A stretch of 32,000 nt of DNA. Origin: Nanobdella aerobiophila. Lineage in GTDB: Archaea > Nanobdellota > Nanobdellia > Nanobdellales > Nanobdellaceae. Numbering within the stretch: the first letter of the stretch is position 1; the number at the start of each line of letters is the position of its first letter. Of this stretch, positions 1 through 32,000 are shown piece after piece. The notes beneath the pieces were generated by a model. The model worked only from the letters and a program-made list of their open reading frames with translations. It did no database searches and was not told the origin of the DNA. The stretch is from positions 180,001-212,000 of the forward strand of contig NZ_AP019769.1 of assembly GCF_023169545.1 (NCBI RefSeq). The letters are read 5' to 3'. Made by a program: the position numbers and the translations under genes.

Positions 1-1
1 G

Positions 2-181
2 CTACCAGATGGATTAAAGCTGAAGGAAATGTATTTTGACGAAAAAAACAATATTGCAGTTTGTAAGTGGGAGGCAGAAGATCCGCAAAAGTTATTAGAT
101 ACAGCTAAGCAATTAAATGTGGATTGGGATATAAAAGTATTAGTTGGACCAAAGGAATTATATAAAAAGAAGTTATTCTAA
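2..181 (+). CDS. 3' end of an unidentified protein-coding gene (last 59 codons; 5' part outside window)
   Basis: Open frame from the window edge reading LPDGLKLKEMYFDEKNNIAVCKWEAEDPQKLLDTAKQLNVDWDIKVLVGPKELYKKKLF, stop TAA 179-181. Absent from the ORF track because it is truncated. Overlaps the convergent hef 3' end by 9 bp. No family recognised. Confidence 0.4.
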   Translation, partial: LPDGLKLKEMYFDEKNNIAVCKWEAEDPQKLLDTAKQLNVDWDIKVLVGPKELYKKKLF

Positions 182-2380
182 TTTTTTAAATTCTTCTTCA
201 AATATTTTTTTGATTCTATCTGCTTTTTTCTCTCCTATCATATCTCTTAAATCTGCTTTCTGAGCAAGAAATATATTTTTTAGGGATTTAAACCTCTCTA
301 GTAATTTATATGCTAAGTTTTCTCCTATCCCTGGTATTATTTTTAATATTTCTAGTTTTATTTCATCCAGATCACTGTATTTTTTTAGTTTTTCTGGTAT
401 TTTAGGAAATTTCTTATAATTCTTTGCTAATAGATACAAATAATTTGCAGTTTCTAGAAAGTCATAGGTCCTTATTATTGGTATATCATACTCAAACATT
501 ATTTTTAATATTAAAGTCCTCAAATAATTCTTTGTTATTTGTGTATTTAGATCTAAATTATCATCGGATCCTTCTAAAATCAATATAGAATTTAGGTCTT
601 TTAATCTTTCTAGTTGATTATAAAGTCTACCATCTAATATAGAATTTATAAAGTCTAATATATTCTTTCTTTCTATTATATAGTCTCCAATTATATAGTC
701 TCCTGTTTCTAGATTATCTAATTTAACTAGTATATCTGTATTCGCTAGCGTTTGTATAACTCCAGACTCTTTCTCTTTGTAATCGGCTATTATTATTGGT
801 GTATTATCTTCTTTTGTAGTTTCTTGGCTACTATTTGATATATATTTTATTATTCCAGTATTATTTTTAGTTTCAGTTTTTTCCATTTTTGTTTCTATAT
901 TATTATTAATATTAATGTTAATATATTTTTTTAATCTTTTTATCAATGTAAACATCTTTCTTTCCTTTTGTATCGCGACCCAATAAAATCTCTGATCTAA
1001 TGTACCCCTTGTAATTAATATTATTGTCCTTCCAATTTCTCCTCTACCTGTTCTACCTCTTCTCTGAATATATCTTATTTCTGATGGTACAGGTTCATAA
1101 AATATAACTATATCCACTTTTGGTATATCTATTCCTTCTTCTCCTACGGAGGTAGATAGTAAGACACTAAACTGATTTTCTGAAAACATCTTAAGTAATT
1201 CAGCCTGCTTTAATCTATTCATCTCTTTTTTACCGACGAATTTTTCAGCTTTTATTCCATTTTTTAAACAGACATCTTTTATTATATCTAGGGTTTTTCT
1301 TATTTGCGCAAATACAATTATTTTCTTATCCTTATTCTCTTTCAATATTTCTATTAATTTTAATAATTTTGGGTGTTCTAATCCGTGATTTATATATTCT
1401 TTCGTCAGGTTAACGGCTTTCTTTATCCTAATATCATTTATTATATTATAATCAGCTCTTGATTTTCTTATGCTATTCTCTATTTGATTATAGTAGTCTA
1501 TAAATGTACCTAAAGACTGAGTTTCTAATAATTCTATTGCATGGGAGATCTTTAATAGTTCAGATAGCAATATTATTATAATTCGTAGCCTATAATCTTT
1601 ACTATACTGCATATTCTTCTTAATTTCGGTTATCCATTGTAATATATCCGTTTTCCCCTTATATATTTCTATTGATGGATCAAGCTCCTTTACCTTATAT
1701 AATCTATCATAATATGCCTTATTTAATAATGATATTATATTCTTTATCTTATCATCTAGATCTACTTCGTACTTTTCTATATCAATATCCTTCATGTATT
1801 TTTCTATATCTTCTTCTTTTCCAGTTCTTATTTCTATGTTTTTTATATGTAAATTTTCCATTACCTCCTTTATTCTATCTATATTCCAGCCTGGAGATGC
1901 TGTTAGGGCTAGTATCCTCCCATCTTTATTTTGACTATAAAATCTTTGTGCTATAAATGTGTAAGAATATTTTTTGACTGCTCTATGTGCTTCGTCAAAT
2001 ATTATTGTAGAAGAATCATAAAATATAACTTTTCCAGATATTAGATCATTTTGTAATGTTTGTGGGGTAATAAATATTATTTGTCCTTGTTTATATAGGT
2101 AAGATCGTCTTTCATTATTTATATCTCCAGTTATTAAGATAGATTTGTCTTTATATTCTTCAAAAATCTTTATAAAATTTTGATAATGTTGACTTACCAA
2201 TGGTTTTGTAGGTGCTAGAAAATATACTTTTTTATCAGGATATAATTTTAATCTTTCAATAATTAAGAAGAATGCAATTATAGTTTTACCTGTACCTGTA
2301 GGTAAAATAACTAAAGTATTATCTTTTAGGCATGTATCTAAGATATTTTTCTGATATTCTCTTAATTCTATATTAATCAT
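173..2380 (-). CDS. hef: Hef/XPF-type helicase-nuclease (SF2 helicase + ERCC4 nuclease + HhH2)
   Basis: Walker A LPTGTGKT, DEAH box FDEAHRA, motif III LTASPG, motif VI YIQRRGRTGR. C-terminal ERCC4 signature GDYIIGDYIIERKNILDF. Terminal helix-hairpin-helix IPGIGENLAYKLLERF. 735 aa is the full-length euryarchaeal-type Hef architecture. Confidence 0.9.
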   Translation of the reverse strand: MINIELREYQKNILDTCLKDNTLVILPTGTGKTIIAFFLIIERLKLYPDKKVYFLAPTKPLVSQHYQNFIKIFEEYKDKSILITGDINNERRSYLYKQGQIIFITPQTLQNDLISGKVIFYDSSTIIFDEAHRAVKKYSYTFIAQRFYSQNKDGRILALTASPGWNIDRIKEVMENLHIKNIEIRTGKEEDIEKYMKDIDIEKYEVDLDDKIKNIISLLNKAYYDRLYKVKELDPSIEIYKGKTDILQWITEIKKNMQYSKDYRLRIIIILLSELLKISHAIELLETQSLGTFIDYYNQIENSIRKSRADYNIINDIRIKKAVNLTKEYINHGLEHPKLLKLIEILKENKDKKIIVFAQIRKTLDIIKDVCLKNGIKAEKFVGKKEMNRLKQAELLKMFSENQFSVLLSTSVGEEGIDIPKVDIVIFYEPVPSEIRYIQRRGRTGRGEIGRTIILITRGTLDQRFYWVAIQKERKMFTLIKRLKKYINININNNIETKMEKTETKNNTGIIKYISNSSQETTKEDNTPIIIADYKEKESGVIQTLANTDILVKLDNLETGDYIIGDYIIERKNILDFINSILDGRLYNQLERLKDLNSILILEGSDDNLDLNTQITKNYLRTLILKIMFEYDIPIIRTYDFLETANYLYLLAKNYKKFPKIPEKLKKYSDLDEIKLEILKIIPGIGENLAYKLLERFKSLKNIFLAQKADLRDMIGEKKADRIKKIFEEEFKKLE
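675..704 (-). repeat. 15-bp tandem duplication inside the Hef ERCC4 nuclease motif
   Basis: Plus strand attatatagtctcca / attatatagtctcct (14 of 15 identical). On the coding strand this gives GGAGACTATATAAT x2, encoding GDYII-GDYII immediately before ERK. Confidence 0.85.
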
Positions 2381-2678
2381 TATTATTATCTTTATTTGAT
2401 CTTTTTATATATTTTATTATCTTTTCTTGCATATCTTTTTCTATTTTAATGTTAAAATAATCCTTGTATTTTTCTACATCTTCTCTATTAATACTTCCAA
2501 TAATCAATATATTTAATTTATTCTTCTTTCTAAATCTATCTTTATATATTTTTAATGCATTTAGAATGTTATATATATCATAATTCTTTTTTGTGATTTC
2601 ATCTATATACCATATAATATCTTTATTTCCATATATCCATATTTTCGTGTCCTTTTTAATTACTATACTATATCTCAT
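2373..2678 (-). CDS. hypothetical small protein (101 aa), Lys/Asn/Ile-rich
   Basis: ORF wedged between trm1 (6-bp gap) and hef (8-bp overlap) on the same strand. No recognisable motif. Called because the arrangement fits this tightly packed genome. Confidence 0.5.
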   Translation of the reverse strand: MRYSIVIKKDTKIWIYGNKDIIWYIDEITKKNYDIYNILNALKIYKDRFRKKNKLNILIIGSINREDVEKYKDYFNIKIEKDMQEKIIKYIKRSNKDNNND

Positions 2679-2684
2679 AATATA

Positions 2685-3770
2685 TTATATTTGTGGATAG
2701 TTTAATGTTTTTATTCCATAGTCTGAAAAATGTGTTCTACAACCATTATTTTTATCTAATATATATTCAAGTTTTGGGAGATCTTTTTTATAAAAAGAAG
2801 ATATCTTTCTTATATCATAATAATATGGTAAGTCTATCTTTGAGTCACAGCTTATAATTCTGTCCATTATCTTTTTTTCATCTTTATCAAGATCTATAAT
2901 ATTTTTATTCTCATTAATTTTTTTTAAGAATTCTTCATCATACATATTTCCTGCATATATAGGTCCTAGTTTAATCATTTTATTTCCGCATATTTTACAT
3001 GTCTCTTCTTCGAAAGATTTATATCCACAGTTTTTACAATAATTAATATATTTTATATTCTCTGACAAGTAATTTAATGTATTGCTTTTATTATTTTTAA
3101 TAAAAAATACCCTATAATGATGTTTATAATAATATCCAAATATTGGCTTTAATCCAATATAATATTTTAATCCTTCTAATATAACATATTTTATTAATGC
3201 TCTTAAGCCAAATTCTAGATAGAAATCAGTTTTAATGCCTATTATATTATATTTTCTATATGCAGCTTTAGATTTAGATCCAGATAATGCGGAAATGTCA
3301 GTAGCAGTTACTCCTAAAATACCATTATTTCTTAAGGCTTGAGGAGTTAACTCTACAAAACCAATGGGAGACCCAAATGGATCTATATCTATATAGTCAT
3401 ATTTATTTCTTAATAATAGAGATCTACAATCTTGATTTTCCAATAATATATTTTCTCCTATTTCTATATTATTTATTCTTAAATTCTCCTTTATATTTTC
3501 TATAGCTTCTTTTTTTATATCATTTATATATATTTTATTTATTATTTGAGGTATCTCTTTTATGATCCTAATAGATCTTATTCCTGTAGCACTCATACAA
3601 TCTAGAATATCTATTTTCTTATTATATATATCATAATATGATTTTAATAATAATATTGTAAAATCTCTATTTATCTTCATCAAAGGATTATAAAATACAG
3701 GTAATTTTGATGAAAGGTTATTTAAAAAATCTTTATTATAATTTATTGTAGCTTTTCCTTCATTCATCAA
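2685..3770 (-). CDS. trm1: tRNA (guanine26-N2)-dimethyltransferase Trm1
   Basis: N-terminal VFYNPLMKINRDF (Trm1 hallmark), SAM-binding ILDCMSATGIRSIR, IDIDPFGSP motif, C-terminal Cys4 finger CKNCG...CKICG. 361 aa. Confidence 0.9.
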   Translation of the reverse strand: MMNEGKATINYNKDFLNNLSSKLPVFYNPLMKINRDFTILLLKSYYDIYNKKIDILDCMSATGIRSIRIIKEIPQIINKIYINDIKKEAIENIKENLRINNIEIGENILLENQDCRSLLLRNKYDYIDIDPFGSPIGFVELTPQALRNNGILGVTATDISALSGSKSKAAYRKYNIIGIKTDFYLEFGLRALIKYVILEGLKYYIGLKPIFGYYYKHHYRVFFIKNNKSNTLNYLSENIKYINYCKNCGYKSFEEETCKICGNKMIKLGPIYAGNMYDEEFLKKINENKNIIDLDKDEKKIMDRIISCDSKIDLPYYYDIRKISSFYKKDLPKLEYILDKNNGCRTHFSDYGIKTLNYPQI

Positions 3771-4089
3771 GATCTACATATATTGTATCTTCTTTTTTTA
3801 TTATCCTTAGTTTATATATTGCTGGTGGATTTTTTATACCTCTGGACCATATATATTCATTTAATCTTTTTGATAATTTTATATTTTCATTTTTATATCT
3901 TACTTTCATTATTCTTTTTATTGTACTAGCCGCTTTTTTTGCTCTTTTAAATAAGGAGGCTCTTAATAAGTATTTTCTTATATTTATTTTTATTTTATAC
4001 TCTTCTATCTTTTCTTCTTTTGGTTGTTCTTGTTGAGGTGTTTCTTGAACATTTTCTTGTTTTTCTAGTTGTACAGTTTCTTCAGGCAT
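3760..4089 (-). CDS. rpl31e: 50S ribosomal protein L31e (with acidic/Gln-rich N-terminal extension)
   Basis: Core RAKKAASTIKRIMKVRY...IKLSKRLNEYIWSRGIKNPPAIYKLRI matches the L31e pattern (..kRa.rAv..ir.f...lNe.iWsrGi.npP..irv). Preceded by about 28 residues MPEETVQLEKQENVQETPQQEQPKEEKIEE. Confidence 0.85.
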   Translation of the reverse strand: MPEETVQLEKQENVQETPQQEQPKEEKIEEYKIKINIRKYLLRASLFKRAKKAASTIKRIMKVRYKNENIKLSKRLNEYIWSRGIKNPPAIYKLRIIKKEDTIYVDLDE

Positions 4090-4126
4090 ATGTATTTAGA
4101 TAGAAAAAATCTTTTAAAGTATAATT

Positions 4127-4702
4127 TTATCTTTTTAAAAAATTTATTATTTCATTATTAAATTCTTCTGGTTCATCAAGATAACAGGCGTGTTTGCTGC
4201 CTATATTTATCAATTTAGAACTTTTTACATTGTATAGAAATATTTTTGCGTCTTCTTCTGTAAATATACTATCATTTTTACCTCTTATTAATAATATGTC
4301 TATTCCATCTAATAGCTTTAACTTATCCTTATTTTCTTTTACTTTTACAGGTCCAATAAGTATTATTTTATTTACAAGATTTTTATTATCTAGTGAAAAT
4401 TCTAATACATTACCTCCGCCCATCGAAGCTCCAAGAATATCTACTTTTTTTAAGTTCAATTTTTCTATAAATAGTTTTATAAATTCGGATATGGAATTAA
4501 AATTACCATTTTCTGACTCTCCAAAACCTGGAAAGTCTATAGAGTATACTTTAAATCCATTACTAGCTAATTTATCTATAGTGCCTGTTTCTTTCCATAT
4601 TCTAGCATTAAATCTTGCTCCATGAAATAATAATATTGGATATCCTTCTCCTTCTTCTATATAATATATTTTTGAATTATTTATTTCAATATATTTATCC
4701 AT
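4127..4702 (-). CDS. small alpha/beta-fold hydrolase (esterase-like)
   Basis: Oxyanion HG in LLFHGARF, nucleophile elbow GASMGG, acidic residue in RGKNDSIF, histidine in GSKHACYLDEPEEF. 191 aa, no lid domain. Substrate unknown. Confidence 0.75.
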   Translation of the reverse strand: MDKYIEINNSKIYYIEEGEGYPILLFHGARFNARIWKETGTIDKLASNGFKVYSIDFPGFGESENGNFNSISEFIKLFIEKLNLKKVDILGASMGGGNVLEFSLDNKNLVNKIILIGPVKVKENKDKLKLLDGIDILLIRGKNDSIFTEEDAKIFLYNVKSSKLINIGSKHACYLDEPEEFNNEIINFLKR

Positions 4703-4715
4703 TTTAATACTTTTA

Positions 4716-5432
4716 TTAATATCTTTTTAAATTTTCTTTAGAAATCCTGAAAACACCCATCAAAAGAGAGTATTCTCTTTTTGATAAAAAAGATTTACCT
4801 ACTAGATTCTTAAAACCTCTATATATTACTGGTTTTTTATATTCTTCTGTTGGTAATACCTTTAGAAACTCTTTAAACATCATGTATAAATTTGATTTTT
4901 CAAGATTATTTATTAATTTAAATCTATTTCTTATGGGGTTATTTTTAGATAAAAATAGTTCATAGAGTATTATTGCTGCAGAATGTGTTATATTCATTAT
5001 TGGAAAATTCTCATCTGCTGGTATAGTTATTATGCTGTCAAATTTGTTTAATTCGTAATTATTAAAGCCGTTTGCTTCTCTACCAAAAAATATACCAATA
5101 TCTCCAGATATATTATTTATTATACTTGATAGCTCTCTTGGTGTAATAGGGTTTCTTAATAATTCGCTTCCTTTTTTTGAAGATACCCCCGTGGTTCCAT
5201 AACATATGTCAAATAATGATACGACTTCTTCAAAATCTTCGTATATTCTTGCATTATTTATTATCTTCCATCCTTCTTTTCTAGATACAATCTTTACTTT
5301 TTCAGATTTATAATCTACCTTGGGATTTATTATTATCAAATTATGAAATCCAAAATTTGACATTACCCTCGCTAGGGCGCCTATATTTTCTTCAGATTCA
5401 GGTTCAACAAAGATTATTGTTATATTGCTCAT
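4716..5432 (-). CDS. SpoU/TrmH-family RNA 2'-O-methyltransferase (archaeal TrmJ-like)
   Basis: IIFVEPESEENIGALARVMSNFGF (SPOUT motif 1), FGREANGF (motif 2), IPADENFPIMNITHSAAIILYE (motif 3). 4-bp overlap with aspS. Confidence 0.8.
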   Translation of the reverse strand: MSNITIIFVEPESEENIGALARVMSNFGFHNLIIINPKVDYKSEKVKIVSRKEGWKIINNARIYEDFEEVVSLFDICYGTTGVSSKKGSELLRNPITPRELSSIINNISGDIGIFFGREANGFNNYELNKFDSIITIPADENFPIMNITHSAAIILYELFLSKNNPIRNRFKLINNLEKSNLYMMFKEFLKVLPTEEYKKPVIYRGFKNLVGKSFLSKREYSLLMGVFRISKENLKRY

Positions 5433-6766
5433 GGTTCTAATCTATTCGGATCCCTGGGAACTAATACGACTTCTTTTACATTCTCTATATTTAATAATTG
5501 TTTTATAAACCTAGATATTCCAAATCCGAAGCCTCCCATAGTGGGTGATCCATATTTAAAGAACTCTAAATAAGACTTGAAATTATCAGGATTCATACCT
5601 TTTTCCTTTATCTGATTTACTAATATACTATACCTATGCTCTCTTTGAGAACCTGTAGTAATTTCTAGACCTTTATATAATAGATCAAAACTTTTTGTAG
5701 TTGTTCTTCCATCTCTCATTGGTTCACCCTTCATATGATAGAAAGGTCTAGCAGTCCAAGGCCAATCAATTATATATACGAAATCATTTTTATAATTATC
5801 TTTAATATATTTTCCTAATATTTTTTCCCCTTCAGAGCTAATATCTCCATTATCTTTAATATTGTTTTTTCCTATAATCTCATATACATCTTCCATTTTA
5901 ATTTTTTCAAATTTTTTTGGTATTTCAATATCAACATTATATAAATTTTTTATTTTATCTTCATAATTTTCCTTTATTCTATTTAAAGAATATACTATTA
6001 GTTCTTCTTCGAGGGCCATAAGATCATAGTGCGAGGATATATAACCAACTTCGATATCAAATGATGTAAATTCTGTTAAATGCCTAGATGTGAATGAAGG
6101 TTCTGCCCTAAAGGCTGGTGCTATTTCAAATACCTTTTCAAATCCGGCACATATAGCCATTTGCTTATAAAATTGTGGAGATTGAGCCAAGTACGCTTTT
6201 TTATCAAAATATTTTAGTTCAAAGACTTCAGATCCACTCTCTGTTGCGGAGCTAATTATTTTTGGAGAAAATATTTCTATAAAATTATTTTTATATAAGT
6301 ATTCTCTAGAATATTTTATAAATTCAGATATTAGTCTTATTACAAATGATTTTTGAGGATCTCTTAGATCTATCCATCTATAGTCCATTCTCTTATCGAA
6401 ATGTGAATTTTCATCAATAGGTAGAGGTGCTGCGGGTTCATTTATTAAATATAATTCATTACATAGTACTTCTTTATATTTTTTTGATATACCTTTTATA
6501 TATTTGCCATATACGACTATGAAACTACCATTAGATAATTCTTTTATAAATTCTAGAGATCCTAGTATCTCTTTTTTTAATGTAATTTGTACCTCTCCTG
6601 TTTCATCTCTCAATATTATAAAGGATATGTCTCCAATATTTTTTATATTTATTATCCAACCAGATAATACTACGTCCCTTTCATATACCATATTATTTAA
6701 GTTTGAAATGTTTACTCTATTTTTTAGTAGTTCCAAACCTTTCTTCATATCATTTATATTTACCAT
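5429..6766 (-). CDS. aspS: aspartyl-tRNA synthetase, archaeal type (class IIb)
   Basis: N-terminal OB anticodon-binding fold (GWIINIKNIGDISFIILRDETGEVQIT). Class II motif 2 FRAEPSFTSRHLTEFTSFDIE. QSPQFYKQ. Motif 3 GGFGFGISRF. 445 aa. Confidence 0.9.
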   Translation of the reverse strand: MVNINDMKKGLELLKNRVNISNLNNMVYERDVVLSGWIINIKNIGDISFIILRDETGEVQITLKKEILGSLEFIKELSNGSFIVVYGKYIKGISKKYKEVLCNELYLINEPAAPLPIDENSHFDKRMDYRWIDLRDPQKSFVIRLISEFIKYSREYLYKNNFIEIFSPKIISSATESGSEVFELKYFDKKAYLAQSPQFYKQMAICAGFEKVFEIAPAFRAEPSFTSRHLTEFTSFDIEVGYISSHYDLMALEEELIVYSLNRIKENYEDKIKNLYNVDIEIPKKFEKIKMEDVYEIIGKNNIKDNGDISSEGEKILGKYIKDNYKNDFVYIIDWPWTARPFYHMKGEPMRDGRTTTKSFDLLYKGLEITTGSQREHRYSILVNQIKEKGMNPDNFKSYLEFFKYGSPTMGGFGFGISRFIKQLLNIENVKEVVLVPRDPNRLEP

Positions 6767-6785
6767 ATCTCTATATCCAGAGATA

Positions 6786-7454
6786 TTACTTTAAATTTTT
6801 CATTTTTATATCAATCATTGCATGTATTTCTTTATATATTATTGTTAGTTTTTTATTATAATCTATATCATCTTTTAGGTTATATACAGATAAAAAAGGA
6901 TATTTTTTGTAATTATTTATCTTTTTCTTTAATAATTTTTCTATTCTATTCATATTATCTTTTATTTCAGTTTCTAATTTTACTCTTAGTTTATCATATC
7001 CAATATCTAAATTAAAGTATCTTTTTGTATAATAATCTATAACTAATATAGGTTTTTCAAATGCATATAATATTATTGCATCTGCGGTTTCTTTTCCTAT
7101 ACCATGAATATCTAATAACTCCTTTCTAATATAATCTACTCTATTATTTATATCTATATTTTCTATAGAATCTGCAATATTTTTTATAGTTTCTAATTTT
7201 CTTGACTTAAAGGGAACTTTTATATAATTTATATCTAAGTTTTTCAAATTGTCTATATTAAATATAAAGTTTTTTGATTTTAAATATTCTATATTTTTTT
7301 CTACAAAAGACCATTTAGTATTCTGAGTTAATATAGCTCCTAATATGACTTCAATTTTCCAGTCACCTCCTGTTTTGATATGGTAGTTCAAATCTACAGG
7401 CCACCAAAGTTGTACATTACTTTCTTTAACCAATTTTATAATATTTTCTATCAT
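6786..7454 (-). CDS. HhH-GPD superfamily DNA glycosylase, endonuclease III-related (no Fe-S cluster)
   Basis: Helix-hairpin-helix LLDIHGIGKETADAIILYAF followed by VIDYYTKRYF (Asp at the expected catalytic spacing). ILTQNTKW motif. No cysteines at all, so no 4Fe-4S loop. Confidence 0.75.
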   Translation of the reverse strand: MIENIIKLVKESNVQLWWPVDLNYHIKTGGDWKIEVILGAILTQNTKWSFVEKNIEYLKSKNFIFNIDNLKNLDINYIKVPFKSRKLETIKNIADSIENIDINNRVDYIRKELLDIHGIGKETADAIILYAFEKPILVIDYYTKRYFNLDIGYDKLRVKLETEIKDNMNRIEKLLKKKINNYKKYPFLSVYNLKDDIDYNKKLTIIYKEIHAMIDIKMKNLK

Positions 7455-7463
7455 ATCATTATA

Positions 7464-8090
7464 ATGATATTAAATGATAAAAAAATGAAAGATTTTATTA
7501 AAAATAAGAAAATAATAGTTGAGCCATTTGATGAAAATATGATTGGGCCTGCTTCATTGGATGTTAGATTGGGCTTTAGATTTAGGATCTTTAAAACCTT
7601 GGAAAAAGATCTTATTGATGTAAAAAATTATGAAGATATTATTTATACAAAAATAGATACAGATAATTATAAAATTAATATAGGTAAATACTCAGATATT
7701 TATATAGCAAAAGATGAAAATACTCCAATAATAATACATCCAGGTGAATTTATACTAGCATCATTATATGAGTATATAGAGGTTCCTAGTTTTTTGGTGG
7801 GGCAAATACATGGTAGGTCATCTATAGGTAGACTAGGGATAATTGTTCATACATCAGCAGGATATATAGACCCTGGATATAGAGGATATATTACATTGGA
7901 AATAGTGAATGTTAATAAGGTACCTATAAAATTATATCCTAAAATGAAAATTGCTCAGATAGTATTTTTTGAAATAGAGCCACCAGAGATTCCGTATGAC
8001 AAGAGGAAAAGTTCAAAATATCTGGGTGAAGAGGGAGCAACCCAATCATTAATAACAAAAGATTTTGACTTTAAGGGCATTGGGCTATAA
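7464..8090 (+). CDS. dcd: dCTP deaminase (possibly bifunctional dCTP deaminase/dUTPase type)
   Basis: GPASLDVRLG, HPGEFILASLYEYIEVP, GQIHGRSSIGRLGI, GYIDPGYRGYITLEI, KIAQIVFF are canonical Dcd/Dut-fold motifs. The track ORF starts at 7380 but that part overlaps the divergent glycosylase gene. I place the start at Met-29 (ATG 7464); ATG 7485 is an alternative. Confidence 0.85.
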   Translation: MILNDKKMKDFIKNKKIIVEPFDENMIGPASLDVRLGFRFRIFKTLEKDLIDVKNYEDIIYTKIDTDNYKINIGKYSDIYIAKDENTPIIIHPGEFILASLYEYIEVPSFLVGQIHGRSSIGRLGIIVHTSAGYIDPGYRGYITLEIVNVNKVPIKLYPKMKIAQIVFFEIEPPEIPYDKRKSSKYLGEEGATQSLITKDFDFKGIGL

Positions 8091-8296
8091 AATTTTATTC
8101 AGTGTAAGATATTATCTATAGAGATATTTTTATGGTTGGCCAAGTTTATATAGAACAAATATTATATAATTAGAATTATAATATCCATTTAGATATCTAT
8201 TCCCATGATTTAAATTACACTTAAATTTTATACATAAAAATTCCAGCATAAGGGTGTAGTGCTTTGTCCATGAAGATAAGGTAGTTTACTAATAAC

Positions 8297-8306
8297 TTTT
8301 AAATAT
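8297..8306 (+). promoter_or_regulatory. candidate TATA box for the L18e-L13-S9 operon
   Basis: TTTTAAATAT centred about 26 bp upstream of the rpl18e ATG (8327). The spacing fits a leaderless or very short-leader archaeal transcript. In DNA this AT-rich such motifs also arise by chance. Confidence 0.3.
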
Positions 8307-8326
8307 TTTTTATATAGTTATGAAAA

Positions 8327-8692
8327 ATGGTCAAAAGAACTGGACCGACTAATATTTATCTAAGGAAATTAATACATAAATTAAAAAAAGAGGGAAAAAA
8401 GAATGAAGCAGGGATATATCTATATTTAGCTAAGCTACTGAATAGATCTACCAGAAAAAGAGTAGAGGTTAATTTGGGAAAATTACAAAAATATGCTAAG
8501 GATGGTGATACAGTAGTTATACCAGGAAAGTTGTTGGCTTCAAATAATTTCAATAAAAAATTAACTATATCTGTATGGAGATATTCTCAATCGGCAAGAG
8601 AGAAAGCAGAGAAGGCTGGTAGTACAATAATATCCATTGAAGAGTTATTAGAGGCTAATCCAAAAGGTTCTAATGTAAAGATAATAATATGA
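8327..8692 (+). CDS. rpl18e: 50S ribosomal protein L18e
   Basis: MVKRTGPTNIYLRKLI..., RVEVNLGKL, VVIPGKLL, SQSAREKAEKAGS, NPKGSNVKII match the archaeal L18e pattern. Canonical position upstream of L13 and S9. Confidence 0.85.
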   Translation: MVKRTGPTNIYLRKLIHKLKKEGKKNEAGIYLYLAKLLNRSTRKRVEVNLGKLQKYAKDGDTVVIPGKLLASNNFNKKLTISVWRYSQSAREKAEKAGSTIISIEELLEANPKGSNVKIII

Positions 8693-9135
8693 TCTCTTTA
8701 GGAAGGAAGTATATAAATGCAGAGAATCATATATTGGGTAGATTATCTTCTTATGTAGCGAAATATTTATTGGAAGGGTATGAAGTATATATTATAAATT
8801 CAGAAAAGGTAATAGTAACCGGAAAATGGAAAAATCTAGTTCAATATTGGAATCATAAGATCAATGAAAGAGGAGACTGGATAAAAGGTCCATTTTATCC
8901 AAAGAGGTCAGATAAGATATTGCGCAGAGTAATAGCAGGTATGCTTCCTAGAAATAATAGGGGCTCTAATGCATTAAAGAGATTAAAAGTATATCTGGGA
9001 GTACCTGATGAACTAAAGAATATAAAATTTGAAGTCATAGATGATTGTATAATATATAATAGGTTAAATACAGGAAGAATAAAAGAATATTATACTCTAT
9101 CGGCGATAGCAAGACAGGTTGGTGGAAAGCTTTAA
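8689..9135 (+). CDS. rpl13: 50S ribosomal protein L13
   Basis: INAENHILGRLSSYVAKYLLEGYEVYIINSEKVIVTG, MLPRNNRGSNALKRLKVY. 4-bp overlap with rpl18e. Confidence 0.85.
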   Translation: MISLGRKYINAENHILGRLSSYVAKYLLEGYEVYIINSEKVIVTGKWKNLVQYWNHKINERGDWIKGPFYPKRSDKILRRVIAGMLPRNNRGSNALKRLKVYLGVPDELKNIKFEVIDDCIIYNRLNTGRIKEYYTLSAIARQVGGKL

Positions 9136-9160
9136 AATATTTTTAGAATAAAGATATAAA

Positions 9161-9559
9161 ATGATTGTAATATCATCTGGTAAGAAAAAACTTGCAATTG
9201 CGAGGGCGTATATTAGAGAAGGAAGTGGAGTCATAAGGATAAATTCTAAGTTATTACAATTTTATGAACCAACTTTGGCAAGATTAAGAATATTAGAACC
9301 AGTATTATTAGCTGGACCTGAATATATATCTAAGGTAAATATTAAGGTTAGGGTAACTGGTGGTGGATATATGGGCAAAGCAGAAGCTGCTAGAATAGCA
9401 ATTGCAAAGGGATTGGTAAAATATTTTGATGATGATAAATTAAAACTATTGTTTAATCAATATGATCCAAGATTATTAAAGTCAGATCCTAGGAAAAAGG
9501 AACAAAGAAAATCTCCTACTTCAAAAGCAAGAAAACATTATACAACGGCATATAGATAA
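9161..9559 (+). CDS. rps9: 30S ribosomal protein S9
   Basis: GKKKLAIARAYIREGSGVIRIN, VTGGGYMGKAEAARIAIAKGLV, LLKSDPRKKE and a basic C-terminus ending in R. Follows L13 as in the conserved archaeal cluster. Confidence 0.9.
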   Translation: MIVISSGKKKLAIARAYIREGSGVIRINSKLLQFYEPTLARLRILEPVLLAGPEYISKVNIKVRVTGGGYMGKAEAARIAIAKGLVKYFDDDKLKLLFNQYDPRLLKSDPRKKEQRKSPTSKARKHYTTAYR

Positions 9560-9565
9560 AAATTT

Positions 9566-9877
9566 TTATTCAACCTTTTCGACTTTTACCTTTTCATCCT
9601 GTTTTATCTCTTCTGGCTCCGGTTCTTCACCAGATTTTATTGAGTATACAGCTTTAGAGATAATCCATATTTGTCCCATTGCTTTTACCAATTGGTGTGG
9701 AGCTATAATTCCCTTTATCCCTCTTTTTATCAGATCTTGATCTAGTACTCTAATTTTCCATCCATAAATTTTATTACCCGATATAATAGCATCTTCTACT
9801 TCCCCTAAGAAGTATCCGTCTTCAGTATATATCTTTGCATTTATTGTCTCAGATATTTTTTTAATATTTAATGCCAT
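9566..9877 (-). CDS. PRC-barrel-like small protein with acidic C-terminal tail
   Basis: AKIYTEDGYFLGEVEDAIISGNKIYGWKIRV fits the PRC-barrel pattern (V.t.dG..lG.v.D..id...i..l.v). Tail is SGEEPEPEEIKQDEKVKVEKVE. The track ORF extends to 9973 but that would overlap the cdc48 start. I use Met-33 (ATG complement at 9877). Confidence 0.5.
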   Translation of the reverse strand: MALNIKKISETINAKIYTEDGYFLGEVEDAIISGNKIYGWKIRVLDQDLIKRGIKGIIAPHQLVKAMGQIWIISKAVYSIKSGEEPEPEEIKQDEKVKVEKVE

Positions 9878-9952
9878 AAGAGAAAATAATCTATTAGATA
9901 ATTTAAAGTTTTCTATATTTATATTTAAAAGATATCTGTTGATATAGTATCT

Positions 9953-12346
9953 ATGGATAATAATTCGAACCATGAAGATGTTCCTGAAGTAAAAATGAAG
10001 GTTGCAGAGGCATTACAGAATGATTTATATAAAGGTATTGTTAGATTGGATACTGAAGCTATGAAAAAGATTGGTATAAGAATTGGAGATGTAGTAGAAA
10101 TAGAAGGTAAGAAAAAAACAGTTGCTATTGCCCAAATGTTGCCTCCAGAAGATTATGGGCTAGGAATTATTAGAATGGATGGTATTATTAGGAAGAATGC
10201 TAATGCAACATTGGGGGGATATGTGACAGTAAGAAAAGCTTCAGTTAAAGAAGCTCAAAAAATAATATTAGCTCCATCATCTAAAGGTGTAACCTACCAA
10301 TTTTCTCCAAGTTATATAAATTATATAAAAAGGTTATTAATTGGTAGAGCTGTATTAAAGGGAGACAATTTGGTTATAGTTCCAAGTTATAGGAAGAAAT
10401 TTGATTTATTAGATGATTTTGAGATTACATTTGTTGAAGGTTTATTTTCTATGGGATTTTCGAATGAATTAAGGTTGACTGTAGTAAATGGTCTACCAAA
10501 GGGAGCATTAGTAATTACAGAAAACACAGAAATAGAATTATTACCTCATGCTGTAGAATCGAAAGGAGAGCTACCTGAAGTAACTTATGAAGATATTGGT
10601 GATATGGATGAGGTTGTACAAAAAGTAAGAGAATTAGTGGAATTGCCATTAAAATATCCAGAATTATTTGAAAGGCTTGGCATAGACCCACCAAAAGGTA
10701 TATTATTATATGGACCTCCAGGTACAGGTAAGACTTTATTAGCAAAAGCCGTAGCAAATGAGAGTGGAGCATATTTTATAGCAATTAATGGACCTGAAAT
10801 TGTTTCTAAATATGTCGGGGAAAGTGAAAAGAAATTGAGAGATATATTTGAAGAAGCTAATAAAAATGCACCTGCGGTAATATTTATAGATGAGATAGAC
10901 GCAATAGCTCCTAAAAGAGATGAGGCAGTAGGAGAAGTAGAAAGAAGGTTAGTTGCCCAATTATTGACCTTAATGGATGGTTTAAAGGCAAGGGGTAAGG
11001 TAATAGTCATAGCAGCAACTAATAGACCTGATGCTGTAGATCCAGCATTAAGAAGACCCGGAAGGTTTGATAGAGAAATAGAGGTACCAGTTCCAAATGA
11101 ACATGGTAGATATCAAATATTGAAGGTACATACAAGAAATGTTCCTATAGGAAAAATAGTAGAAGATAATGGAAAAAAGATATATACTTTATTAAATGAA
11201 AAAGAAAAAGACGAATTGATAAGAAAGTTGGCATCTATAACATACGGCTACGTAGGTGCAGATCTTTCTGCTTTAGTTAAAGAAGCAGCTATGAATGTTA
11301 TTAGAAGGATATTACCAGAAATTGAAAGATATGGAGATAAAATACCAGATGAACTATTAGAGCAGATGGTTGTTACAGAAGAAGATTTTATGTCTTCATT
11401 AAAATTAGTTCCACCATCTGCAATGAGGGAAGTATTGGTAGAAGTTCCGAAGGTTAGGTGGAATGATATTGGAGGATTAAAGGAGATAAAACAGCAATTA
11501 AAAGAATCGATAGAATGGCCAATAAAATATAGAAAAATATATGAAAAAGTAGGCATAGACCCACCAAAAGGTATATTATTATATGGACCTCCAGGTACAG
11601 GTAAGACTTTATTAGCAAAAGCCGTAGCAACGGAAATAGGTGCAAATTTTATAGCTATAAAAGGACCTGAAATATTCTCAAAGTGGTTTGGAGAGAGCGA
11701 AAAAATGGTTAGAGAGATATTTAGAAAGGCTAAACAAGTAGCACCCTCCGTGATATTCTTTGATGAAATTGATGCGGTAGCACCAAGAAGAGGAATAGCA
11801 CATAGTATAGATGTATATGATAGTATAGTAAATCAATTATTAGCAGAAATGGATGGTATTACGACAAAAGGAGATGTAGTTACAATAGCAGCAACTAATA
11901 GACCAGATATATTAGATCCAGCATTATTAAGACCTGGAAGACTTGATAGAATAATATATATACCAGCGCCAGATTATGAATCAAGATTGGAAATATTAAA
12001 GATAAAAACTAGGAGTGTACCACTAGCTAAAGATGTTAGTTTAGAGGAGTTGGCTAGGATAACTGAGGGTTATAGTGGTGCAGATTTAGAATTATTAGTT
12101 AAAGAAGCAGCTATGAATGGACTTAGAAAAATATATAATGAAATTAAGCTTGACAATGATAGTGATCAAGAAACTCTGAAGAAAATAGAAGCATTAAATA
12201 TATTTATAACTATGAGCGATTTCAGAGAAGCACTGAACAGGGTCAGACCATCAATAACTAAAGATATGGAAAATTATTACAAAACCTTCACAGAAACATT
12301 TAGAACTAATATATTGAATAATAATTCAAATAAGTATTATGGATAG
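9953..12346 (+). CDS. cdc48: Cdc48/VCP/VAT-type AAA+ ATPase (N domain + D1 + D2)
   Basis: N domain LKVAEA-like start ([31 protein letters not shown]). Two AAA modules each with [15 protein letters not shown] Walker [19 protein letters not shown] Walker [19 protein letters not shown] second region of homology. C-terminus ends KYYG (HbYX-like). An alternative start is Met-14 (9992). Confidence 0.95.
10679..10757 (+). repeat. 79-bp perfect direct repeat, copy 1 (Cdc48 D1 Walker A region)
   Basis: ggcatagacccaccaaaaggtatattattatatggacctccaggtacaggtaagactttattagcaaaagccgtagcaa is identical base-for-base to 11552-11630. Confidence 0.95.
11552..11630 (+). repeat. 79-bp perfect direct repeat, copy 2 (Cdc48 D2 Walker A region)
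   Basis: Identical to 10679-10757. The offset is 873 bp (291 codons), so the copies are in frame. Both encode [26 protein letters not shown]. Confidence 0.95.
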
Positions 12347-13043
12347 TTTTTTTATTTCTCAAAGATTATTTTTTGGCGATAAATTAAATGAAAGAATTTT
12401 TAATTCTTCAGCTACGATAGTTGGTTTAGGGGGTTTGGGGTCTTGGATAGCGGAAATTTTAACTAGAATTGGTATAAAAAGGTTAAATCTTGTAGATTTT
12501 GATATTGTTGAAGAAAAAAATTTGAATAGGCAAAATTTCACTTTAAAAGATAGGAAGAAATACAAAATTGATGCTATAGAGGAAAGATTAAAGGAGATAA
12601 GAGAGGATATAGATATAAAAAAATATCAAAAGATTCATGATGATATTTTTGATACTGATATATTTTTTGATGCAGTGGATGATATAAATACAAAATTTTT
12701 ATTAAACGAATACTCTGTTTATCTAAATAAACCTTATATATTCGGGTCTGTTGTTATGTCAGAGGGGTATGTAGGTTTAATAAATCCAAAGGATTTTTGT
12801 TTTTATGACATATTCTCTAACAAAACTAACTTTATGACCTGTAATTTGTATGGTGTAGATCCTGCTTCTGTAATATTCGCATCATCTTTAATGGTTGAAT
12901 TATTTTTAAAATATTTAGACAGATATAATAATGGAATTCTATATCATTTTAATCTAAAAAGATTTGATTTGTATGAAGTAAAGGTTAGGAAAAATAATTG
13001 TAAAATATGTGTAAGGAAGGAATATGAAAGAATATGGAAATAA
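12339..13043 (+). CDS. ThiF/MoeB/HesA-family E1-like adenylyltransferase
   Basis: Rossmann/ATP motif IVGLGGLGSWIAEILTRIGIKRLNLVDFDIVEEKNLNRQ aligns with E. coli ThiF IIGLGGLGTPAALYLAGAGVG..DDDDV..SNLQRQ. Candidate catalytic-loop Cys in MTCNLYGVDPA. C-terminal CKIC. The first zinc CxxC is degenerate (FCFYD). ATG lies inside the last codons of cdc48 (8-bp overlap). Confidence 0.8.
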   Translation: MDSFFISQRLFFGDKLNERIFNSSATIVGLGGLGSWIAEILTRIGIKRLNLVDFDIVEEKNLNRQNFTLKDRKKYKIDAIEERLKEIREDIDIKKYQKIHDDIFDTDIFFDAVDDINTKFLLNEYSVYLNKPYIFGSVVMSEGYVGLINPKDFCFYDIFSNKTNFMTCNLYGVDPASVIFASSLMVELFLKYLDRYNNGILYHFNLKRFDLYEVKVRKNNCKICVRKEYERIWK

Positions 13044-13861
13044 TAGATATAATAAATGAAATAAAGAAGAAAGATAATCTAAGAAATGTTTCTGATAAGG
13101 TAGTTGAAAATATAGTAAGGAAGGAATTAAAAAAGAGGCCATATTTATATGATAGACTATATAATATAAGAAACGTAAAACAATTAAAAAATGATCCAGA
13201 TTTTTATTTATTTTTTAAAGAAGTAAGAAAAATATTACATGATATATATGAAGTATTTTCTATTGACCAAAATATTCAAAATATTATATTTGATGAAGAA
13301 TTAAGTCTAGAGCAGAAGATAATTAACCTACTAATGTCAGCTAAATCTACAGCTGAAAGGTTAAATTTCTATAAAGAAGTATATGAAAATATATTTATAG
13401 ACGAACCAGATGAGATACTGGATCTTGCTTCAGGTTTGAATCCACTATCTATATTTTTTTCTGATAAAAAGCCCAATAAATATTATTATACGGATATTTC
13501 TGAAGAAATACTTGATATAAATTATCAGATTTTAAATATTCTGAATGTAGATAATGAAGGTTGGTTGATAGATCTATTCGAACCAGATGAAAGAATATAC
13601 AAACATTATCAATACATATTCTTTTGGAAAATATTTCCTTTATTGGAAAAATATGATTATTATTTACCAAGGAATATAATAGCAAATCTAGATTTTGATT
13701 ATTTAATTATTTCATTTTCACAAAAAAGTATCGGAAAAAGGAAGAATATAGGATTAGCATGGAGATATAAAATAAAAAGGTTCTTCCTATATAAATTAAA
13801 TTATAAAATAATAAAAGAATTTGATATACCTTATGAGTTTTTTATGATTGTAAAGAAATAG
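13034..13861 (+). CDS. FmrO-family (ArmA/RmtB-like) putative 16S rRNA (guanine-N7) methyltransferase
   Basis: Segment-by-segment resemblance to ArmA/RmtB as I recall them. N-terminal KKKDNLRNVSDKVVENIV vs ArmA KKYENLDSDIVEKVV. SAKSTAERL..FY..VYENIF vs HSSTNERVATLNDFYTYVF. SAM motif ILDLASGLNPLS vs LDFGCGFNPLAL / LDIACGLNPLAL. FFWKIFPLLEKYD vs FLLKMLPVLKQQD. LIISFSQKSIGKRKNIG vs FVISFPIKSLSGKEKGM. 10-bp overlap with the E1-like gene. Not verified by any search. Confidence 0.6.
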   Translation: MEIIDIINEIKKKDNLRNVSDKVVENIVRKELKKRPYLYDRLYNIRNVKQLKNDPDFYLFFKEVRKILHDIYEVFSIDQNIQNIIFDEELSLEQKIINLLMSAKSTAERLNFYKEVYENIFIDEPDEILDLASGLNPLSIFFSDKKPNKYYYTDISEEILDINYQILNILNVDNEGWLIDLFEPDERIYKHYQYIFFWKIFPLLEKYDYYLPRNIIANLDFDYLIISFSQKSIGKRKNIGLAWRYKIKRFFLYKLNYKIIKEFDIPYEFFMIVKK

Positions 13862-14192
13862 CATTTTTAATATTTAATATATCATTTTTATTATATATAT
13901 CGAGATTATTTTCATTAAATATCCATACTTCTATATCTATATTTTGAGATTTTTCGTAATATTTTACTAAATTATATAGTTGGTATAAATCCATATAATT
14001 TATATTATGTAATTTTATTTTTTTTCTGTTCCTCTTTACTTGTATAAGTTTTATTTTACCATCTCTACTTAGTGCTATAATATCTATAGGAGAATGAGAA
14101 CCTGGAGTCCTCCAGGTAGTATAACCCTGTTTTTCCAAAATACTTTTTACTTTTCTTTCATAATAATATCCTATTTTATAGTTGTTTGCCAT
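13842..14192 (-). CDS. hjc: Hjc-family Holliday-junction-resolvase-like nuclease (PD-(D/E)xK fold, QxK variant)
   Basis: GYYYERKVKSILEKQGYTTWRTPGSHSPIDIIALSRDGKIKLIQVKRNRKK parallels Sulfolobus/Pyrococcus Hjc (..ER.....L...GF.V.R..GS...D..A......L.IExK). E12, D37 and K53 are present, but the ExK glutamate is Q51 (codon CAA, complement of 14040-14042). Its 3' end overlaps the convergent methyltransferase gene by 20 bp. Confidence 0.7.
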   Translation of the reverse strand: MANNYKIGYYYERKVKSILEKQGYTTWRTPGSHSPIDIIALSRDGKIKLIQVKRNRKKIKLHNINYMDLYQLYNLVKYYEKSQNIDIEVWIFNENNLDIYNKNDILNIKNAISLQS

Positions 14193-14210
14193 ATATATGA
14201 ATAATATTTA

Positions 14211-14221
14211 CTAATATAAAA
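14211..14221. promoter_or_regulatory. candidate shared/bidirectional TATA element between hjc and polD-large
   Basis: The 51-bp divergent spacer (14193-14243) contains CTAATATAAAA, which reads TTTTATATTAG on the other strand. It lies about 27 bp from the polD ATG (14244) and about 24 bp from the hjc ATG (14192). This fits leaderless transcripts in both directions. Confidence 0.3.
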
Positions 14222-14243
14222 GTATAATTTCAATATCTTTATT

Positions 14244-17200
14244 ATGAACGATATGGACCAATATTTTTCGGATATAAGAAAGAAGACCTTAGAGGCCTAT
14301 GAGCTTGCAAAAAAGGCTAGATTACTAAAATTAGATTCTACTGATGATGTAGAGATCCCAATATCCGAAGATATGTCTGAAAGAATAGTTAATTTATTGT
14401 CTAATATAGATCCTATAATAAAAGAAATAAATCTACCTGAAAAAATAAGGGAAATAGAAAAACAATATAAAGCTCTATCATTTGCTACCATATTAAAGAT
14501 TGCTGATTATGTCTCTGAACAGATATATAATAAAACGAAAGATAAGCTAAGAGCAATAGATCTAGGTATTAGGTCTGCATTTACATATCATACTCTAGGA
14601 GTTGTAGCAGCATCTACAGAAGGCATTATTAAGGTAATCTCAAAAAAAAGAAGAGATAATAAAGAATATTTATCTATATATTATGCAGGACCTGTTAGAT
14701 CTGCAGGAGGTACTCCGCAGGCATTTTCTGTAGTTGTTGCAGATCTATTAAGAAAAAAGTTTGGTTATGAAAAATGGGATCCAGATAATGATGAAGTACA
14801 GAGATACGTAATTGAAGTATATGACTATAAAAGAATGGCGCATTTGCAGTATACACCAAAAAAGGAAGAATTAGAATTCGTTCTACAGAACCTACCAATA
14901 GAAATTAATGGTGAAGCTACATTAGAGTCCGAAGTTTCTGGTTATAAAGATTTACCAAGAATAGAAACAAACTTTATTAGAGGCGGTGCAATGCTGGTTC
15001 TAGCAGAAGGAATATGTCAAAAAGCAGGAAAAATTTGGAAAAAGCTGGAACCTGTAGCAAAAGATTTTAATTTGGAGGATTGGAAATGGTTATCGGATTA
15101 TAAAAAGTTACAAGAAAGAATATATAGTAGTTCATCAGATTCAGGGGAAAAGATAAAACCAAATTCAAAATATCTTGCTCAACTAACTGCTGGAAGGCCA
15201 ATTTTTTCCTTACCATCTGCGAAAGGTGGCTTTAGATTAAGATATGGCAAATCTAGGACAAATGGACATGAAGCATCATCTATTCATCCTGCGGCTGCTG
15301 CTTTGACATACAATTTCTTAGCATGGGGTACACAAATTGCAGTTGAGAGACCTGGAAAAGCATCGGCAGTTACATTTTCAGATACTATAGAACCTCCTGT
15401 TGTAAAATTAAAAGATGGTTCTGTTAAAAAAATATATTCTGAAAAGATTGCTAAAGAATTGATAGATAAAAATCTAGTAGAAAAAATATTATTTTTAGGT
15501 GATATACTATTTACTTATGGAGACTTTTTGGATAATGGTCATATATTGGTTCCTGTAGGATATTGTGAAGAATGGTGGGTTTTAGAATTTGAGAAGAATG
15601 CTAAAGAAAAATTAAAAGATTTTGAAGTAGTTTTTGATATGCTTAAACCTAGAAAAATGTTTGAAATAAAAAATCTTGATAAATTGTCTGATTATTTAAA
15701 TATAGATAAATCAAAATTAGAAGGTTATATAAGAGATCCATTAAGAATAAAACCAGATCTTATTGATTCTCTAAAAATATCATTGTTATTGGATGTACCA
15801 TTACATCCTTTGTATACCTATTTCTGGAAAGATATATCAGCAGATGATATAATATATTTATTGAATTACATTAAAGATAATTCTAAAATAGATATAGAAA
15901 AGATAAAAATAGGTGACAAAGAAGTTAATATAGCTAGAAGAATAGAAATAAATTATGATGAAAATGTAAAGAGGATTTTAGAAGAGATTTTAATAGAACA
16001 TAATCTAGAAAATAATAAAATTATAATAAATTATCCGGATTCTGCTGCTTTTTATTTACAAGTTGGATATATAAATGATATACCTAGTAAAGGTGCAGAA
16101 AACAATGGATATGAAATAATTAGCAGGGTATCTGTATTAAAAATAAGGGACAAGGTAGGTACTTATATAGGATTAAGGATGGGGAGACCTGAAAAGGCGA
16201 GGATTAGAGAACTAACAGGTTCTATAGTTGTACTATTTCCAGTAGGTAAAGAAGGTGGAAGAATGAGGAACTTAATGGAGTCTAGAAATTATGGAAAAAT
16301 TTTAGCAGATTTAAAATTATATTATTGTCCAAATTGTAAAATATATGTACCATATAGAAAATGTATATTTTGTAAGTCTGATACAAAATTACTAAATACT
16401 GAAGATAATAAAACTCATAAGGTATACAATATAGATATAGGAAAATATATTGAGGCTGCGTTAAAAAATCTAAATATGGATTCTTCTCAAGTACCAAAAA
16501 TAATCAAAGGACCAGAAGGTTTATCTTCGAAGGATAAAGAACCAGAAAGATTAGAAAAAGGGATATTGAGGGCTAAGTATGGGGTATTTGTATTTAGAGA
16601 TGGAACTACAAGATTTGATGCAATAGAGGTTCCTATTACATATTTTAAGCCAAAAGATTTATTATTTACACCGATAGAAAAATTAAAGGAATTAGGATAT
16701 ACTAGAGATATATATGGAAATCCATTAGAAAATGAAGAACAGATACTTGAATTAAAACCACAAGATATAATATTACCTATTGTAGGTCCATATAAAAAAG
16801 CTGGAAAGATAAAGATGGATGGATTTTTAAGATCATTGATAAATACTACTAGGTTTTTAGATGAAGAATTGGAAAGACTATATAATCTTCCTAAATATTA
16901 TAATGTGGACAGGCCTGAAGATTTACTAGGGCATTTATTAATAGTATTAGCACCGCATACTTCTGCAGGCGTTGTTGGACGAATAATAGGATTTTCTAAA
17001 ACACAAGCATTATTAATGCACCCATTGATGCATGCTGGTATAAGAAGAAATTGTGACGGTGACGAAGGTGGTTTTATATTATTATTAGACGCATTAATCA
17101 ATTTTTCAAAAAATTATTTACCAGAAAAGAGAGGTGGTATGATGGATGCTCCATTAACAATAACATTAAAGTTAAAAGGAATGGAAGTAGATGACGAGGT

Positions 17201-17804
17201 ACATAATTTCGATACAGTCTGGAATTATCCACTGGAGTTATATTATAATGGATTAGAGTATAGGCCAGCAGATTCTATAAAAATACAAATATATAAAGAT
17301 AGATTAAATAAGGAAGATGAATATACTAATTGGGGTTTTATGCATGATATAGATTCTATAAGTAATGAAGGGAATACAGAATCTGCGTATAAGTTTTTGG
17401 GAGAGATGTTAGAAAAATTAAATTTTGAATTGAAATTATCAAGATTATTAAGATCTGTTGATCCTGTTGTAGTTGCAAATTTAGTAATAAATCTACATTT
17501 TGCTAGAGATATAAAAGGAAATCTAAGAAAATTTTCTGAGCAAGAGTTTAGATGCATAAAATGTAATACTAAGTATAGAAGAATCCCGCTATCTGGGAAA
17601 TGCATAAGATGTAATGGAAAAATTGTAATGACTGTTACATATGGCAGCGTTATAAAATATTTAGAGCCTAGTTTATGGCTATCTGAAAATTTACATTTAG
17701 ATGAATATACATCTTCAAGTCTTAGGGCTTTAAAAGAGAAGATTGATGAAACATTTGGAAATGTATCTAAGGAAAGGAAATTAAAAGATTTCTTTAATAT
17801 ATAA
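14244..17804 (+). CDS. polC: DNA polymerase II (PolD) large subunit DP2
   Basis: 1186 aa with no intein. Conserved DP2 blocks YYAGPVRSAGGTPQA, RGGAMLVLAEGI, AGRPIFSLPS..GGFRLRYGKSRTNG, GLRMGRPEKA, LAPHTSAGVVGRIIGF, NCDGDEGG (catalytic double-psi barrel acidic motif), GGMMDAPL. Zn fingers CPNC..CIFC and CIKCN..CIRCNG. Confidence 0.95.
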   Translation: MNDMDQYFSDIRKKTLEAYELAKKARLLKLDSTDDVEIPISEDMSERIVNLLSNIDPIIKEINLPEKIREIEKQYKALSFATILKIADYVSEQIYNKTKDKLRAIDLGIRSAFTYHTLGVVAASTEGIIKVISKKRRDNKEYLSIYYAGPVRSAGGTPQAFSVVVADLLRKKFGYEKWDPDNDEVQRYVIEVYDYKRMAHLQYTPKKEELEFVLQNLPIEINGEATLESEVSGYKDLPRIETNFIRGGAMLVLAEGICQKAGKIWKKLEPVAKDFNLEDWKWLSDYKKLQERIYSSSSDSGEKIKPNSKYLAQLTAGRPIFSLPSAKGGFRLRYGKSRTNGHEASSIHPAAAALTYNFLAWGTQIAVERPGKASAVTFSDTIEPPVVKLKDGSVKKIYSEKIAKELIDKNLVEKILFLGDILFTYGDFLDNGHILVPVGYCEEWWVLEFEKNAKEKLKDFEVVFDMLKPRKMFEIKNLDKLSDYLNIDKSKLEGYIRDPLRIKPDLIDSLKISLLLDVPLHPLYTYFWKDISADDIIYLLNYIKDNSKIDIEKIKIGDKEVNIARRIEINYDENVKRILEEILIEHNLENNKIIINYPDSAAFYLQVGYINDIPSKGAENNGYEIISRVSVLKIRDKVGTYIGLRMGRPEKARIRELTGSIVVLFPVGKEGGRMRNLMESRNYGKILADLKLYYCPNCKIYVPYRKCIFCKSDTKLLNTEDNKTHKVYNIDIGKYIEAALKNLNMDSSQVPKIIKGPEGLSSKDKEPERLEKGILRAKYGVFVFRDGTTRFDAIEVPITYFKPKDLLFTPIEKLKELGYTRDIYGNPLENEEQILELKPQDIILPIVGPYKKAGKIKMDGFLRSLINTTRFLDEELERLYNLPKYYNVDRPEDLLGHLLIVLAPHTSAGVVGRIIGFSKTQALLMHPLMHAGIRRNCDGDEGGFILLLDALINFSKNYLPEKRGGMMDAPLTITLKLKGMEVDDEVHNFDTVWNYPLELYYNGLEYRPADSIKIQIYKDRLNKEDEYTNWGFMHDIDSISNEGNTESAYKFLGEMLEKLNFELKLSRLLRSVDPVVVANLVINLHFARDIKGNLRKFSEQEFRCIKCNTKYRRIPLSGKCIRCNGKIVMTVTYGSVIKYLEPSLWLSENLHLDEYTSSSLRALKEKIDETFGNVSKERKLKDFFNI

Positions 17805-18535
17805 TGTTTATTTTATCTGGTATTGGTAATAATATAGATGAAATTCCAATTGGTTTGATTAATAATATAAAAGATGCGGATCTAGTATTTTTAGAATATT
17901 ATACAAACTTTGTAGATAATAGTATATTAAAATATCTATTAAATATAAATAGTAATATAAAATTGATTGATAGAGATTTTGTGGAGTATAAATTAGAAAA
18001 TATAATATTGAATAATAAAGATAAGAAAATAATATTAATAGTGTCGGGAAATCCTCTATTTGCTACTACACATTTTTATTTTATTGAATTATGTAAGAAA
18101 AATAATATAAATTTTAAAATAATAAATTCAGCTTCTGTATTTGATGAAGTTGGTAAAACAGGTTTGTTCTTATATAAATTTGGTAGAATAATATCTGTTC
18201 CATTTCATGAATCTACAGATTTTTATGATAATATAATAAATAACTATAGAAATAATTTACATACATTATTATTATTGGATTTAGATCCAAAGAATAATAT
18301 TTATCTAGATCATAAAGAAGCTATAAGGAAGATAATGAATTTAGATAAGAATAGAGTGTTTAATGAAGATTTTAAGTTAATAGTATGTTCCAAATTGAAC
18401 AGGGACGGTGAAAAAATATATTATGACTCTATAAGAAATCTAATGAATATGAATATAGAGCCACCTTTATGTATAATAATACCGTCAAATTTAAATAAAA
18501 TAGAAGAGGATTTTTTATCATGTATGATATCTTAA
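17804..18535 (+). CDS. dphB: diphthine synthase (DphB/Dph5, tetrapyrrole-methylase fold)
   Basis: MFILSGIGNN...ADLVFLEYYTN, VSGNPLFATTH, LYKFGRIISVPF, HTLLLLDL are typical diphthine synthase blocks. The ATG shares one base with the polD stop (TAATG). Confidence 0.85.
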   Translation: MFILSGIGNNIDEIPIGLINNIKDADLVFLEYYTNFVDNSILKYLLNINSNIKLIDRDFVEYKLENIILNNKDKKIILIVSGNPLFATTHFYFIELCKKNNINFKIINSASVFDEVGKTGLFLYKFGRIISVPFHESTDFYDNIINNYRNNLHTLLLLDLDPKNNIYLDHKEAIRKIMNLDKNRVFNEDFKLIVCSKLNRDGEKIYYDSIRNLMNMNIEPPLCIIIPSNLNKIEEDFLSCMIS

Positions 18536-19320
18536 TATCGAAGGTAAAAGATAACCCATATATACTGTTTTTTTTAACATTATTCTCTATAATATTTGCA
18601 ACATTAATATCTATTAAGAGCGGATCGGAGGGTGGCATATTAATCATAGCGATATCGTTAGTTCCATTAGTTCAAGTATATAATAAATTAATAGAAAAAG
18701 ATGAAAAATTGTCAGAAAAAATATTATCTAATCATAATATATTTTATAGATACAAGGACTATATACTTGCTTCATTTATAATATTTTTTGGATCGGTTAT
18801 CGGGTTTTATATAGGCTATTTAATAAATTATAATTTATTTTTTCCGCAATTACAAGCCATAGAAAATATAAAAATGCATGTGCTGAGTTTATCTTATGGG
18901 CAAGCAATAAATACTAATAATTTCTTTAGTTATATATTATTTAACAATATGGAGGTACTATTATTATTTTTTTCATTTTCTATATTATTTGGTGCAGGTG
19001 CAATATATCTATTATTATGGAACTCATCAATTATAGGTGTTTTTCTTGGTTTAAAGGCATTTAATTTAAATACATCAAATTTATTATATAAATATATATT
19101 ATATCCTGTCTATAGTTTAATATTAATACTACCTCACGGTTTGCTAGAATTTCTAGCTTATTTTTTAGCTGCTTTATCTGGTAATATATTATCTATAGCA
19201 TTTGTAAAAGGATTAGATAAAGAAATATTAGAAAAAATATTATCCGATTCTTTAGCATTATTTGTATTATCCATACTATTCTTATTTACTGCGGCATTTA
19301 TAGAAGCTTATATTATTTAA
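18520..19320 (+). CDS. SpoIIM-like (DUF95) polytopic membrane protein
   Basis: Multiple TM segments. FNNMEVLLLFFSFSILFGAGAIYLLLWNSSIIG and LILPHGLLEFLAYFLAALSG match the SpoIIM/DUF95 N...G.G...N..G and PHG..E signature. 16-bp overlap with dphB. Confidence 0.55.
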   Translation: MYDILISKVKDNPYILFFLTLFSIIFATLISIKSGSEGGILIIAISLVPLVQVYNKLIEKDEKLSEKILSNHNIFYRYKDYILASFIIFFGSVIGFYIGYLINYNLFFPQLQAIENIKMHVLSLSYGQAINTNNFFSYILFNNMEVLLLFFSFSILFGAGAIYLLLWNSSIIGVFLGLKAFNLNTSNLLYKYILYPVYSLILILPHGLLEFLAYFLAALSGNILSIAFVKGLDKEILEKILSDSLALFVLSILFLFTAAFIEAYII

Positions 19321-19335
19321 TTACAATTTTTTTAT

Positions 19336-19587
19336 ATGTATGAATCATTTGAGTATATAGAAGAAGGTATAATATACTGTAAGGTAAAATCTATATTAAA
19401 AGATAAGGTAATATTTGATATAAATAGTAAGGAGTATTCTTTCGACAAGACAATTGATATGAACTATTTAAAAGAAGGAGATTATGTTAGATTTTATATA
19501 AAAGACAATAAAATAATCTACATAGAGACTATATCAAAGGAATTTTATGATAGGATGTATTATATAATCAGTCAATTATATAACTAA
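19336..19587 (+). CDS. hypothetical small protein (83 aa)
   Basis: ORF with a normal-looking composition for this genome and no recognised motif. Its 3' end overlaps the convergent archaeosortase-like gene by 12 bp. Confidence 0.4.
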   Translation: MYESFEYIEEGIIYCKVKSILKDKVIFDINSKEYSFDKTIDMNYLKEGDYVRFYIKDNKIIYIETISKEFYDRMYYIISQLYN

Positions 19588-20136
19588 TCCTTTTTTATAT
19601 TTTTTTATAAATATAATCCAAAATATTACTAAGAACATAGTTGTAAATATTTCCCATAATACATTATGTACAAAATATGGGTTTAAATTAAATCTTACAT
19701 ATAGAAAAAATACAGACCATAATCTAAATATATTTAGAATATATAATATTAAGCTTGAATAGATAAAATACATAATCTTATTTCTTATATTTAATATAGG
19801 TGTAGAAAATATCATTGCAAATATAGCAAATACAGATTTAAATCCTGTACATTCTTGATCTATTATAAAATTTACAGAGCCTACATGTAATGTATTGGCA
19901 GTTAATATATATTCTATATTTGATAATGTTAATATATATCCTATAAATTTAGAATAAGATAATAAAAATGATTGTGGTAATATAATATAATAATAGCTAA
20001 ATAAAGATAAAGGTATAGAATAAATTAACATATTTAGAAAAAATATAGCAATTATTAATTCTTTTCTTATCATCTTACTTTTCATAGATTCTTCAATTAT
20101 ATTAGGAAAATATTTTTTTATTATATATTCAAACAT
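19576..20136 (-). CDS. exosortase/archaeosortase-family protein (minimal, 186 aa)
   Basis: Polytopic membrane protein carrying the family's catalytic-triad context. Cys in IIDQECTGFKSVFAIF, Arg in LNIFRLWSVFF, His in YFVHNVLWEIF, in the canonical order and spacing (C..about 40 aa..R..about 20 aa..H). Confidence 0.65.
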   Translation of the reverse strand: MFEYIIKKYFPNIIEESMKSKMIRKELIIAIFFLNMLIYSIPLSLFSYYYIILPQSFLLSYSKFIGYILTLSNIEYILTANTLHVGSVNFIIDQECTGFKSVFAIFAMIFSTPILNIRNKIMYFIYSSLILYILNIFRLWSVFFLYVRFNLNPYFVHNVLWEIFTTMFLVIFWIIFIKKYKKGLVI

Positions 20137-20611
20137 GTTTTATTTTAACTGCTAAACCATATTTAAAGTCTTTTATTTCCTTTGCCGATAGGAGTGTTTC
20201 ACCAATAGCCAATAATTTATCATATCTATTTACTATTAATACAATATCTCTGGATAATATATTTTCATCAATATTTACTATAAATTTTGAGAATACAGAT
20301 TTACCTTTTAATATGTAGTCTTCTGCCTCTTCGTTTACAACAACTCTATACTTTGGAAATTCTAAAAATTTTTGCAAAATCTCACCGCCATATTTTGTTA
20401 TTATTATATATCCTGTACTTGGTTCTATAGATCCAAATAGCTTATTATTGATAAATATTCTTTTTATTCTATGGGTTTTTCTACTCTTTTCTAATTGTAT
20501 ATTTTCATAGCTTTCTAGAATCTTATCTCCAACTTTACTGCCAAATTGGTAATTTAATATAGATTTAATTATTAATGAATCCATACCAGTATAATACGAA
20601 CTTTGCTGCAA
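20129..20611 (-). CDS. stand-alone PUA-domain protein resembling the C-terminal (C2 + PUA) half of archaeosine tRNA-guanine transglycosylase
   Basis: ILNYQFGSKVGDKIL matches the (A)DYQFG.g.g..lf block of the ArcTGT C-terminal region. C-terminal PUA pattern VVVNEEAEDYILKGKSVFSKFIVNIDENILSRDIVLIVNRYDKLLAIGETLLSAKEI..GLAVKIKHV. The start may be Met-10 (20584), which would reduce the 47-bp overlap with the upstream gene. Confidence 0.75.
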   Translation of the reverse strand: MQQSSYYTGMDSLIIKSILNYQFGSKVGDKILESYENIQLEKSRKTHRIKRIFINNKLFGSIEPSTGYIIITKYGGEILQKFLEFPKYRVVVNEEAEDYILKGKSVFSKFIVNIDENILSRDIVLIVNRYDKLLAIGETLLSAKEIKDFKYGLAVKIKHV

Positions 20612-21149
20612 TTTCTTCGCCTATTATAGAATTATTATTTTCTAATAATATTGTATTATTTTCTGGGTATAAATATATTCCATAACTTTTATTTGTTGGT
20701 ACGAGATATATTAATAAAGTATCATTTAATGGTATATAATAATATTTATACTGATTATTATAGTATTGGTATAATAATATTGTATTATTTTCTATAGAAT
20801 TATTTTCTAAAAAGAATGTACAACCATTACTATATCCAAAACAAGTTGGTATAATATTTGGGATCTTCAAATCTATATATAATAGCTCTGCATTATAATA
20901 TCCAGTTAAATTAGGATTGAATAATAATAAATATATAGATTTATTATTAATTATACTATATATCGATATATTTGGATATATATTTATATTAGATAGCTGA
21001 TCTATAGAATAAGGACTAGCAATAGTTATATTATCTTTATTATAGTAATATATATTTTTGTGATTATAATATGATTTATATAATATATATATTATAAAGA
21101 TTAGAAATGCAATAAAAATAATCATACTTATTATCTTGTCCTTTTTCAT
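20565..21149 (-). CDS. N-terminally membrane-anchored, Tyr/Asn-rich putative surface protein with about 10 N-x-S/T sequons
   Basis: MKKDKIISMIIFIAFLIFIIYILY is a signal-anchor. The ectodomain has NIT, NIS, NKS, NLT, NNS, NNT, NDT, NKS, NNT, NNS sequons and two Cys. First gene of a three-gene overlapping unit with the PUA protein and the archaeosortase-like protein. No family recognised. Confidence 0.5.
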   Translation of the reverse strand: MKKDKIISMIIFIAFLIFIIYILYKSYYNHKNIYYYNKDNITIASPYSIDQLSNINIYPNISIYSIINNKSIYLLLFNPNLTGYYNAELLYIDLKIPNIIPTCFGYSNGCTFFLENNSIENNTILLYQYYNNQYKYYYIPLNDTLLIYLVPTNKSYGIYLYPENNTILLENNNSIIGEEIAAKFVLYWYGFINN

Positions 21150-21205
21150 AATCTATAGAAATTTACAAAATATATATAAATATTAATAAGAGTAAATTAA
21201 TAATA

Positions 21206-21946
21206 ATGAATGAGATAGAAGAAAGATTATTGAGTGCCTTGAGACAGCACCCATACGGTCTTACAATATCTGAACTATCTAAAAATTTTAAGATAAATAG
21301 GATAACATTATCTAAACATTTGGAAGTTTTAAAAGAAAGAGGATATTTAAATTATAGAAATGTTGGAAAGGCGAAAGTTTGGTATATAAATGAAGATGTG
21401 AACTTCTTAGAGATGATACATGGGGATGTAATGCTAACAAAATTAATAAAATTAGATAGAAATAGCTTTCTTAGTATAGCGGATATAAAATTTTTGATAT
21501 TACCATCAGAAATACTACAAGTACTATATTTACAATCATTAGAAATAAATAATGTTAATTTTATAAGAGATGTTGGTAAAAGATTTGGAATATTGATGGC
21601 TACTACATATAAGATGTACTCTGGTGTGGAGAGGATTCTTAATGAAGATCTATTAAATGAAATAATAAAATTGTATGAAAAGATCGGTTTTGGAAAGATT
21701 GAAGAGATATTTATAGATATAAAAACACTAGATATTATAATAAATTTGAGTTCATCAATTGAGGCATTAATATTAAAAGATATAGAAGATTTATTAAAGG
21801 AAAAAAATACCGAAATAAAAGAATATTTTACGGAAGGATATTTTGAAGGCTTGTTAAGTACGTTATTTGGAATACCTATGTTATCTATAAATAAAAAAAC
21901 AATATATAACGAAGATAAGACAGAAATAGTGATTCGAAGAAAATGA
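21206..21946 (+). CDS. winged-helix transcriptional regulator with C-terminal V4R-like ligand-binding domain
   Basis: N-terminal wHTH LLSALRQHPYGLTISELSKNFKINRITLSKHLEVLKERGYLNYRNVGKAKVWY. The C-terminal part (RDVGKRFGILMATTY..YEKIGFGKIE..EGYFEGLLSTLFG) resembles V4R (4-vinyl-reductase-type) domains. Confidence 0.6.
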   Translation: MNEIEERLLSALRQHPYGLTISELSKNFKINRITLSKHLEVLKERGYLNYRNVGKAKVWYINEDVNFLEMIHGDVMLTKLIKLDRNSFLSIADIKFLILPSEILQVLYLQSLEINNVNFIRDVGKRFGILMATTYKMYSGVERILNEDLLNEIIKLYEKIGFGKIEEIFIDIKTLDIIINLSSSIEALILKDIEDLLKEKNTEIKEYFTEGYFEGLLSTLFGIPMLSINKKTIYNEDKTEIVIRRK

Positions 21947-22425
21947 TTATATGCATTACAGGCGTACCTGGTTGTGGTAAGAGTACAATTGCGAAAGAAT
22001 TATCTAAAAAAATGAATATTGAAGTATTAGATATATCTAGATTTTCAATAGAGAATAAGTTGTATGAAAATTATGATGATGCATATAATACTTATATAGT
22101 AGATGAAGAAAAATTATTTAGCAAAATAGATGAATATATAAAAAATAAGGATAATATAATTATAGAAGGGAATTTTTCTCATTTATATAATAAGTGCGAT
22201 ATATGTATAATAATAAAAACAGATCCAAATATACTTTATAAAAGGTTAAAAGAAAGAAACTATCCATATTACAAAATTTTTGAAAATATATGGGCTATGA
22301 ATCTCGAAGTCTTAGAAGATGAATTGGAAAGTATAAAAAGGCCATACTATATATTTTTTAATAATAATAAAGAAGATATAGAAATAATAGTTAAAAATAT
22401 ACTAGAAATAATAAATAAAGGATAA
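21943..22425 (+). CDS. Fap7/adenylate kinase isoenzyme 6-type NTPase (small-subunit ribosome maturation factor)
   Basis: P-loop MIICITGVPGCGKSTIAKEL. Short 160-aa kinase fold with LYKRLKERNYPYYKIFENI matching the Fap7 L..RL..RgY...Ki.EN block. 4-bp overlap with the regulator gene. Confidence 0.8.
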   Translation: MIICITGVPGCGKSTIAKELSKKMNIEVLDISRFSIENKLYENYDDAYNTYIVDEEKLFSKIDEYIKNKDNIIIEGNFSHLYNKCDICIIIKTDPNILYKRLKERNYPYYKIFENIWAMNLEVLEDELESIKRPYYIFFNNNKEDIEIIVKNILEIINKG

Positions 22426-22488
22426 AAATAAGGGTATTTAGATATGAAGTAATCAAAGACTTATAAGTTTTATTTAAAATTATATACT

Positions 22489-24147
22489 ATGGCAGAAGAT
22501 AGAAAAGGACTATATCCTATGGTATTATCTCCAGAAAAATATGCAAGAACAATTGGTAGAGAAGCAATGAGATCAAATATTATGGCGGCTATTATTGTAT
22601 CAGAAATATTAAAGACATCTCTGGGCCCAAGAGGAATGGATAAAATGTTAGTAGATGAGCTAGGAGATGTCACTGTTACGAATGATGGAGCTACAATATT
22701 AGATCAGATGCATGTCGAACATCCTGCAGCAAAGTTAATTATCGAAATAGCAAAAACTCAAGATAAGGAAGTAGGTGATGGTACGAAGAGATCTACAGTA
22801 CTGGCAGGAGAGTTATTAAAAAGAGCAGATGAATTATTAGATAAGAATGTCCATCCAACAATATTAATGGAGGGTTATAAAAAAGCAGAATTATTGGCTG
22901 AAAAGATAGTGTCAAATTTAGCAGAAAAAATTTCTATAGAAGATGAGGGATCTCTTATAAAAATTGCTAAGTCTGCTCTTTCATCAAAATTAGCGTCCAT
23001 ATATTCTGATGTGCTGGGAAAAATAATTGTAGATGCTGTAAAGAGGGTTACAAGCGTTGTAGATCTTGGTAATGGAAATAAGAAAATAATCGTAGATTTG
23101 GATTCATTAAAAATTGAGAAAAAGGTAGGTGGTGGAGTTGAGGAGACAGAATTAATAGAAGGAATAGTAATAGATAAAGAAAGAATACATGGTGAAATGC
23201 CAAAAATAGTTTCAAAGGCAAAAATTGCGTTAATAGGTGATGCCATAGAAATAAAAGAGACAGAAACGGATGCAAGAATAAATATAAGTACTCCAGATCA
23301 GTTAGAACAATTCTTGAATAAAGAAAAAGAGATGTTGAAAAAGATGGTAGATAAGATAAAACAGATAGGTGCAAATGTTGTATTAGTACAGAAAGGTGTG
23401 GATGACTTAGCAGCATATTATTTTGCAAAATATGGTATATTAGCAGTAAGAAGAGTTAAGAAATCAGATATGGAAAAATTAGCAAAAGCAACAGGTGCAA
23501 AGATAATAAATTCAATAGATGAACTATCTCAATCTGATTTAGGTGAAGCAGAATTAGTAGAAGAAAGGAAAGTAGCAGATGAAAATATGTTATTTGTAAC
23601 AGGATGTAAAAATCCAAAAGCAGTCACAATATTAATAAGGGCAGGTTCTGAACATGTTGCAGATGAGATAGAGAGATCCATAAATGATGCAGTTAGAGAT
23701 ATAGCAACAGTTATAAGATACGGAAAAATTATAGCTGGTGGTGGTGCGATAGAAATGGAATTATCAGAGGCAATAAGAAAAGAAGCAAAGAAAGAATCAT
23801 CTAAAGTTCAGATGGCTATGTTGGCATTTGCAGATGCATTAGAGGCTATACCAGCTGCATTGGCAGAAAATGCGGGTATGGATACAATTGAAGCAATGAC
23901 AGAATTAAGGGCAAGTCATGAGCAGGGTAAAAAATGGTACGGTATAGATGCATCAGAGGGTAAAGTTACAGATATGTGGGCTAAAAATGTAATAGAACCA
24001 GCAAGTATAACATTACAAGCGATAAAATCAGCTACAGAAGCAGCAATAATGATATTGAAGATAGATGATGTGATTGCAGCAGTAGGTAAATCTACAGGAG
24101 CGGGATCAGGAGCAGGAAGCGAGCCATCAGAAGGCTTAGAAGAATAG
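22489..24147 (+). CDS. ths: thermosome subunit (group II chaperonin)
   Basis: LGPRGMDKMLVD, VTNDGATIL, HPAAKL, QDKEVGDGT, AGGGAIEMEL, VIEPASI and a Gly/Ala/Ser-rich C-terminal tail. 552 aa. Confidence 0.95.
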   Translation: MAEDRKGLYPMVLSPEKYARTIGREAMRSNIMAAIIVSEILKTSLGPRGMDKMLVDELGDVTVTNDGATILDQMHVEHPAAKLIIEIAKTQDKEVGDGTKRSTVLAGELLKRADELLDKNVHPTILMEGYKKAELLAEKIVSNLAEKISIEDEGSLIKIAKSALSSKLASIYSDVLGKIIVDAVKRVTSVVDLGNGNKKIIVDLDSLKIEKKVGGGVEETELIEGIVIDKERIHGEMPKIVSKAKIALIGDAIEIKETETDARINISTPDQLEQFLNKEKEMLKKMVDKIKQIGANVVLVQKGVDDLAAYYFAKYGILAVRRVKKSDMEKLAKATGAKIINSIDELSQSDLGEAELVEERKVADENMLFVTGCKNPKAVTILIRAGSEHVADEIERSINDAVRDIATVIRYGKIIAGGGAIEMELSEAIRKEAKKESSKVQMAMLAFADALEAIPAALAENAGMDTIEAMTELRASHEQGKKWYGIDASEGKVTDMWAKNVIEPASITLQAIKSATEAAIMILKIDDVIAAVGKSTGAGSGAGSEPSEGLEE

Positions 24148-24153
24148 TTTTTT
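24148..24153 (+). terminator. oligo-T tract immediately after the thermosome stop codon (candidate archaeal terminator)
   Basis: TAG (24145-24147) is followed directly by TTTTTT. Archaeal RNAP terminates at T-runs. T-runs are common in this AT-rich DNA, so support is weak. Confidence 0.3.
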
Positions 24154-24191
24154 ATATAAAATTTATAAATTTCTAAACTTCTATATTTTTT

Positions 24192-24725
24192 ATGCCAGAA
24201 TATGAAATTATACCTCAAGATCCAATAGATAAATTAACACAAGAAATAGAGAATTTAAAAACGGATTTAAGGGAGTTGAAGGGACAACTAAAAGATAATA
24301 TTGAAAATATAAAAAGAGAACTCTCTCTACCAAATGAAAATAATCCATTATTAAGAAAGGAAGTTAATTATTCTCAAAATTTTTCTGTGGATATATCATT
24401 TTACAAGGAGATTGTAAATTCATTAATTAAAAGTAATGTGGATTTACAGGCTAAAATATCTGAATTGGTAGTAGTTTCAAATAATTTGTATAGAGAAATA
24501 AAGAATCTGCTAGATATATTTAAAGAGGCGGCAATTTCTAGAAAAGAGGCCAAGAATGATAATAATTTGAATAATGTAGATATATTAAAAAGATTAGAAA
24601 ATTTAGAAAAAGCAAATTTGAAAATAGCAGAACTGTTAGATAGCTTTAAAAAATATATGGATAATTCAAAAGATAATAATGTAAAACCAGTAACAAATAA
24701 TAATCCATTATATAGAAAGATATAA
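24192..24725 (+). CDS. coiled-coil protein (177 aa), first gene of the pilus-like cluster
   Basis: Heptad-like stretches LTQEIENLKTDLRELKGQLKDNIENIKREL and ILKRLENLEKANLKIAELLDSFKKY. No TM segment and no recognised family. Confidence 0.5.
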   Translation: MPEYEIIPQDPIDKLTQEIENLKTDLRELKGQLKDNIENIKRELSLPNENNPLLRKEVNYSQNFSVDISFYKEIVNSLIKSNVDLQAKISELVVVSNNLYREIKNLLDIFKEAAISRKEAKNDNNLNNVDILKRLENLEKANLKIAELLDSFKKYMDNSKDNNVKPVTNNNPLYRKI

Positions 24726-24749
24726 AAACATTAGATGTAAATATATCTT

Positions 24750-25580
24750 ATGAAAAAAGGCCAATCTAATTTAGTGAGTTATCTTTTACTAGGTTTAATT
24801 ATAGTAGGTCTGTCCGTTGGTATTTATGAGTGGGGTATCCCAGTTATACAAAAATCTCAGTTAAAGACTTCAATAAGTGGTATACAGGCTTCATTAACTA
24901 CATTGGCTAGTACTATACAAGATGTGGCGGAAAGTAAAGGTAGTCAGGTGGTATCAATATCTTTGCCTTCTGGACCATTGAATATAAATTACAATGATAT
25001 ACAATATTCATTTCAATCTCCAGAAATATACTACAATCCATCTGTACCTGCAATACCAATAAATTATAATATATTCATACCTTGTACTGTAAATAATACA
25101 TTGACTATAAATGGCGGAGTAGTTAATTTATGTGGTTTACCAGGACTAGAGGCATATGCAAATAGTACAAATATAGTATTAACAGATATAAATAATAATA
25201 CAATAATCCTGCCATTGGAAAATATAAATAACTTAATTACAGAAGAATATGTATTTAATGTTAAGGTTAGTAATAATCAGGTAGATTTTATACCAGAATA
25301 CAATACTGGTGTAGCAAACTCCCAGTATTATCCCGCCTGTTTATTAACTGCTGTTCAATTGGGTAAGGAGATTGAGTATCAGATAGAGTGTAGACCAATG
25401 TATAATCCACAAAATGGTCAGTGTACATGGATTAATATAGTTCCGGCAGGGCAGACAGGGACTACTGCTTCTGGAACTGTAAATATAAATCTACAATATA
25501 ATGGTATAAATGTAGAGAATGTAAATTCTACAATATGTAATCAATTAATCTTATATAATATAGAAGCTTCTATATCTTAA
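24750..25580 (+). CDS. class-III-signal-peptide (archaeal type IV pilin-like) secreted protein, 276 aa, 6 Cys
   Basis: N-terminus MKKGQS-NLVSYLLLGLIIVGLSVGIY: short basic leader, Gly then Gln, then one hydrophobic helix, as in archaeal prepilins (Gln at +1 recalls DUF361-type pilins). The rest is Ser/Thr/Asn/Gly/Pro/Gln-rich with 6 Cys, very unlike the Lys/Glu/Ile-rich cytoplasmic proteins here. Confidence 0.55.
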   Translation: MKKGQSNLVSYLLLGLIIVGLSVGIYEWGIPVIQKSQLKTSISGIQASLTTLASTIQDVAESKGSQVVSISLPSGPLNINYNDIQYSFQSPEIYYNPSVPAIPINYNIFIPCTVNNTLTINGGVVNLCGLPGLEAYANSTNIVLTDINNNTIILPLENINNLITEEYVFNVKVSNNQVDFIPEYNTGVANSQYYPACLLTAVQLGKEIEYQIECRPMYNPQNGQCTWINIVPAGQTGTTASGTVNINLQYNGINVENVNSTICNQLILYNIEASIS

Positions 25581-25972
25581 TGGTAGAGAATGCATTTGAA
25601 ATAACTTTAATTACTTTAATACTATTTTTTACTTCCATTATAATAGTTACTCTTTTTAGAGATATAACCAATGTAAATAATTATGATGAATTTACTTTAA
25701 ATTATATAGGTAATAATATATATTTGTGTGTTAATCTTGCTTATCTATATAACTTATCTAGTATATACTGTAATCCATCTAGTAATTATAATTTTTTTGT
25801 GTCTTCTACAGGAAAAAATCTTTATGTTCAATATTCTAATATAGAAAAAATATATAATTTATATCAAGGCTATTCGTACTCTCCTTTATATGGAGAGAGT
25901 GAGGACTCTTTTTATATAATATACAATAATAAGACATCTATAGTCGATAGAGGATATTATATAGAATCATAA
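25580..25972 (+). CDS. small protein with N-terminal hydrophobic helix (possible minor pilin / FlaF-G-like accessory), 130 aa
   Basis: MVENAFEITLITLILFFTSIIIVTLF followed by a Tyr/Asn/Ser-rich domain with 2 Cys. The ATG shares one base with the preceding stop (TAATG), implying co-expression. Confidence 0.4.
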   Translation: MVENAFEITLITLILFFTSIIIVTLFRDITNVNNYDEFTLNYIGNNIYLCVNLAYLYNLSSIYCNPSSNYNFFVSSTGKNLYVQYSNIEKIYNLYQGYSYSPLYGESEDSFYIIYNNKTSIVDRGYYIES

Positions 25973-26006
25973 ATATTTATATTTTTCAAGATTTCTTTTA
26001 TCTTGT

Positions 26007-27806
26007 ATGGATATTGATGAATTTATTGATTCTGTACTTGATACTGTAAAGAAAAAAATTGAATTAAAAAATAAATTAAATCAAGGAGGATTTAGAATCG
26101 AAAAAATAAATACCAATATAGCTGGTAGTTCGCAAAATAGTAATCAAATAATTCCTATATTACAAACATATCCATATAAACCAAAAAAATTCAAAAAGAA
26201 AGCTAAAAAATTAAATAAAGATATAAATTTATTGAGTATTCCAGTAGCAGGTCAGAGAAAAATAACAGATAAGGATAAATTAAAATTTTTTATAGATTTA
26301 TACGGAGTAAATAATGAGGAAAATGAATATAGATACCCACTAACAAAAATGAGAGTCCTTAATAAGGATTTTATATTCTCTTATGCTGATATTTCTATAG
26401 ATCAAAATTTAAATGAATTAGTGTATAATGTTGTTGAAGTACCAATAACTGTACAAGAAAAAAATATAATAGACTATGTTATAGATAAATTAATTAAAAG
26501 AATTGAAATACCAGAGAATAGGGAAAATGATTTTGATAGGATGAAGGATTATATAGTTGAGGAATCGATTAATATATTAAAAGAAAAGGGGGTAAAGATA
26601 ACTAATCAAAGATTACCATATATATTATATTATATTATCAGAGATACAATTGGTTATGGTATAATAGATCCTCTCATGAGAGATCCATATATAGAGGATA
26701 TATCATGTAATGGTATTGATATACCAATATTTATTTTCCATAGAAATCCATTGATCGGTGAGATTAAAACAAACATAAAATTTAATTCTGATATAGAACT
26801 AGATAATTTTGTCATAAAGTTATCGGTAAGAACAGGAAGAATGATATCTATATCAAATCCACTATTAGATGCAGCACTACCAGATGGTTCTAGACTCCAA
26901 ATTACTTTTGGTAAAGATATATCTAGAAAAGGTTCATCATTTACAATAAGAAAGTTTACAGAAGATCCATTTACGCCTGTAGATTTATTATTATATGGTA
27001 CAGCAGATACAAATATGTTAGCATATTTATGGACATTAATAGAAGAAGGAAGATCTTTGTTAATATCGGGAGGTACAGCAACTGGTAAAACTTCTTTTTT
27101 AAATGCAGTTTCCTTATTTATTAAACCAGGTAAAAAGATAATATCTATAGAGGATACTGCAGAATTAAGATTACCCCACTCTAACTGGTTACAAGAGGTA
27201 GCAAGGCCAGGATATGGTCCGAATAGGTATGGAGAGGTCAGTATGTTCGATTTATTAAAAGCTGCATTAAGACAAAGGCCGGATTATATAATTGTTGGTG
27301 AGGTTAGAGGTGAAGAGGCATATATATTGTTCCAAGCGATGGCTACAGGTCACGCAGGTTTAAGTACAATTCACGCAGAGAGTATAGAAGCATTGACTGA
27401 TAGGCTATTATCTCCTCCAATAAATTTACCTCCCTCTCTATTAGAGATATTGGATGATGTAATATTTTTGAAAAGAATAAGATATCAGGGTAGATATGTA
27501 AGAAGAGTAGATAAGATATATGAAATTTTAGGTTATGACAAAGAAAAGAAGGATATAAATAGAGTAGTATCATATTATTGGGACCCGAAAGATGATTCAT
27601 ATATTCCTCAAAATAGTAATGTATTAAATAAGATAGCAGAATTAAGAAACTGGTCTAAAAGCGATATAGAAACTAACTTTAAATTTAAGATTAGAGTATT
27701 GGAATATATGTTTGAGAATAATGTGAGAGATTATAAAAAAGTAGGAGAAATATTAGATATGTATTATAATGATACAGATAAGTTGATTAGATTAGTAGGT
27801 TTTTAG
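26007..27806 (+). CDS. FlaI/PilB/GspE-superfamily secretion ATPase (archaeal type IV filament assembly ATPase)
   Basis: DPYIEDISCNGIDIPIFIFHRN (archaeal FlaI-like block), Walker A ISGGTATGKTSFLNA, Asp box, Walker B PDYIIVGEVRGEEA, His box ATGHAGLSTIHA. 599 aa with a Lys-rich N-terminal extension of roughly 100 aa (KPKKFKKKAKKLNK). Confidence 0.85.
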   Translation: MDIDEFIDSVLDTVKKKIELKNKLNQGGFRIEKINTNIAGSSQNSNQIIPILQTYPYKPKKFKKKAKKLNKDINLLSIPVAGQRKITDKDKLKFFIDLYGVNNEENEYRYPLTKMRVLNKDFIFSYADISIDQNLNELVYNVVEVPITVQEKNIIDYVIDKLIKRIEIPENRENDFDRMKDYIVEESINILKEKGVKITNQRLPYILYYIIRDTIGYGIIDPLMRDPYIEDISCNGIDIPIFIFHRNPLIGEIKTNIKFNSDIELDNFVIKLSVRTGRMISISNPLLDAALPDGSRLQITFGKDISRKGSSFTIRKFTEDPFTPVDLLLYGTADTNMLAYLWTLIEEGRSLLISGGTATGKTSFLNAVSLFIKPGKKIISIEDTAELRLPHSNWLQEVARPGYGPNRYGEVSMFDLLKAALRQRPDYIIVGEVRGEEAYILFQAMATGHAGLSTIHAESIEALTDRLLSPPINLPPSLLEILDDVIFLKRIRYQGRYVRRVDKIYEILGYDKEKKDINRVVSYYWDPKDDSYIPQNSNVLNKIAELRNWSKSDIETNFKFKIRVLEYMFENNVRDYKKVGEILDMYYNDTDKLIRLVGF

Positions 27807-28433
27807 TTCTATAATCTCCAAGGGTTTCTTATTGTAAAATTTTATTATATATGTTTTATCTTTATCTATTTCATATTTTTTATCTATATATAGTATTGTA
27901 AAATTATCTGTTAAGACTATATATTTATCATCATCTTTTTTTAATAATTTTATATATCTTATAGATAGATAATATTTGTTTTTTATTTCTATATCTTCTT
28001 CAATCTTTTTTATATTGTATATATTATTTATATATAGTGTTATGAAATAGTTATTTAATATTACCGGTCTTTTTACTAATATACTATTATTTTCTTTTAA
28101 TATATATGATATCTCTTTCCATCTTGGATCTTTTAGTAATAATTTCACTAGTCCTGTTTCATCTCCGACTTCCAAAATAATCTTTTCTTGATCTTTATAC
28201 AATATTTTATTTATTTTTAATTTAATTTGATTAATTTTAATATTTTGGTATATATTTTTTAATTTTATATTATATATATCTTCTAAAGATAATCCGTAAT
28301 CTTTTAATATTAATAATATCGCGGTGTCTTCATCAATTAAGTTATTATATTGTTTATATTTTTCTTTAATCAAGTCATCTAGTTTATTTTTTGAAATATT
28401 TAAAATAGATAAAATATTATTTTTATCTATCAT
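27792..28433 (-). CDS. RPA/SSB-like OB-fold single-stranded-DNA-binding protein (tentative)
   Basis: N-terminal ISKNKLDDLIKEKYKQYNNLIDEDTAILLILKDYGLSL resembles the conserved N-terminus of archaeal RPA/SSB-like proteins (..eeie.li.ek...ggLiseegAa.lvA.elGv). It is followed by an OB-like block KINKILYKDQEKIILEVGDETGLVKLLLKD (cf. ..DETG.ir.tlW.). Its 3' end overlaps the ATPase gene by 15 bp. Confidence 0.45.
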   Translation of the reverse strand: MIDKNNILSILNISKNKLDDLIKEKYKQYNNLIDEDTAILLILKDYGLSLEDIYNIKLKNIYQNIKINQIKLKINKILYKDQEKIILEVGDETGLVKLLLKDPRWKEISYILKENNSILVKRPVILNNYFITLYINNIYNIKKIEEDIEIKNKYYLSIRYIKLLKKDDDKYIVLTDNFTILYIDKKYEIDKDKTYIIKFYNKKPLEIIELKTY

Positions 28434-28521
28434 AAATATAAATTATCATTTAATATTAAAAATATTTGAGATTTAGCAATCTCCAAAAAATATTTTGTTT
28501 GATTTTATTAAAAATGATATT

Positions 28522-28905
28522 CTAGCCAGTTGCTGAGCATAAATTAGAGCCCTGGCCATCTAGTTGGCATCCGCCGCTATTACATACTATTGTTGATCCA
28601 TTACTTAAGGTAAATGATTGTGGATATGTGTTGTAGCAAGAATAAGAACAATATGAAGAACTTGAGAATAGATCTATTTGTGTATTTGGATCTGTACTAG
28701 ATTCTATTTCAGATAGAACAGTTCCGGCGTACTCTGCACATTGGGTAGAATTTATTTGTTGAGTAGTTGGACCTGTACTACTTATACCAGTTGTAAATCT
28801 ACCTAATCCGCCAGTAAATATTAATATTAAGAATACAAGTACCAATATAGCAATTATTGCTAGGACTATTACATTTAATGGTAGACCTTGCGATCTGTTT
28901 TTCAT
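28522..28905 (-). CDS. small class-III-signal-peptide pilin-like protein, Cys-rich (127 aa, 6 Cys)
   Basis: MKNRSQG-LPLNVIVLAIIAILVLVFLILIF: basic leader, Ser-Gln-Gly, one long hydrophobic helix. Then a Ser/Thr/Gly/Gln-rich globular part with QCAEY, YCSYSCYN, IVCNSGGCQLD, NLCSATG. Confidence 0.55.
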   Translation of the reverse strand: MKNRSQGLPLNVIVLAIIAILVLVFLILIFTGGLGRFTTGISSTGPTTQQINSTQCAEYAGTVLSEIESSTDPNTQIDLFSSSSYCSYSCYNTYPQSFTLSNGSTIVCNSGGCQLDGQGSNLCSATG

Positions 28906-28941
28906 ATAGGTTAAAAATACTTTATAATTTATAAATTTTTA

Positions 28942-29421
28942 ATGAACTCTCTGGTTATGAAGATATCTAAAATATATTTAAGATTAATAGTTCATGATTG
29001 GGATGATAGAAATATTATAGATAAATTAAAGAATGTATTTATAAGTGGTATTGATAGAAAATATATCAAAGAAACCTATAGTAAAGACAAAGGACTTATA
29101 AGCAATAATTTGATTATTTATGAACTAACATTAACTAATAAAAATGCCATAGATATATTATTTTCGAATTTGATATATCACGGCCTGAATATTGATGATA
29201 TCATAAATAATTCTAATTTTGACGAAAATTGTAATTTATATTTAAGGATAGACAAAGATTATATTAAAGATTATATAATAAGAATACGATATTCTGATAA
29301 TTCGATATTATTGAAGATAAGTTTTGATGATTATAATAAAAATAAGGATAAAATATATAATTTTATAAAAGAATATTTTGGATATATAAATAAAAAATTT
29401 TTAGATATTAATATTCAATGA
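28942..29421 (+). CDS. hypothetical protein, possibly DUF54/COG1325-like predicted RNA-binding protein
   Basis: RLIVHDWDDRNIIDKLKNVF resembles the v.vhaTEDeeKV..al.nlf start of that family, and NLYLRIDKDYIKDY resembles its lylRlDKQaa block. The match is weak and from memory only. 4-bp overlap with mre11. Confidence 0.35.
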   Translation: MNSLVMKISKIYLRLIVHDWDDRNIIDKLKNVFISGIDRKYIKETYSKDKGLISNNLIIYELTLTNKNAIDILFSNLIYHGLNIDDIINNSNFDENCNLYLRIDKDYIKDYIIRIRYSDNSILLKISFDDYNKNKDKIYNFIKEYFGYINKKFLDINIQ

Positions 29422-30554
29422 AATTTGTACATATATCAGATACGCATTTAGGTTGCCAAATACCAATTCAATATAATGAACTTAGAAAAAAAGATTTCTT
29501 AAAAACATTTAAAGAAGCAATTGAATTTTCTATAAATAATAAGGTTGATTTCATAATACATTCCGGTGACTTTTTTGATGATTATTTTAGATTCGACTCA
29601 AAATTTATAATAGAAGTATTGGATATTTTGATGAAATTAAAAAATAATAATATTCCTCTTATATTTATAAAAGGAAATCATGATGTAAAGGGTCATAGAC
29701 AAAATGTACTGGAGTTGTTTAAAAAACTGGATCTTATAAAAGAGGCAAATATAAGAGAACCTTATATAATTAAGGATGTTTATATATACGGAGTCTCAGA
29801 ACCATCTAATCTGGCTGGAGAACAATTAAATAAATATTATAGAGAATTATTTAGTAATATAAATCTTGAAAATAATGGTTTTAGGATATTCTTGTTCCAT
29901 GGCGCTGTAAATATGTTTCCAAATAATATATTAGAGGGTTATGGTAAGGAACCTAGAATATTGCCCTTGAATATATTTCCTAAGGCAGATTATTATGGAT
30001 TTGGACATTTCCATAAAAGTCATCTCGAGGTTCATGATGATATTATATTCTCATTGCCAGGTTCTACTGAGAGAACCTCTTTATCTAAAGATGAAGAAAA
30101 TATAAAGAAAGGATTTTATTACTATAGCGATAATATTGATTTTATTGAAGTTAATTCTAGACCTATATACATATATGAAGATATAATAAATAATGAAGAG
30201 GATTTAAATAGATTAAAAGATTATATTGGTAAAAGATCTAAAGAAACCTTGATTAAATTAAAGTTAAAATATAATAAAGATTTATATATAAGTATTAAAA
30301 ATTATATAGATAAATTGATTTCATCCGGATATTATATAATTGATGATCTATATTCTATGAATCAAGAATATAATATCATAAAAGATGAGAGTAATATAAA
30401 TGACTTATTTGATAATAATATATTTGTTAACAATAAAGAAGAATTATTGGAGTTATTTAATAATATAAAAAGTACATTTGAAGAATTTTATTCTAATAAA
30501 AGTAGCGATATAGATCGAATAAGAGATATATTATATAAAAATTTAATAAAATGA
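29418..30554 (+). CDS. mre11: Mre11 DNA double-strand-break repair nuclease
   Basis: Calcineurin-like phosphoesterase motifs I-VI: FVHISDTHLG, IIHSGDFFD, IKGNHD, LFHG, GFGHFH, and a later Ser/Thr-rich capping region. 378 aa. Confidence 0.9.
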   Translation: MKFVHISDTHLGCQIPIQYNELRKKDFLKTFKEAIEFSINNKVDFIIHSGDFFDDYFRFDSKFIIEVLDILMKLKNNNIPLIFIKGNHDVKGHRQNVLELFKKLDLIKEANIREPYIIKDVYIYGVSEPSNLAGEQLNKYYRELFSNINLENNGFRIFLFHGAVNMFPNNILEGYGKEPRILPLNIFPKADYYGFGHFHKSHLEVHDDIIFSLPGSTERTSLSKDEENIKKGFYYYSDNIDFIEVNSRPIYIYEDIINNEEDLNRLKDYIGKRSKETLIKLKLKYNKDLYISIKNYIDKLISSGYYIIDDLYSMNQEYNIIKDESNINDLFDNNIFVNNKEELLELFNNIKSTFEEFYSNKSSDIDRIRDILYKNLIK

Positions 30555-32000
30555 TAATAAAAAGTTTAAATTTAGAGAATTTTAAGTACCATAAAAGTTT
30601 AAATATCGGATTAGAGGAAAAAAATATTATTATAGGTGAAAATGGAGTTGGCAAAAGTTCTATATTTCATTCAATATTGTTTGCTTTGTTTGGTAGAGAT
30701 TCGTTGTCATATATAGGCGCTAGTAGTATTCAATCAATGATTAGATATGGTAGTTCTTCTACCAAGGTAGAGTTAGAATTGCAAGATAATAATAATTTAT
30801 ATAAAATTGTTAGAATTATAAATAATACAGGAGATTCAAAGGCAGTATTATACCTAAATGATCATATTATAGTATCTAGTCCTGATTTAGTAAATAAAAA
30901 AATAAAGGAAATATTAAATATAAATAGAATTGAAAAATTTGCCGATATAGTATATATAAAACAAGGAGATCTAGGTAGATATATTAATTTATCTGGAAAG
31001 ATTGAATTAACAAAAAAACTAGAAAATATATTTGATATAGAATATTATTCAAATATTTTAAGGGTCATAGAAGGTTTGGTAAGAGATCTAGAAAGGCAGA
31101 AAGAATACAATGAAAATCAAAGGGCTGAATTATATAAAGATATAGAGACCTATAGAAATTTATACGGAGATAGGGATATTAATGAGCTTATATTGGAATT
31201 AGACAAATATAATAATTTAAAGAAAATAAGGGATGAATTATACAAAGATTATTTAGAAGTAAAAACTTTGGAAAATACAATAAATTATGATTTAATATCT
31301 CAAGAAGGATATCTAAAAAATAAGTTATTACAATTAGAGGAAGAGGAAAAAAATTTGAATGAAAATATAATTAATTTAGAATCCGAAAGAAGGTCTTTGA
31401 AATATGAGCGTTATTCTAAAGAATTATTAGATAAGTCTATTGAATATATAAATAAGAGATTAGAAGAATTAAAGGAGTACAAAGATATCAATAAGAAGGA
31501 TATAGAGTATAATATAAGGGAAAATAAAGATTTATATAATGATATTGTAAAATATATAAATTCTCTAGATGTAGAAGATAGATATAAAAAATTAGAGGAA
31601 AAGAAAAAGGATATAGAAGAAAAAATACTGATATTAAAACAAAGTATAAAGGAAGATCAAGAATATTTAGATATATTAAATAAGGAAATTACAGATTGTC
31701 CAGTTTGTAAAAGACCTTTGGAAAAAGACCTTCATAAGCAATTGGTAGAAAGATATAATATTGAATTAGATAATAATAAGAGGGAGTTAAGCAAATTATT
31801 GAAGGATAAAGAAGATATAGATAACCTATATAATAATATATATAATGAATATAAGAATTTTGTGTATTTAAAAGAAAGATTAAAATCAAAAAATATAGAC
31901 ATAGATAATATAGAAAATGAAAAAATGAAAATAGACTCAAAAATTAATCAATTAAATCAGGAACTAAATAAAATCGAGGAATATAATATATTAAATGATA
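30551..32000 (+). CDS. rad50: Rad50 ATPase (N-terminal 483 codons; continues past the window end)
   Basis: My own translation from ATG 30551 (ATGA overlap with the mre11 stop): MIIKSLNLENFKYHKSLNIGLEEKNIIIGENGVGKSSIFHSILFALFG (Walker A). A long Lys/Glu/Asn-rich coiled coil follows, with zinc hook ITDCPVCKRPL (CPVC at 31697-31708). No stop before 32000. Absent from the ORF track because it is open-ended. Confidence 0.9.
   Translation, partial: MIIKSLNLENFKYHKSLNIGLEEKNIIIGENGVGKSSIFHSILFALFGRDSLSYIGASSIQSMIRYGSSSTKVELELQDNNNLYKIVRIINNTGDSKAVLYLNDHIIVSSPDLVNKKIKEILNINRIEKFADIVYIKQGDLGRYINLSGKIELTKKLENIFDIEYYSNILRVIEGLVRDLERQKEYNENQRAELYKDIETYRNLYGDRDINELILELDKYNNLKKIRDELYKDYLEVKTLENTINYDLISQEGYLKNKLLQLEEEEKNLNENIINLESERRSLKYERYSKELLDKSIEYINKRLEELKEYKDINKKDIEYNIRENKDLYNDIVKYINSLDVEDRYKKLEEKKKDIEEKILILKQSIKEDQEYLDILNKEITDCPVCKRPLEKDLHKQLVERYNIELDNNKRELSKLLKDKEDIDNLYNNIYNEYKNFVYLKERLKSKNIDIDNIENEKMKIDSKINQLNQELNKIEEYNILND

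Follow-up and report, generated by a model that had tools for sequence, protein, structure and literature searches.

The closest described counterparts of the locus analysed here belong to separate systems. In the UbaA-SAMP2-NcsA pathway of Haloferax volcanii and the TtuC-TtuB-TtuA pathway of Thermus thermophilus, a rhodanese-less MoeB/ThiF-type E1 activates a beta-grasp sulfur carrier ending in Gly-Gly, which, together with a cysteine desulfurase and a PP-loop thiolase, serves the formation of tRNA 2-thiouridine. SAMP2 and UbaA of H. volcanii act in both tRNA thiolation and protein conjugation (PMC4048286), and the turnover of sampylated TBP2 in this organism needs UbaA, Cdc48-type ATPases, JAMM2 and the 20S proteasome (Fu et al. 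2016, PMC4895103). In archaea without PAN, Cdc48 bears an HbYX motif, and that of Thermoplasma acidophilum activates its own 20S proteasome via this tail (PMC3493965). RmtC, Sgm, RmtB and ArmA methylate 16S rRNA at N7 of guanine 1405.

Genes resembling parts of these systems are strung together on the plus strand of the chromosome studied here (Nanobdellota; 669 kb, 24.6% GC, one contig, 94.8% complete). The organism is a thermoacidophilic ectosymbiont with a compact genome. Within the window, i.e. the whole stretch of 32,000 nt that was analysed, the first gene (9953–12346, 797 aa) was assigned by TIGR01243 and Pfam to cdc48/VAT-type AAA+ ATPases. The second (12339–13043, 234 aa) encodes a ThiF/MoeB/UbaA-type E1-like adenylyltransferase, according to PF00899 and its predicted fold, and the third (13034–13861, 275 aa) an FmrO/Rmt-family SAM-dependent methyltransferase-like protein, according to PF07091 and a PDB phmmer search. 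The E1 start overlaps the Cdc48 stop by 8 nt (12339–12346, ATGGATAG), and the methyltransferase start overlaps the E1 stop by 10 nt (13034–13043). The cdc48-E1 junction reads ...AAG TAT TAT GGA TAG, with the E1 ATG (12339–12341) built from the final base of the last Tyr codon and the initial two bases of the Gly codon of Cdc48. ORF calling found no earlier start codon in the E1 or methyltransferase frame. The ORF positions were exactly those given in the preliminary description of this DNA, and the profile matches agreed with the identities it had proposed. The trio is a real, conserved, same-strand overlapping string; it is probably co-transcribed, and translation of the downstream genes probably proceeds via termination-reinitiation.

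The E1-like protein is encoded by the single ThiF-family gene of the genome (PF00899 ThiF, 148.8 bits) and has no rhodanese domain. Its best NCBIfam scores were obtained with ThiF models (TIGR02356, 111 bits; PRK08644, 103 bits), and it stayed below every NCBIfam equivalog cut-off, e.g. 71.7 bits vs 450 for UbaA. In a fold search with the AF2 model (pLDDT 95), the best PDB matches were ThiF of the ThiS-ThiF complex (TM 0.85) and MoeB (TM 0.84), the top ThiF/MoeB matches spanning 0.84–0.86. The alignment showed that GxGxxG, NLNRQ, DxxD, the loop Cys168 and Cys221-x-x-Cys224 are kept. The zinc site is degenerate, as its first CxxC has become C154-x-x-D, and two orthologues (P0012 and P0013) lack the loop cysteine. 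In the tree, the family formed its own clade on a long branch, with the E1 ~33% identical to its nearest relatives outside the family.

We also considered whether the E1-like protein could be a Ubl-independent, TcdA-type tRNA ct6A37 dehydratase that forms an RNA-modification pair with the methyltransferase. A 61%-identical orthologue is annotated automatically by JGI as 'tRNA A37 threonylcarbamoyladenosine dehydratase', and the TcdA model scored 48.9 bits on the E1. However, this model and the TcdA PDB chains matched only the N-terminal Rossmann part (residues 11–94), whereas the ThiF, MoeB and UbaA models covered most or all of the protein, and no TcdA chain was among the top fold matches listed. 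Of the MoeB/ThiF cysteine positions that the E1 keeps, the first three are not Cys in TcdA. In the tree, the long TcdA branch stood apart from the family clade, so that the clustering with TcdA envisaged at the outset was not seen. Moreover, an E1 orthologue overlaps a Ubl gene in one relative (G019, see below), and outside the family the methyltransferase gene is unlinked to E1 and occurs also in genomes where the E1 query was unmatched. The E1 is not TcdA-like, and we regard a dehydratase role as very improbable.

As previously noted, the window contains neither a beta-grasp protein ending in GG nor a JAMM gene. The genome-wide search for GG-ending beta-grasp proteins gave one, a ThiS/SAMP2-like ORF of 68 aa that ends in SVSGG and lies ~293 kb from the trio. 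This Ubl is the only ThiS-family ORF of the genome and the only ORF of 41–140 aa ending in GG; one further ORF, of 40 aa, also ends in GG. Its best matches were ThiS models, below the equivalog cut-offs. The search for NcsA/Ncs6 likewise gave a single TtuA/NcsA-type PP-loop thiolase (159 bits with the TtuA model, 158 bits with the NcsA model), with zinc-ribbon ends. The genome also encodes a SufBD-SufS cluster, of which SufS is a cysteine desulfurase, and no rhodanese-domain protein for persulfide was found in it.

The gene neighbourhoods of relatives outside the family connect these components. G019 belongs to a different family of this order; its E1 orthologue shares 4 nt with the gene for a 67-aa SAMP2-like protein that is 58% identical to the Ubl of this genome; in G026, E1 abuts a MoaD-like Ubl; in G023, G027, G033, G036 and G037, the Ubl gene lies directly upstream of the TtuA/NcsA gene. 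Because of these contexts, the E1 is best read as most likely a TtuC/UbaA-type activator of the sulfur carrier for tRNA 2-thiouridine. It would most likely adenylate the C-terminal Gly-Gly of the 68-aa SAMP2/TtuB-like protein; sulfur from SufS would turn the adenylate into a thiocarboxylate, which would feed the single TtuA/NcsA-type enzyme for 2-thiouridine formation at U34 or m5U54. The RNA-thiolation role suggested in the preliminary description is thus well supported by the Ubl, the thiolase and the adjacency of their genes in relatives, whereas the methyltransferase, which had been invoked as a partner, lends it no support. Unlike in the UbaA/TtuC pathways, this E1 is shorter and highly diverged, with CxxD for the first zinc CxxC; a JAMM deconjugase and a TtuD-like rhodanese were not found here; and the E1, Ubl and thiolase genes are scattered in this family, E1 overlapping cdc48 instead. 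We must also note that some relatives have TtuA/NcsA-type genes and no match to the E1 and Ubl queries used, so thiolation in the class need not depend on a Ubl.

The ThiF and ThiS models that top the NCBIfam scores of the E1 and the Ubl, respectively, could point to remnants of thiamine (ThiF-ThiS) or molybdopterin (MoeB-MoaD) biosynthesis, but all scores of both proteins lie under the equivalog cut-offs, and in relatives the Ubl gene adjoins that of a thiolase. No MoaE was found in the genome, and the only match to ThiG was triosephosphate isomerase, in line with the earlier expectation that the partners for thiamine and MoCo biosynthesis are lacking. Thiazole in archaea is generally made by the Thi4 route and not via ThiS, which also counts against a thiamine remnant. 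We find such an origin scarcely credible.

Cdc48 scored 1081.6 bits with TIGR01243 (cut-off 803), and Pfam resolved a CDC48_N plus CDC48_2 N-domain followed by the D1 and D2 AAA modules. A tblastn search of the whole 669-kb genome with Cdc48 gave no second AAA gene (PAN, CdvC/Vps4), which leaves Cdc48 as the only classic AAA ATPase; of the 41 genomes searched, just 4 gave PAN-sized matches. Both the alpha and beta subunits of the proteasome, for which a search had been proposed, are encoded. Since it has no classic AAA competitor, Cdc48 is presumed to serve as the ATPase of the proteasome, a role already established in PAN-less archaea. The C-terminal codons TAT TAT GGA (12335–12343) encode Tyr-Tyr-Gly, so the HbYX / Y-Phi type terminus K-Y-Y-G was correctly recognised; [KRQ]-Y-Y-G ends all 18 family orthologues. 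The tail matches both the pattern [LVIMGAPFYW][FY]x> that Forouzan et al. 2012 applied (PMC3493965) and the Y-F/Y motif described by Opoku-Nsiah et al., and its most likely role is docking to the 20S proteasome. The predicted arrangement resembles that of T. acidophilum (PMC3493965) in its single N-D1-D2 Cdc48, lack of PAN, 20S alpha and beta subunits and hydrophobic-Tyr-X tail. Unlike the Leu-Tyr-Leu tail of T. acidophilum, the tail here is Tyr-Tyr-Gly, and class-level relatives end mostly in Y-[LFMV]-G, in which the invariant Tyr is third-last and not penultimate.

With an E1, a GG-ending Ubl, a single YYG-tailed Cdc48 and a 20S proteasome encoded in one genome, the E1 might also conjugate the SAMP2-like protein to target lysines without E2/E3, as haloarchaeal UbaA does, and the co-operonic Cdc48 might unfold the conjugates into the 20S proteasome, the gene linkage then reflecting a shared pathway. 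The H. volcanii precedents cited above, the loop Cys168 of this E1 and the proximity of its gene to cdc48 speak for this proposal. As in the haloarchaeal system, all four components are encoded, and here the genes for E1 and Cdc48 are even co-oriented and overlap. However, no JAMM/MPN+ protein was found in 19 family genomes, searched with PF01398 and PF14464 in this one and with PF14464 in the 18 others, two of which are single contigs and 94–95% complete. The two matches to a JAMM motif regex in this genome were aEF-1alpha and a GH57 enzyme. The loop cysteine is not universal among orthologues, and the contexts shared between families pair the E1 with a Ubl or a Ubl with a thiolase, but not the E1 with Cdc48. 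Unlike the haloarchaeal system, the present one has only one Ubl, and its E1-Cdc48 linkage is limited to one family in which unrelated neighbours are equally conserved. The minimal Ubl-tagging and unfolding axis put forward in the preliminary description therefore gained no specific support, and we consider it unlikely.

As judged from its sequence, the product of the third gene is distantly homologous to RmtC, Sgm and RmtB, which are 16S rRNA m7G1405 methyltransferases. It scored 37.4 bits with PF07091 FmrO, above the gathering score of 27, and the PDB phmmer search matched it to RmtC (6cn0, E 3.5e-7) and Sgm (3lcu, E 1.4e-6). The protein is similar in size to RmtC, Sgm, RmtB and ArmA, has an N-terminal helical region followed by the methyltransferase domain, and aligns with RmtC and Sgm over the full length, including the SAM-binding D-x-x-G-L-N-P segment, where its DLASGLNP corresponds to D-x-G-C-x-L-N-P of the family. 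However, it reached only 96 bits on the generic NCBIfam Rmt model NF000466 (cut-off 250). As the gene is chromosomal and occurs in 27 of the 41 genomes of the archaeal class, it looks like an inherited housekeeping gene and not an acquired aminoglycoside-resistance gene, and its product probably acts as an intrinsic methyltransferase of small-subunit rRNA.

The cdc48-E1 overlap is conserved in relatives: the string TATTATGGATA[AG] occurs without change in 16 of the 18 family loci, which come from three genera. Of the two genomes of the fourth genus, one has a 23-nt spacer and the other a different start. Where family loci extend to the orthologous E1-methyltransferase junction, the two genes overlap there by 1 to 19 nt, and 17 of the 18 family genomes retain the trio. 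The overlaps are real and conserved, yet overlap is the norm in this genome. When ORFs were simply called from ATG starts only, overlaps were present in 162 of 435 same-strand pairs of neighbours (37%), with a length of 8 nt in 19 cases, and 33 runs of at least three overlap-chained genes were counted; the TtuA/NcsA gene is also overlap-chained to unrelated genes. Across the family, the trio sits in a syntenic block, L18e-L13-S9-PRC-Cdc48-E1-MTase-Hjc-PolD-methylase-SpoIIM, whose unrelated flanking genes are as syntenic as the trio itself, and the three genes were not found adjacent in the neighbourhoods of relatives outside the family. For these reasons, the 'obligatory co-expression' read earlier as a hint of a shared role is weak evidence. 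Such dense packing resembles ordinary genome compaction in a family-specific arrangement, rather than a functional module or a new protein-tagging machine. Three separate housekeeping functions, juxtaposed by compaction, with the E1 in tRNA thiolation, are in our judgement the probable explanation; the locus shows known systems, arranged in a lineage-specific way. There may still be a functional reason for the Cdc48-E1 proximity, since all four family genera keep the adjacency, also in loci that have lost the overlap, and in G019 only ~3.4 kb separates the two genes, which are co-oriented. Directly 3' of the Cdc48 stop codon, within E1 codons 3–5, a run of seven T on the plus strand (12347–12353) may act as an oligo-T partial terminator; among relatives, its length ranges from none to T6.

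The E1-like protein (234 residues; 12339-13043, + strand) matched PF00899 with 148.8 bits (cut-off 28.1). Its Rossmann-type ATP site was intact. The segment GLGGLGS (GxGxxG), the arginine of N-x-x-R-Q (NLNRQ) and the magnesium-binding D111/D114 (DxxD) all lined up with E. coli MoeB and ThiF in an alignment that took MoeB, ThiF and TcdA from the annotated K-12 record. At the zinc-site positions of MoeB/ThiF, the second CxxC pair was kept (C221-x-x-C224), and the first read C154-x-x-D157 in all family members. The crossover-loop cysteine, the equivalents of which we take to be C187 in MoeB, C184 in ThiF and C188 in UbaA, was Cys168; among the orthologues of the family it was present in P0006, P0009 and P0010 and missing in P0012 and P0013. 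E. coli TcdA had no cysteine at the first three of the MoeB/ThiF cysteine positions.

The E1-like protein scored below every cut-off of the NCBIfam equivalog models, with the ThiF, MoeB and UbaA models aligning over most or all of its length. The UbaA model (NF047750) gave 71.7 bits, below its cut-off of 450, over residues 17-228, that is, nearly the full length. The TcdA model (NF011696) gave 48.9 bits, below its cut-off of 304, over residues 11-94 only, and the TcdA chains in the PDB likewise matched only residues 11-93. An AlphaFold2 model (pLDDT 95.1, from a 44-sequence alignment) was compared with the PDB using Foldseek; the best match was ThiF from the ThiS-ThiF complex (1zud, TM 0.85-0.86), followed by MoeB from the MoeB-MoaD complex (1jw9, TM 0.84, rmsd 2.0) and then by UBA5, MccB and Uba4. 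In the maximum-likelihood tree, rooted in comparison with MoeB, ThiF and TcdA of E. coli, the Nanopusillaceae proteins formed a well-supported clade of their own, placed in a basal polytomy with other ThiF/MoeB-type groups, and TcdA stood apart on a very long branch; the relation to UbaA is drawn from the HMM scores alone. The assignment to the MoeB/ThiF type made in the preliminary description therefore held against a TcdA-type placement, given the separation in the tree and the short reach of the TcdA model. We regard the protein as a new, diverged representative of the MoeB/ThiF/UbaA type. One orthologue carries an automatic JGI label 'TcdA'; in view of the alignment, the fold search and the tree with its separate TcdA branch, the label is unsupported. 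This matters for annotation because the orthologues are now labelled 'hypothetical', 'HesA/MoeB/ThiF' or, wrongly, TcdA.

The partners of such an enzyme were sought in the whole genome (G000; a single contig, C1, of 668,961 bp with 24.6% GC, in which the window is G000:C1:180001-212000). The genome-wide search returned one ThiF-family gene and one ThiS-family ORF. The latter, a ubiquitin-like protein (Ubl) of 68 residues ending in SVSGG, matched ThiS and, weakly, SAMP2, and was the only ORF of 41-140 residues ending in GG; one further GG-ending ORF had 40 residues. A single PP-loop ATPase of the TtuA/NcsA type (305 residues) was also encoded, with a near-tie between the Pyrococcus TtuA model (159 bits) and the NcsA model (158 bits), as was a SufBD-SufS cluster. 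MoaE, a rhodanese domain and Elp3 were not found genome-wide. The one ThiG family match was a cross-match to another TIM barrel, triosephosphate isomerase. Because neither MoaE nor ThiG was found, thiamine and molybdopterin roles for a ThiF/MoeB enzyme would be left without their partner enzymes.

By homology, then, each of the three parts of the Ubl-dependent tRNA 2-thiouridine pathway is present in single copy. In Thermus, the model for this pathway is TtuC-TtuB-TtuA. Its counterpart in Haloferax, UbaA-SAMP2-NcsA, is the other known model for Ubl-dependent thiolation (PMC4048286). The genome also held one RumA/TrmA-like m5U methyltransferase (414-aa frame, G000:C1:382140-382658), and this, together with the failure to find Elp3, would be compatible with m5s2U54 in tRNA. 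The GG-ending beta-grasp protein, the thiolase and the proteasome, for which the preliminary description had proposed to look beyond the window, were all found (the Ubl ending in SVSGG, the TtuA/NcsA-type ATPase, and alpha and beta subunits). The TtuA/NcsA-type gene (G000:C1:427500-429860, locus L005) was itself chained, by overlaps of 8 nt and 4 nt, to unrelated genes, namely a 145-aa ORF and the gene of an AAA_22/ExeA-like ATPase (338 aa) that has a winged helix at its end.

The context of the E1, Ubl and thiolase genes in relatives outside the family gave the strongest evidence on function. G019 is a genome of the same order but of another family; its E1 orthologue, with 34% identity, overlapped by 4 nt the gene of a 67-aa SAMP2-like protein, which was 58% identical to the N. 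aerobiophila Ubl and likewise ended in VSGG. A MoaD-like Ubl gene abutted the E1 gene in G026, and the Ubl gene lay directly 5' of the TtuA/NcsA gene in five further relatives (G023, G027, G033, G036 and G037). Across the 41 genomes of the archaeal class, E1 and Ubl mostly co-occurred. For the 22 genomes outside the family, both were found in 8, neither in 9, E1 only in 4 (two of the matches being weak) and Ubl only in 1; we give these counts without a statistic because relatives are not independent samples. Genes of the TtuA/NcsA type were found in 38 of the 41 genomes, including some without any E1 or Ubl match, and the thiolase is thus evidently able to work Ubl-free in parts of the class. 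The RNA-thiolation role suggested in the preliminary description is, on these sequence-based predictions, supported through the Ubl and the thiolase. A 669-kb symbiont that has lost nearly all biosynthesis would then still have a full Ubl-dependent sulfur relay to thiolate its tRNA, composed of an E1, one Ubl, one thiolase and SufS. In G033, which is only distantly related, a second E1-like gene (426-aa frame, G033:C1:42665-43745) adjoined a weak JAB-domain match; this pair, which may be a separate conjugation or defence-type module, was absent from the family of the window.

The methylase neighbour, on which the thiolation role had originally been based, did not bear it out, as the homologue lies elsewhere outside the family. 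The gene (13034-13861, + strand) encoded an FmrO/Rmt-like methyltransferase that matched PF07091 with 37.4 bits (gathering score 27) and reached 96 bits with the generic NCBIfam Rmt equivalog (16S rRNA m7G1405), well below its 250. The protein aligned over its full length to the PDB entries of RmtC and Sgm, including the SAM-binding D-L-A-S-G-L-N-P, and was also similar to RmtB. FmrO-family homologues were found in 27 of the 41 genomes, in 13 of the 26 genera of the class, and in none of 14 well-known control genomes. We interpret the protein as a likely distant FmrO/Rmt homologue, widespread in the archaeal class, and its distribution resembles that of a vertically inherited rRNA methyltransferase with a housekeeping role rather than that of an acquired aminoglycoside-resistance gene.

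ORF calling of the window returned the three genes where the preliminary description had placed them, and the details of their junctions were also confirmed. The Cdc48 frame closed with AAG TAT TAT GGA TAG, giving the end K-Y-Y-G, and the E1 ATG (12339-12341) lay within it, for an overlap of 8 nt; between the E1 gene and the methyltransferase gene the overlap was 10 nt. Of the 18 other family genomes, which represent four genera, 17 had the trio in this order, and the remaining genome is no more than 65% complete. At 16 of 18 loci, in three genera, the junction string TATTATGGATA[AG] was invariant, so that the overlap is conserved in relatives; in the fourth genus, one genome had a 23-nt spacer in its place and the other used a different start.

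Gene overlap is nevertheless the default in this genome. As many as 162 of the 435 same-strand neighbour pairs overlapped, and in 19 pairs the overlap was 8 nt; overlap-chained runs of at least three genes numbered 33. The order L18e-L13-S9-PRC barrel-Cdc48-E1-methyltransferase-Hjc-PolD-methylase-SpoIIM was collinear throughout the family, and the trio was conserved no better than its unrelated flanks. At the 12 loci retrieved for other families, neither Cdc48 nor FmrO had a match within 1.5 kb of E1. Outside the family, the FmrO homologue was located elsewhere in the genome and occurred also in genomes without an E1 match; in G019, the E1-Ubl pair lay about 3.4 kb downstream of Cdc48, with four unrelated genes between. 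Since overlap is common, the flanks are equally collinear and the genes are unlinked outside the family, the inference of a shared function is weakened. Translational coupling of the trio is plausible, as termination-reinitiation is a plausible route to such coupling in overlapping pairs (PMC6728339). We found no Cdc48-E1 operon from DPANN archaea in the literature. The arrangement is peculiar to the family and a product of genome compaction, and it cautions that overlapping co-directional genes in compact genomes are poor evidence of a common pathway.

The first gene of the trio (9953-12346, + strand) encoded Cdc48/VAT, with 1081.6 bits for TIGR01243 (cut-off 802.65) and with the double-psi-barrel N-domain, D1 and D2 in place; the Pfam domains were CDC48_N, CDC48_2, two AAA and two AAA_lid_3. 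A tblastn search with Cdc48 found no second classic AAA gene in the 669-kb genome, and therefore no PAN and no CdvC/Vps4; PAN-sized second matches occurred in only 4 of the 41 genomes. The proteasome alpha subunit (G000:C1:74108-74827, L003:1429-2148, - strand) kept the segments F-S-P-E-G-K and I-E-K-I, which we take to contain the HbYX-pocket residues that are Pro17, Gly19 and Lys66 in T. acidophilum, and its M-E-R presumably stands where the latter has the Y-D-R gate segment.

All 18 family orthologues of Cdc48 ended in [KRQ]-Y-Y-G, and most class-level relatives in Y-[LFMV]-G; because the end is conserved in both the family and the class, we consider the tail to be under selection. The Y-Y-G end fits the HbYX pattern [LVIMGAPFYW][FY]x of Forouzan et al. 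2012 (PMC3493965), which 49 of the genome's 697 ORFs with 100 aa or more (about 7%) match by chance. The case for a predicted HbYX-type tail is carried by this conservation and not by the single match. YYG is also the Y-F/Y motif described from work on the human 20S. According to Forouzan et al., the Cdc48 that archaea without PAN always have bears an HbYX motif, and the T. acidophilum 20S is activated by Cdc48 via such a tail (PMC3493965). The N. aerobiophila protein appears to follow this rule, a known principle in a new lineage, and the proteasome of the symbiont would rely on a single AAA+ unfoldase.

Within cdc48, a perfect in-frame repeat of 79 nt (10679-10757 and 11552-11630) took in the Walker A segment of each AAA module, D1 and D2, with the surrounding 300 nt only 75% identical, which suggests intragenic gene conversion. 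The G019 Cdc48 (contig C5, locus L036, ORF of 1254 aa) was interrupted in D2, at about 6250-7380, by an intein containing a LAGLIDADG homing endonuclease, and the C-terminus of this Cdc48 was S-Y-L-L, not YYG.

The co-expression of an unfoldase and an E1 had also led to the proposal that the E1 tags proteins with the Ubl and that Cdc48 unfolds them for the 20S, a known system in miniature. The idea is legitimate because in Haloferax UbaA, SAMP2, Cdc48-type ATPases, JAMM2 and the 20S jointly degrade a sampylated protein (PMC4895103). However, no JAMM protease was found in the N. aerobiophila genome (PF01398 and PF14464, E up to 0.1) or in 18 other family genomes (PF14464), the E1 loop cysteine is not kept in every family orthologue, and the E1-Cdc48 context recurs in no group beyond one family. 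We therefore consider this explanation improbable. A search of all ORFs of the genome with the JAMM pattern H-x-H...S-x-x-D gave two chance matches, in aEF-1alpha and a GH57 glycosidase. Prediction of a complex between the Cdc48 N-domain and the Ubl scored 0.00, which is no verdict and counts neither way. Of the two roles offered in the preliminary description, RNA thiolation gained support, and the tagging and unfolding role received none that is specific to it. One could still picture the cdc48-E1 operon of the Nanobdellaceae/Nanopusillaceae as a minimal ubiquitin-like degradation system without JAMM, with the single SAMP2-like Ubl acting both as sulfur carrier and as degradation tag, and this we hold to be very improbable. 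The 234-aa E1 alone would attach the Ubl, Cdc48 as the sole unfoldase would consume or recycle it at the 20S, and the invariant overlap, with the E1 start inside the Cdc48 tail, would set how much tagger is expressed relative to unfoldase. If this were true, no smaller ubiquitin-like proteolysis system would be known, and a cultured DPANN archaeon would offer a tractable model of it.

The window was archaeal in character, with L18e, L13, S9, Hjc and the PolD large subunit among the neighbouring genes, and Rfam and tRNA scans found no RNA genes in it. Directly 3' of the cdc48 stop codon, within E1 codons 3-5, there was a T7 run (12347-12353); at the same point, relatives had T-runs ranging from none to T6. 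As oligo-T is a termination signal for archaeal RNA polymerase, the run could act as an attenuator for the E1 and methyltransferase genes. Upstream, a PRC-barrel-like gene (9566-9973, - strand) and cdc48 (from 9953, + strand) overlapped head-to-head by 21 nt as called, and this divergent pair was kept across the family and in G019. At the other end of the trio, the methyltransferase gene and a convergent hjc-like gene overlapped at their 3' ends by 20 nt (13842-13861).

Follow-up and report, generated by a model that had tools for sequence, protein, structure and literature searches.

The window, which is the whole 32,000-nt stretch of DNA analysed here from Nanobdella aerobiophila MJ1, an ectosymbiont of the phylum Nanobdellota (formerly Nanoarchaeota), encodes a genuine member of the FmrO/Arm-Rmt family of 16S rRNA m7G1405 methyltransferases. 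The complete coding sequence of this class I SAM-dependent methyltransferase (275 residues plus stop) is located at positions 13034–13861 of the plus strand, on which all the parts of the protein described below are encoded, and was assigned according to the ORF list, Pfam, AlphaFold and Foldseek. The start codon is ATG, and the protein start is conserved, with ME(I/L) or MD(L) at the N-terminus of 8/8 Nanopusillaceae orthologs. The GC content of the gene (22.6%) is similar to that of the adjacent genes. The analysis establishes the family, the fold, the conserved residues, the selection, the gene order and the place in the tree. As for the substrate, the site and the role, we infer that the protein is probably a vertically inherited core member of the family, for which constitutive N7-methylation of the G1405-equivalent in the SSU rRNA would be the most likely activity.

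The sole Pfam family matched by the protein is FmrO (PF07091), which reaches 37.4 bits over residues 99–238 (cut-off 27, E = 2.5e-9), and the NCBIfam model Rmt_gen matches residues 61–273 (E = 2.2e-27). PF07091 was also detected in every full-length homolog obtained by the homolog search. Using phmmer against the PDB, RmtC and Sgm were found with E-values of 4e-7 and 1e-6, respectively. Using a profile of the archaeal clade, the family enzymes Sgm (1.6e-41), RmtC (1.5e-36), RmtF, ArmA and RmtB were found between 1.6e-41 and 1.9e-29, and the next PDB match was PH0226 with 7e-5. The AlphaFold model (pLDDT 84, pTM 0.80) has two domains, a helical N-terminal domain and a class I Rossmann domain. 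In the Foldseek search of the PDB, ranks 1–16 are all m7G1405 methyltransferases (Sgm, RmtC, RmtB, ArmA and RmtF). The TM-scores are 0.61–0.80 over 278–301 columns for Sgm, RmtC, RmtB and RmtF, and 0.52/0.71 for the truncated ArmA structure, which covers only 192 columns. Generic methyltransferases rank below the family enzymes with a TM-score of about 0.44.

The earlier note had proposed this family by comparison with ArmA and RmtB, with an alignment along the entire protein. As the test, it had set a significant FmrO match, and best structural matches of the ArmA/RmtB/Sgm type instead of some unrelated class I methyltransferase. The profile match, the top structural ranks, the clade-profile matches and the 278–301 aligned columns bear this proposal out. 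The ArmA and RmtB strings given for comparison were also correct: that of RmtB shows 100% identity over 251 residues of the PDB chain, and that of ArmA matches residues 58–257 of the PDB chain. All the listed motifs are present, namely KKKDNLRNVSDKVVENIV (residues 11–28), STAERLNFYKEVY (residues 105–117), ILDLASGLNPLS (residues 128–139), WKIFPLLEK (residues 198–206) and ISFSQKSIGKRKNIG (residues 226–240). The identity to the Rmt, Arm and Sgm enzymes is about 20% in the Foldseek alignments. With the NCBIfam Rmt equivalog NF000466, the protein reaches 96 bits where the cut-off is 250, and with the RmtB to RmtH subfamily models of NCBIfam it reaches 23–41 bits where the cut-offs are 500–550. The protein is a distant homolog and not an Rmt equivalog. 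Membership of the Kam/NpmA (m1A1408) family was also considered and rejected, as no match was obtained in the Pfam, NCBIfam, phmmer, Foldseek or clade-profile searches.

The C-terminal Rossmann-fold catalytic domain (residues 103–275, positions 13340–13858) is recognized from the β-α pattern of the model and from the Pfam and NCBIfam matches. According to the alignment, S105 and R109 of the STAER motif (residues 105–109, positions 13346–13360) correspond to the SAM carboxylate contacts S107 and R111 of RmtC. The latter is R108 of Sgm, and the R108A mutant of Sgm does not bind SAM (Husain et al., 2010; PMC2896518); no mutant has been reported for RmtC S107. The SAM-binding motif I (residues 128–139, positions 13415–13450), for which the family pattern is D-x-G-x-G/N-P, was located by alignment, and its D130 and G134 are invariant in the archaeal and bacterial homologs. 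D154 (positions 13493–13495) is aligned with RmtC D160 and Sgm D156, which contact the SAM ribose hydroxyls according to the literature, and D180 (positions 13571–13573) is aligned with RmtC D188 and Sgm D182, which contact the SAM adenine (PMC2896518). At the positions of S105, R109, D130, G134, D154 and D180, the reference enzymes have the same residue in every case.

K199 (positions 13628–13630) is aligned with RmtC K204, a residue in contact with the flipped G1405 at N7, and the nearby K206 is aligned with RmtC R211. In the 86 aligned sequences, Lys occupies the K204 position in 9/9 Nanopusillaceae, 49/49 other DPANN homologs, 23/23 bacterial homologs and 5/5 references. The other residues that position G1405 are also kept, as F75 (aromatic, Y60 in RmtC) and K231 (K236). 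Two conserved positions are substituted. H105 of RmtC, which is nearly universal in the other family members, is A103 in the window protein and Ser or Thr in its relatives, and the otherwise conserved G58 of RmtC is E73 in N. aerobiophila only.

The N-terminal helical subdomain (residues 1–75, positions 13034–13258) is the equivalent of the RmtC N1 subdomain, responsible for docking to the 30S subunit, according to the helices of the model and the alignment to RmtC, RmtB and ArmA. The helices are predicted at residues 3–10, 21–33, 36–44, 48–52 and 55–72. An insertion of about 20 residues (residues 36–57, positions 13139–13204) forms two short helices between helices 2 and 3 of N1, and the block has a pLDDT of 84–89 in the model. 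The insertion is carried by the window protein and most DPANN homologs, and is missing from RmtC, RmtB, ArmA, the bacterial homologs aligned and the basal archaeal sequence L080. It is followed by a helix with K62, R65, H69 and F75 (positions 13217–13258). According to the alignments, the first three correspond to RmtC K47, R50 and H54, which participate in rRNA docking and h45 distortion, and F75 corresponds to Y60, which stacks between SAM and G1405. K62, R65 and H69 are invariant among Nanopusillaceae. The phmmer register, which places this helix on RmtC N2 (K71–H78), was rejected for the N-terminus because the clade profile and the MAFFT alignment match RmtC K47-H54-Y60 with the exact spacing.

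The h44-distorting loop of RmtC (K236 and Loop237–246) corresponds to KSIGKRKNIGL (residues 231–241, positions 13724–13756) according to the alignments. K231, G234 and R236 are paired with K236, S239 and R241, and I239 or L241 is paired with M245, depending on the alignment; the length of the loop also varies by one residue in either direction with the alignment used. The h44-distorting elements are thus kept as K206 (R211), R236 (R241) and I239 or L241 (M245). Residues 232–236 are the sole segment with a pLDDT below 50 in the AlphaFold model, and this low value is consistent with the disorder-to-order loop of RmtC.

The roles of the RmtC residues in 30S docking, h44/h45 distortion and G1405 contact were taken from PMC10288597. 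Among the residues of RmtC or Sgm at which mutation destroys activity, the following are identical (RmtC K47, R50, H54, R111, D160, D188, K204, K236 and R241, being K62, R65, H69, R109, D154, D180, K199, K231 and R236 in the window protein) or conservatively replaced (R39 by K34, Y60 by F75, R211 by K206, and M245 by I239 or L241). By analogy with the RmtC–30S complex, the helical N-terminal domain would use K34, K62, R65 and H69 to dock on the assembled small subunit, where h24, h27, h44 and h45 make up the rRNA surface. The K231–L241 loop and K206 would open the top of h44, and the G1405-equivalent guanine would flip out. F75 may then stack the flipped base on SAM, held by S105, R109, D130, D154 and D180, and K199 may position N7 for the methyl transfer that yields m7G. 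As a by-product, the ribosome would be intrinsically insensitive to 4,6-disubstituted deoxystreptamine aminoglycosides.

K20 and Y21, two docking determinants that RmtC cannot do without, are not retained. They are aligned with N15 and L16, and a basic cluster, K11–K13, is offset by one or two positions. In RmtC, the K20E and Y21F substitutions are crippling (PMC10288597). The docking geometry may differ from that of RmtC because N1 carries the insertion of about 20 residues. The enzyme might then still methylate RNA with SAM, at guanine N7 or elsewhere, but with its target shifted to another SSU or LSU rRNA nucleotide or to tRNA through the remodelled recognition domain. The insertion and the lost K20-Y21 motif speak for this, as do the replacement of H105 in Nanopusillaceae and the score below the NCBIfam equivalog threshold, and Husain et al. 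(2010; PMC2896518) left open whether the function of NEQ545, the Nanoarchaeum equitans protein, is the same. We nevertheless consider a shifted target unlikely, as K34, K62, R65, H69, the h44-distorting loop, K199, K231 and F75 are kept, the contacted rRNA elements are conserved in the archaeal SSU rRNA, and a comparable match to any other family is absent in Pfam and Foldseek.

The proposed target of the methylation was examined in rRNA from elsewhere, and the 32,000 nt contain no rRNA or tRNA genes. The sequence of primer 1511mcR, a 3'-end signature specific to Nanoarchaeota, was used as the query. Five metagenome contigs were matched, three of which (L081, L082 and L085) have a complete SSU rRNA. 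These three Nanoarchaeota-type 16S sequences, which may not be from the family of N. aerobiophila, have G1405:C1496, U1406, C1407, A1408, A1492, A1493, U1495 and the GGGGAA loop of h45. The proteins encoded beside these 16S genes are unnamed, and the 16S contigs and the window have only one gene family in common, at about 40% identity. In the Rfam consensus for archaeal SSU rRNA, the G1405-equivalent is written in upper case, as a conserved position. The SSU rRNA stretch covering this position is CACCGCCCGUCA. In the decoding site examined, A1408 is kept and 1409–1491 is paired, which is the bacterial-type drug-binding configuration. A literature search on FmrO/archaea, NEQ545, DPANN and N. 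equitans found no published experiment on m7G in nanoarchaeal rRNA and no report of a tested function.

The gene lies in a conserved region. The order S9, ORF, Cdc48, ThiF, FmrO, Hjc (on the opposite strand) and PolD-DP2 is found in 7/8 Nanopusillaceae species genomes. The eighth Nanopusillaceae locus (L004) ends upstream, yet the part from Cdc48 to PolD is retained, and in a more distant locus (L009) PolD alone still adjoins the FmrO gene. No mobile elements were seen around the gene. A functional tie was rejected both for the ThiF-family gene, which overlaps the FmrO gene from upstream, and for the convergent Hjc gene, because the order is conserved only in close relatives that share the whole region. 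The dN/dS values are 0.04–0.09, using unsaturated pairs only, and the gene is under strong purifying selection over the whole protein. The four thermophilic Nanobdellota genomes available as complete sequences (N. equitans, N. acidilobi, YN1 and N. aerobiophila) all carry it, where the presence of NEQ545 in N. equitans is according to Husain et al. (2010; PMC2896518). A further 208 complete genomes of Nanobdellota have been reported (bioRxiv 10.64898/2026.05.13.725050). The genomes with the gene are small (0.5–0.8 Mb), among the smallest archaeal genomes known. In a scan of GTDB genomes, homologs are frequent in Chloroflexota and in DPANN from sediment and groundwater.

In the neighbor-joining tree, 57 archaeal sequences, all of them DPANN by label or tree position, are separated from 25 bacterial and reference sequences in 99/100 bootstraps. 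Nanopusillaceae are nested within the archaeal group, and the Chloroflexota homologs are located on the bacterial side, alongside Rmt, Arm and Sgm. A constitutive housekeeping modification is more likely than acquired resistance, given a core gene with conserved order and strong constraint in genomes as small as these. The earlier note had preferred the same reading, which is favoured here by the core syntenic context, the dN/dS values, the 4/4 presence and the separate archaeal clade.

The same m7G1405 chemistry could instead be kept as intrinsic protection against aminoglycoside-like compounds from the community or the hosts. All the characterised family members are resistance or self-protection enzymes, the decoding site examined has A1408 and the paired 1409–1491, and the homologs are frequent in DPANN of sediment and groundwater and in Chloroflexota, which dwell in complex communities. 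Against this, we know of no aminoglycoside producers from hot acidic springs, the habitat of Nanopusillaceae. In addition, unlike typical resistance genes, the gene belongs to the core, keeps its neighbours and has been inherited vertically, and it is kept in some of the smallest archaeal genomes known. We regard protection as improbable, a little more so than a shifted target. A catalytically dead protein retained as a ribosome-binding or assembly factor is very improbable: E73 and A103 replace conserved residues in N. aerobiophila, but positive evidence for such a role is absent, every SAM-binding residue is intact, as is the catalytic lysine, none of them varies within the clade, and purifying selection acts on the whole protein.

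Recent horizontal acquisition is unlikely because of the core synteny, the purifying selection, the 4/4 presence and the separate archaeal clade. A recent bacterial source such as a resistance plasmid or an aminoglycoside producer has hardly any probability: the family was originally known from bacteria alone and NEQ545 was placed near the pathogen-derived group (Husain et al., 2010; PMC2896518), but the Nanopusillaceae sequences fall among DPANN homologs on the archaeal side of the 99/100 split, the Rmt, Arm and Sgm enzymes are no more than about 20% identical to the protein, and GC content and synteny fit the host genome. The horizontal gain that had been offered as an alternative thus finds no support, as a recent event, in the tree, GC content or synteny.

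An archaeal homologue has been known since 2010, when Husain et al. (PMC2896518) introduced NEQ545 as the 'first archaeal ortholog' in the Arm family. The Arm-family gene was later included among the 15 signature genes of Nanoarchaeota (Podar et al., 2013; PMC3655853), and databases already label the orthologs 'rRNA (guanine(1405)-N(7))-methyltransferase'. The earlier note, which knew of no described archaeal role, was right about the family, but these reports already describe the archaeal homologue, and the new archaeal rRNA modification that the note suggested is still a hypothesis. What is new here is the wider archaeal clade, the residue-level comparison with the RmtC–30S structure and the evidence of vertical, constrained inheritance. 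NEQ545 and the ortholog of Nst1 (Ca. Nanobsidianus stetteri) have the phylum and family in common with the window protein, and the Nanobsidianus orthologs P0049 and P0058 show 69–70% identity to it. According to the published descriptions, NEQ545 and the Nst1 ortholog are Arm members that have diverged strongly, keeping the C-terminal motifs intact but not the sequence of the helical N-terminal domain, as in the window protein. By the published description, NEQ545 lacks one N-terminal helix, whereas the window protein has the extra insertion.

There is about an even chance that the family, beyond bacterial resistance, includes an old, large archaeal clade (DPANN, phylum Nanobdellota, by label or tree position), core in minimal genomes, which installs a constitutive m7G1405-equivalent, and in which the N1 insertion adapts the docking to the archaeal subunit. 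If true, m7G1405 would for the first time be a housekeeping modification in any organism, and the archaeal decoding centre would gain a new modification. Resistance enzymes of clinical importance would have sister enzymes with an ordinary ribosome-tuning role, which would bear on the origin of the ArmA/Rmt resistance enzymes now spreading worldwide. Co-cultures exist for N. aerobiophila (strain MJ1, with Metallosphaera sedula), N. equitans, N. acidilobi and YN1, and their hosts are without the gene as far as our analysis shows.

Uncharacterised Chloroflexota homologs of the m7G1405 methyltransferases were noted previously (Nosrati et al., 2019; bioRxiv 10.1101/712810). Like the window gene, they are chromosomal and belong to organisms that are neither pathogens nor known aminoglycoside producers, and this suggests non-resistance roles. 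Unlike the window protein, the Chloroflexota homologs keep the bacterial (K/R)Y motif and have no N1 insertion.

Sgm of Micromonospora zionensis (PDB 3LCU and 3LCV) is the best match in both the profile search and the structural search (TM-score 0.73–0.76), and its triad R108, D156 and D182 is equivalent to R109, D154 and D180. The Gly at the RmtC S239 position (G234) is shared with producer enzymes such as Sgm. Sgm is bacterial: it serves a high-GC actinomycete that produces an aminoglycoside as an m7G1405 methyltransferase for self-protection, and its gene is associated with antibiotic biosynthesis, whereas the window has no biosynthetic context. RmtC of Proteus mirabilis (PDB 6PQB, 6CN0 and, with 30S, 8GHU) has the same two-domain architecture over the whole length (TM-score 0.61–0.69). 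RmtC is a resistance determinant carried on plasmids or transposons; the window gene, by contrast, is chromosomal, core and archaeal. The RmtC-specific N2 residues K67 and R68 are absent in the window protein, as they are in RmtB and ArmA.

The methyltransferase gene of Nanobdella aerobiophila (13034–13861, + strand) starts with ATG and contains 275 codons. According to the Pfam search, the product has a single match, FmrO (PF07091), with 37.4 bits against the gathering score of 27. The generic Rmt model of NCBIfam matches residues 61–273 (E = 2.2e-27), and the protein is a distant homologue, not an Rmt equivalog, because the score of 96 bits is far under the equivalog cut-off of 250. A profile built from 30 archaeal homologues was searched against the PDB sequences. 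Sgm (1.6e-41), RmtC (1.5e-36), RmtF (3.3e-33), ArmA (9.9e-32) and RmtB (1.9e-29) were matched, and the first sequence outside the m7G1405 enzymes appears at 7e-5. The 16 best PDB structural matches of the AlphaFold2 model (pLDDT 84, pTM 0.80) are all m7G1405 methyltransferases, aligned over the whole length with TM of 0.61–0.80 except for a truncated ArmA chain; generic class I methyltransferases rank next (TM about 0.44). These results agree with the earlier note, which had placed the protein in this family by whole-length alignment to ArmA and RmtB sequences. Every motif quoted there is present at its position, the RmtB string matches PDB 3FRH (100% over 251 aa), and residues 58–257 of the ArmA string were confirmed against PDB 3FZG.

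Functional residues were taken from the RmtC–30S cryo-EM and mutagenesis study (PMC10288597) and from the Sgm study (PMC2896518), and were mapped through a MAFFT alignment of 86 sequences. According to the alignment, S105, R109, D130, D154 and D180 are the putative SAM-binding residues (RmtC S107, R111, D134, D160 and D188), and K199, F75 and K231 are the candidates for G1405 positioning (RmtC K204, Y60 and K236). RmtC R211, R241 and M245, which distort h44, correspond to K206, R236 and either I239 or L241. In the N-terminal docking subdomain N1, RmtC R39, K47, R50 and H54 are kept as K34, K62, R65 and H69, whereas RmtC K20 and Y21 are not kept and align to N15 and L16. Three lysines (K11–K13) are located one or two positions upstream of this lost motif. 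An insertion of about 20 aa (residues 36–57), modelled as two short helices, is located between N1 helices 2 and 3 in this protein and in most archaeal homologues. The sole segment of very low model confidence, residues 232–236, coincides with the RmtC loop that is ordered only upon 30S binding. The near-universal His of H-x-S-T-x-E-R (RmtC H105) is Ala103 (13340–13342); it is missing in all Nanopusillaceae, and Ser or Thr is found in relatives. The Cys of motif I is replaced by Ser. The Gly at RmtC G58 is Glu73 (13250–13252) in this species alone; all 8 other Nanopusillaceae keep the Gly, as do 43 of the 49 other DPANN and 19 of the 23 bacterial homologues.

By analogy with RmtC, the N-terminal domain would dock on the assembled small subunit where h24, h27, h44 and h45 make up the rRNA surface. 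The top of h44 would then be distorted by the K231–L241 loop and K206, with the G1405 equivalent flipped out, F75 would stack the flipped base against SAM, and K199 would direct the methylation to N7. No RNA gene was found within the 32-kb window. Nanoarchaeota-type SSU rRNA genes were pulled from metagenome contigs by a signature sequence specific to this type (L081, L082 and L085); one of them is carried by a 759-kb contig, and its flanks have about 25% GC. G1405:C1496, U1406, C1407, A1408, A1492, A1493, U1495 and the h45 GGGGAA loop are kept in these rRNAs, a comparison that is indicative only because the contigs are not tied to the family of the window. G is also conserved at the G1405 position in the Rfam archaeal SSU consensus. 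C1409–G1491 is changed to U–A with compensation, and U1498A and A1499C are also present (L082 4027–4200, − strand; L085 4630–4791, + strand; L081 3025–3186, + strand). The latter two fall within a part of the decoding centre that is otherwise nearly universal, and U1498 of Escherichia coli is a methylation site (m3U).

The remodelled N1 domain might point to a shifted target, which we consider unlikely. The gene is a core gene in genomes of 0.5–0.8 Mb, and we know of no aminoglycoside producers from hot acidic springs; therefore, a constitutive housekeeping modification is the most likely role, and we favour it with some confidence. Retention of the same chemistry for drug protection is quite improbable, and a catalytically dead binder very improbable.

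A word-indexed search gave 88 homologues with 50–71% identity, all from Nanopusillaceae/Nanoarchaeota MAGs and isolates, including N. acidilobi and strain YN1. In an exhaustive HMM search, 1,135 cluster representatives were detected at E of 1e-3 or better, in which the Nanopusillaceae group (493 bits) scores far above all others (153 bits or less). At least 531 loci were confirmed in the GTDB species genomes. The best 80 consist of 23 bacteria, mostly Chloroflexota plus some Planctomycetota and one clostridial genome, and of 57 archaea, 8 of which belong to Nanopusillaceae. The labels of the other 49 archaea are for the most part Woesearchaeota, Nanoarchaeota or Nanoarchaeia, with 11 given as 'uncultured Methanosarcinales' and three only as 'archaeon'. 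In 99 of 100 bootstraps of the neighbour-joining tree, the archaeal sequences are separated from all bacterial homologues and from RmtC, RmtB, RmtF, ArmA and Sgm, and the Nanopusillaceae clade (100/100) is nested inside the archaeal group.

The start of the methyltransferase gene shares 10 nt with the stop of a ThiF-family E1-like gene (12339–13043, + strand), which is probably co-transcribed with it, and its 3' end shares 20 nt with a convergent short Hjc/Mrr-like resolvase gene (13842–14192, − strand). Both overlaps are kept in eight Nanopusillaceae genomes. The genes around the methyltransferase are tightly packed. The S9-to-PolD gene order is kept in all eight Nanopusillaceae species genomes but one, whose locus (L004) is truncated upstream of Cdc48. 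The GC content of 22.6% is similar to that of the neighbouring genes (window mean 26%), and dN/dS is 0.04–0.09 for pairs with unsaturated dS. The tree, synteny, dN/dS and GC content thus argue for an old, vertically inherited gene under constraint, and a recent horizontal acquisition is hardly credible.

The small basal archaeal clade of L080 and L063 could represent intermediates that link the bacterial form to the main archaeal one; in L080 (4001–4762), the N1 insertion is absent and the KKY loop motif of the bacterial type is retained. FmrO homologues are also present in TPA MAGs labelled 'uncultured Methanosarcinales archaeon' (L012, L016, L022, L024, L030, L035, L039, L040, L062 and L075). 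The sequences with this label nest among those of Woesearchaeota and Nanoarchaeia, and most have 30–46% GC. The labels look doubtful. L039 (57% GC) is the oddest.

As a discovery, the archaeal homologue is already known. Husain et al. (2010, PMC2896518) called NEQ545 of Nanoarchaeum equitans 'the first archaeal ortholog' of the Arm family; they described its catalytic motifs as intact and its N-terminal domain as diverged, and left its function open. The Arm homologue was subsequently listed as the only functionally assignable one of 15 Nanoarchaeota signature genes (Podar et al., 2013, PMC3655853). Nanobsidianus orthologues are named 'rRNA (guanine(1405)-N(7))-methyltransferase' in UniRef and NCBI, and uncharacterised Chloroflexi homologues are on record (Nosrati et al., 2019, bioRxiv 10.1101/712810). 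In our literature search, no paper testing the archaeal enzyme or reporting m7G in nanoarchaeal rRNA was found. Added here are the extent of the archaeal clade and its coherence, the residue-by-residue comparison with the RmtC–30S structure and the evidence of vertical inheritance under constraint.

According to a 2026 preprint (bioRxiv 10.64898/2026.05.13.725050), no more than four genomes of thermophilic Nanobdellota are complete, among them that of N. aerobiophila MJ1 (669 kb), a cultivated thermoacidophilic ectosymbiont. The archaeal core proteins encoded in the window are a Hef-like helicase-nuclease, Trm1, a class II Asp/Asn/Lys-type tRNA synthetase, ribosomal proteins L18e, L13 and S9, Cdc48, PolD DP2, a thermosome subunit, a FlaI-type ATPase and an Mre11-like phosphoesterase. 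Three further methyltransferase-type genes in the window are Trm1 (tRNA m2,2G; 2685–3770, − strand), a SpoU-family 2'-O-methyltransferase (4716–5432, − strand) and a TP_methylase-family protein (17804–18535, + strand), probably diphthine synthase. In this reduced genome, RNA and translation modification is well represented. A stand-alone 159-aa ORF (20129–20608, − strand) has only TGT_C2 and PUA domains and resembles the C-terminal part of an archaeosine tRNA-guanine transglycosylase encoded by a split gene; the N-terminal catalytic part is absent from the window. The gene is also split in N. equitans. ORFs of 130–276 aa without a Pfam match are located at 6786–7454, 9566–9973 and 20565–21149 (− strand) and at 24192–25972 (+ strand). 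The 135-aa ORF at 9566–9973 is conserved across Nanopusillaceae. The region 24192–25972 consists of three consecutive ORFs directly upstream of the FlaI/T2SSE-type ATPase (26007–27806), and these may be archaellum or pilus components.

Follow-up and report, generated by a model that had tools for sequence, protein, structure and literature searches.

The stretch of DNA analyzed here (32 kb, in the following called the window) belongs to Nanobdella aerobiophila MJ1, a tiny ectosymbiont, and an earlier reading of the letters alone (in the following called the sequence-only reading) had correctly taken it for a tiny symbiont-type genome. The proteins of the region match MJ1_0238 to MJ1_0243 exactly, and the five open reading frames previously reported for the module were all confirmed at their coordinates. 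Together with one neighbor gene, they are arranged in the window as follows.

24192..24725, + strand: MJ1_0238, coiled-coil protein of 177 aa, first gene of the locus
24750..25580, + strand: MJ1_0239, pilin-like protein of 276 aa
25580..25972, + strand: MJ1_0240, protein of 130 aa with an N-terminal hydrophobic helix
26007..27806, + strand: MJ1_0241, secretion ATPase of 599 aa (Pfam T2SSE, E=4.7e-36)
27792..28433, − strand: MJ1_0242, soluble neighbor protein of 213 aa, convergent with the ATPase gene
28522..28905, − strand: MJ1_0243, Cys-rich pilin-like protein of 127 aa with six Cys

The start of MJ1_0240 overlaps the stop codon of MJ1_0239 by one base, and MJ1_0242 and MJ1_0241 overlap by 15 bp. 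The same gene order was found in the genomes of Nanopusillaceae and YN1 (12 distinct complete loci), and variant orders occur in Nanoclepta and other Nanobdellales. The module genes are under purifying selection, with dN/dS values of 0.12 for MJ1_0241, 0.15 for MJ1_0240, 0.16 for MJ1_0238, 0.21 for MJ1_0239 and 0.49 for MJ1_0243, the fastest-evolving member. Because the proteins match exactly, the gene order is kept in relatives and dN/dS lies between 0.12 and 0.49, these are real genes and not chance reading frames.

The ATPase MJ1_0241 possesses intact Walker A (GGTATGKT) and Walker B (DYIIVGEVRG) motifs. Its best match in the PDB is the GspE protein of A. fulgidus (2OAP, 393 bits), and FlaI (4II7) was matched with 303 bits. 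The protein reaches 24.2 bits on the PilB3_C model, under the cut-off of 27, and 429.5 bits on the NCBI FlaI equivalog model NF058587 versus a cut-off of 550; other pilus ATPases score 345–453 bits on the latter model and true FlaI 677.5. Judged by these similarities, MJ1_0241 belongs to the hexameric secretion ATPases, and among these to the archaeal FlaI/GspE2/PilB3 group (called “A-type” below). The Lys-rich N-terminal extension, which had been described as unusual, is real and ~90–130 residues long, but a comparable one is present in every DPANN ATPase examined of its clade, basic in most members and acidic in N. constans.

MJ1_0239 starts with a short leader (MKKG/Q), followed by a hydrophobic N-terminal helix and a Cys-containing all-beta domain, with a total of six Cys and four NxS/T glycosylation sequons. 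The AlphaFold2 model (33-sequence alignment; pLDDT 95.4, pTM 0.87) displays one 61-residue helix (residues 2–62) and then the all-beta domain, consistent with a pilin-like fold and with the earlier description of the protein as prepilin-like. A Foldseek search, as proposed by the sequence-only reading, yielded no PDB match with an E-value below 0.16, and the beta domain resembles no solved pilin. Relatives of MJ1_0239 are rare: we identified 32 among 1.84 billion representatives, nine of them full length. MJ1_0239 itself matches Pfam DUF7289 with 17 bits (E=0.0045), under the cut-off of 27 bits, and six of the 19 members of its family match this domain, the best with E=2.8e-25. On these profile matches, MJ1_0239 is probably a divergent relative of the DUF7289 proteins.

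The second pilin-like protein, MJ1_0243, shows the leader MKNRS/QGLPLN, a strongly hydrophobic helix and four Cys that are invariant in its family; the positions M1, Q6, L8, L15, A16, I18, C56, Y85, C108 and C123 are invariant in alignment A2. Its gene lies two genes from the ATPase gene in the loci of Nanopusillaceae, YN1, Nanoclepta and L007 and is displaced by ~6 kb in L019; homologs were not detected in the L008, L009, L010 or N. equitans loci. MJ1_0239 and MJ1_0243 have a conserved [KR]-x/Q leader in common. The predicted processing sites lie directly before the conserved Gln (MKKG/QSNL and MKNRS/QGLP), one to two residues upstream of the positions given by the sequence-only reading. In orthologs, this Gln is frequently preceded by Leu, Asn or Thr, which is unusual for a class III signal peptidase site.

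The family of MJ1_0240 was found only in Nanobdellales and near relatives, always directly 5′ of the ATPase gene. Its Glu7 is nearly invariant within the motif MxxNA-x-E-I-V-L-I-T-L (alignment A3). MJ1_0240 had no match in Pfam, NCBIfam or the PDB and no profile similarity to the family of the 276-aa protein; it may represent a minor pilin or a component of stator-like type. MJ1_0243 likewise matched no Pfam or PDB family, and neither protein has a detectable relationship to any known pilin. MJ1_0239, MJ1_0240 and MJ1_0243 fail TIGR02537, the curated model for the N-terminus of pilins, and gave no Pilin_N match, no Pfam threshold being reached by these window proteins. The profile searches suggested for the five proteins thus returned T2SSE for the ATPase and nothing above threshold for the pilin-like and coiled-coil proteins.

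The first gene of the locus, MJ1_0238, encodes a protein without a transmembrane segment and with a conserved N-terminal motif, YE[IL][IVM]PxDP[ILV]xKL. Only sub-threshold coiled-coil matches were obtained in Pfam and NCBIfam. By phmmer, homologs were found to be the first gene also in the loci of other Nanobdellales and in L010, L006 and L028–L030, DPANN loci with an ATPase of the same clade; L011 has a co-located coiled-coil gene, tied to that of L006 by BLASTP. MJ1_0238 is a candidate cytoplasmic coiled-coil accessory protein. The coiled-coil and 130-aa proteins had been described as lacking a nameable family, and this holds for both, as well as for the 127-aa protein, none of which matches a curated family. 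An AT-rich, TATA-like stretch can be read in the upstream sequence, ~35 bp 5′ of the start of MJ1_0238.

Looking downstream of the ATPase gene, MJ1_0242 fills the place that platform genes have in other lineages. It lacks a transmembrane segment, as expected from its earlier description as a convergent gene for a soluble protein, and its matches to RPA-like proteins are weak (NCBIfam replication factor A, E=2.2e-6, far under the cut-off; Pfam DUF2240, E=0.0035; PDB 2kbn, E=0.017). Its position is conserved in Nanopusillaceae, YN1, Nanoclepta and L007; the convergent gene after the ATPase encodes PolB in L008 and L010 and RFC in N. equitans. MJ1_0242 is probably not part of the machine.

The absence of a platform gene behind the ATPase and of a prepilin peptidase was the central observation of the sequence-only reading, and both were confirmed: the 32-kb window contains no T2SSF-type and no A24-peptidase-type gene. 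In none of the 19 Nanobdellales genomes was a T2SSF detected in the 10 kb that flank the ATPase gene at each end (searched up to contig or window ends; the window itself covers 4.2 kb downstream). The position is occupied in most other archaea, where 62 of 71 ATPase loci contain a T2SSF gene at a distance of at most 1 kb. In two DPANN loci, L006 and L011, the ATPase gene is directly followed by two T2SSF genes, which start no more than 7 bp away from its end.

The 19 ATPases lacking a T2SSF neighbor form one clade, nested among DPANN ATPases with adjacent T2SSF (TadC) pairs. Because they form a single clade, the absence of the platform looks like a single ancestral loss. By BLASTP, the coiled-coil protein, the 276-aa protein and the ATPase have homologs in L010, L011 and the N. 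constans locus L006, where the gene order is identical. Judged by this homology, the module is the version of a DPANN-wide type IV filament locus that Nanobdellales possess, and not an isolated oddity. Two sister loci, L004 and L010, encode PilA-type pilins that pass TIGR02537, and phmmer found one in L008; such a pilin is absent from the window locus and the Nanopusillaceae loci.

With the platform and the PilA-type pilin, two of four ancestral core components are missing from the locus, and it might be regarded as a pilus locus in decay that has lost its function as the genome shrank. The genes are, however, intact wherever they were detected, with dN/dS of 0.12–0.21, the ATPase motifs are preserved, and transcripts were reported for 735 of the 736 MJ1 coding sequences (Kato et al., bioRxiv 10.1101/2023.10.27.564410). 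We regard decay as very improbable.

The term “orphan” applied to the module holds for the locus but not for the genome, since N. aerobiophila MJ1 encodes two T2SSF proteins, of 459 and 272 aa, at another locus (L092; in the following called locus B), next to a partial paralogous ATPase. In Nanopusillus, the corresponding locus (L088) encodes a 501-aa ATPase, 61% identical to the partial one of L092, together with T2SSF proteins of 457 and 279 aa (Pfam T2SSF, E=1e-12 and 5.9e-14). Locus L094 of YN1 has the same content. No pilin-like reading frame was found near L088, L092 or L094. The window locus and locus B are complementary in content, and this complementarity makes a split system with one common platform the best reading.

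Makarova 2016 described nanoarchaeal ATPases without findable pilins and proposed that pilins are common to duplicated ATPase/TadC loci. Their nanoarchaeal “clade 4F” ATPase/TadC locus without identifiable pilins, which we take to correspond to locus B, resembles the window locus in occurring in the same genomes and in being an incomplete type IV filament locus. In content it is the mirror image: it combines an ATPase with two T2SSF and lacks pilins, and the window locus combines an ATPase with pilin-like genes and lacks T2SSF. In other DPANN archaea, locus B is accompanied by pilins of its own; one such genome contains both loci in complete form (L042 and L045), each with a separate set of pilins and a platform.

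Public records name MJ1_0241 FlaI, and the module could alternatively be part of an archaellum, with MJ1_0241 as the ArlI motor, a stand-alone ArlJ and archaellins encoded elsewhere, and MJ1_0239 and MJ1_0240 as archaellin-like or ArlF/G-like proteins. ArlB, H, I and J have been listed for MJ1, and MJ1_0239 was flagged as archaellin-like from structure prediction (Kato et al., bioRxiv 10.1101/2023.10.27.564410). Free N. aerobiophila cells are motile and carry 9-nm filaments (Gaisin 2024), archaellum genes are dispersed in Nanoarchaeota, and a Nanopusillus-like genome has a FlaJ without an identified adjoining ATPase. The window locus shares with archaella the homologous ATPase family, filament proteins composed of an N-terminal helix and a beta domain, and, loosely, a coiled-coil accessory gene reminiscent of ArlX or ArlCDE.

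In contrast, the score of MJ1_0241 lies under the FlaI cut-off and within the pilus-ATPase range, in line with the earlier classification as a type IV filament-like module other than the archaellum. No ArlH, ArlJ, ArlF/G or archaellin gene was found in the window or the orthologous loci, and the orthologous DPANN loci encode PilA-type pilins and a pair of TadC proteins instead of ArlH, ArlJ or ArlB. N. equitans, which is not archaellated, retains an ortholog of the ATPase and an upstream pilin-like gene; the KaiC-like gene near this ortholog belongs to TIGR03877 and reaches 48 bits on the ArlH model (cut-off 215). Moreover, Nst1 has a separate clade-3 ATPase, and the MJ1 protein that bears the annotation “FlaJ” is really the 272-aa T2SSF of locus B. 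A role in the archaellum thus appears rather improbable.

A cognate platform might also exist elsewhere, either relocated in the genome or too diverged for the T2SSF models, and MJ1 may have T2SSF genes beyond those of locus B. Highly diverged TadC derivatives are possible in Thermoproteales (Makarova 2016), and Nanopusillus-like genomes encode four FlaJ/TadC homologs; a T2SSF of 669 aa next to an ATPase of 747 aa, and a FlaJ standing alone, occur in such genomes. According to the supplement of Jarett 2018, in which gene 2735310919 is the ortholog of MJ1_0241, three of the four homologs of the Nanopusillus-like reference genome adjoin other ATPases and the fourth, standing apart, is FlaJ. Near the locus, in the window as well as in related loci, we found no conserved polytopic membrane gene of unassigned family. 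Such a hidden platform is unlikely, though worth bearing in mind.

Alternatively, the machine could have been repurposed to work without any T2SSF platform, for example within the attachment organelle or as a motor for export or uptake, and the coiled-coil and membrane-anchored proteins would then replace the platform. The arrangement without a platform is stable across the order including N. equitans, with a highly conserved ATPase; the coiled-coil protein is specific to this locus type and always present; and Nanobdellales possess elaborate attachment organelles with filaments of unassigned proteins. Against this stand the T2SSF genes in the same genomes and the pilin-like N-termini retained by the accompanying proteins. 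To our knowledge, there is also no ATPase of the MJ1_0241 family that works independently of a platform, which speaks against repurposing, and we consider it quite unlikely.

We therefore somewhat favor the explanation that the Nanobdellales locus lost its platform and that the two half-loci form one machine. In the scheme of Makarova 2016, the window system would be placed as euryarchaeal-type “clade 2”, resembling Epd and PilB3; that study assigns to clade 2, by GI number, three ATPases of Nst1 and one of N. equitans. The ancestral locus would have consisted of the coiled-coil gene, one or more PilA-type pilins, a DUF7289-type pilin and the small pilin-like protein, followed by the ATPase, two TadC/T2SSF platform genes and further pilins with KGQ leaders. 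The two platform genes would have left the locus at the base of Nanobdellales, and the PilA-type pilin gene would be gone as well in Nanobdella and Nanopusillus, leaving the coiled-coil protein, MJ1_0239, MJ1_0240, the ATPase and MJ1_0243 in the window locus.

Under the split-system reading, the pilin-like proteins of the window locus would be inserted into the membrane and polymerized on the T2SSF platform of locus B, powered by one or both ATPases, with the coiled-coil protein possibly assisting or regulating the A-type ATPase from the cytoplasm. The result would be a surface filament for host contact, for which a second, unidentified appendage of N. aerobiophila, 15 nm wide and rough (Gaisin 2024), is a candidate. 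The analysis shows the gene content and homology, the loss of platform adjacency in a single clade, the complementarity of the two loci, selection on the genes and the predicted pilin-like fold of MJ1_0239; we infer the use of the platform in trans, as well as the formation of the filament and its function, including host attachment.

Among described systems, euryarchaeal-type pili come closest, for example the PilB3/PilC3 system of Haloferax volcanii with its PilA pilins (“clade 2” in Makarova 2016) and the related Epd of Methanococcus maripaludis, which possesses a pair of TadC genes (“system 1” in bioRxiv 10.64898/2026.04.22.720090). The window locus resembles them in an ATPase of the same broad group (2OAP as best match, PilB3_C below threshold), a large all-beta, probably DUF7289-type pilin upstream of it (DUF7289 being compared in place of arCOG02911, the signature large all-beta minor pilin, to which we infer it to be equivalent), PilA-type pilins in sister lineages, two TadC genes in DPANN orthologs, and a Gln right after the putative cleavage site, a trait shared with EppA substrates. 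It differs in the absence of TadC/T2SSF from the locus in all Nanobdellales genomes examined, the missing PilA-type pilin in Nanobdella and Nanopusillus, and the coiled-coil first gene and N-terminal ATPase extension, both specific to the DPANN clade. A further difference concerns the prepilin peptidase, a family reported as missing from two nanoarchaeal relatives (Makarova 2016); in the part of the gene table of Jarett 2018 that the analysis covered, no gene is annotated as an A24-type peptidase.

Should the two loci work together, their paralogous ATPases with one platform and one pilin set would recall the bacterial type IVa pilus with PilB and PilT on one PilC. The resemblance is no more than an analogy, and opposing activities of the two ATPases would be hypothetical. 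We know of no archaeal retraction ATPase. A more far-reaching and unlikely version is that reciprocal loss fused two ancestral filament systems, with the paralogous ATPases alternating on one T2SSF platform in the manner of bacterial PilB and PilT, and the pilins uncleaved or cut by a non-A24 peptidase. The resulting filament could be extended and retracted and might correspond to the 15-nm appendage or to the filaments of the attachment organelle. If true, these ATP-poor symbionts would possess a filament that is both extendable and retractable.

The window matches the genome of Nanobdella aerobiophila MJ1 (668,961 bp) exactly and has a G+C content of ~25%. The five proteins of interest and the gene between them are exact matches to MJ1_0238 to MJ1_0243, and each open reading frame lies precisely where the sequence-only reading had placed it:

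24192–24725, + strand: MJ1_0238, coiled-coil protein of 177 aa without a transmembrane segment
24750–25580, + strand: MJ1_0239, pilin-like protein of 276 aa
25580–25972, + strand: MJ1_0240, 130 aa, one base common to its start codon and the preceding stop codon
26007–27806, + strand: MJ1_0241, ATPase of 599 aa
27792–28433, − strand: MJ1_0242, soluble protein of 213 aa, convergent with the ATPase gene and overlapping it by 15 bp
28522–28905, − strand: MJ1_0243, Cys-rich pilin-like protein of 127 aa

An AT-rich, TATA-like stretch lies upstream of the first gene, encoding the coiled-coil protein. The gene order is thermosome, coiled-coil, 276-aa and 130-aa proteins, ATPase, the convergent 213-aa and 127-aa genes, Mre11 and Rad50. 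Nanopusillaceae, YN1 and Nst1 share this order, and variants of it occur in Nanoclepta and other Nanobdellales.

Genes for membrane platform proteins (T2SSF/TadC/FlaJ) normally lie next to the gene of a filament ATPase. We collected 80 loci around relatives of the window ATPase, one genome per species, and searched all their open reading frames with six T2SSF queries. As far as the contig or window extends, no T2SSF gene was found in the 10 kb to either side of the ATPase gene in any of 19 Nanobdellales genomes, which include the window, YN1, N. acidilobi, Nst1, Nanoclepta and N. equitans. Among other archaeal ATPases, a T2SSF gene was present within 1 kb in 62 of 71 evaluable loci, usually starting at most 20 bp from the ATPase stop codon, and several of the nine loci without an adjacent T2SSF gene represent the first gene of a tandem ATPase pair. 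The absence of a platform gene next to the ATPase, first noticed in the window, is thus borne out across the order (Fisher p = 5e-13, not to be read as 19 independent events, since the 19 share one clade). In a neighbour-joining tree, the Nanobdellales ATPases form this single clade, nested within DPANN ATPases of which each has a T2SSF pair next to it. Together with these DPANN relatives, the clade makes up the group called A-type in the following. A single ancestral loss of the platform genes, or their relocation, would account for this pattern.

That the locus is in decay, as the missing platform genes might be taken to mean, is highly improbable. The median dN/dS values among nine Nanopusillus genomes were 0.12 for the ATPase, 0.15 for the 130-aa, 0.16 for the coiled-coil and 0.21 for the 276-aa protein. 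The 127-aa protein yielded 0.49, a value to be expected of a surface protein that is exposed and diversifying. The genes MJ1_0238 to MJ1_0243 are real and maintained.

MJ1_0241 clearly belongs to the T2SSE family (E = 4.7e-36), and both its Walker motifs, A and B, are intact. Its public annotation as FlaI would suggest a role in the archaellum, which we consider quite improbable. On the NCBI FlaI equivalog model it reaches 429.5 bits against a cut-off of 550, where nine other archaeal pilus-type ATPases score 345–453 bits and genuine FlaI 677.5 bits. The closest solved relative is the Archaeoglobus GspE (2OAP, 393 bits), and FlaI (4II7) follows with 303 bits. N. equitans, from which the archaellum is absent, retains an orthologous ATPase (56% identity) with a pilin-like gene immediately upstream. 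Unlike an archaellum locus, the window locus contains no ArlH, ArlJ, ArlF/G or archaellin genes. These results agree with the initial view that the module is not the archaellum. A KaiC-like gene near the N. equitans orthologue was tested as ArlH and rejected. The Lys-rich N-terminal extension of the ATPase, originally described as unusual, turned out to be a trait of the clade: it occurs in every A-type member examined, is basic in most and acidic in Nanohalobium constans, and is absent from a paralogous ATPase clade.

For MJ1_0239, AlphaFold2 with a 33-sequence alignment built from representative-search matches yielded a model (pLDDT 95.4, pTM 0.87; single-sequence pLDDT only 38.9) with a single continuous helix at residues 2–62 followed by an all-beta domain. 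This predicted fold has the general pilin/archaellin architecture, and Kato et al. (bioRxiv 10.1101/2023.10.27.564410) came to the same archaellin-like view. The beta domain contains six Cys and four glycosylation sequons and had no PDB match by Foldseek. The family is tiny, with 32 matches among 1.84 billion representatives, nine of them full length and the remaining ones covering roughly the first 100 residues alone. Pfam DUF7289 was matched by six of 19 aligned members (best E = 2.8e-25), MJ1_0239 itself reaching only E = 0.0045.

In MJ1_0243, Gln6 and four Cys are invariant and the helix is very hydrophobic, and MJ1_0240 has a nearly invariant Glu7 within MxxNA-x-E-I-V-L. In profile comparisons neither family showed similarity to Pfam, PDB sequences or the 276-aa family; their status as candidate pilins therefore depends solely on their N-terminal features. 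The 276-aa and 127-aa families share a conserved [KR]-x-Gln element. In more distantly related DPANN proteins it reads K-A/S-Q, a canonical class III site with Gln at +1. EppA substrates likewise have Gln at +1. In Nanobdellales, the residue preceding the conserved Gln is often Leu, Thr, Asn or Ser. Such a putatively relaxed leader site would fit the reported absence of any A24 (class III) prepilin peptidase from two nanoarchaeal genomes. A FlaFind-style pattern matched none of the candidates and also missed the canonical PilA-type pilin of a sister locus, and is hence uninformative. In N. equitans, the gene directly upstream of the ATPase (8489–9556 of the fetched locus) encodes a protein of ~348 aa rich in Cys, Asn and Tyr. 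Its internal start MRSQFYIIAFTLLVL resembles the leader of the 276-aa family, but it was not detected by phmmer and aligned poorly, leaving homology to that family uncertain.

Distant DPANN archaea, represented by N. constans (L006) and two further loci (L010, L011), carry homologs of the ATPase and of the coiled-coil and 276-aa proteins, and the order of the genes is the same. The full DPANN locus comprises, in this order:

1: a coiled-coil protein bearing the motif YE[IV]VPxxPLxKL at its N-terminus
2: at least one PilA-type pilin (RxVSPIIATILL)
3: a relative of the 276-aa protein
4: a small protein with an N-terminal helix
5: the ATPase
6: a pair of T2SSF genes
7: additional pilin-like proteins whose leader reads K-G/A-Q

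In Nanoclepta and L010, the PilA-type genes pass the NCBI archaellin/type IV pilin N-terminal model. Nanoclepta minutus has two of them in tandem within the locus (L004, 7758–8704; 155 and 159 aa with identical N-terminal halves), whereas none was found at the window-type locus of N. aerobiophila or Nanopusillus. Families of the order thus differ in their candidate major subunit, and the missing small PilA-type subunit leaves the 276-aa protein as main candidate in the window. A thermosome gene lies immediately upstream of the pilus locus in Nanobdellales (window 22489–24147), in L010 (6408–8045) and in the nanohaloarchaeon N. constans (4706–6379). For genomes this divergent and rearranged, gene order is conserved to an unusual depth.

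A second locus was found elsewhere. In one Nanopusillus genome (L088), divergently transcribed T2SSF genes (457 and 279 aa) accompany the gene of a paralogous 501-aa ATPase that shares 42% identity with the window enzyme. Protein search identified the N. aerobiophila orthologue of the 279-aa protein, annotated ‘FlaJ’, and its contig (L092) carries T2SSF genes of 459 and 272 aa and the start of a paralogous ATPase 61% identical to the L088 enzyme. YN1 (L094) has the same locus, and no pilin-like open reading frames were found near any of the three. With the 459-aa and 272-aa T2SSF proteins encoded in N. aerobiophila, the description of the module as an orphan does not hold at the genome level. 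An ATPase repurposed to work independently of a platform, as the separation of the two might suggest, is rather unlikely beside maintained pilin-like genes and a platform in the same genome. The T2SSF proteins of the second locus are orthologous to platform genes of the same paralogous ATPase elsewhere in DPANN, not to A-type pairs. An A-type platform present but unseen, either relocated or too diverged for our queries, is unlikely.

In the gene-table entries available from Jarett et al. for a Nanopusillus-like genome, the orthologue of the window ATPase is gene 2735310919, nine genes from an archaeosortase, as in the window. Among these entries, a 497-aa ATPase adjoins two T2SSF genes, a 747-aa ATPase adjoins a 669-aa T2SSF gene, and the fourth FlaJ/TadC homologue is a stand-alone FlaJ; these entries agree with the two-locus picture. 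Makarova et al. described a nanoarchaeal ATPase clade without identifiable pilins and suggested pilin borrowing. The second locus directly adjoins a G+C-rich stretch without called protein genes, probably an rRNA gene (L088, 6800–9700; L094, 4000–7086). A MinD/ParA-type ATPase is encoded ~5.5 kb from its ATPase gene, reminiscent of the link between FleN/MinD and euryarchaeal pili noted by Makarova et al. In N. aerobiophila, a 498-aa cytochrome-b-like membrane protein (L092, 2872–4368; Pfam Cytochrom_B_N_2, weak NCBIfam matches) is encoded directly after the second T2SSF gene, a place where Nanopusillus and YN1 lack it.

Nanobdellales possess two half-systems of complementary content: the first combines pilin-like genes with an ATPase and lacks a platform, and the second combines an ATPase with a platform and lacks pilins. 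Relatives possess two complete systems. In other DPANN archaea the second locus comes with PilA-type and 276-like pilins of its own; one such locus, L042, shares a genome with the complete A-type locus L045. Read most simply, this complementarity would mean that the window's pilin-like proteins are assembled on the platform encoded at the second locus, driven by one or both ATPases. The coiled-coil protein may be a cytoplasmic partner of the A-type ATPase, and a reasonable product would be the second N. aerobiophila appendage, 15 nm wide and rough-surfaced (Gaisin 2024). We lean towards this combination of platform sharing, ATPase partner and appendage with modest confidence.

The ‘FlaJ’ of N. 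aerobiophila (contig DRR287719_38, 2003–2821) is the 272-aa T2SSF encoded at the second locus, the one without pilins, and its ‘FlaI’ (window 26007–27806) is the pilus-type ATPase. Published claims of ArlI and ArlJ in MJ1 may derive from such generic annotations.

Further window genes are as follows:

173–2380, − strand: Hef-like helicase-nuclease
9953–12346, + strand: CDC48
14244–17804, + strand: DNA polymerase D large subunit
18520–19320, + strand: SpoIIM-like membrane protein, 266 aa
19576–20136, − strand: exosortase/archaeosortase-family protein, 186 aa (TIGR04178, E = 2.2e-11)
20565–21149, − strand: conserved 194-aa protein without known family; it has a membrane anchor at the N-terminus and carries 10 NxS/T sequons
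29418–30554, + strand: Mre11, then Rad50 running off the window end

The archaeosortase and SpoIIM-like genes lie 4–6 kb upstream of the pilus module, syntenic throughout Nanopusillaceae and Nanoclepta. In the distant DPANN genome of L011, members of both families (1735–2376; 19044–19901) likewise lie no more than 8 kb from the orthologous pilus locus, which may indicate a surface-protein processing neighbourhood. The 194-aa protein is likely a glycosylated surface protein; the 3′ end of its gene overlaps the start of the same-strand downstream PUA-domain gene (20129–20611) by 47 bp. Orthologues lie at the same position in Nanopusillaceae and YN1, and a co-located 197-aa open reading frame of Nanoclepta was not detected by phmmer. 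The remainder of the window, including the Hef-like, CDC48, DNA polymerase D, Mre11 and Rad50 genes listed above, consists of ordinary archaeal housekeeping genes, and no tRNA genes were found in the 32 kb.

Earlier work had already provided the FlaI annotation and the archaellin-like model of MJ1_0239, and had reported nanoarchaeal ATPases that lack pilins as well as the absence of the peptidase. In the papers examined, among them a 2026 survey of archaeal type IV filament systems, we did not find stated the separation of ATPase and platform throughout the order with a single origin, the mirror-image content of the second locus, or the assignment of the MJ1 ‘FlaI’ and ‘FlaJ’ to pilus-type genes.

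Nanobdellales live attached to other archaea, and their appendages and attachment organelle have been imaged, but not the proteins that build them. Our analysis offers a concrete gene set for a candidate non-archaellar filament: MJ1_0238 to MJ1_0241, MJ1_0243 and the ATPase/T2SSF genes of the second locus. The FlaI/FlaJ annotations behind the inferred archaellum of N. aerobiophila mark pilus-type components instead. Type IV filament loci are usually held to have the pairing of ATPase and platform as their invariant core; here a whole lineage breaks this pairing, and search tools that require co-located core genes would miss or misclassify such systems. The finding would be of greater interest if both ATPases use one common platform. 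Together with the reported absence of a prepilin peptidase, it raises testable questions on how minimal a type IV filament machine can be.
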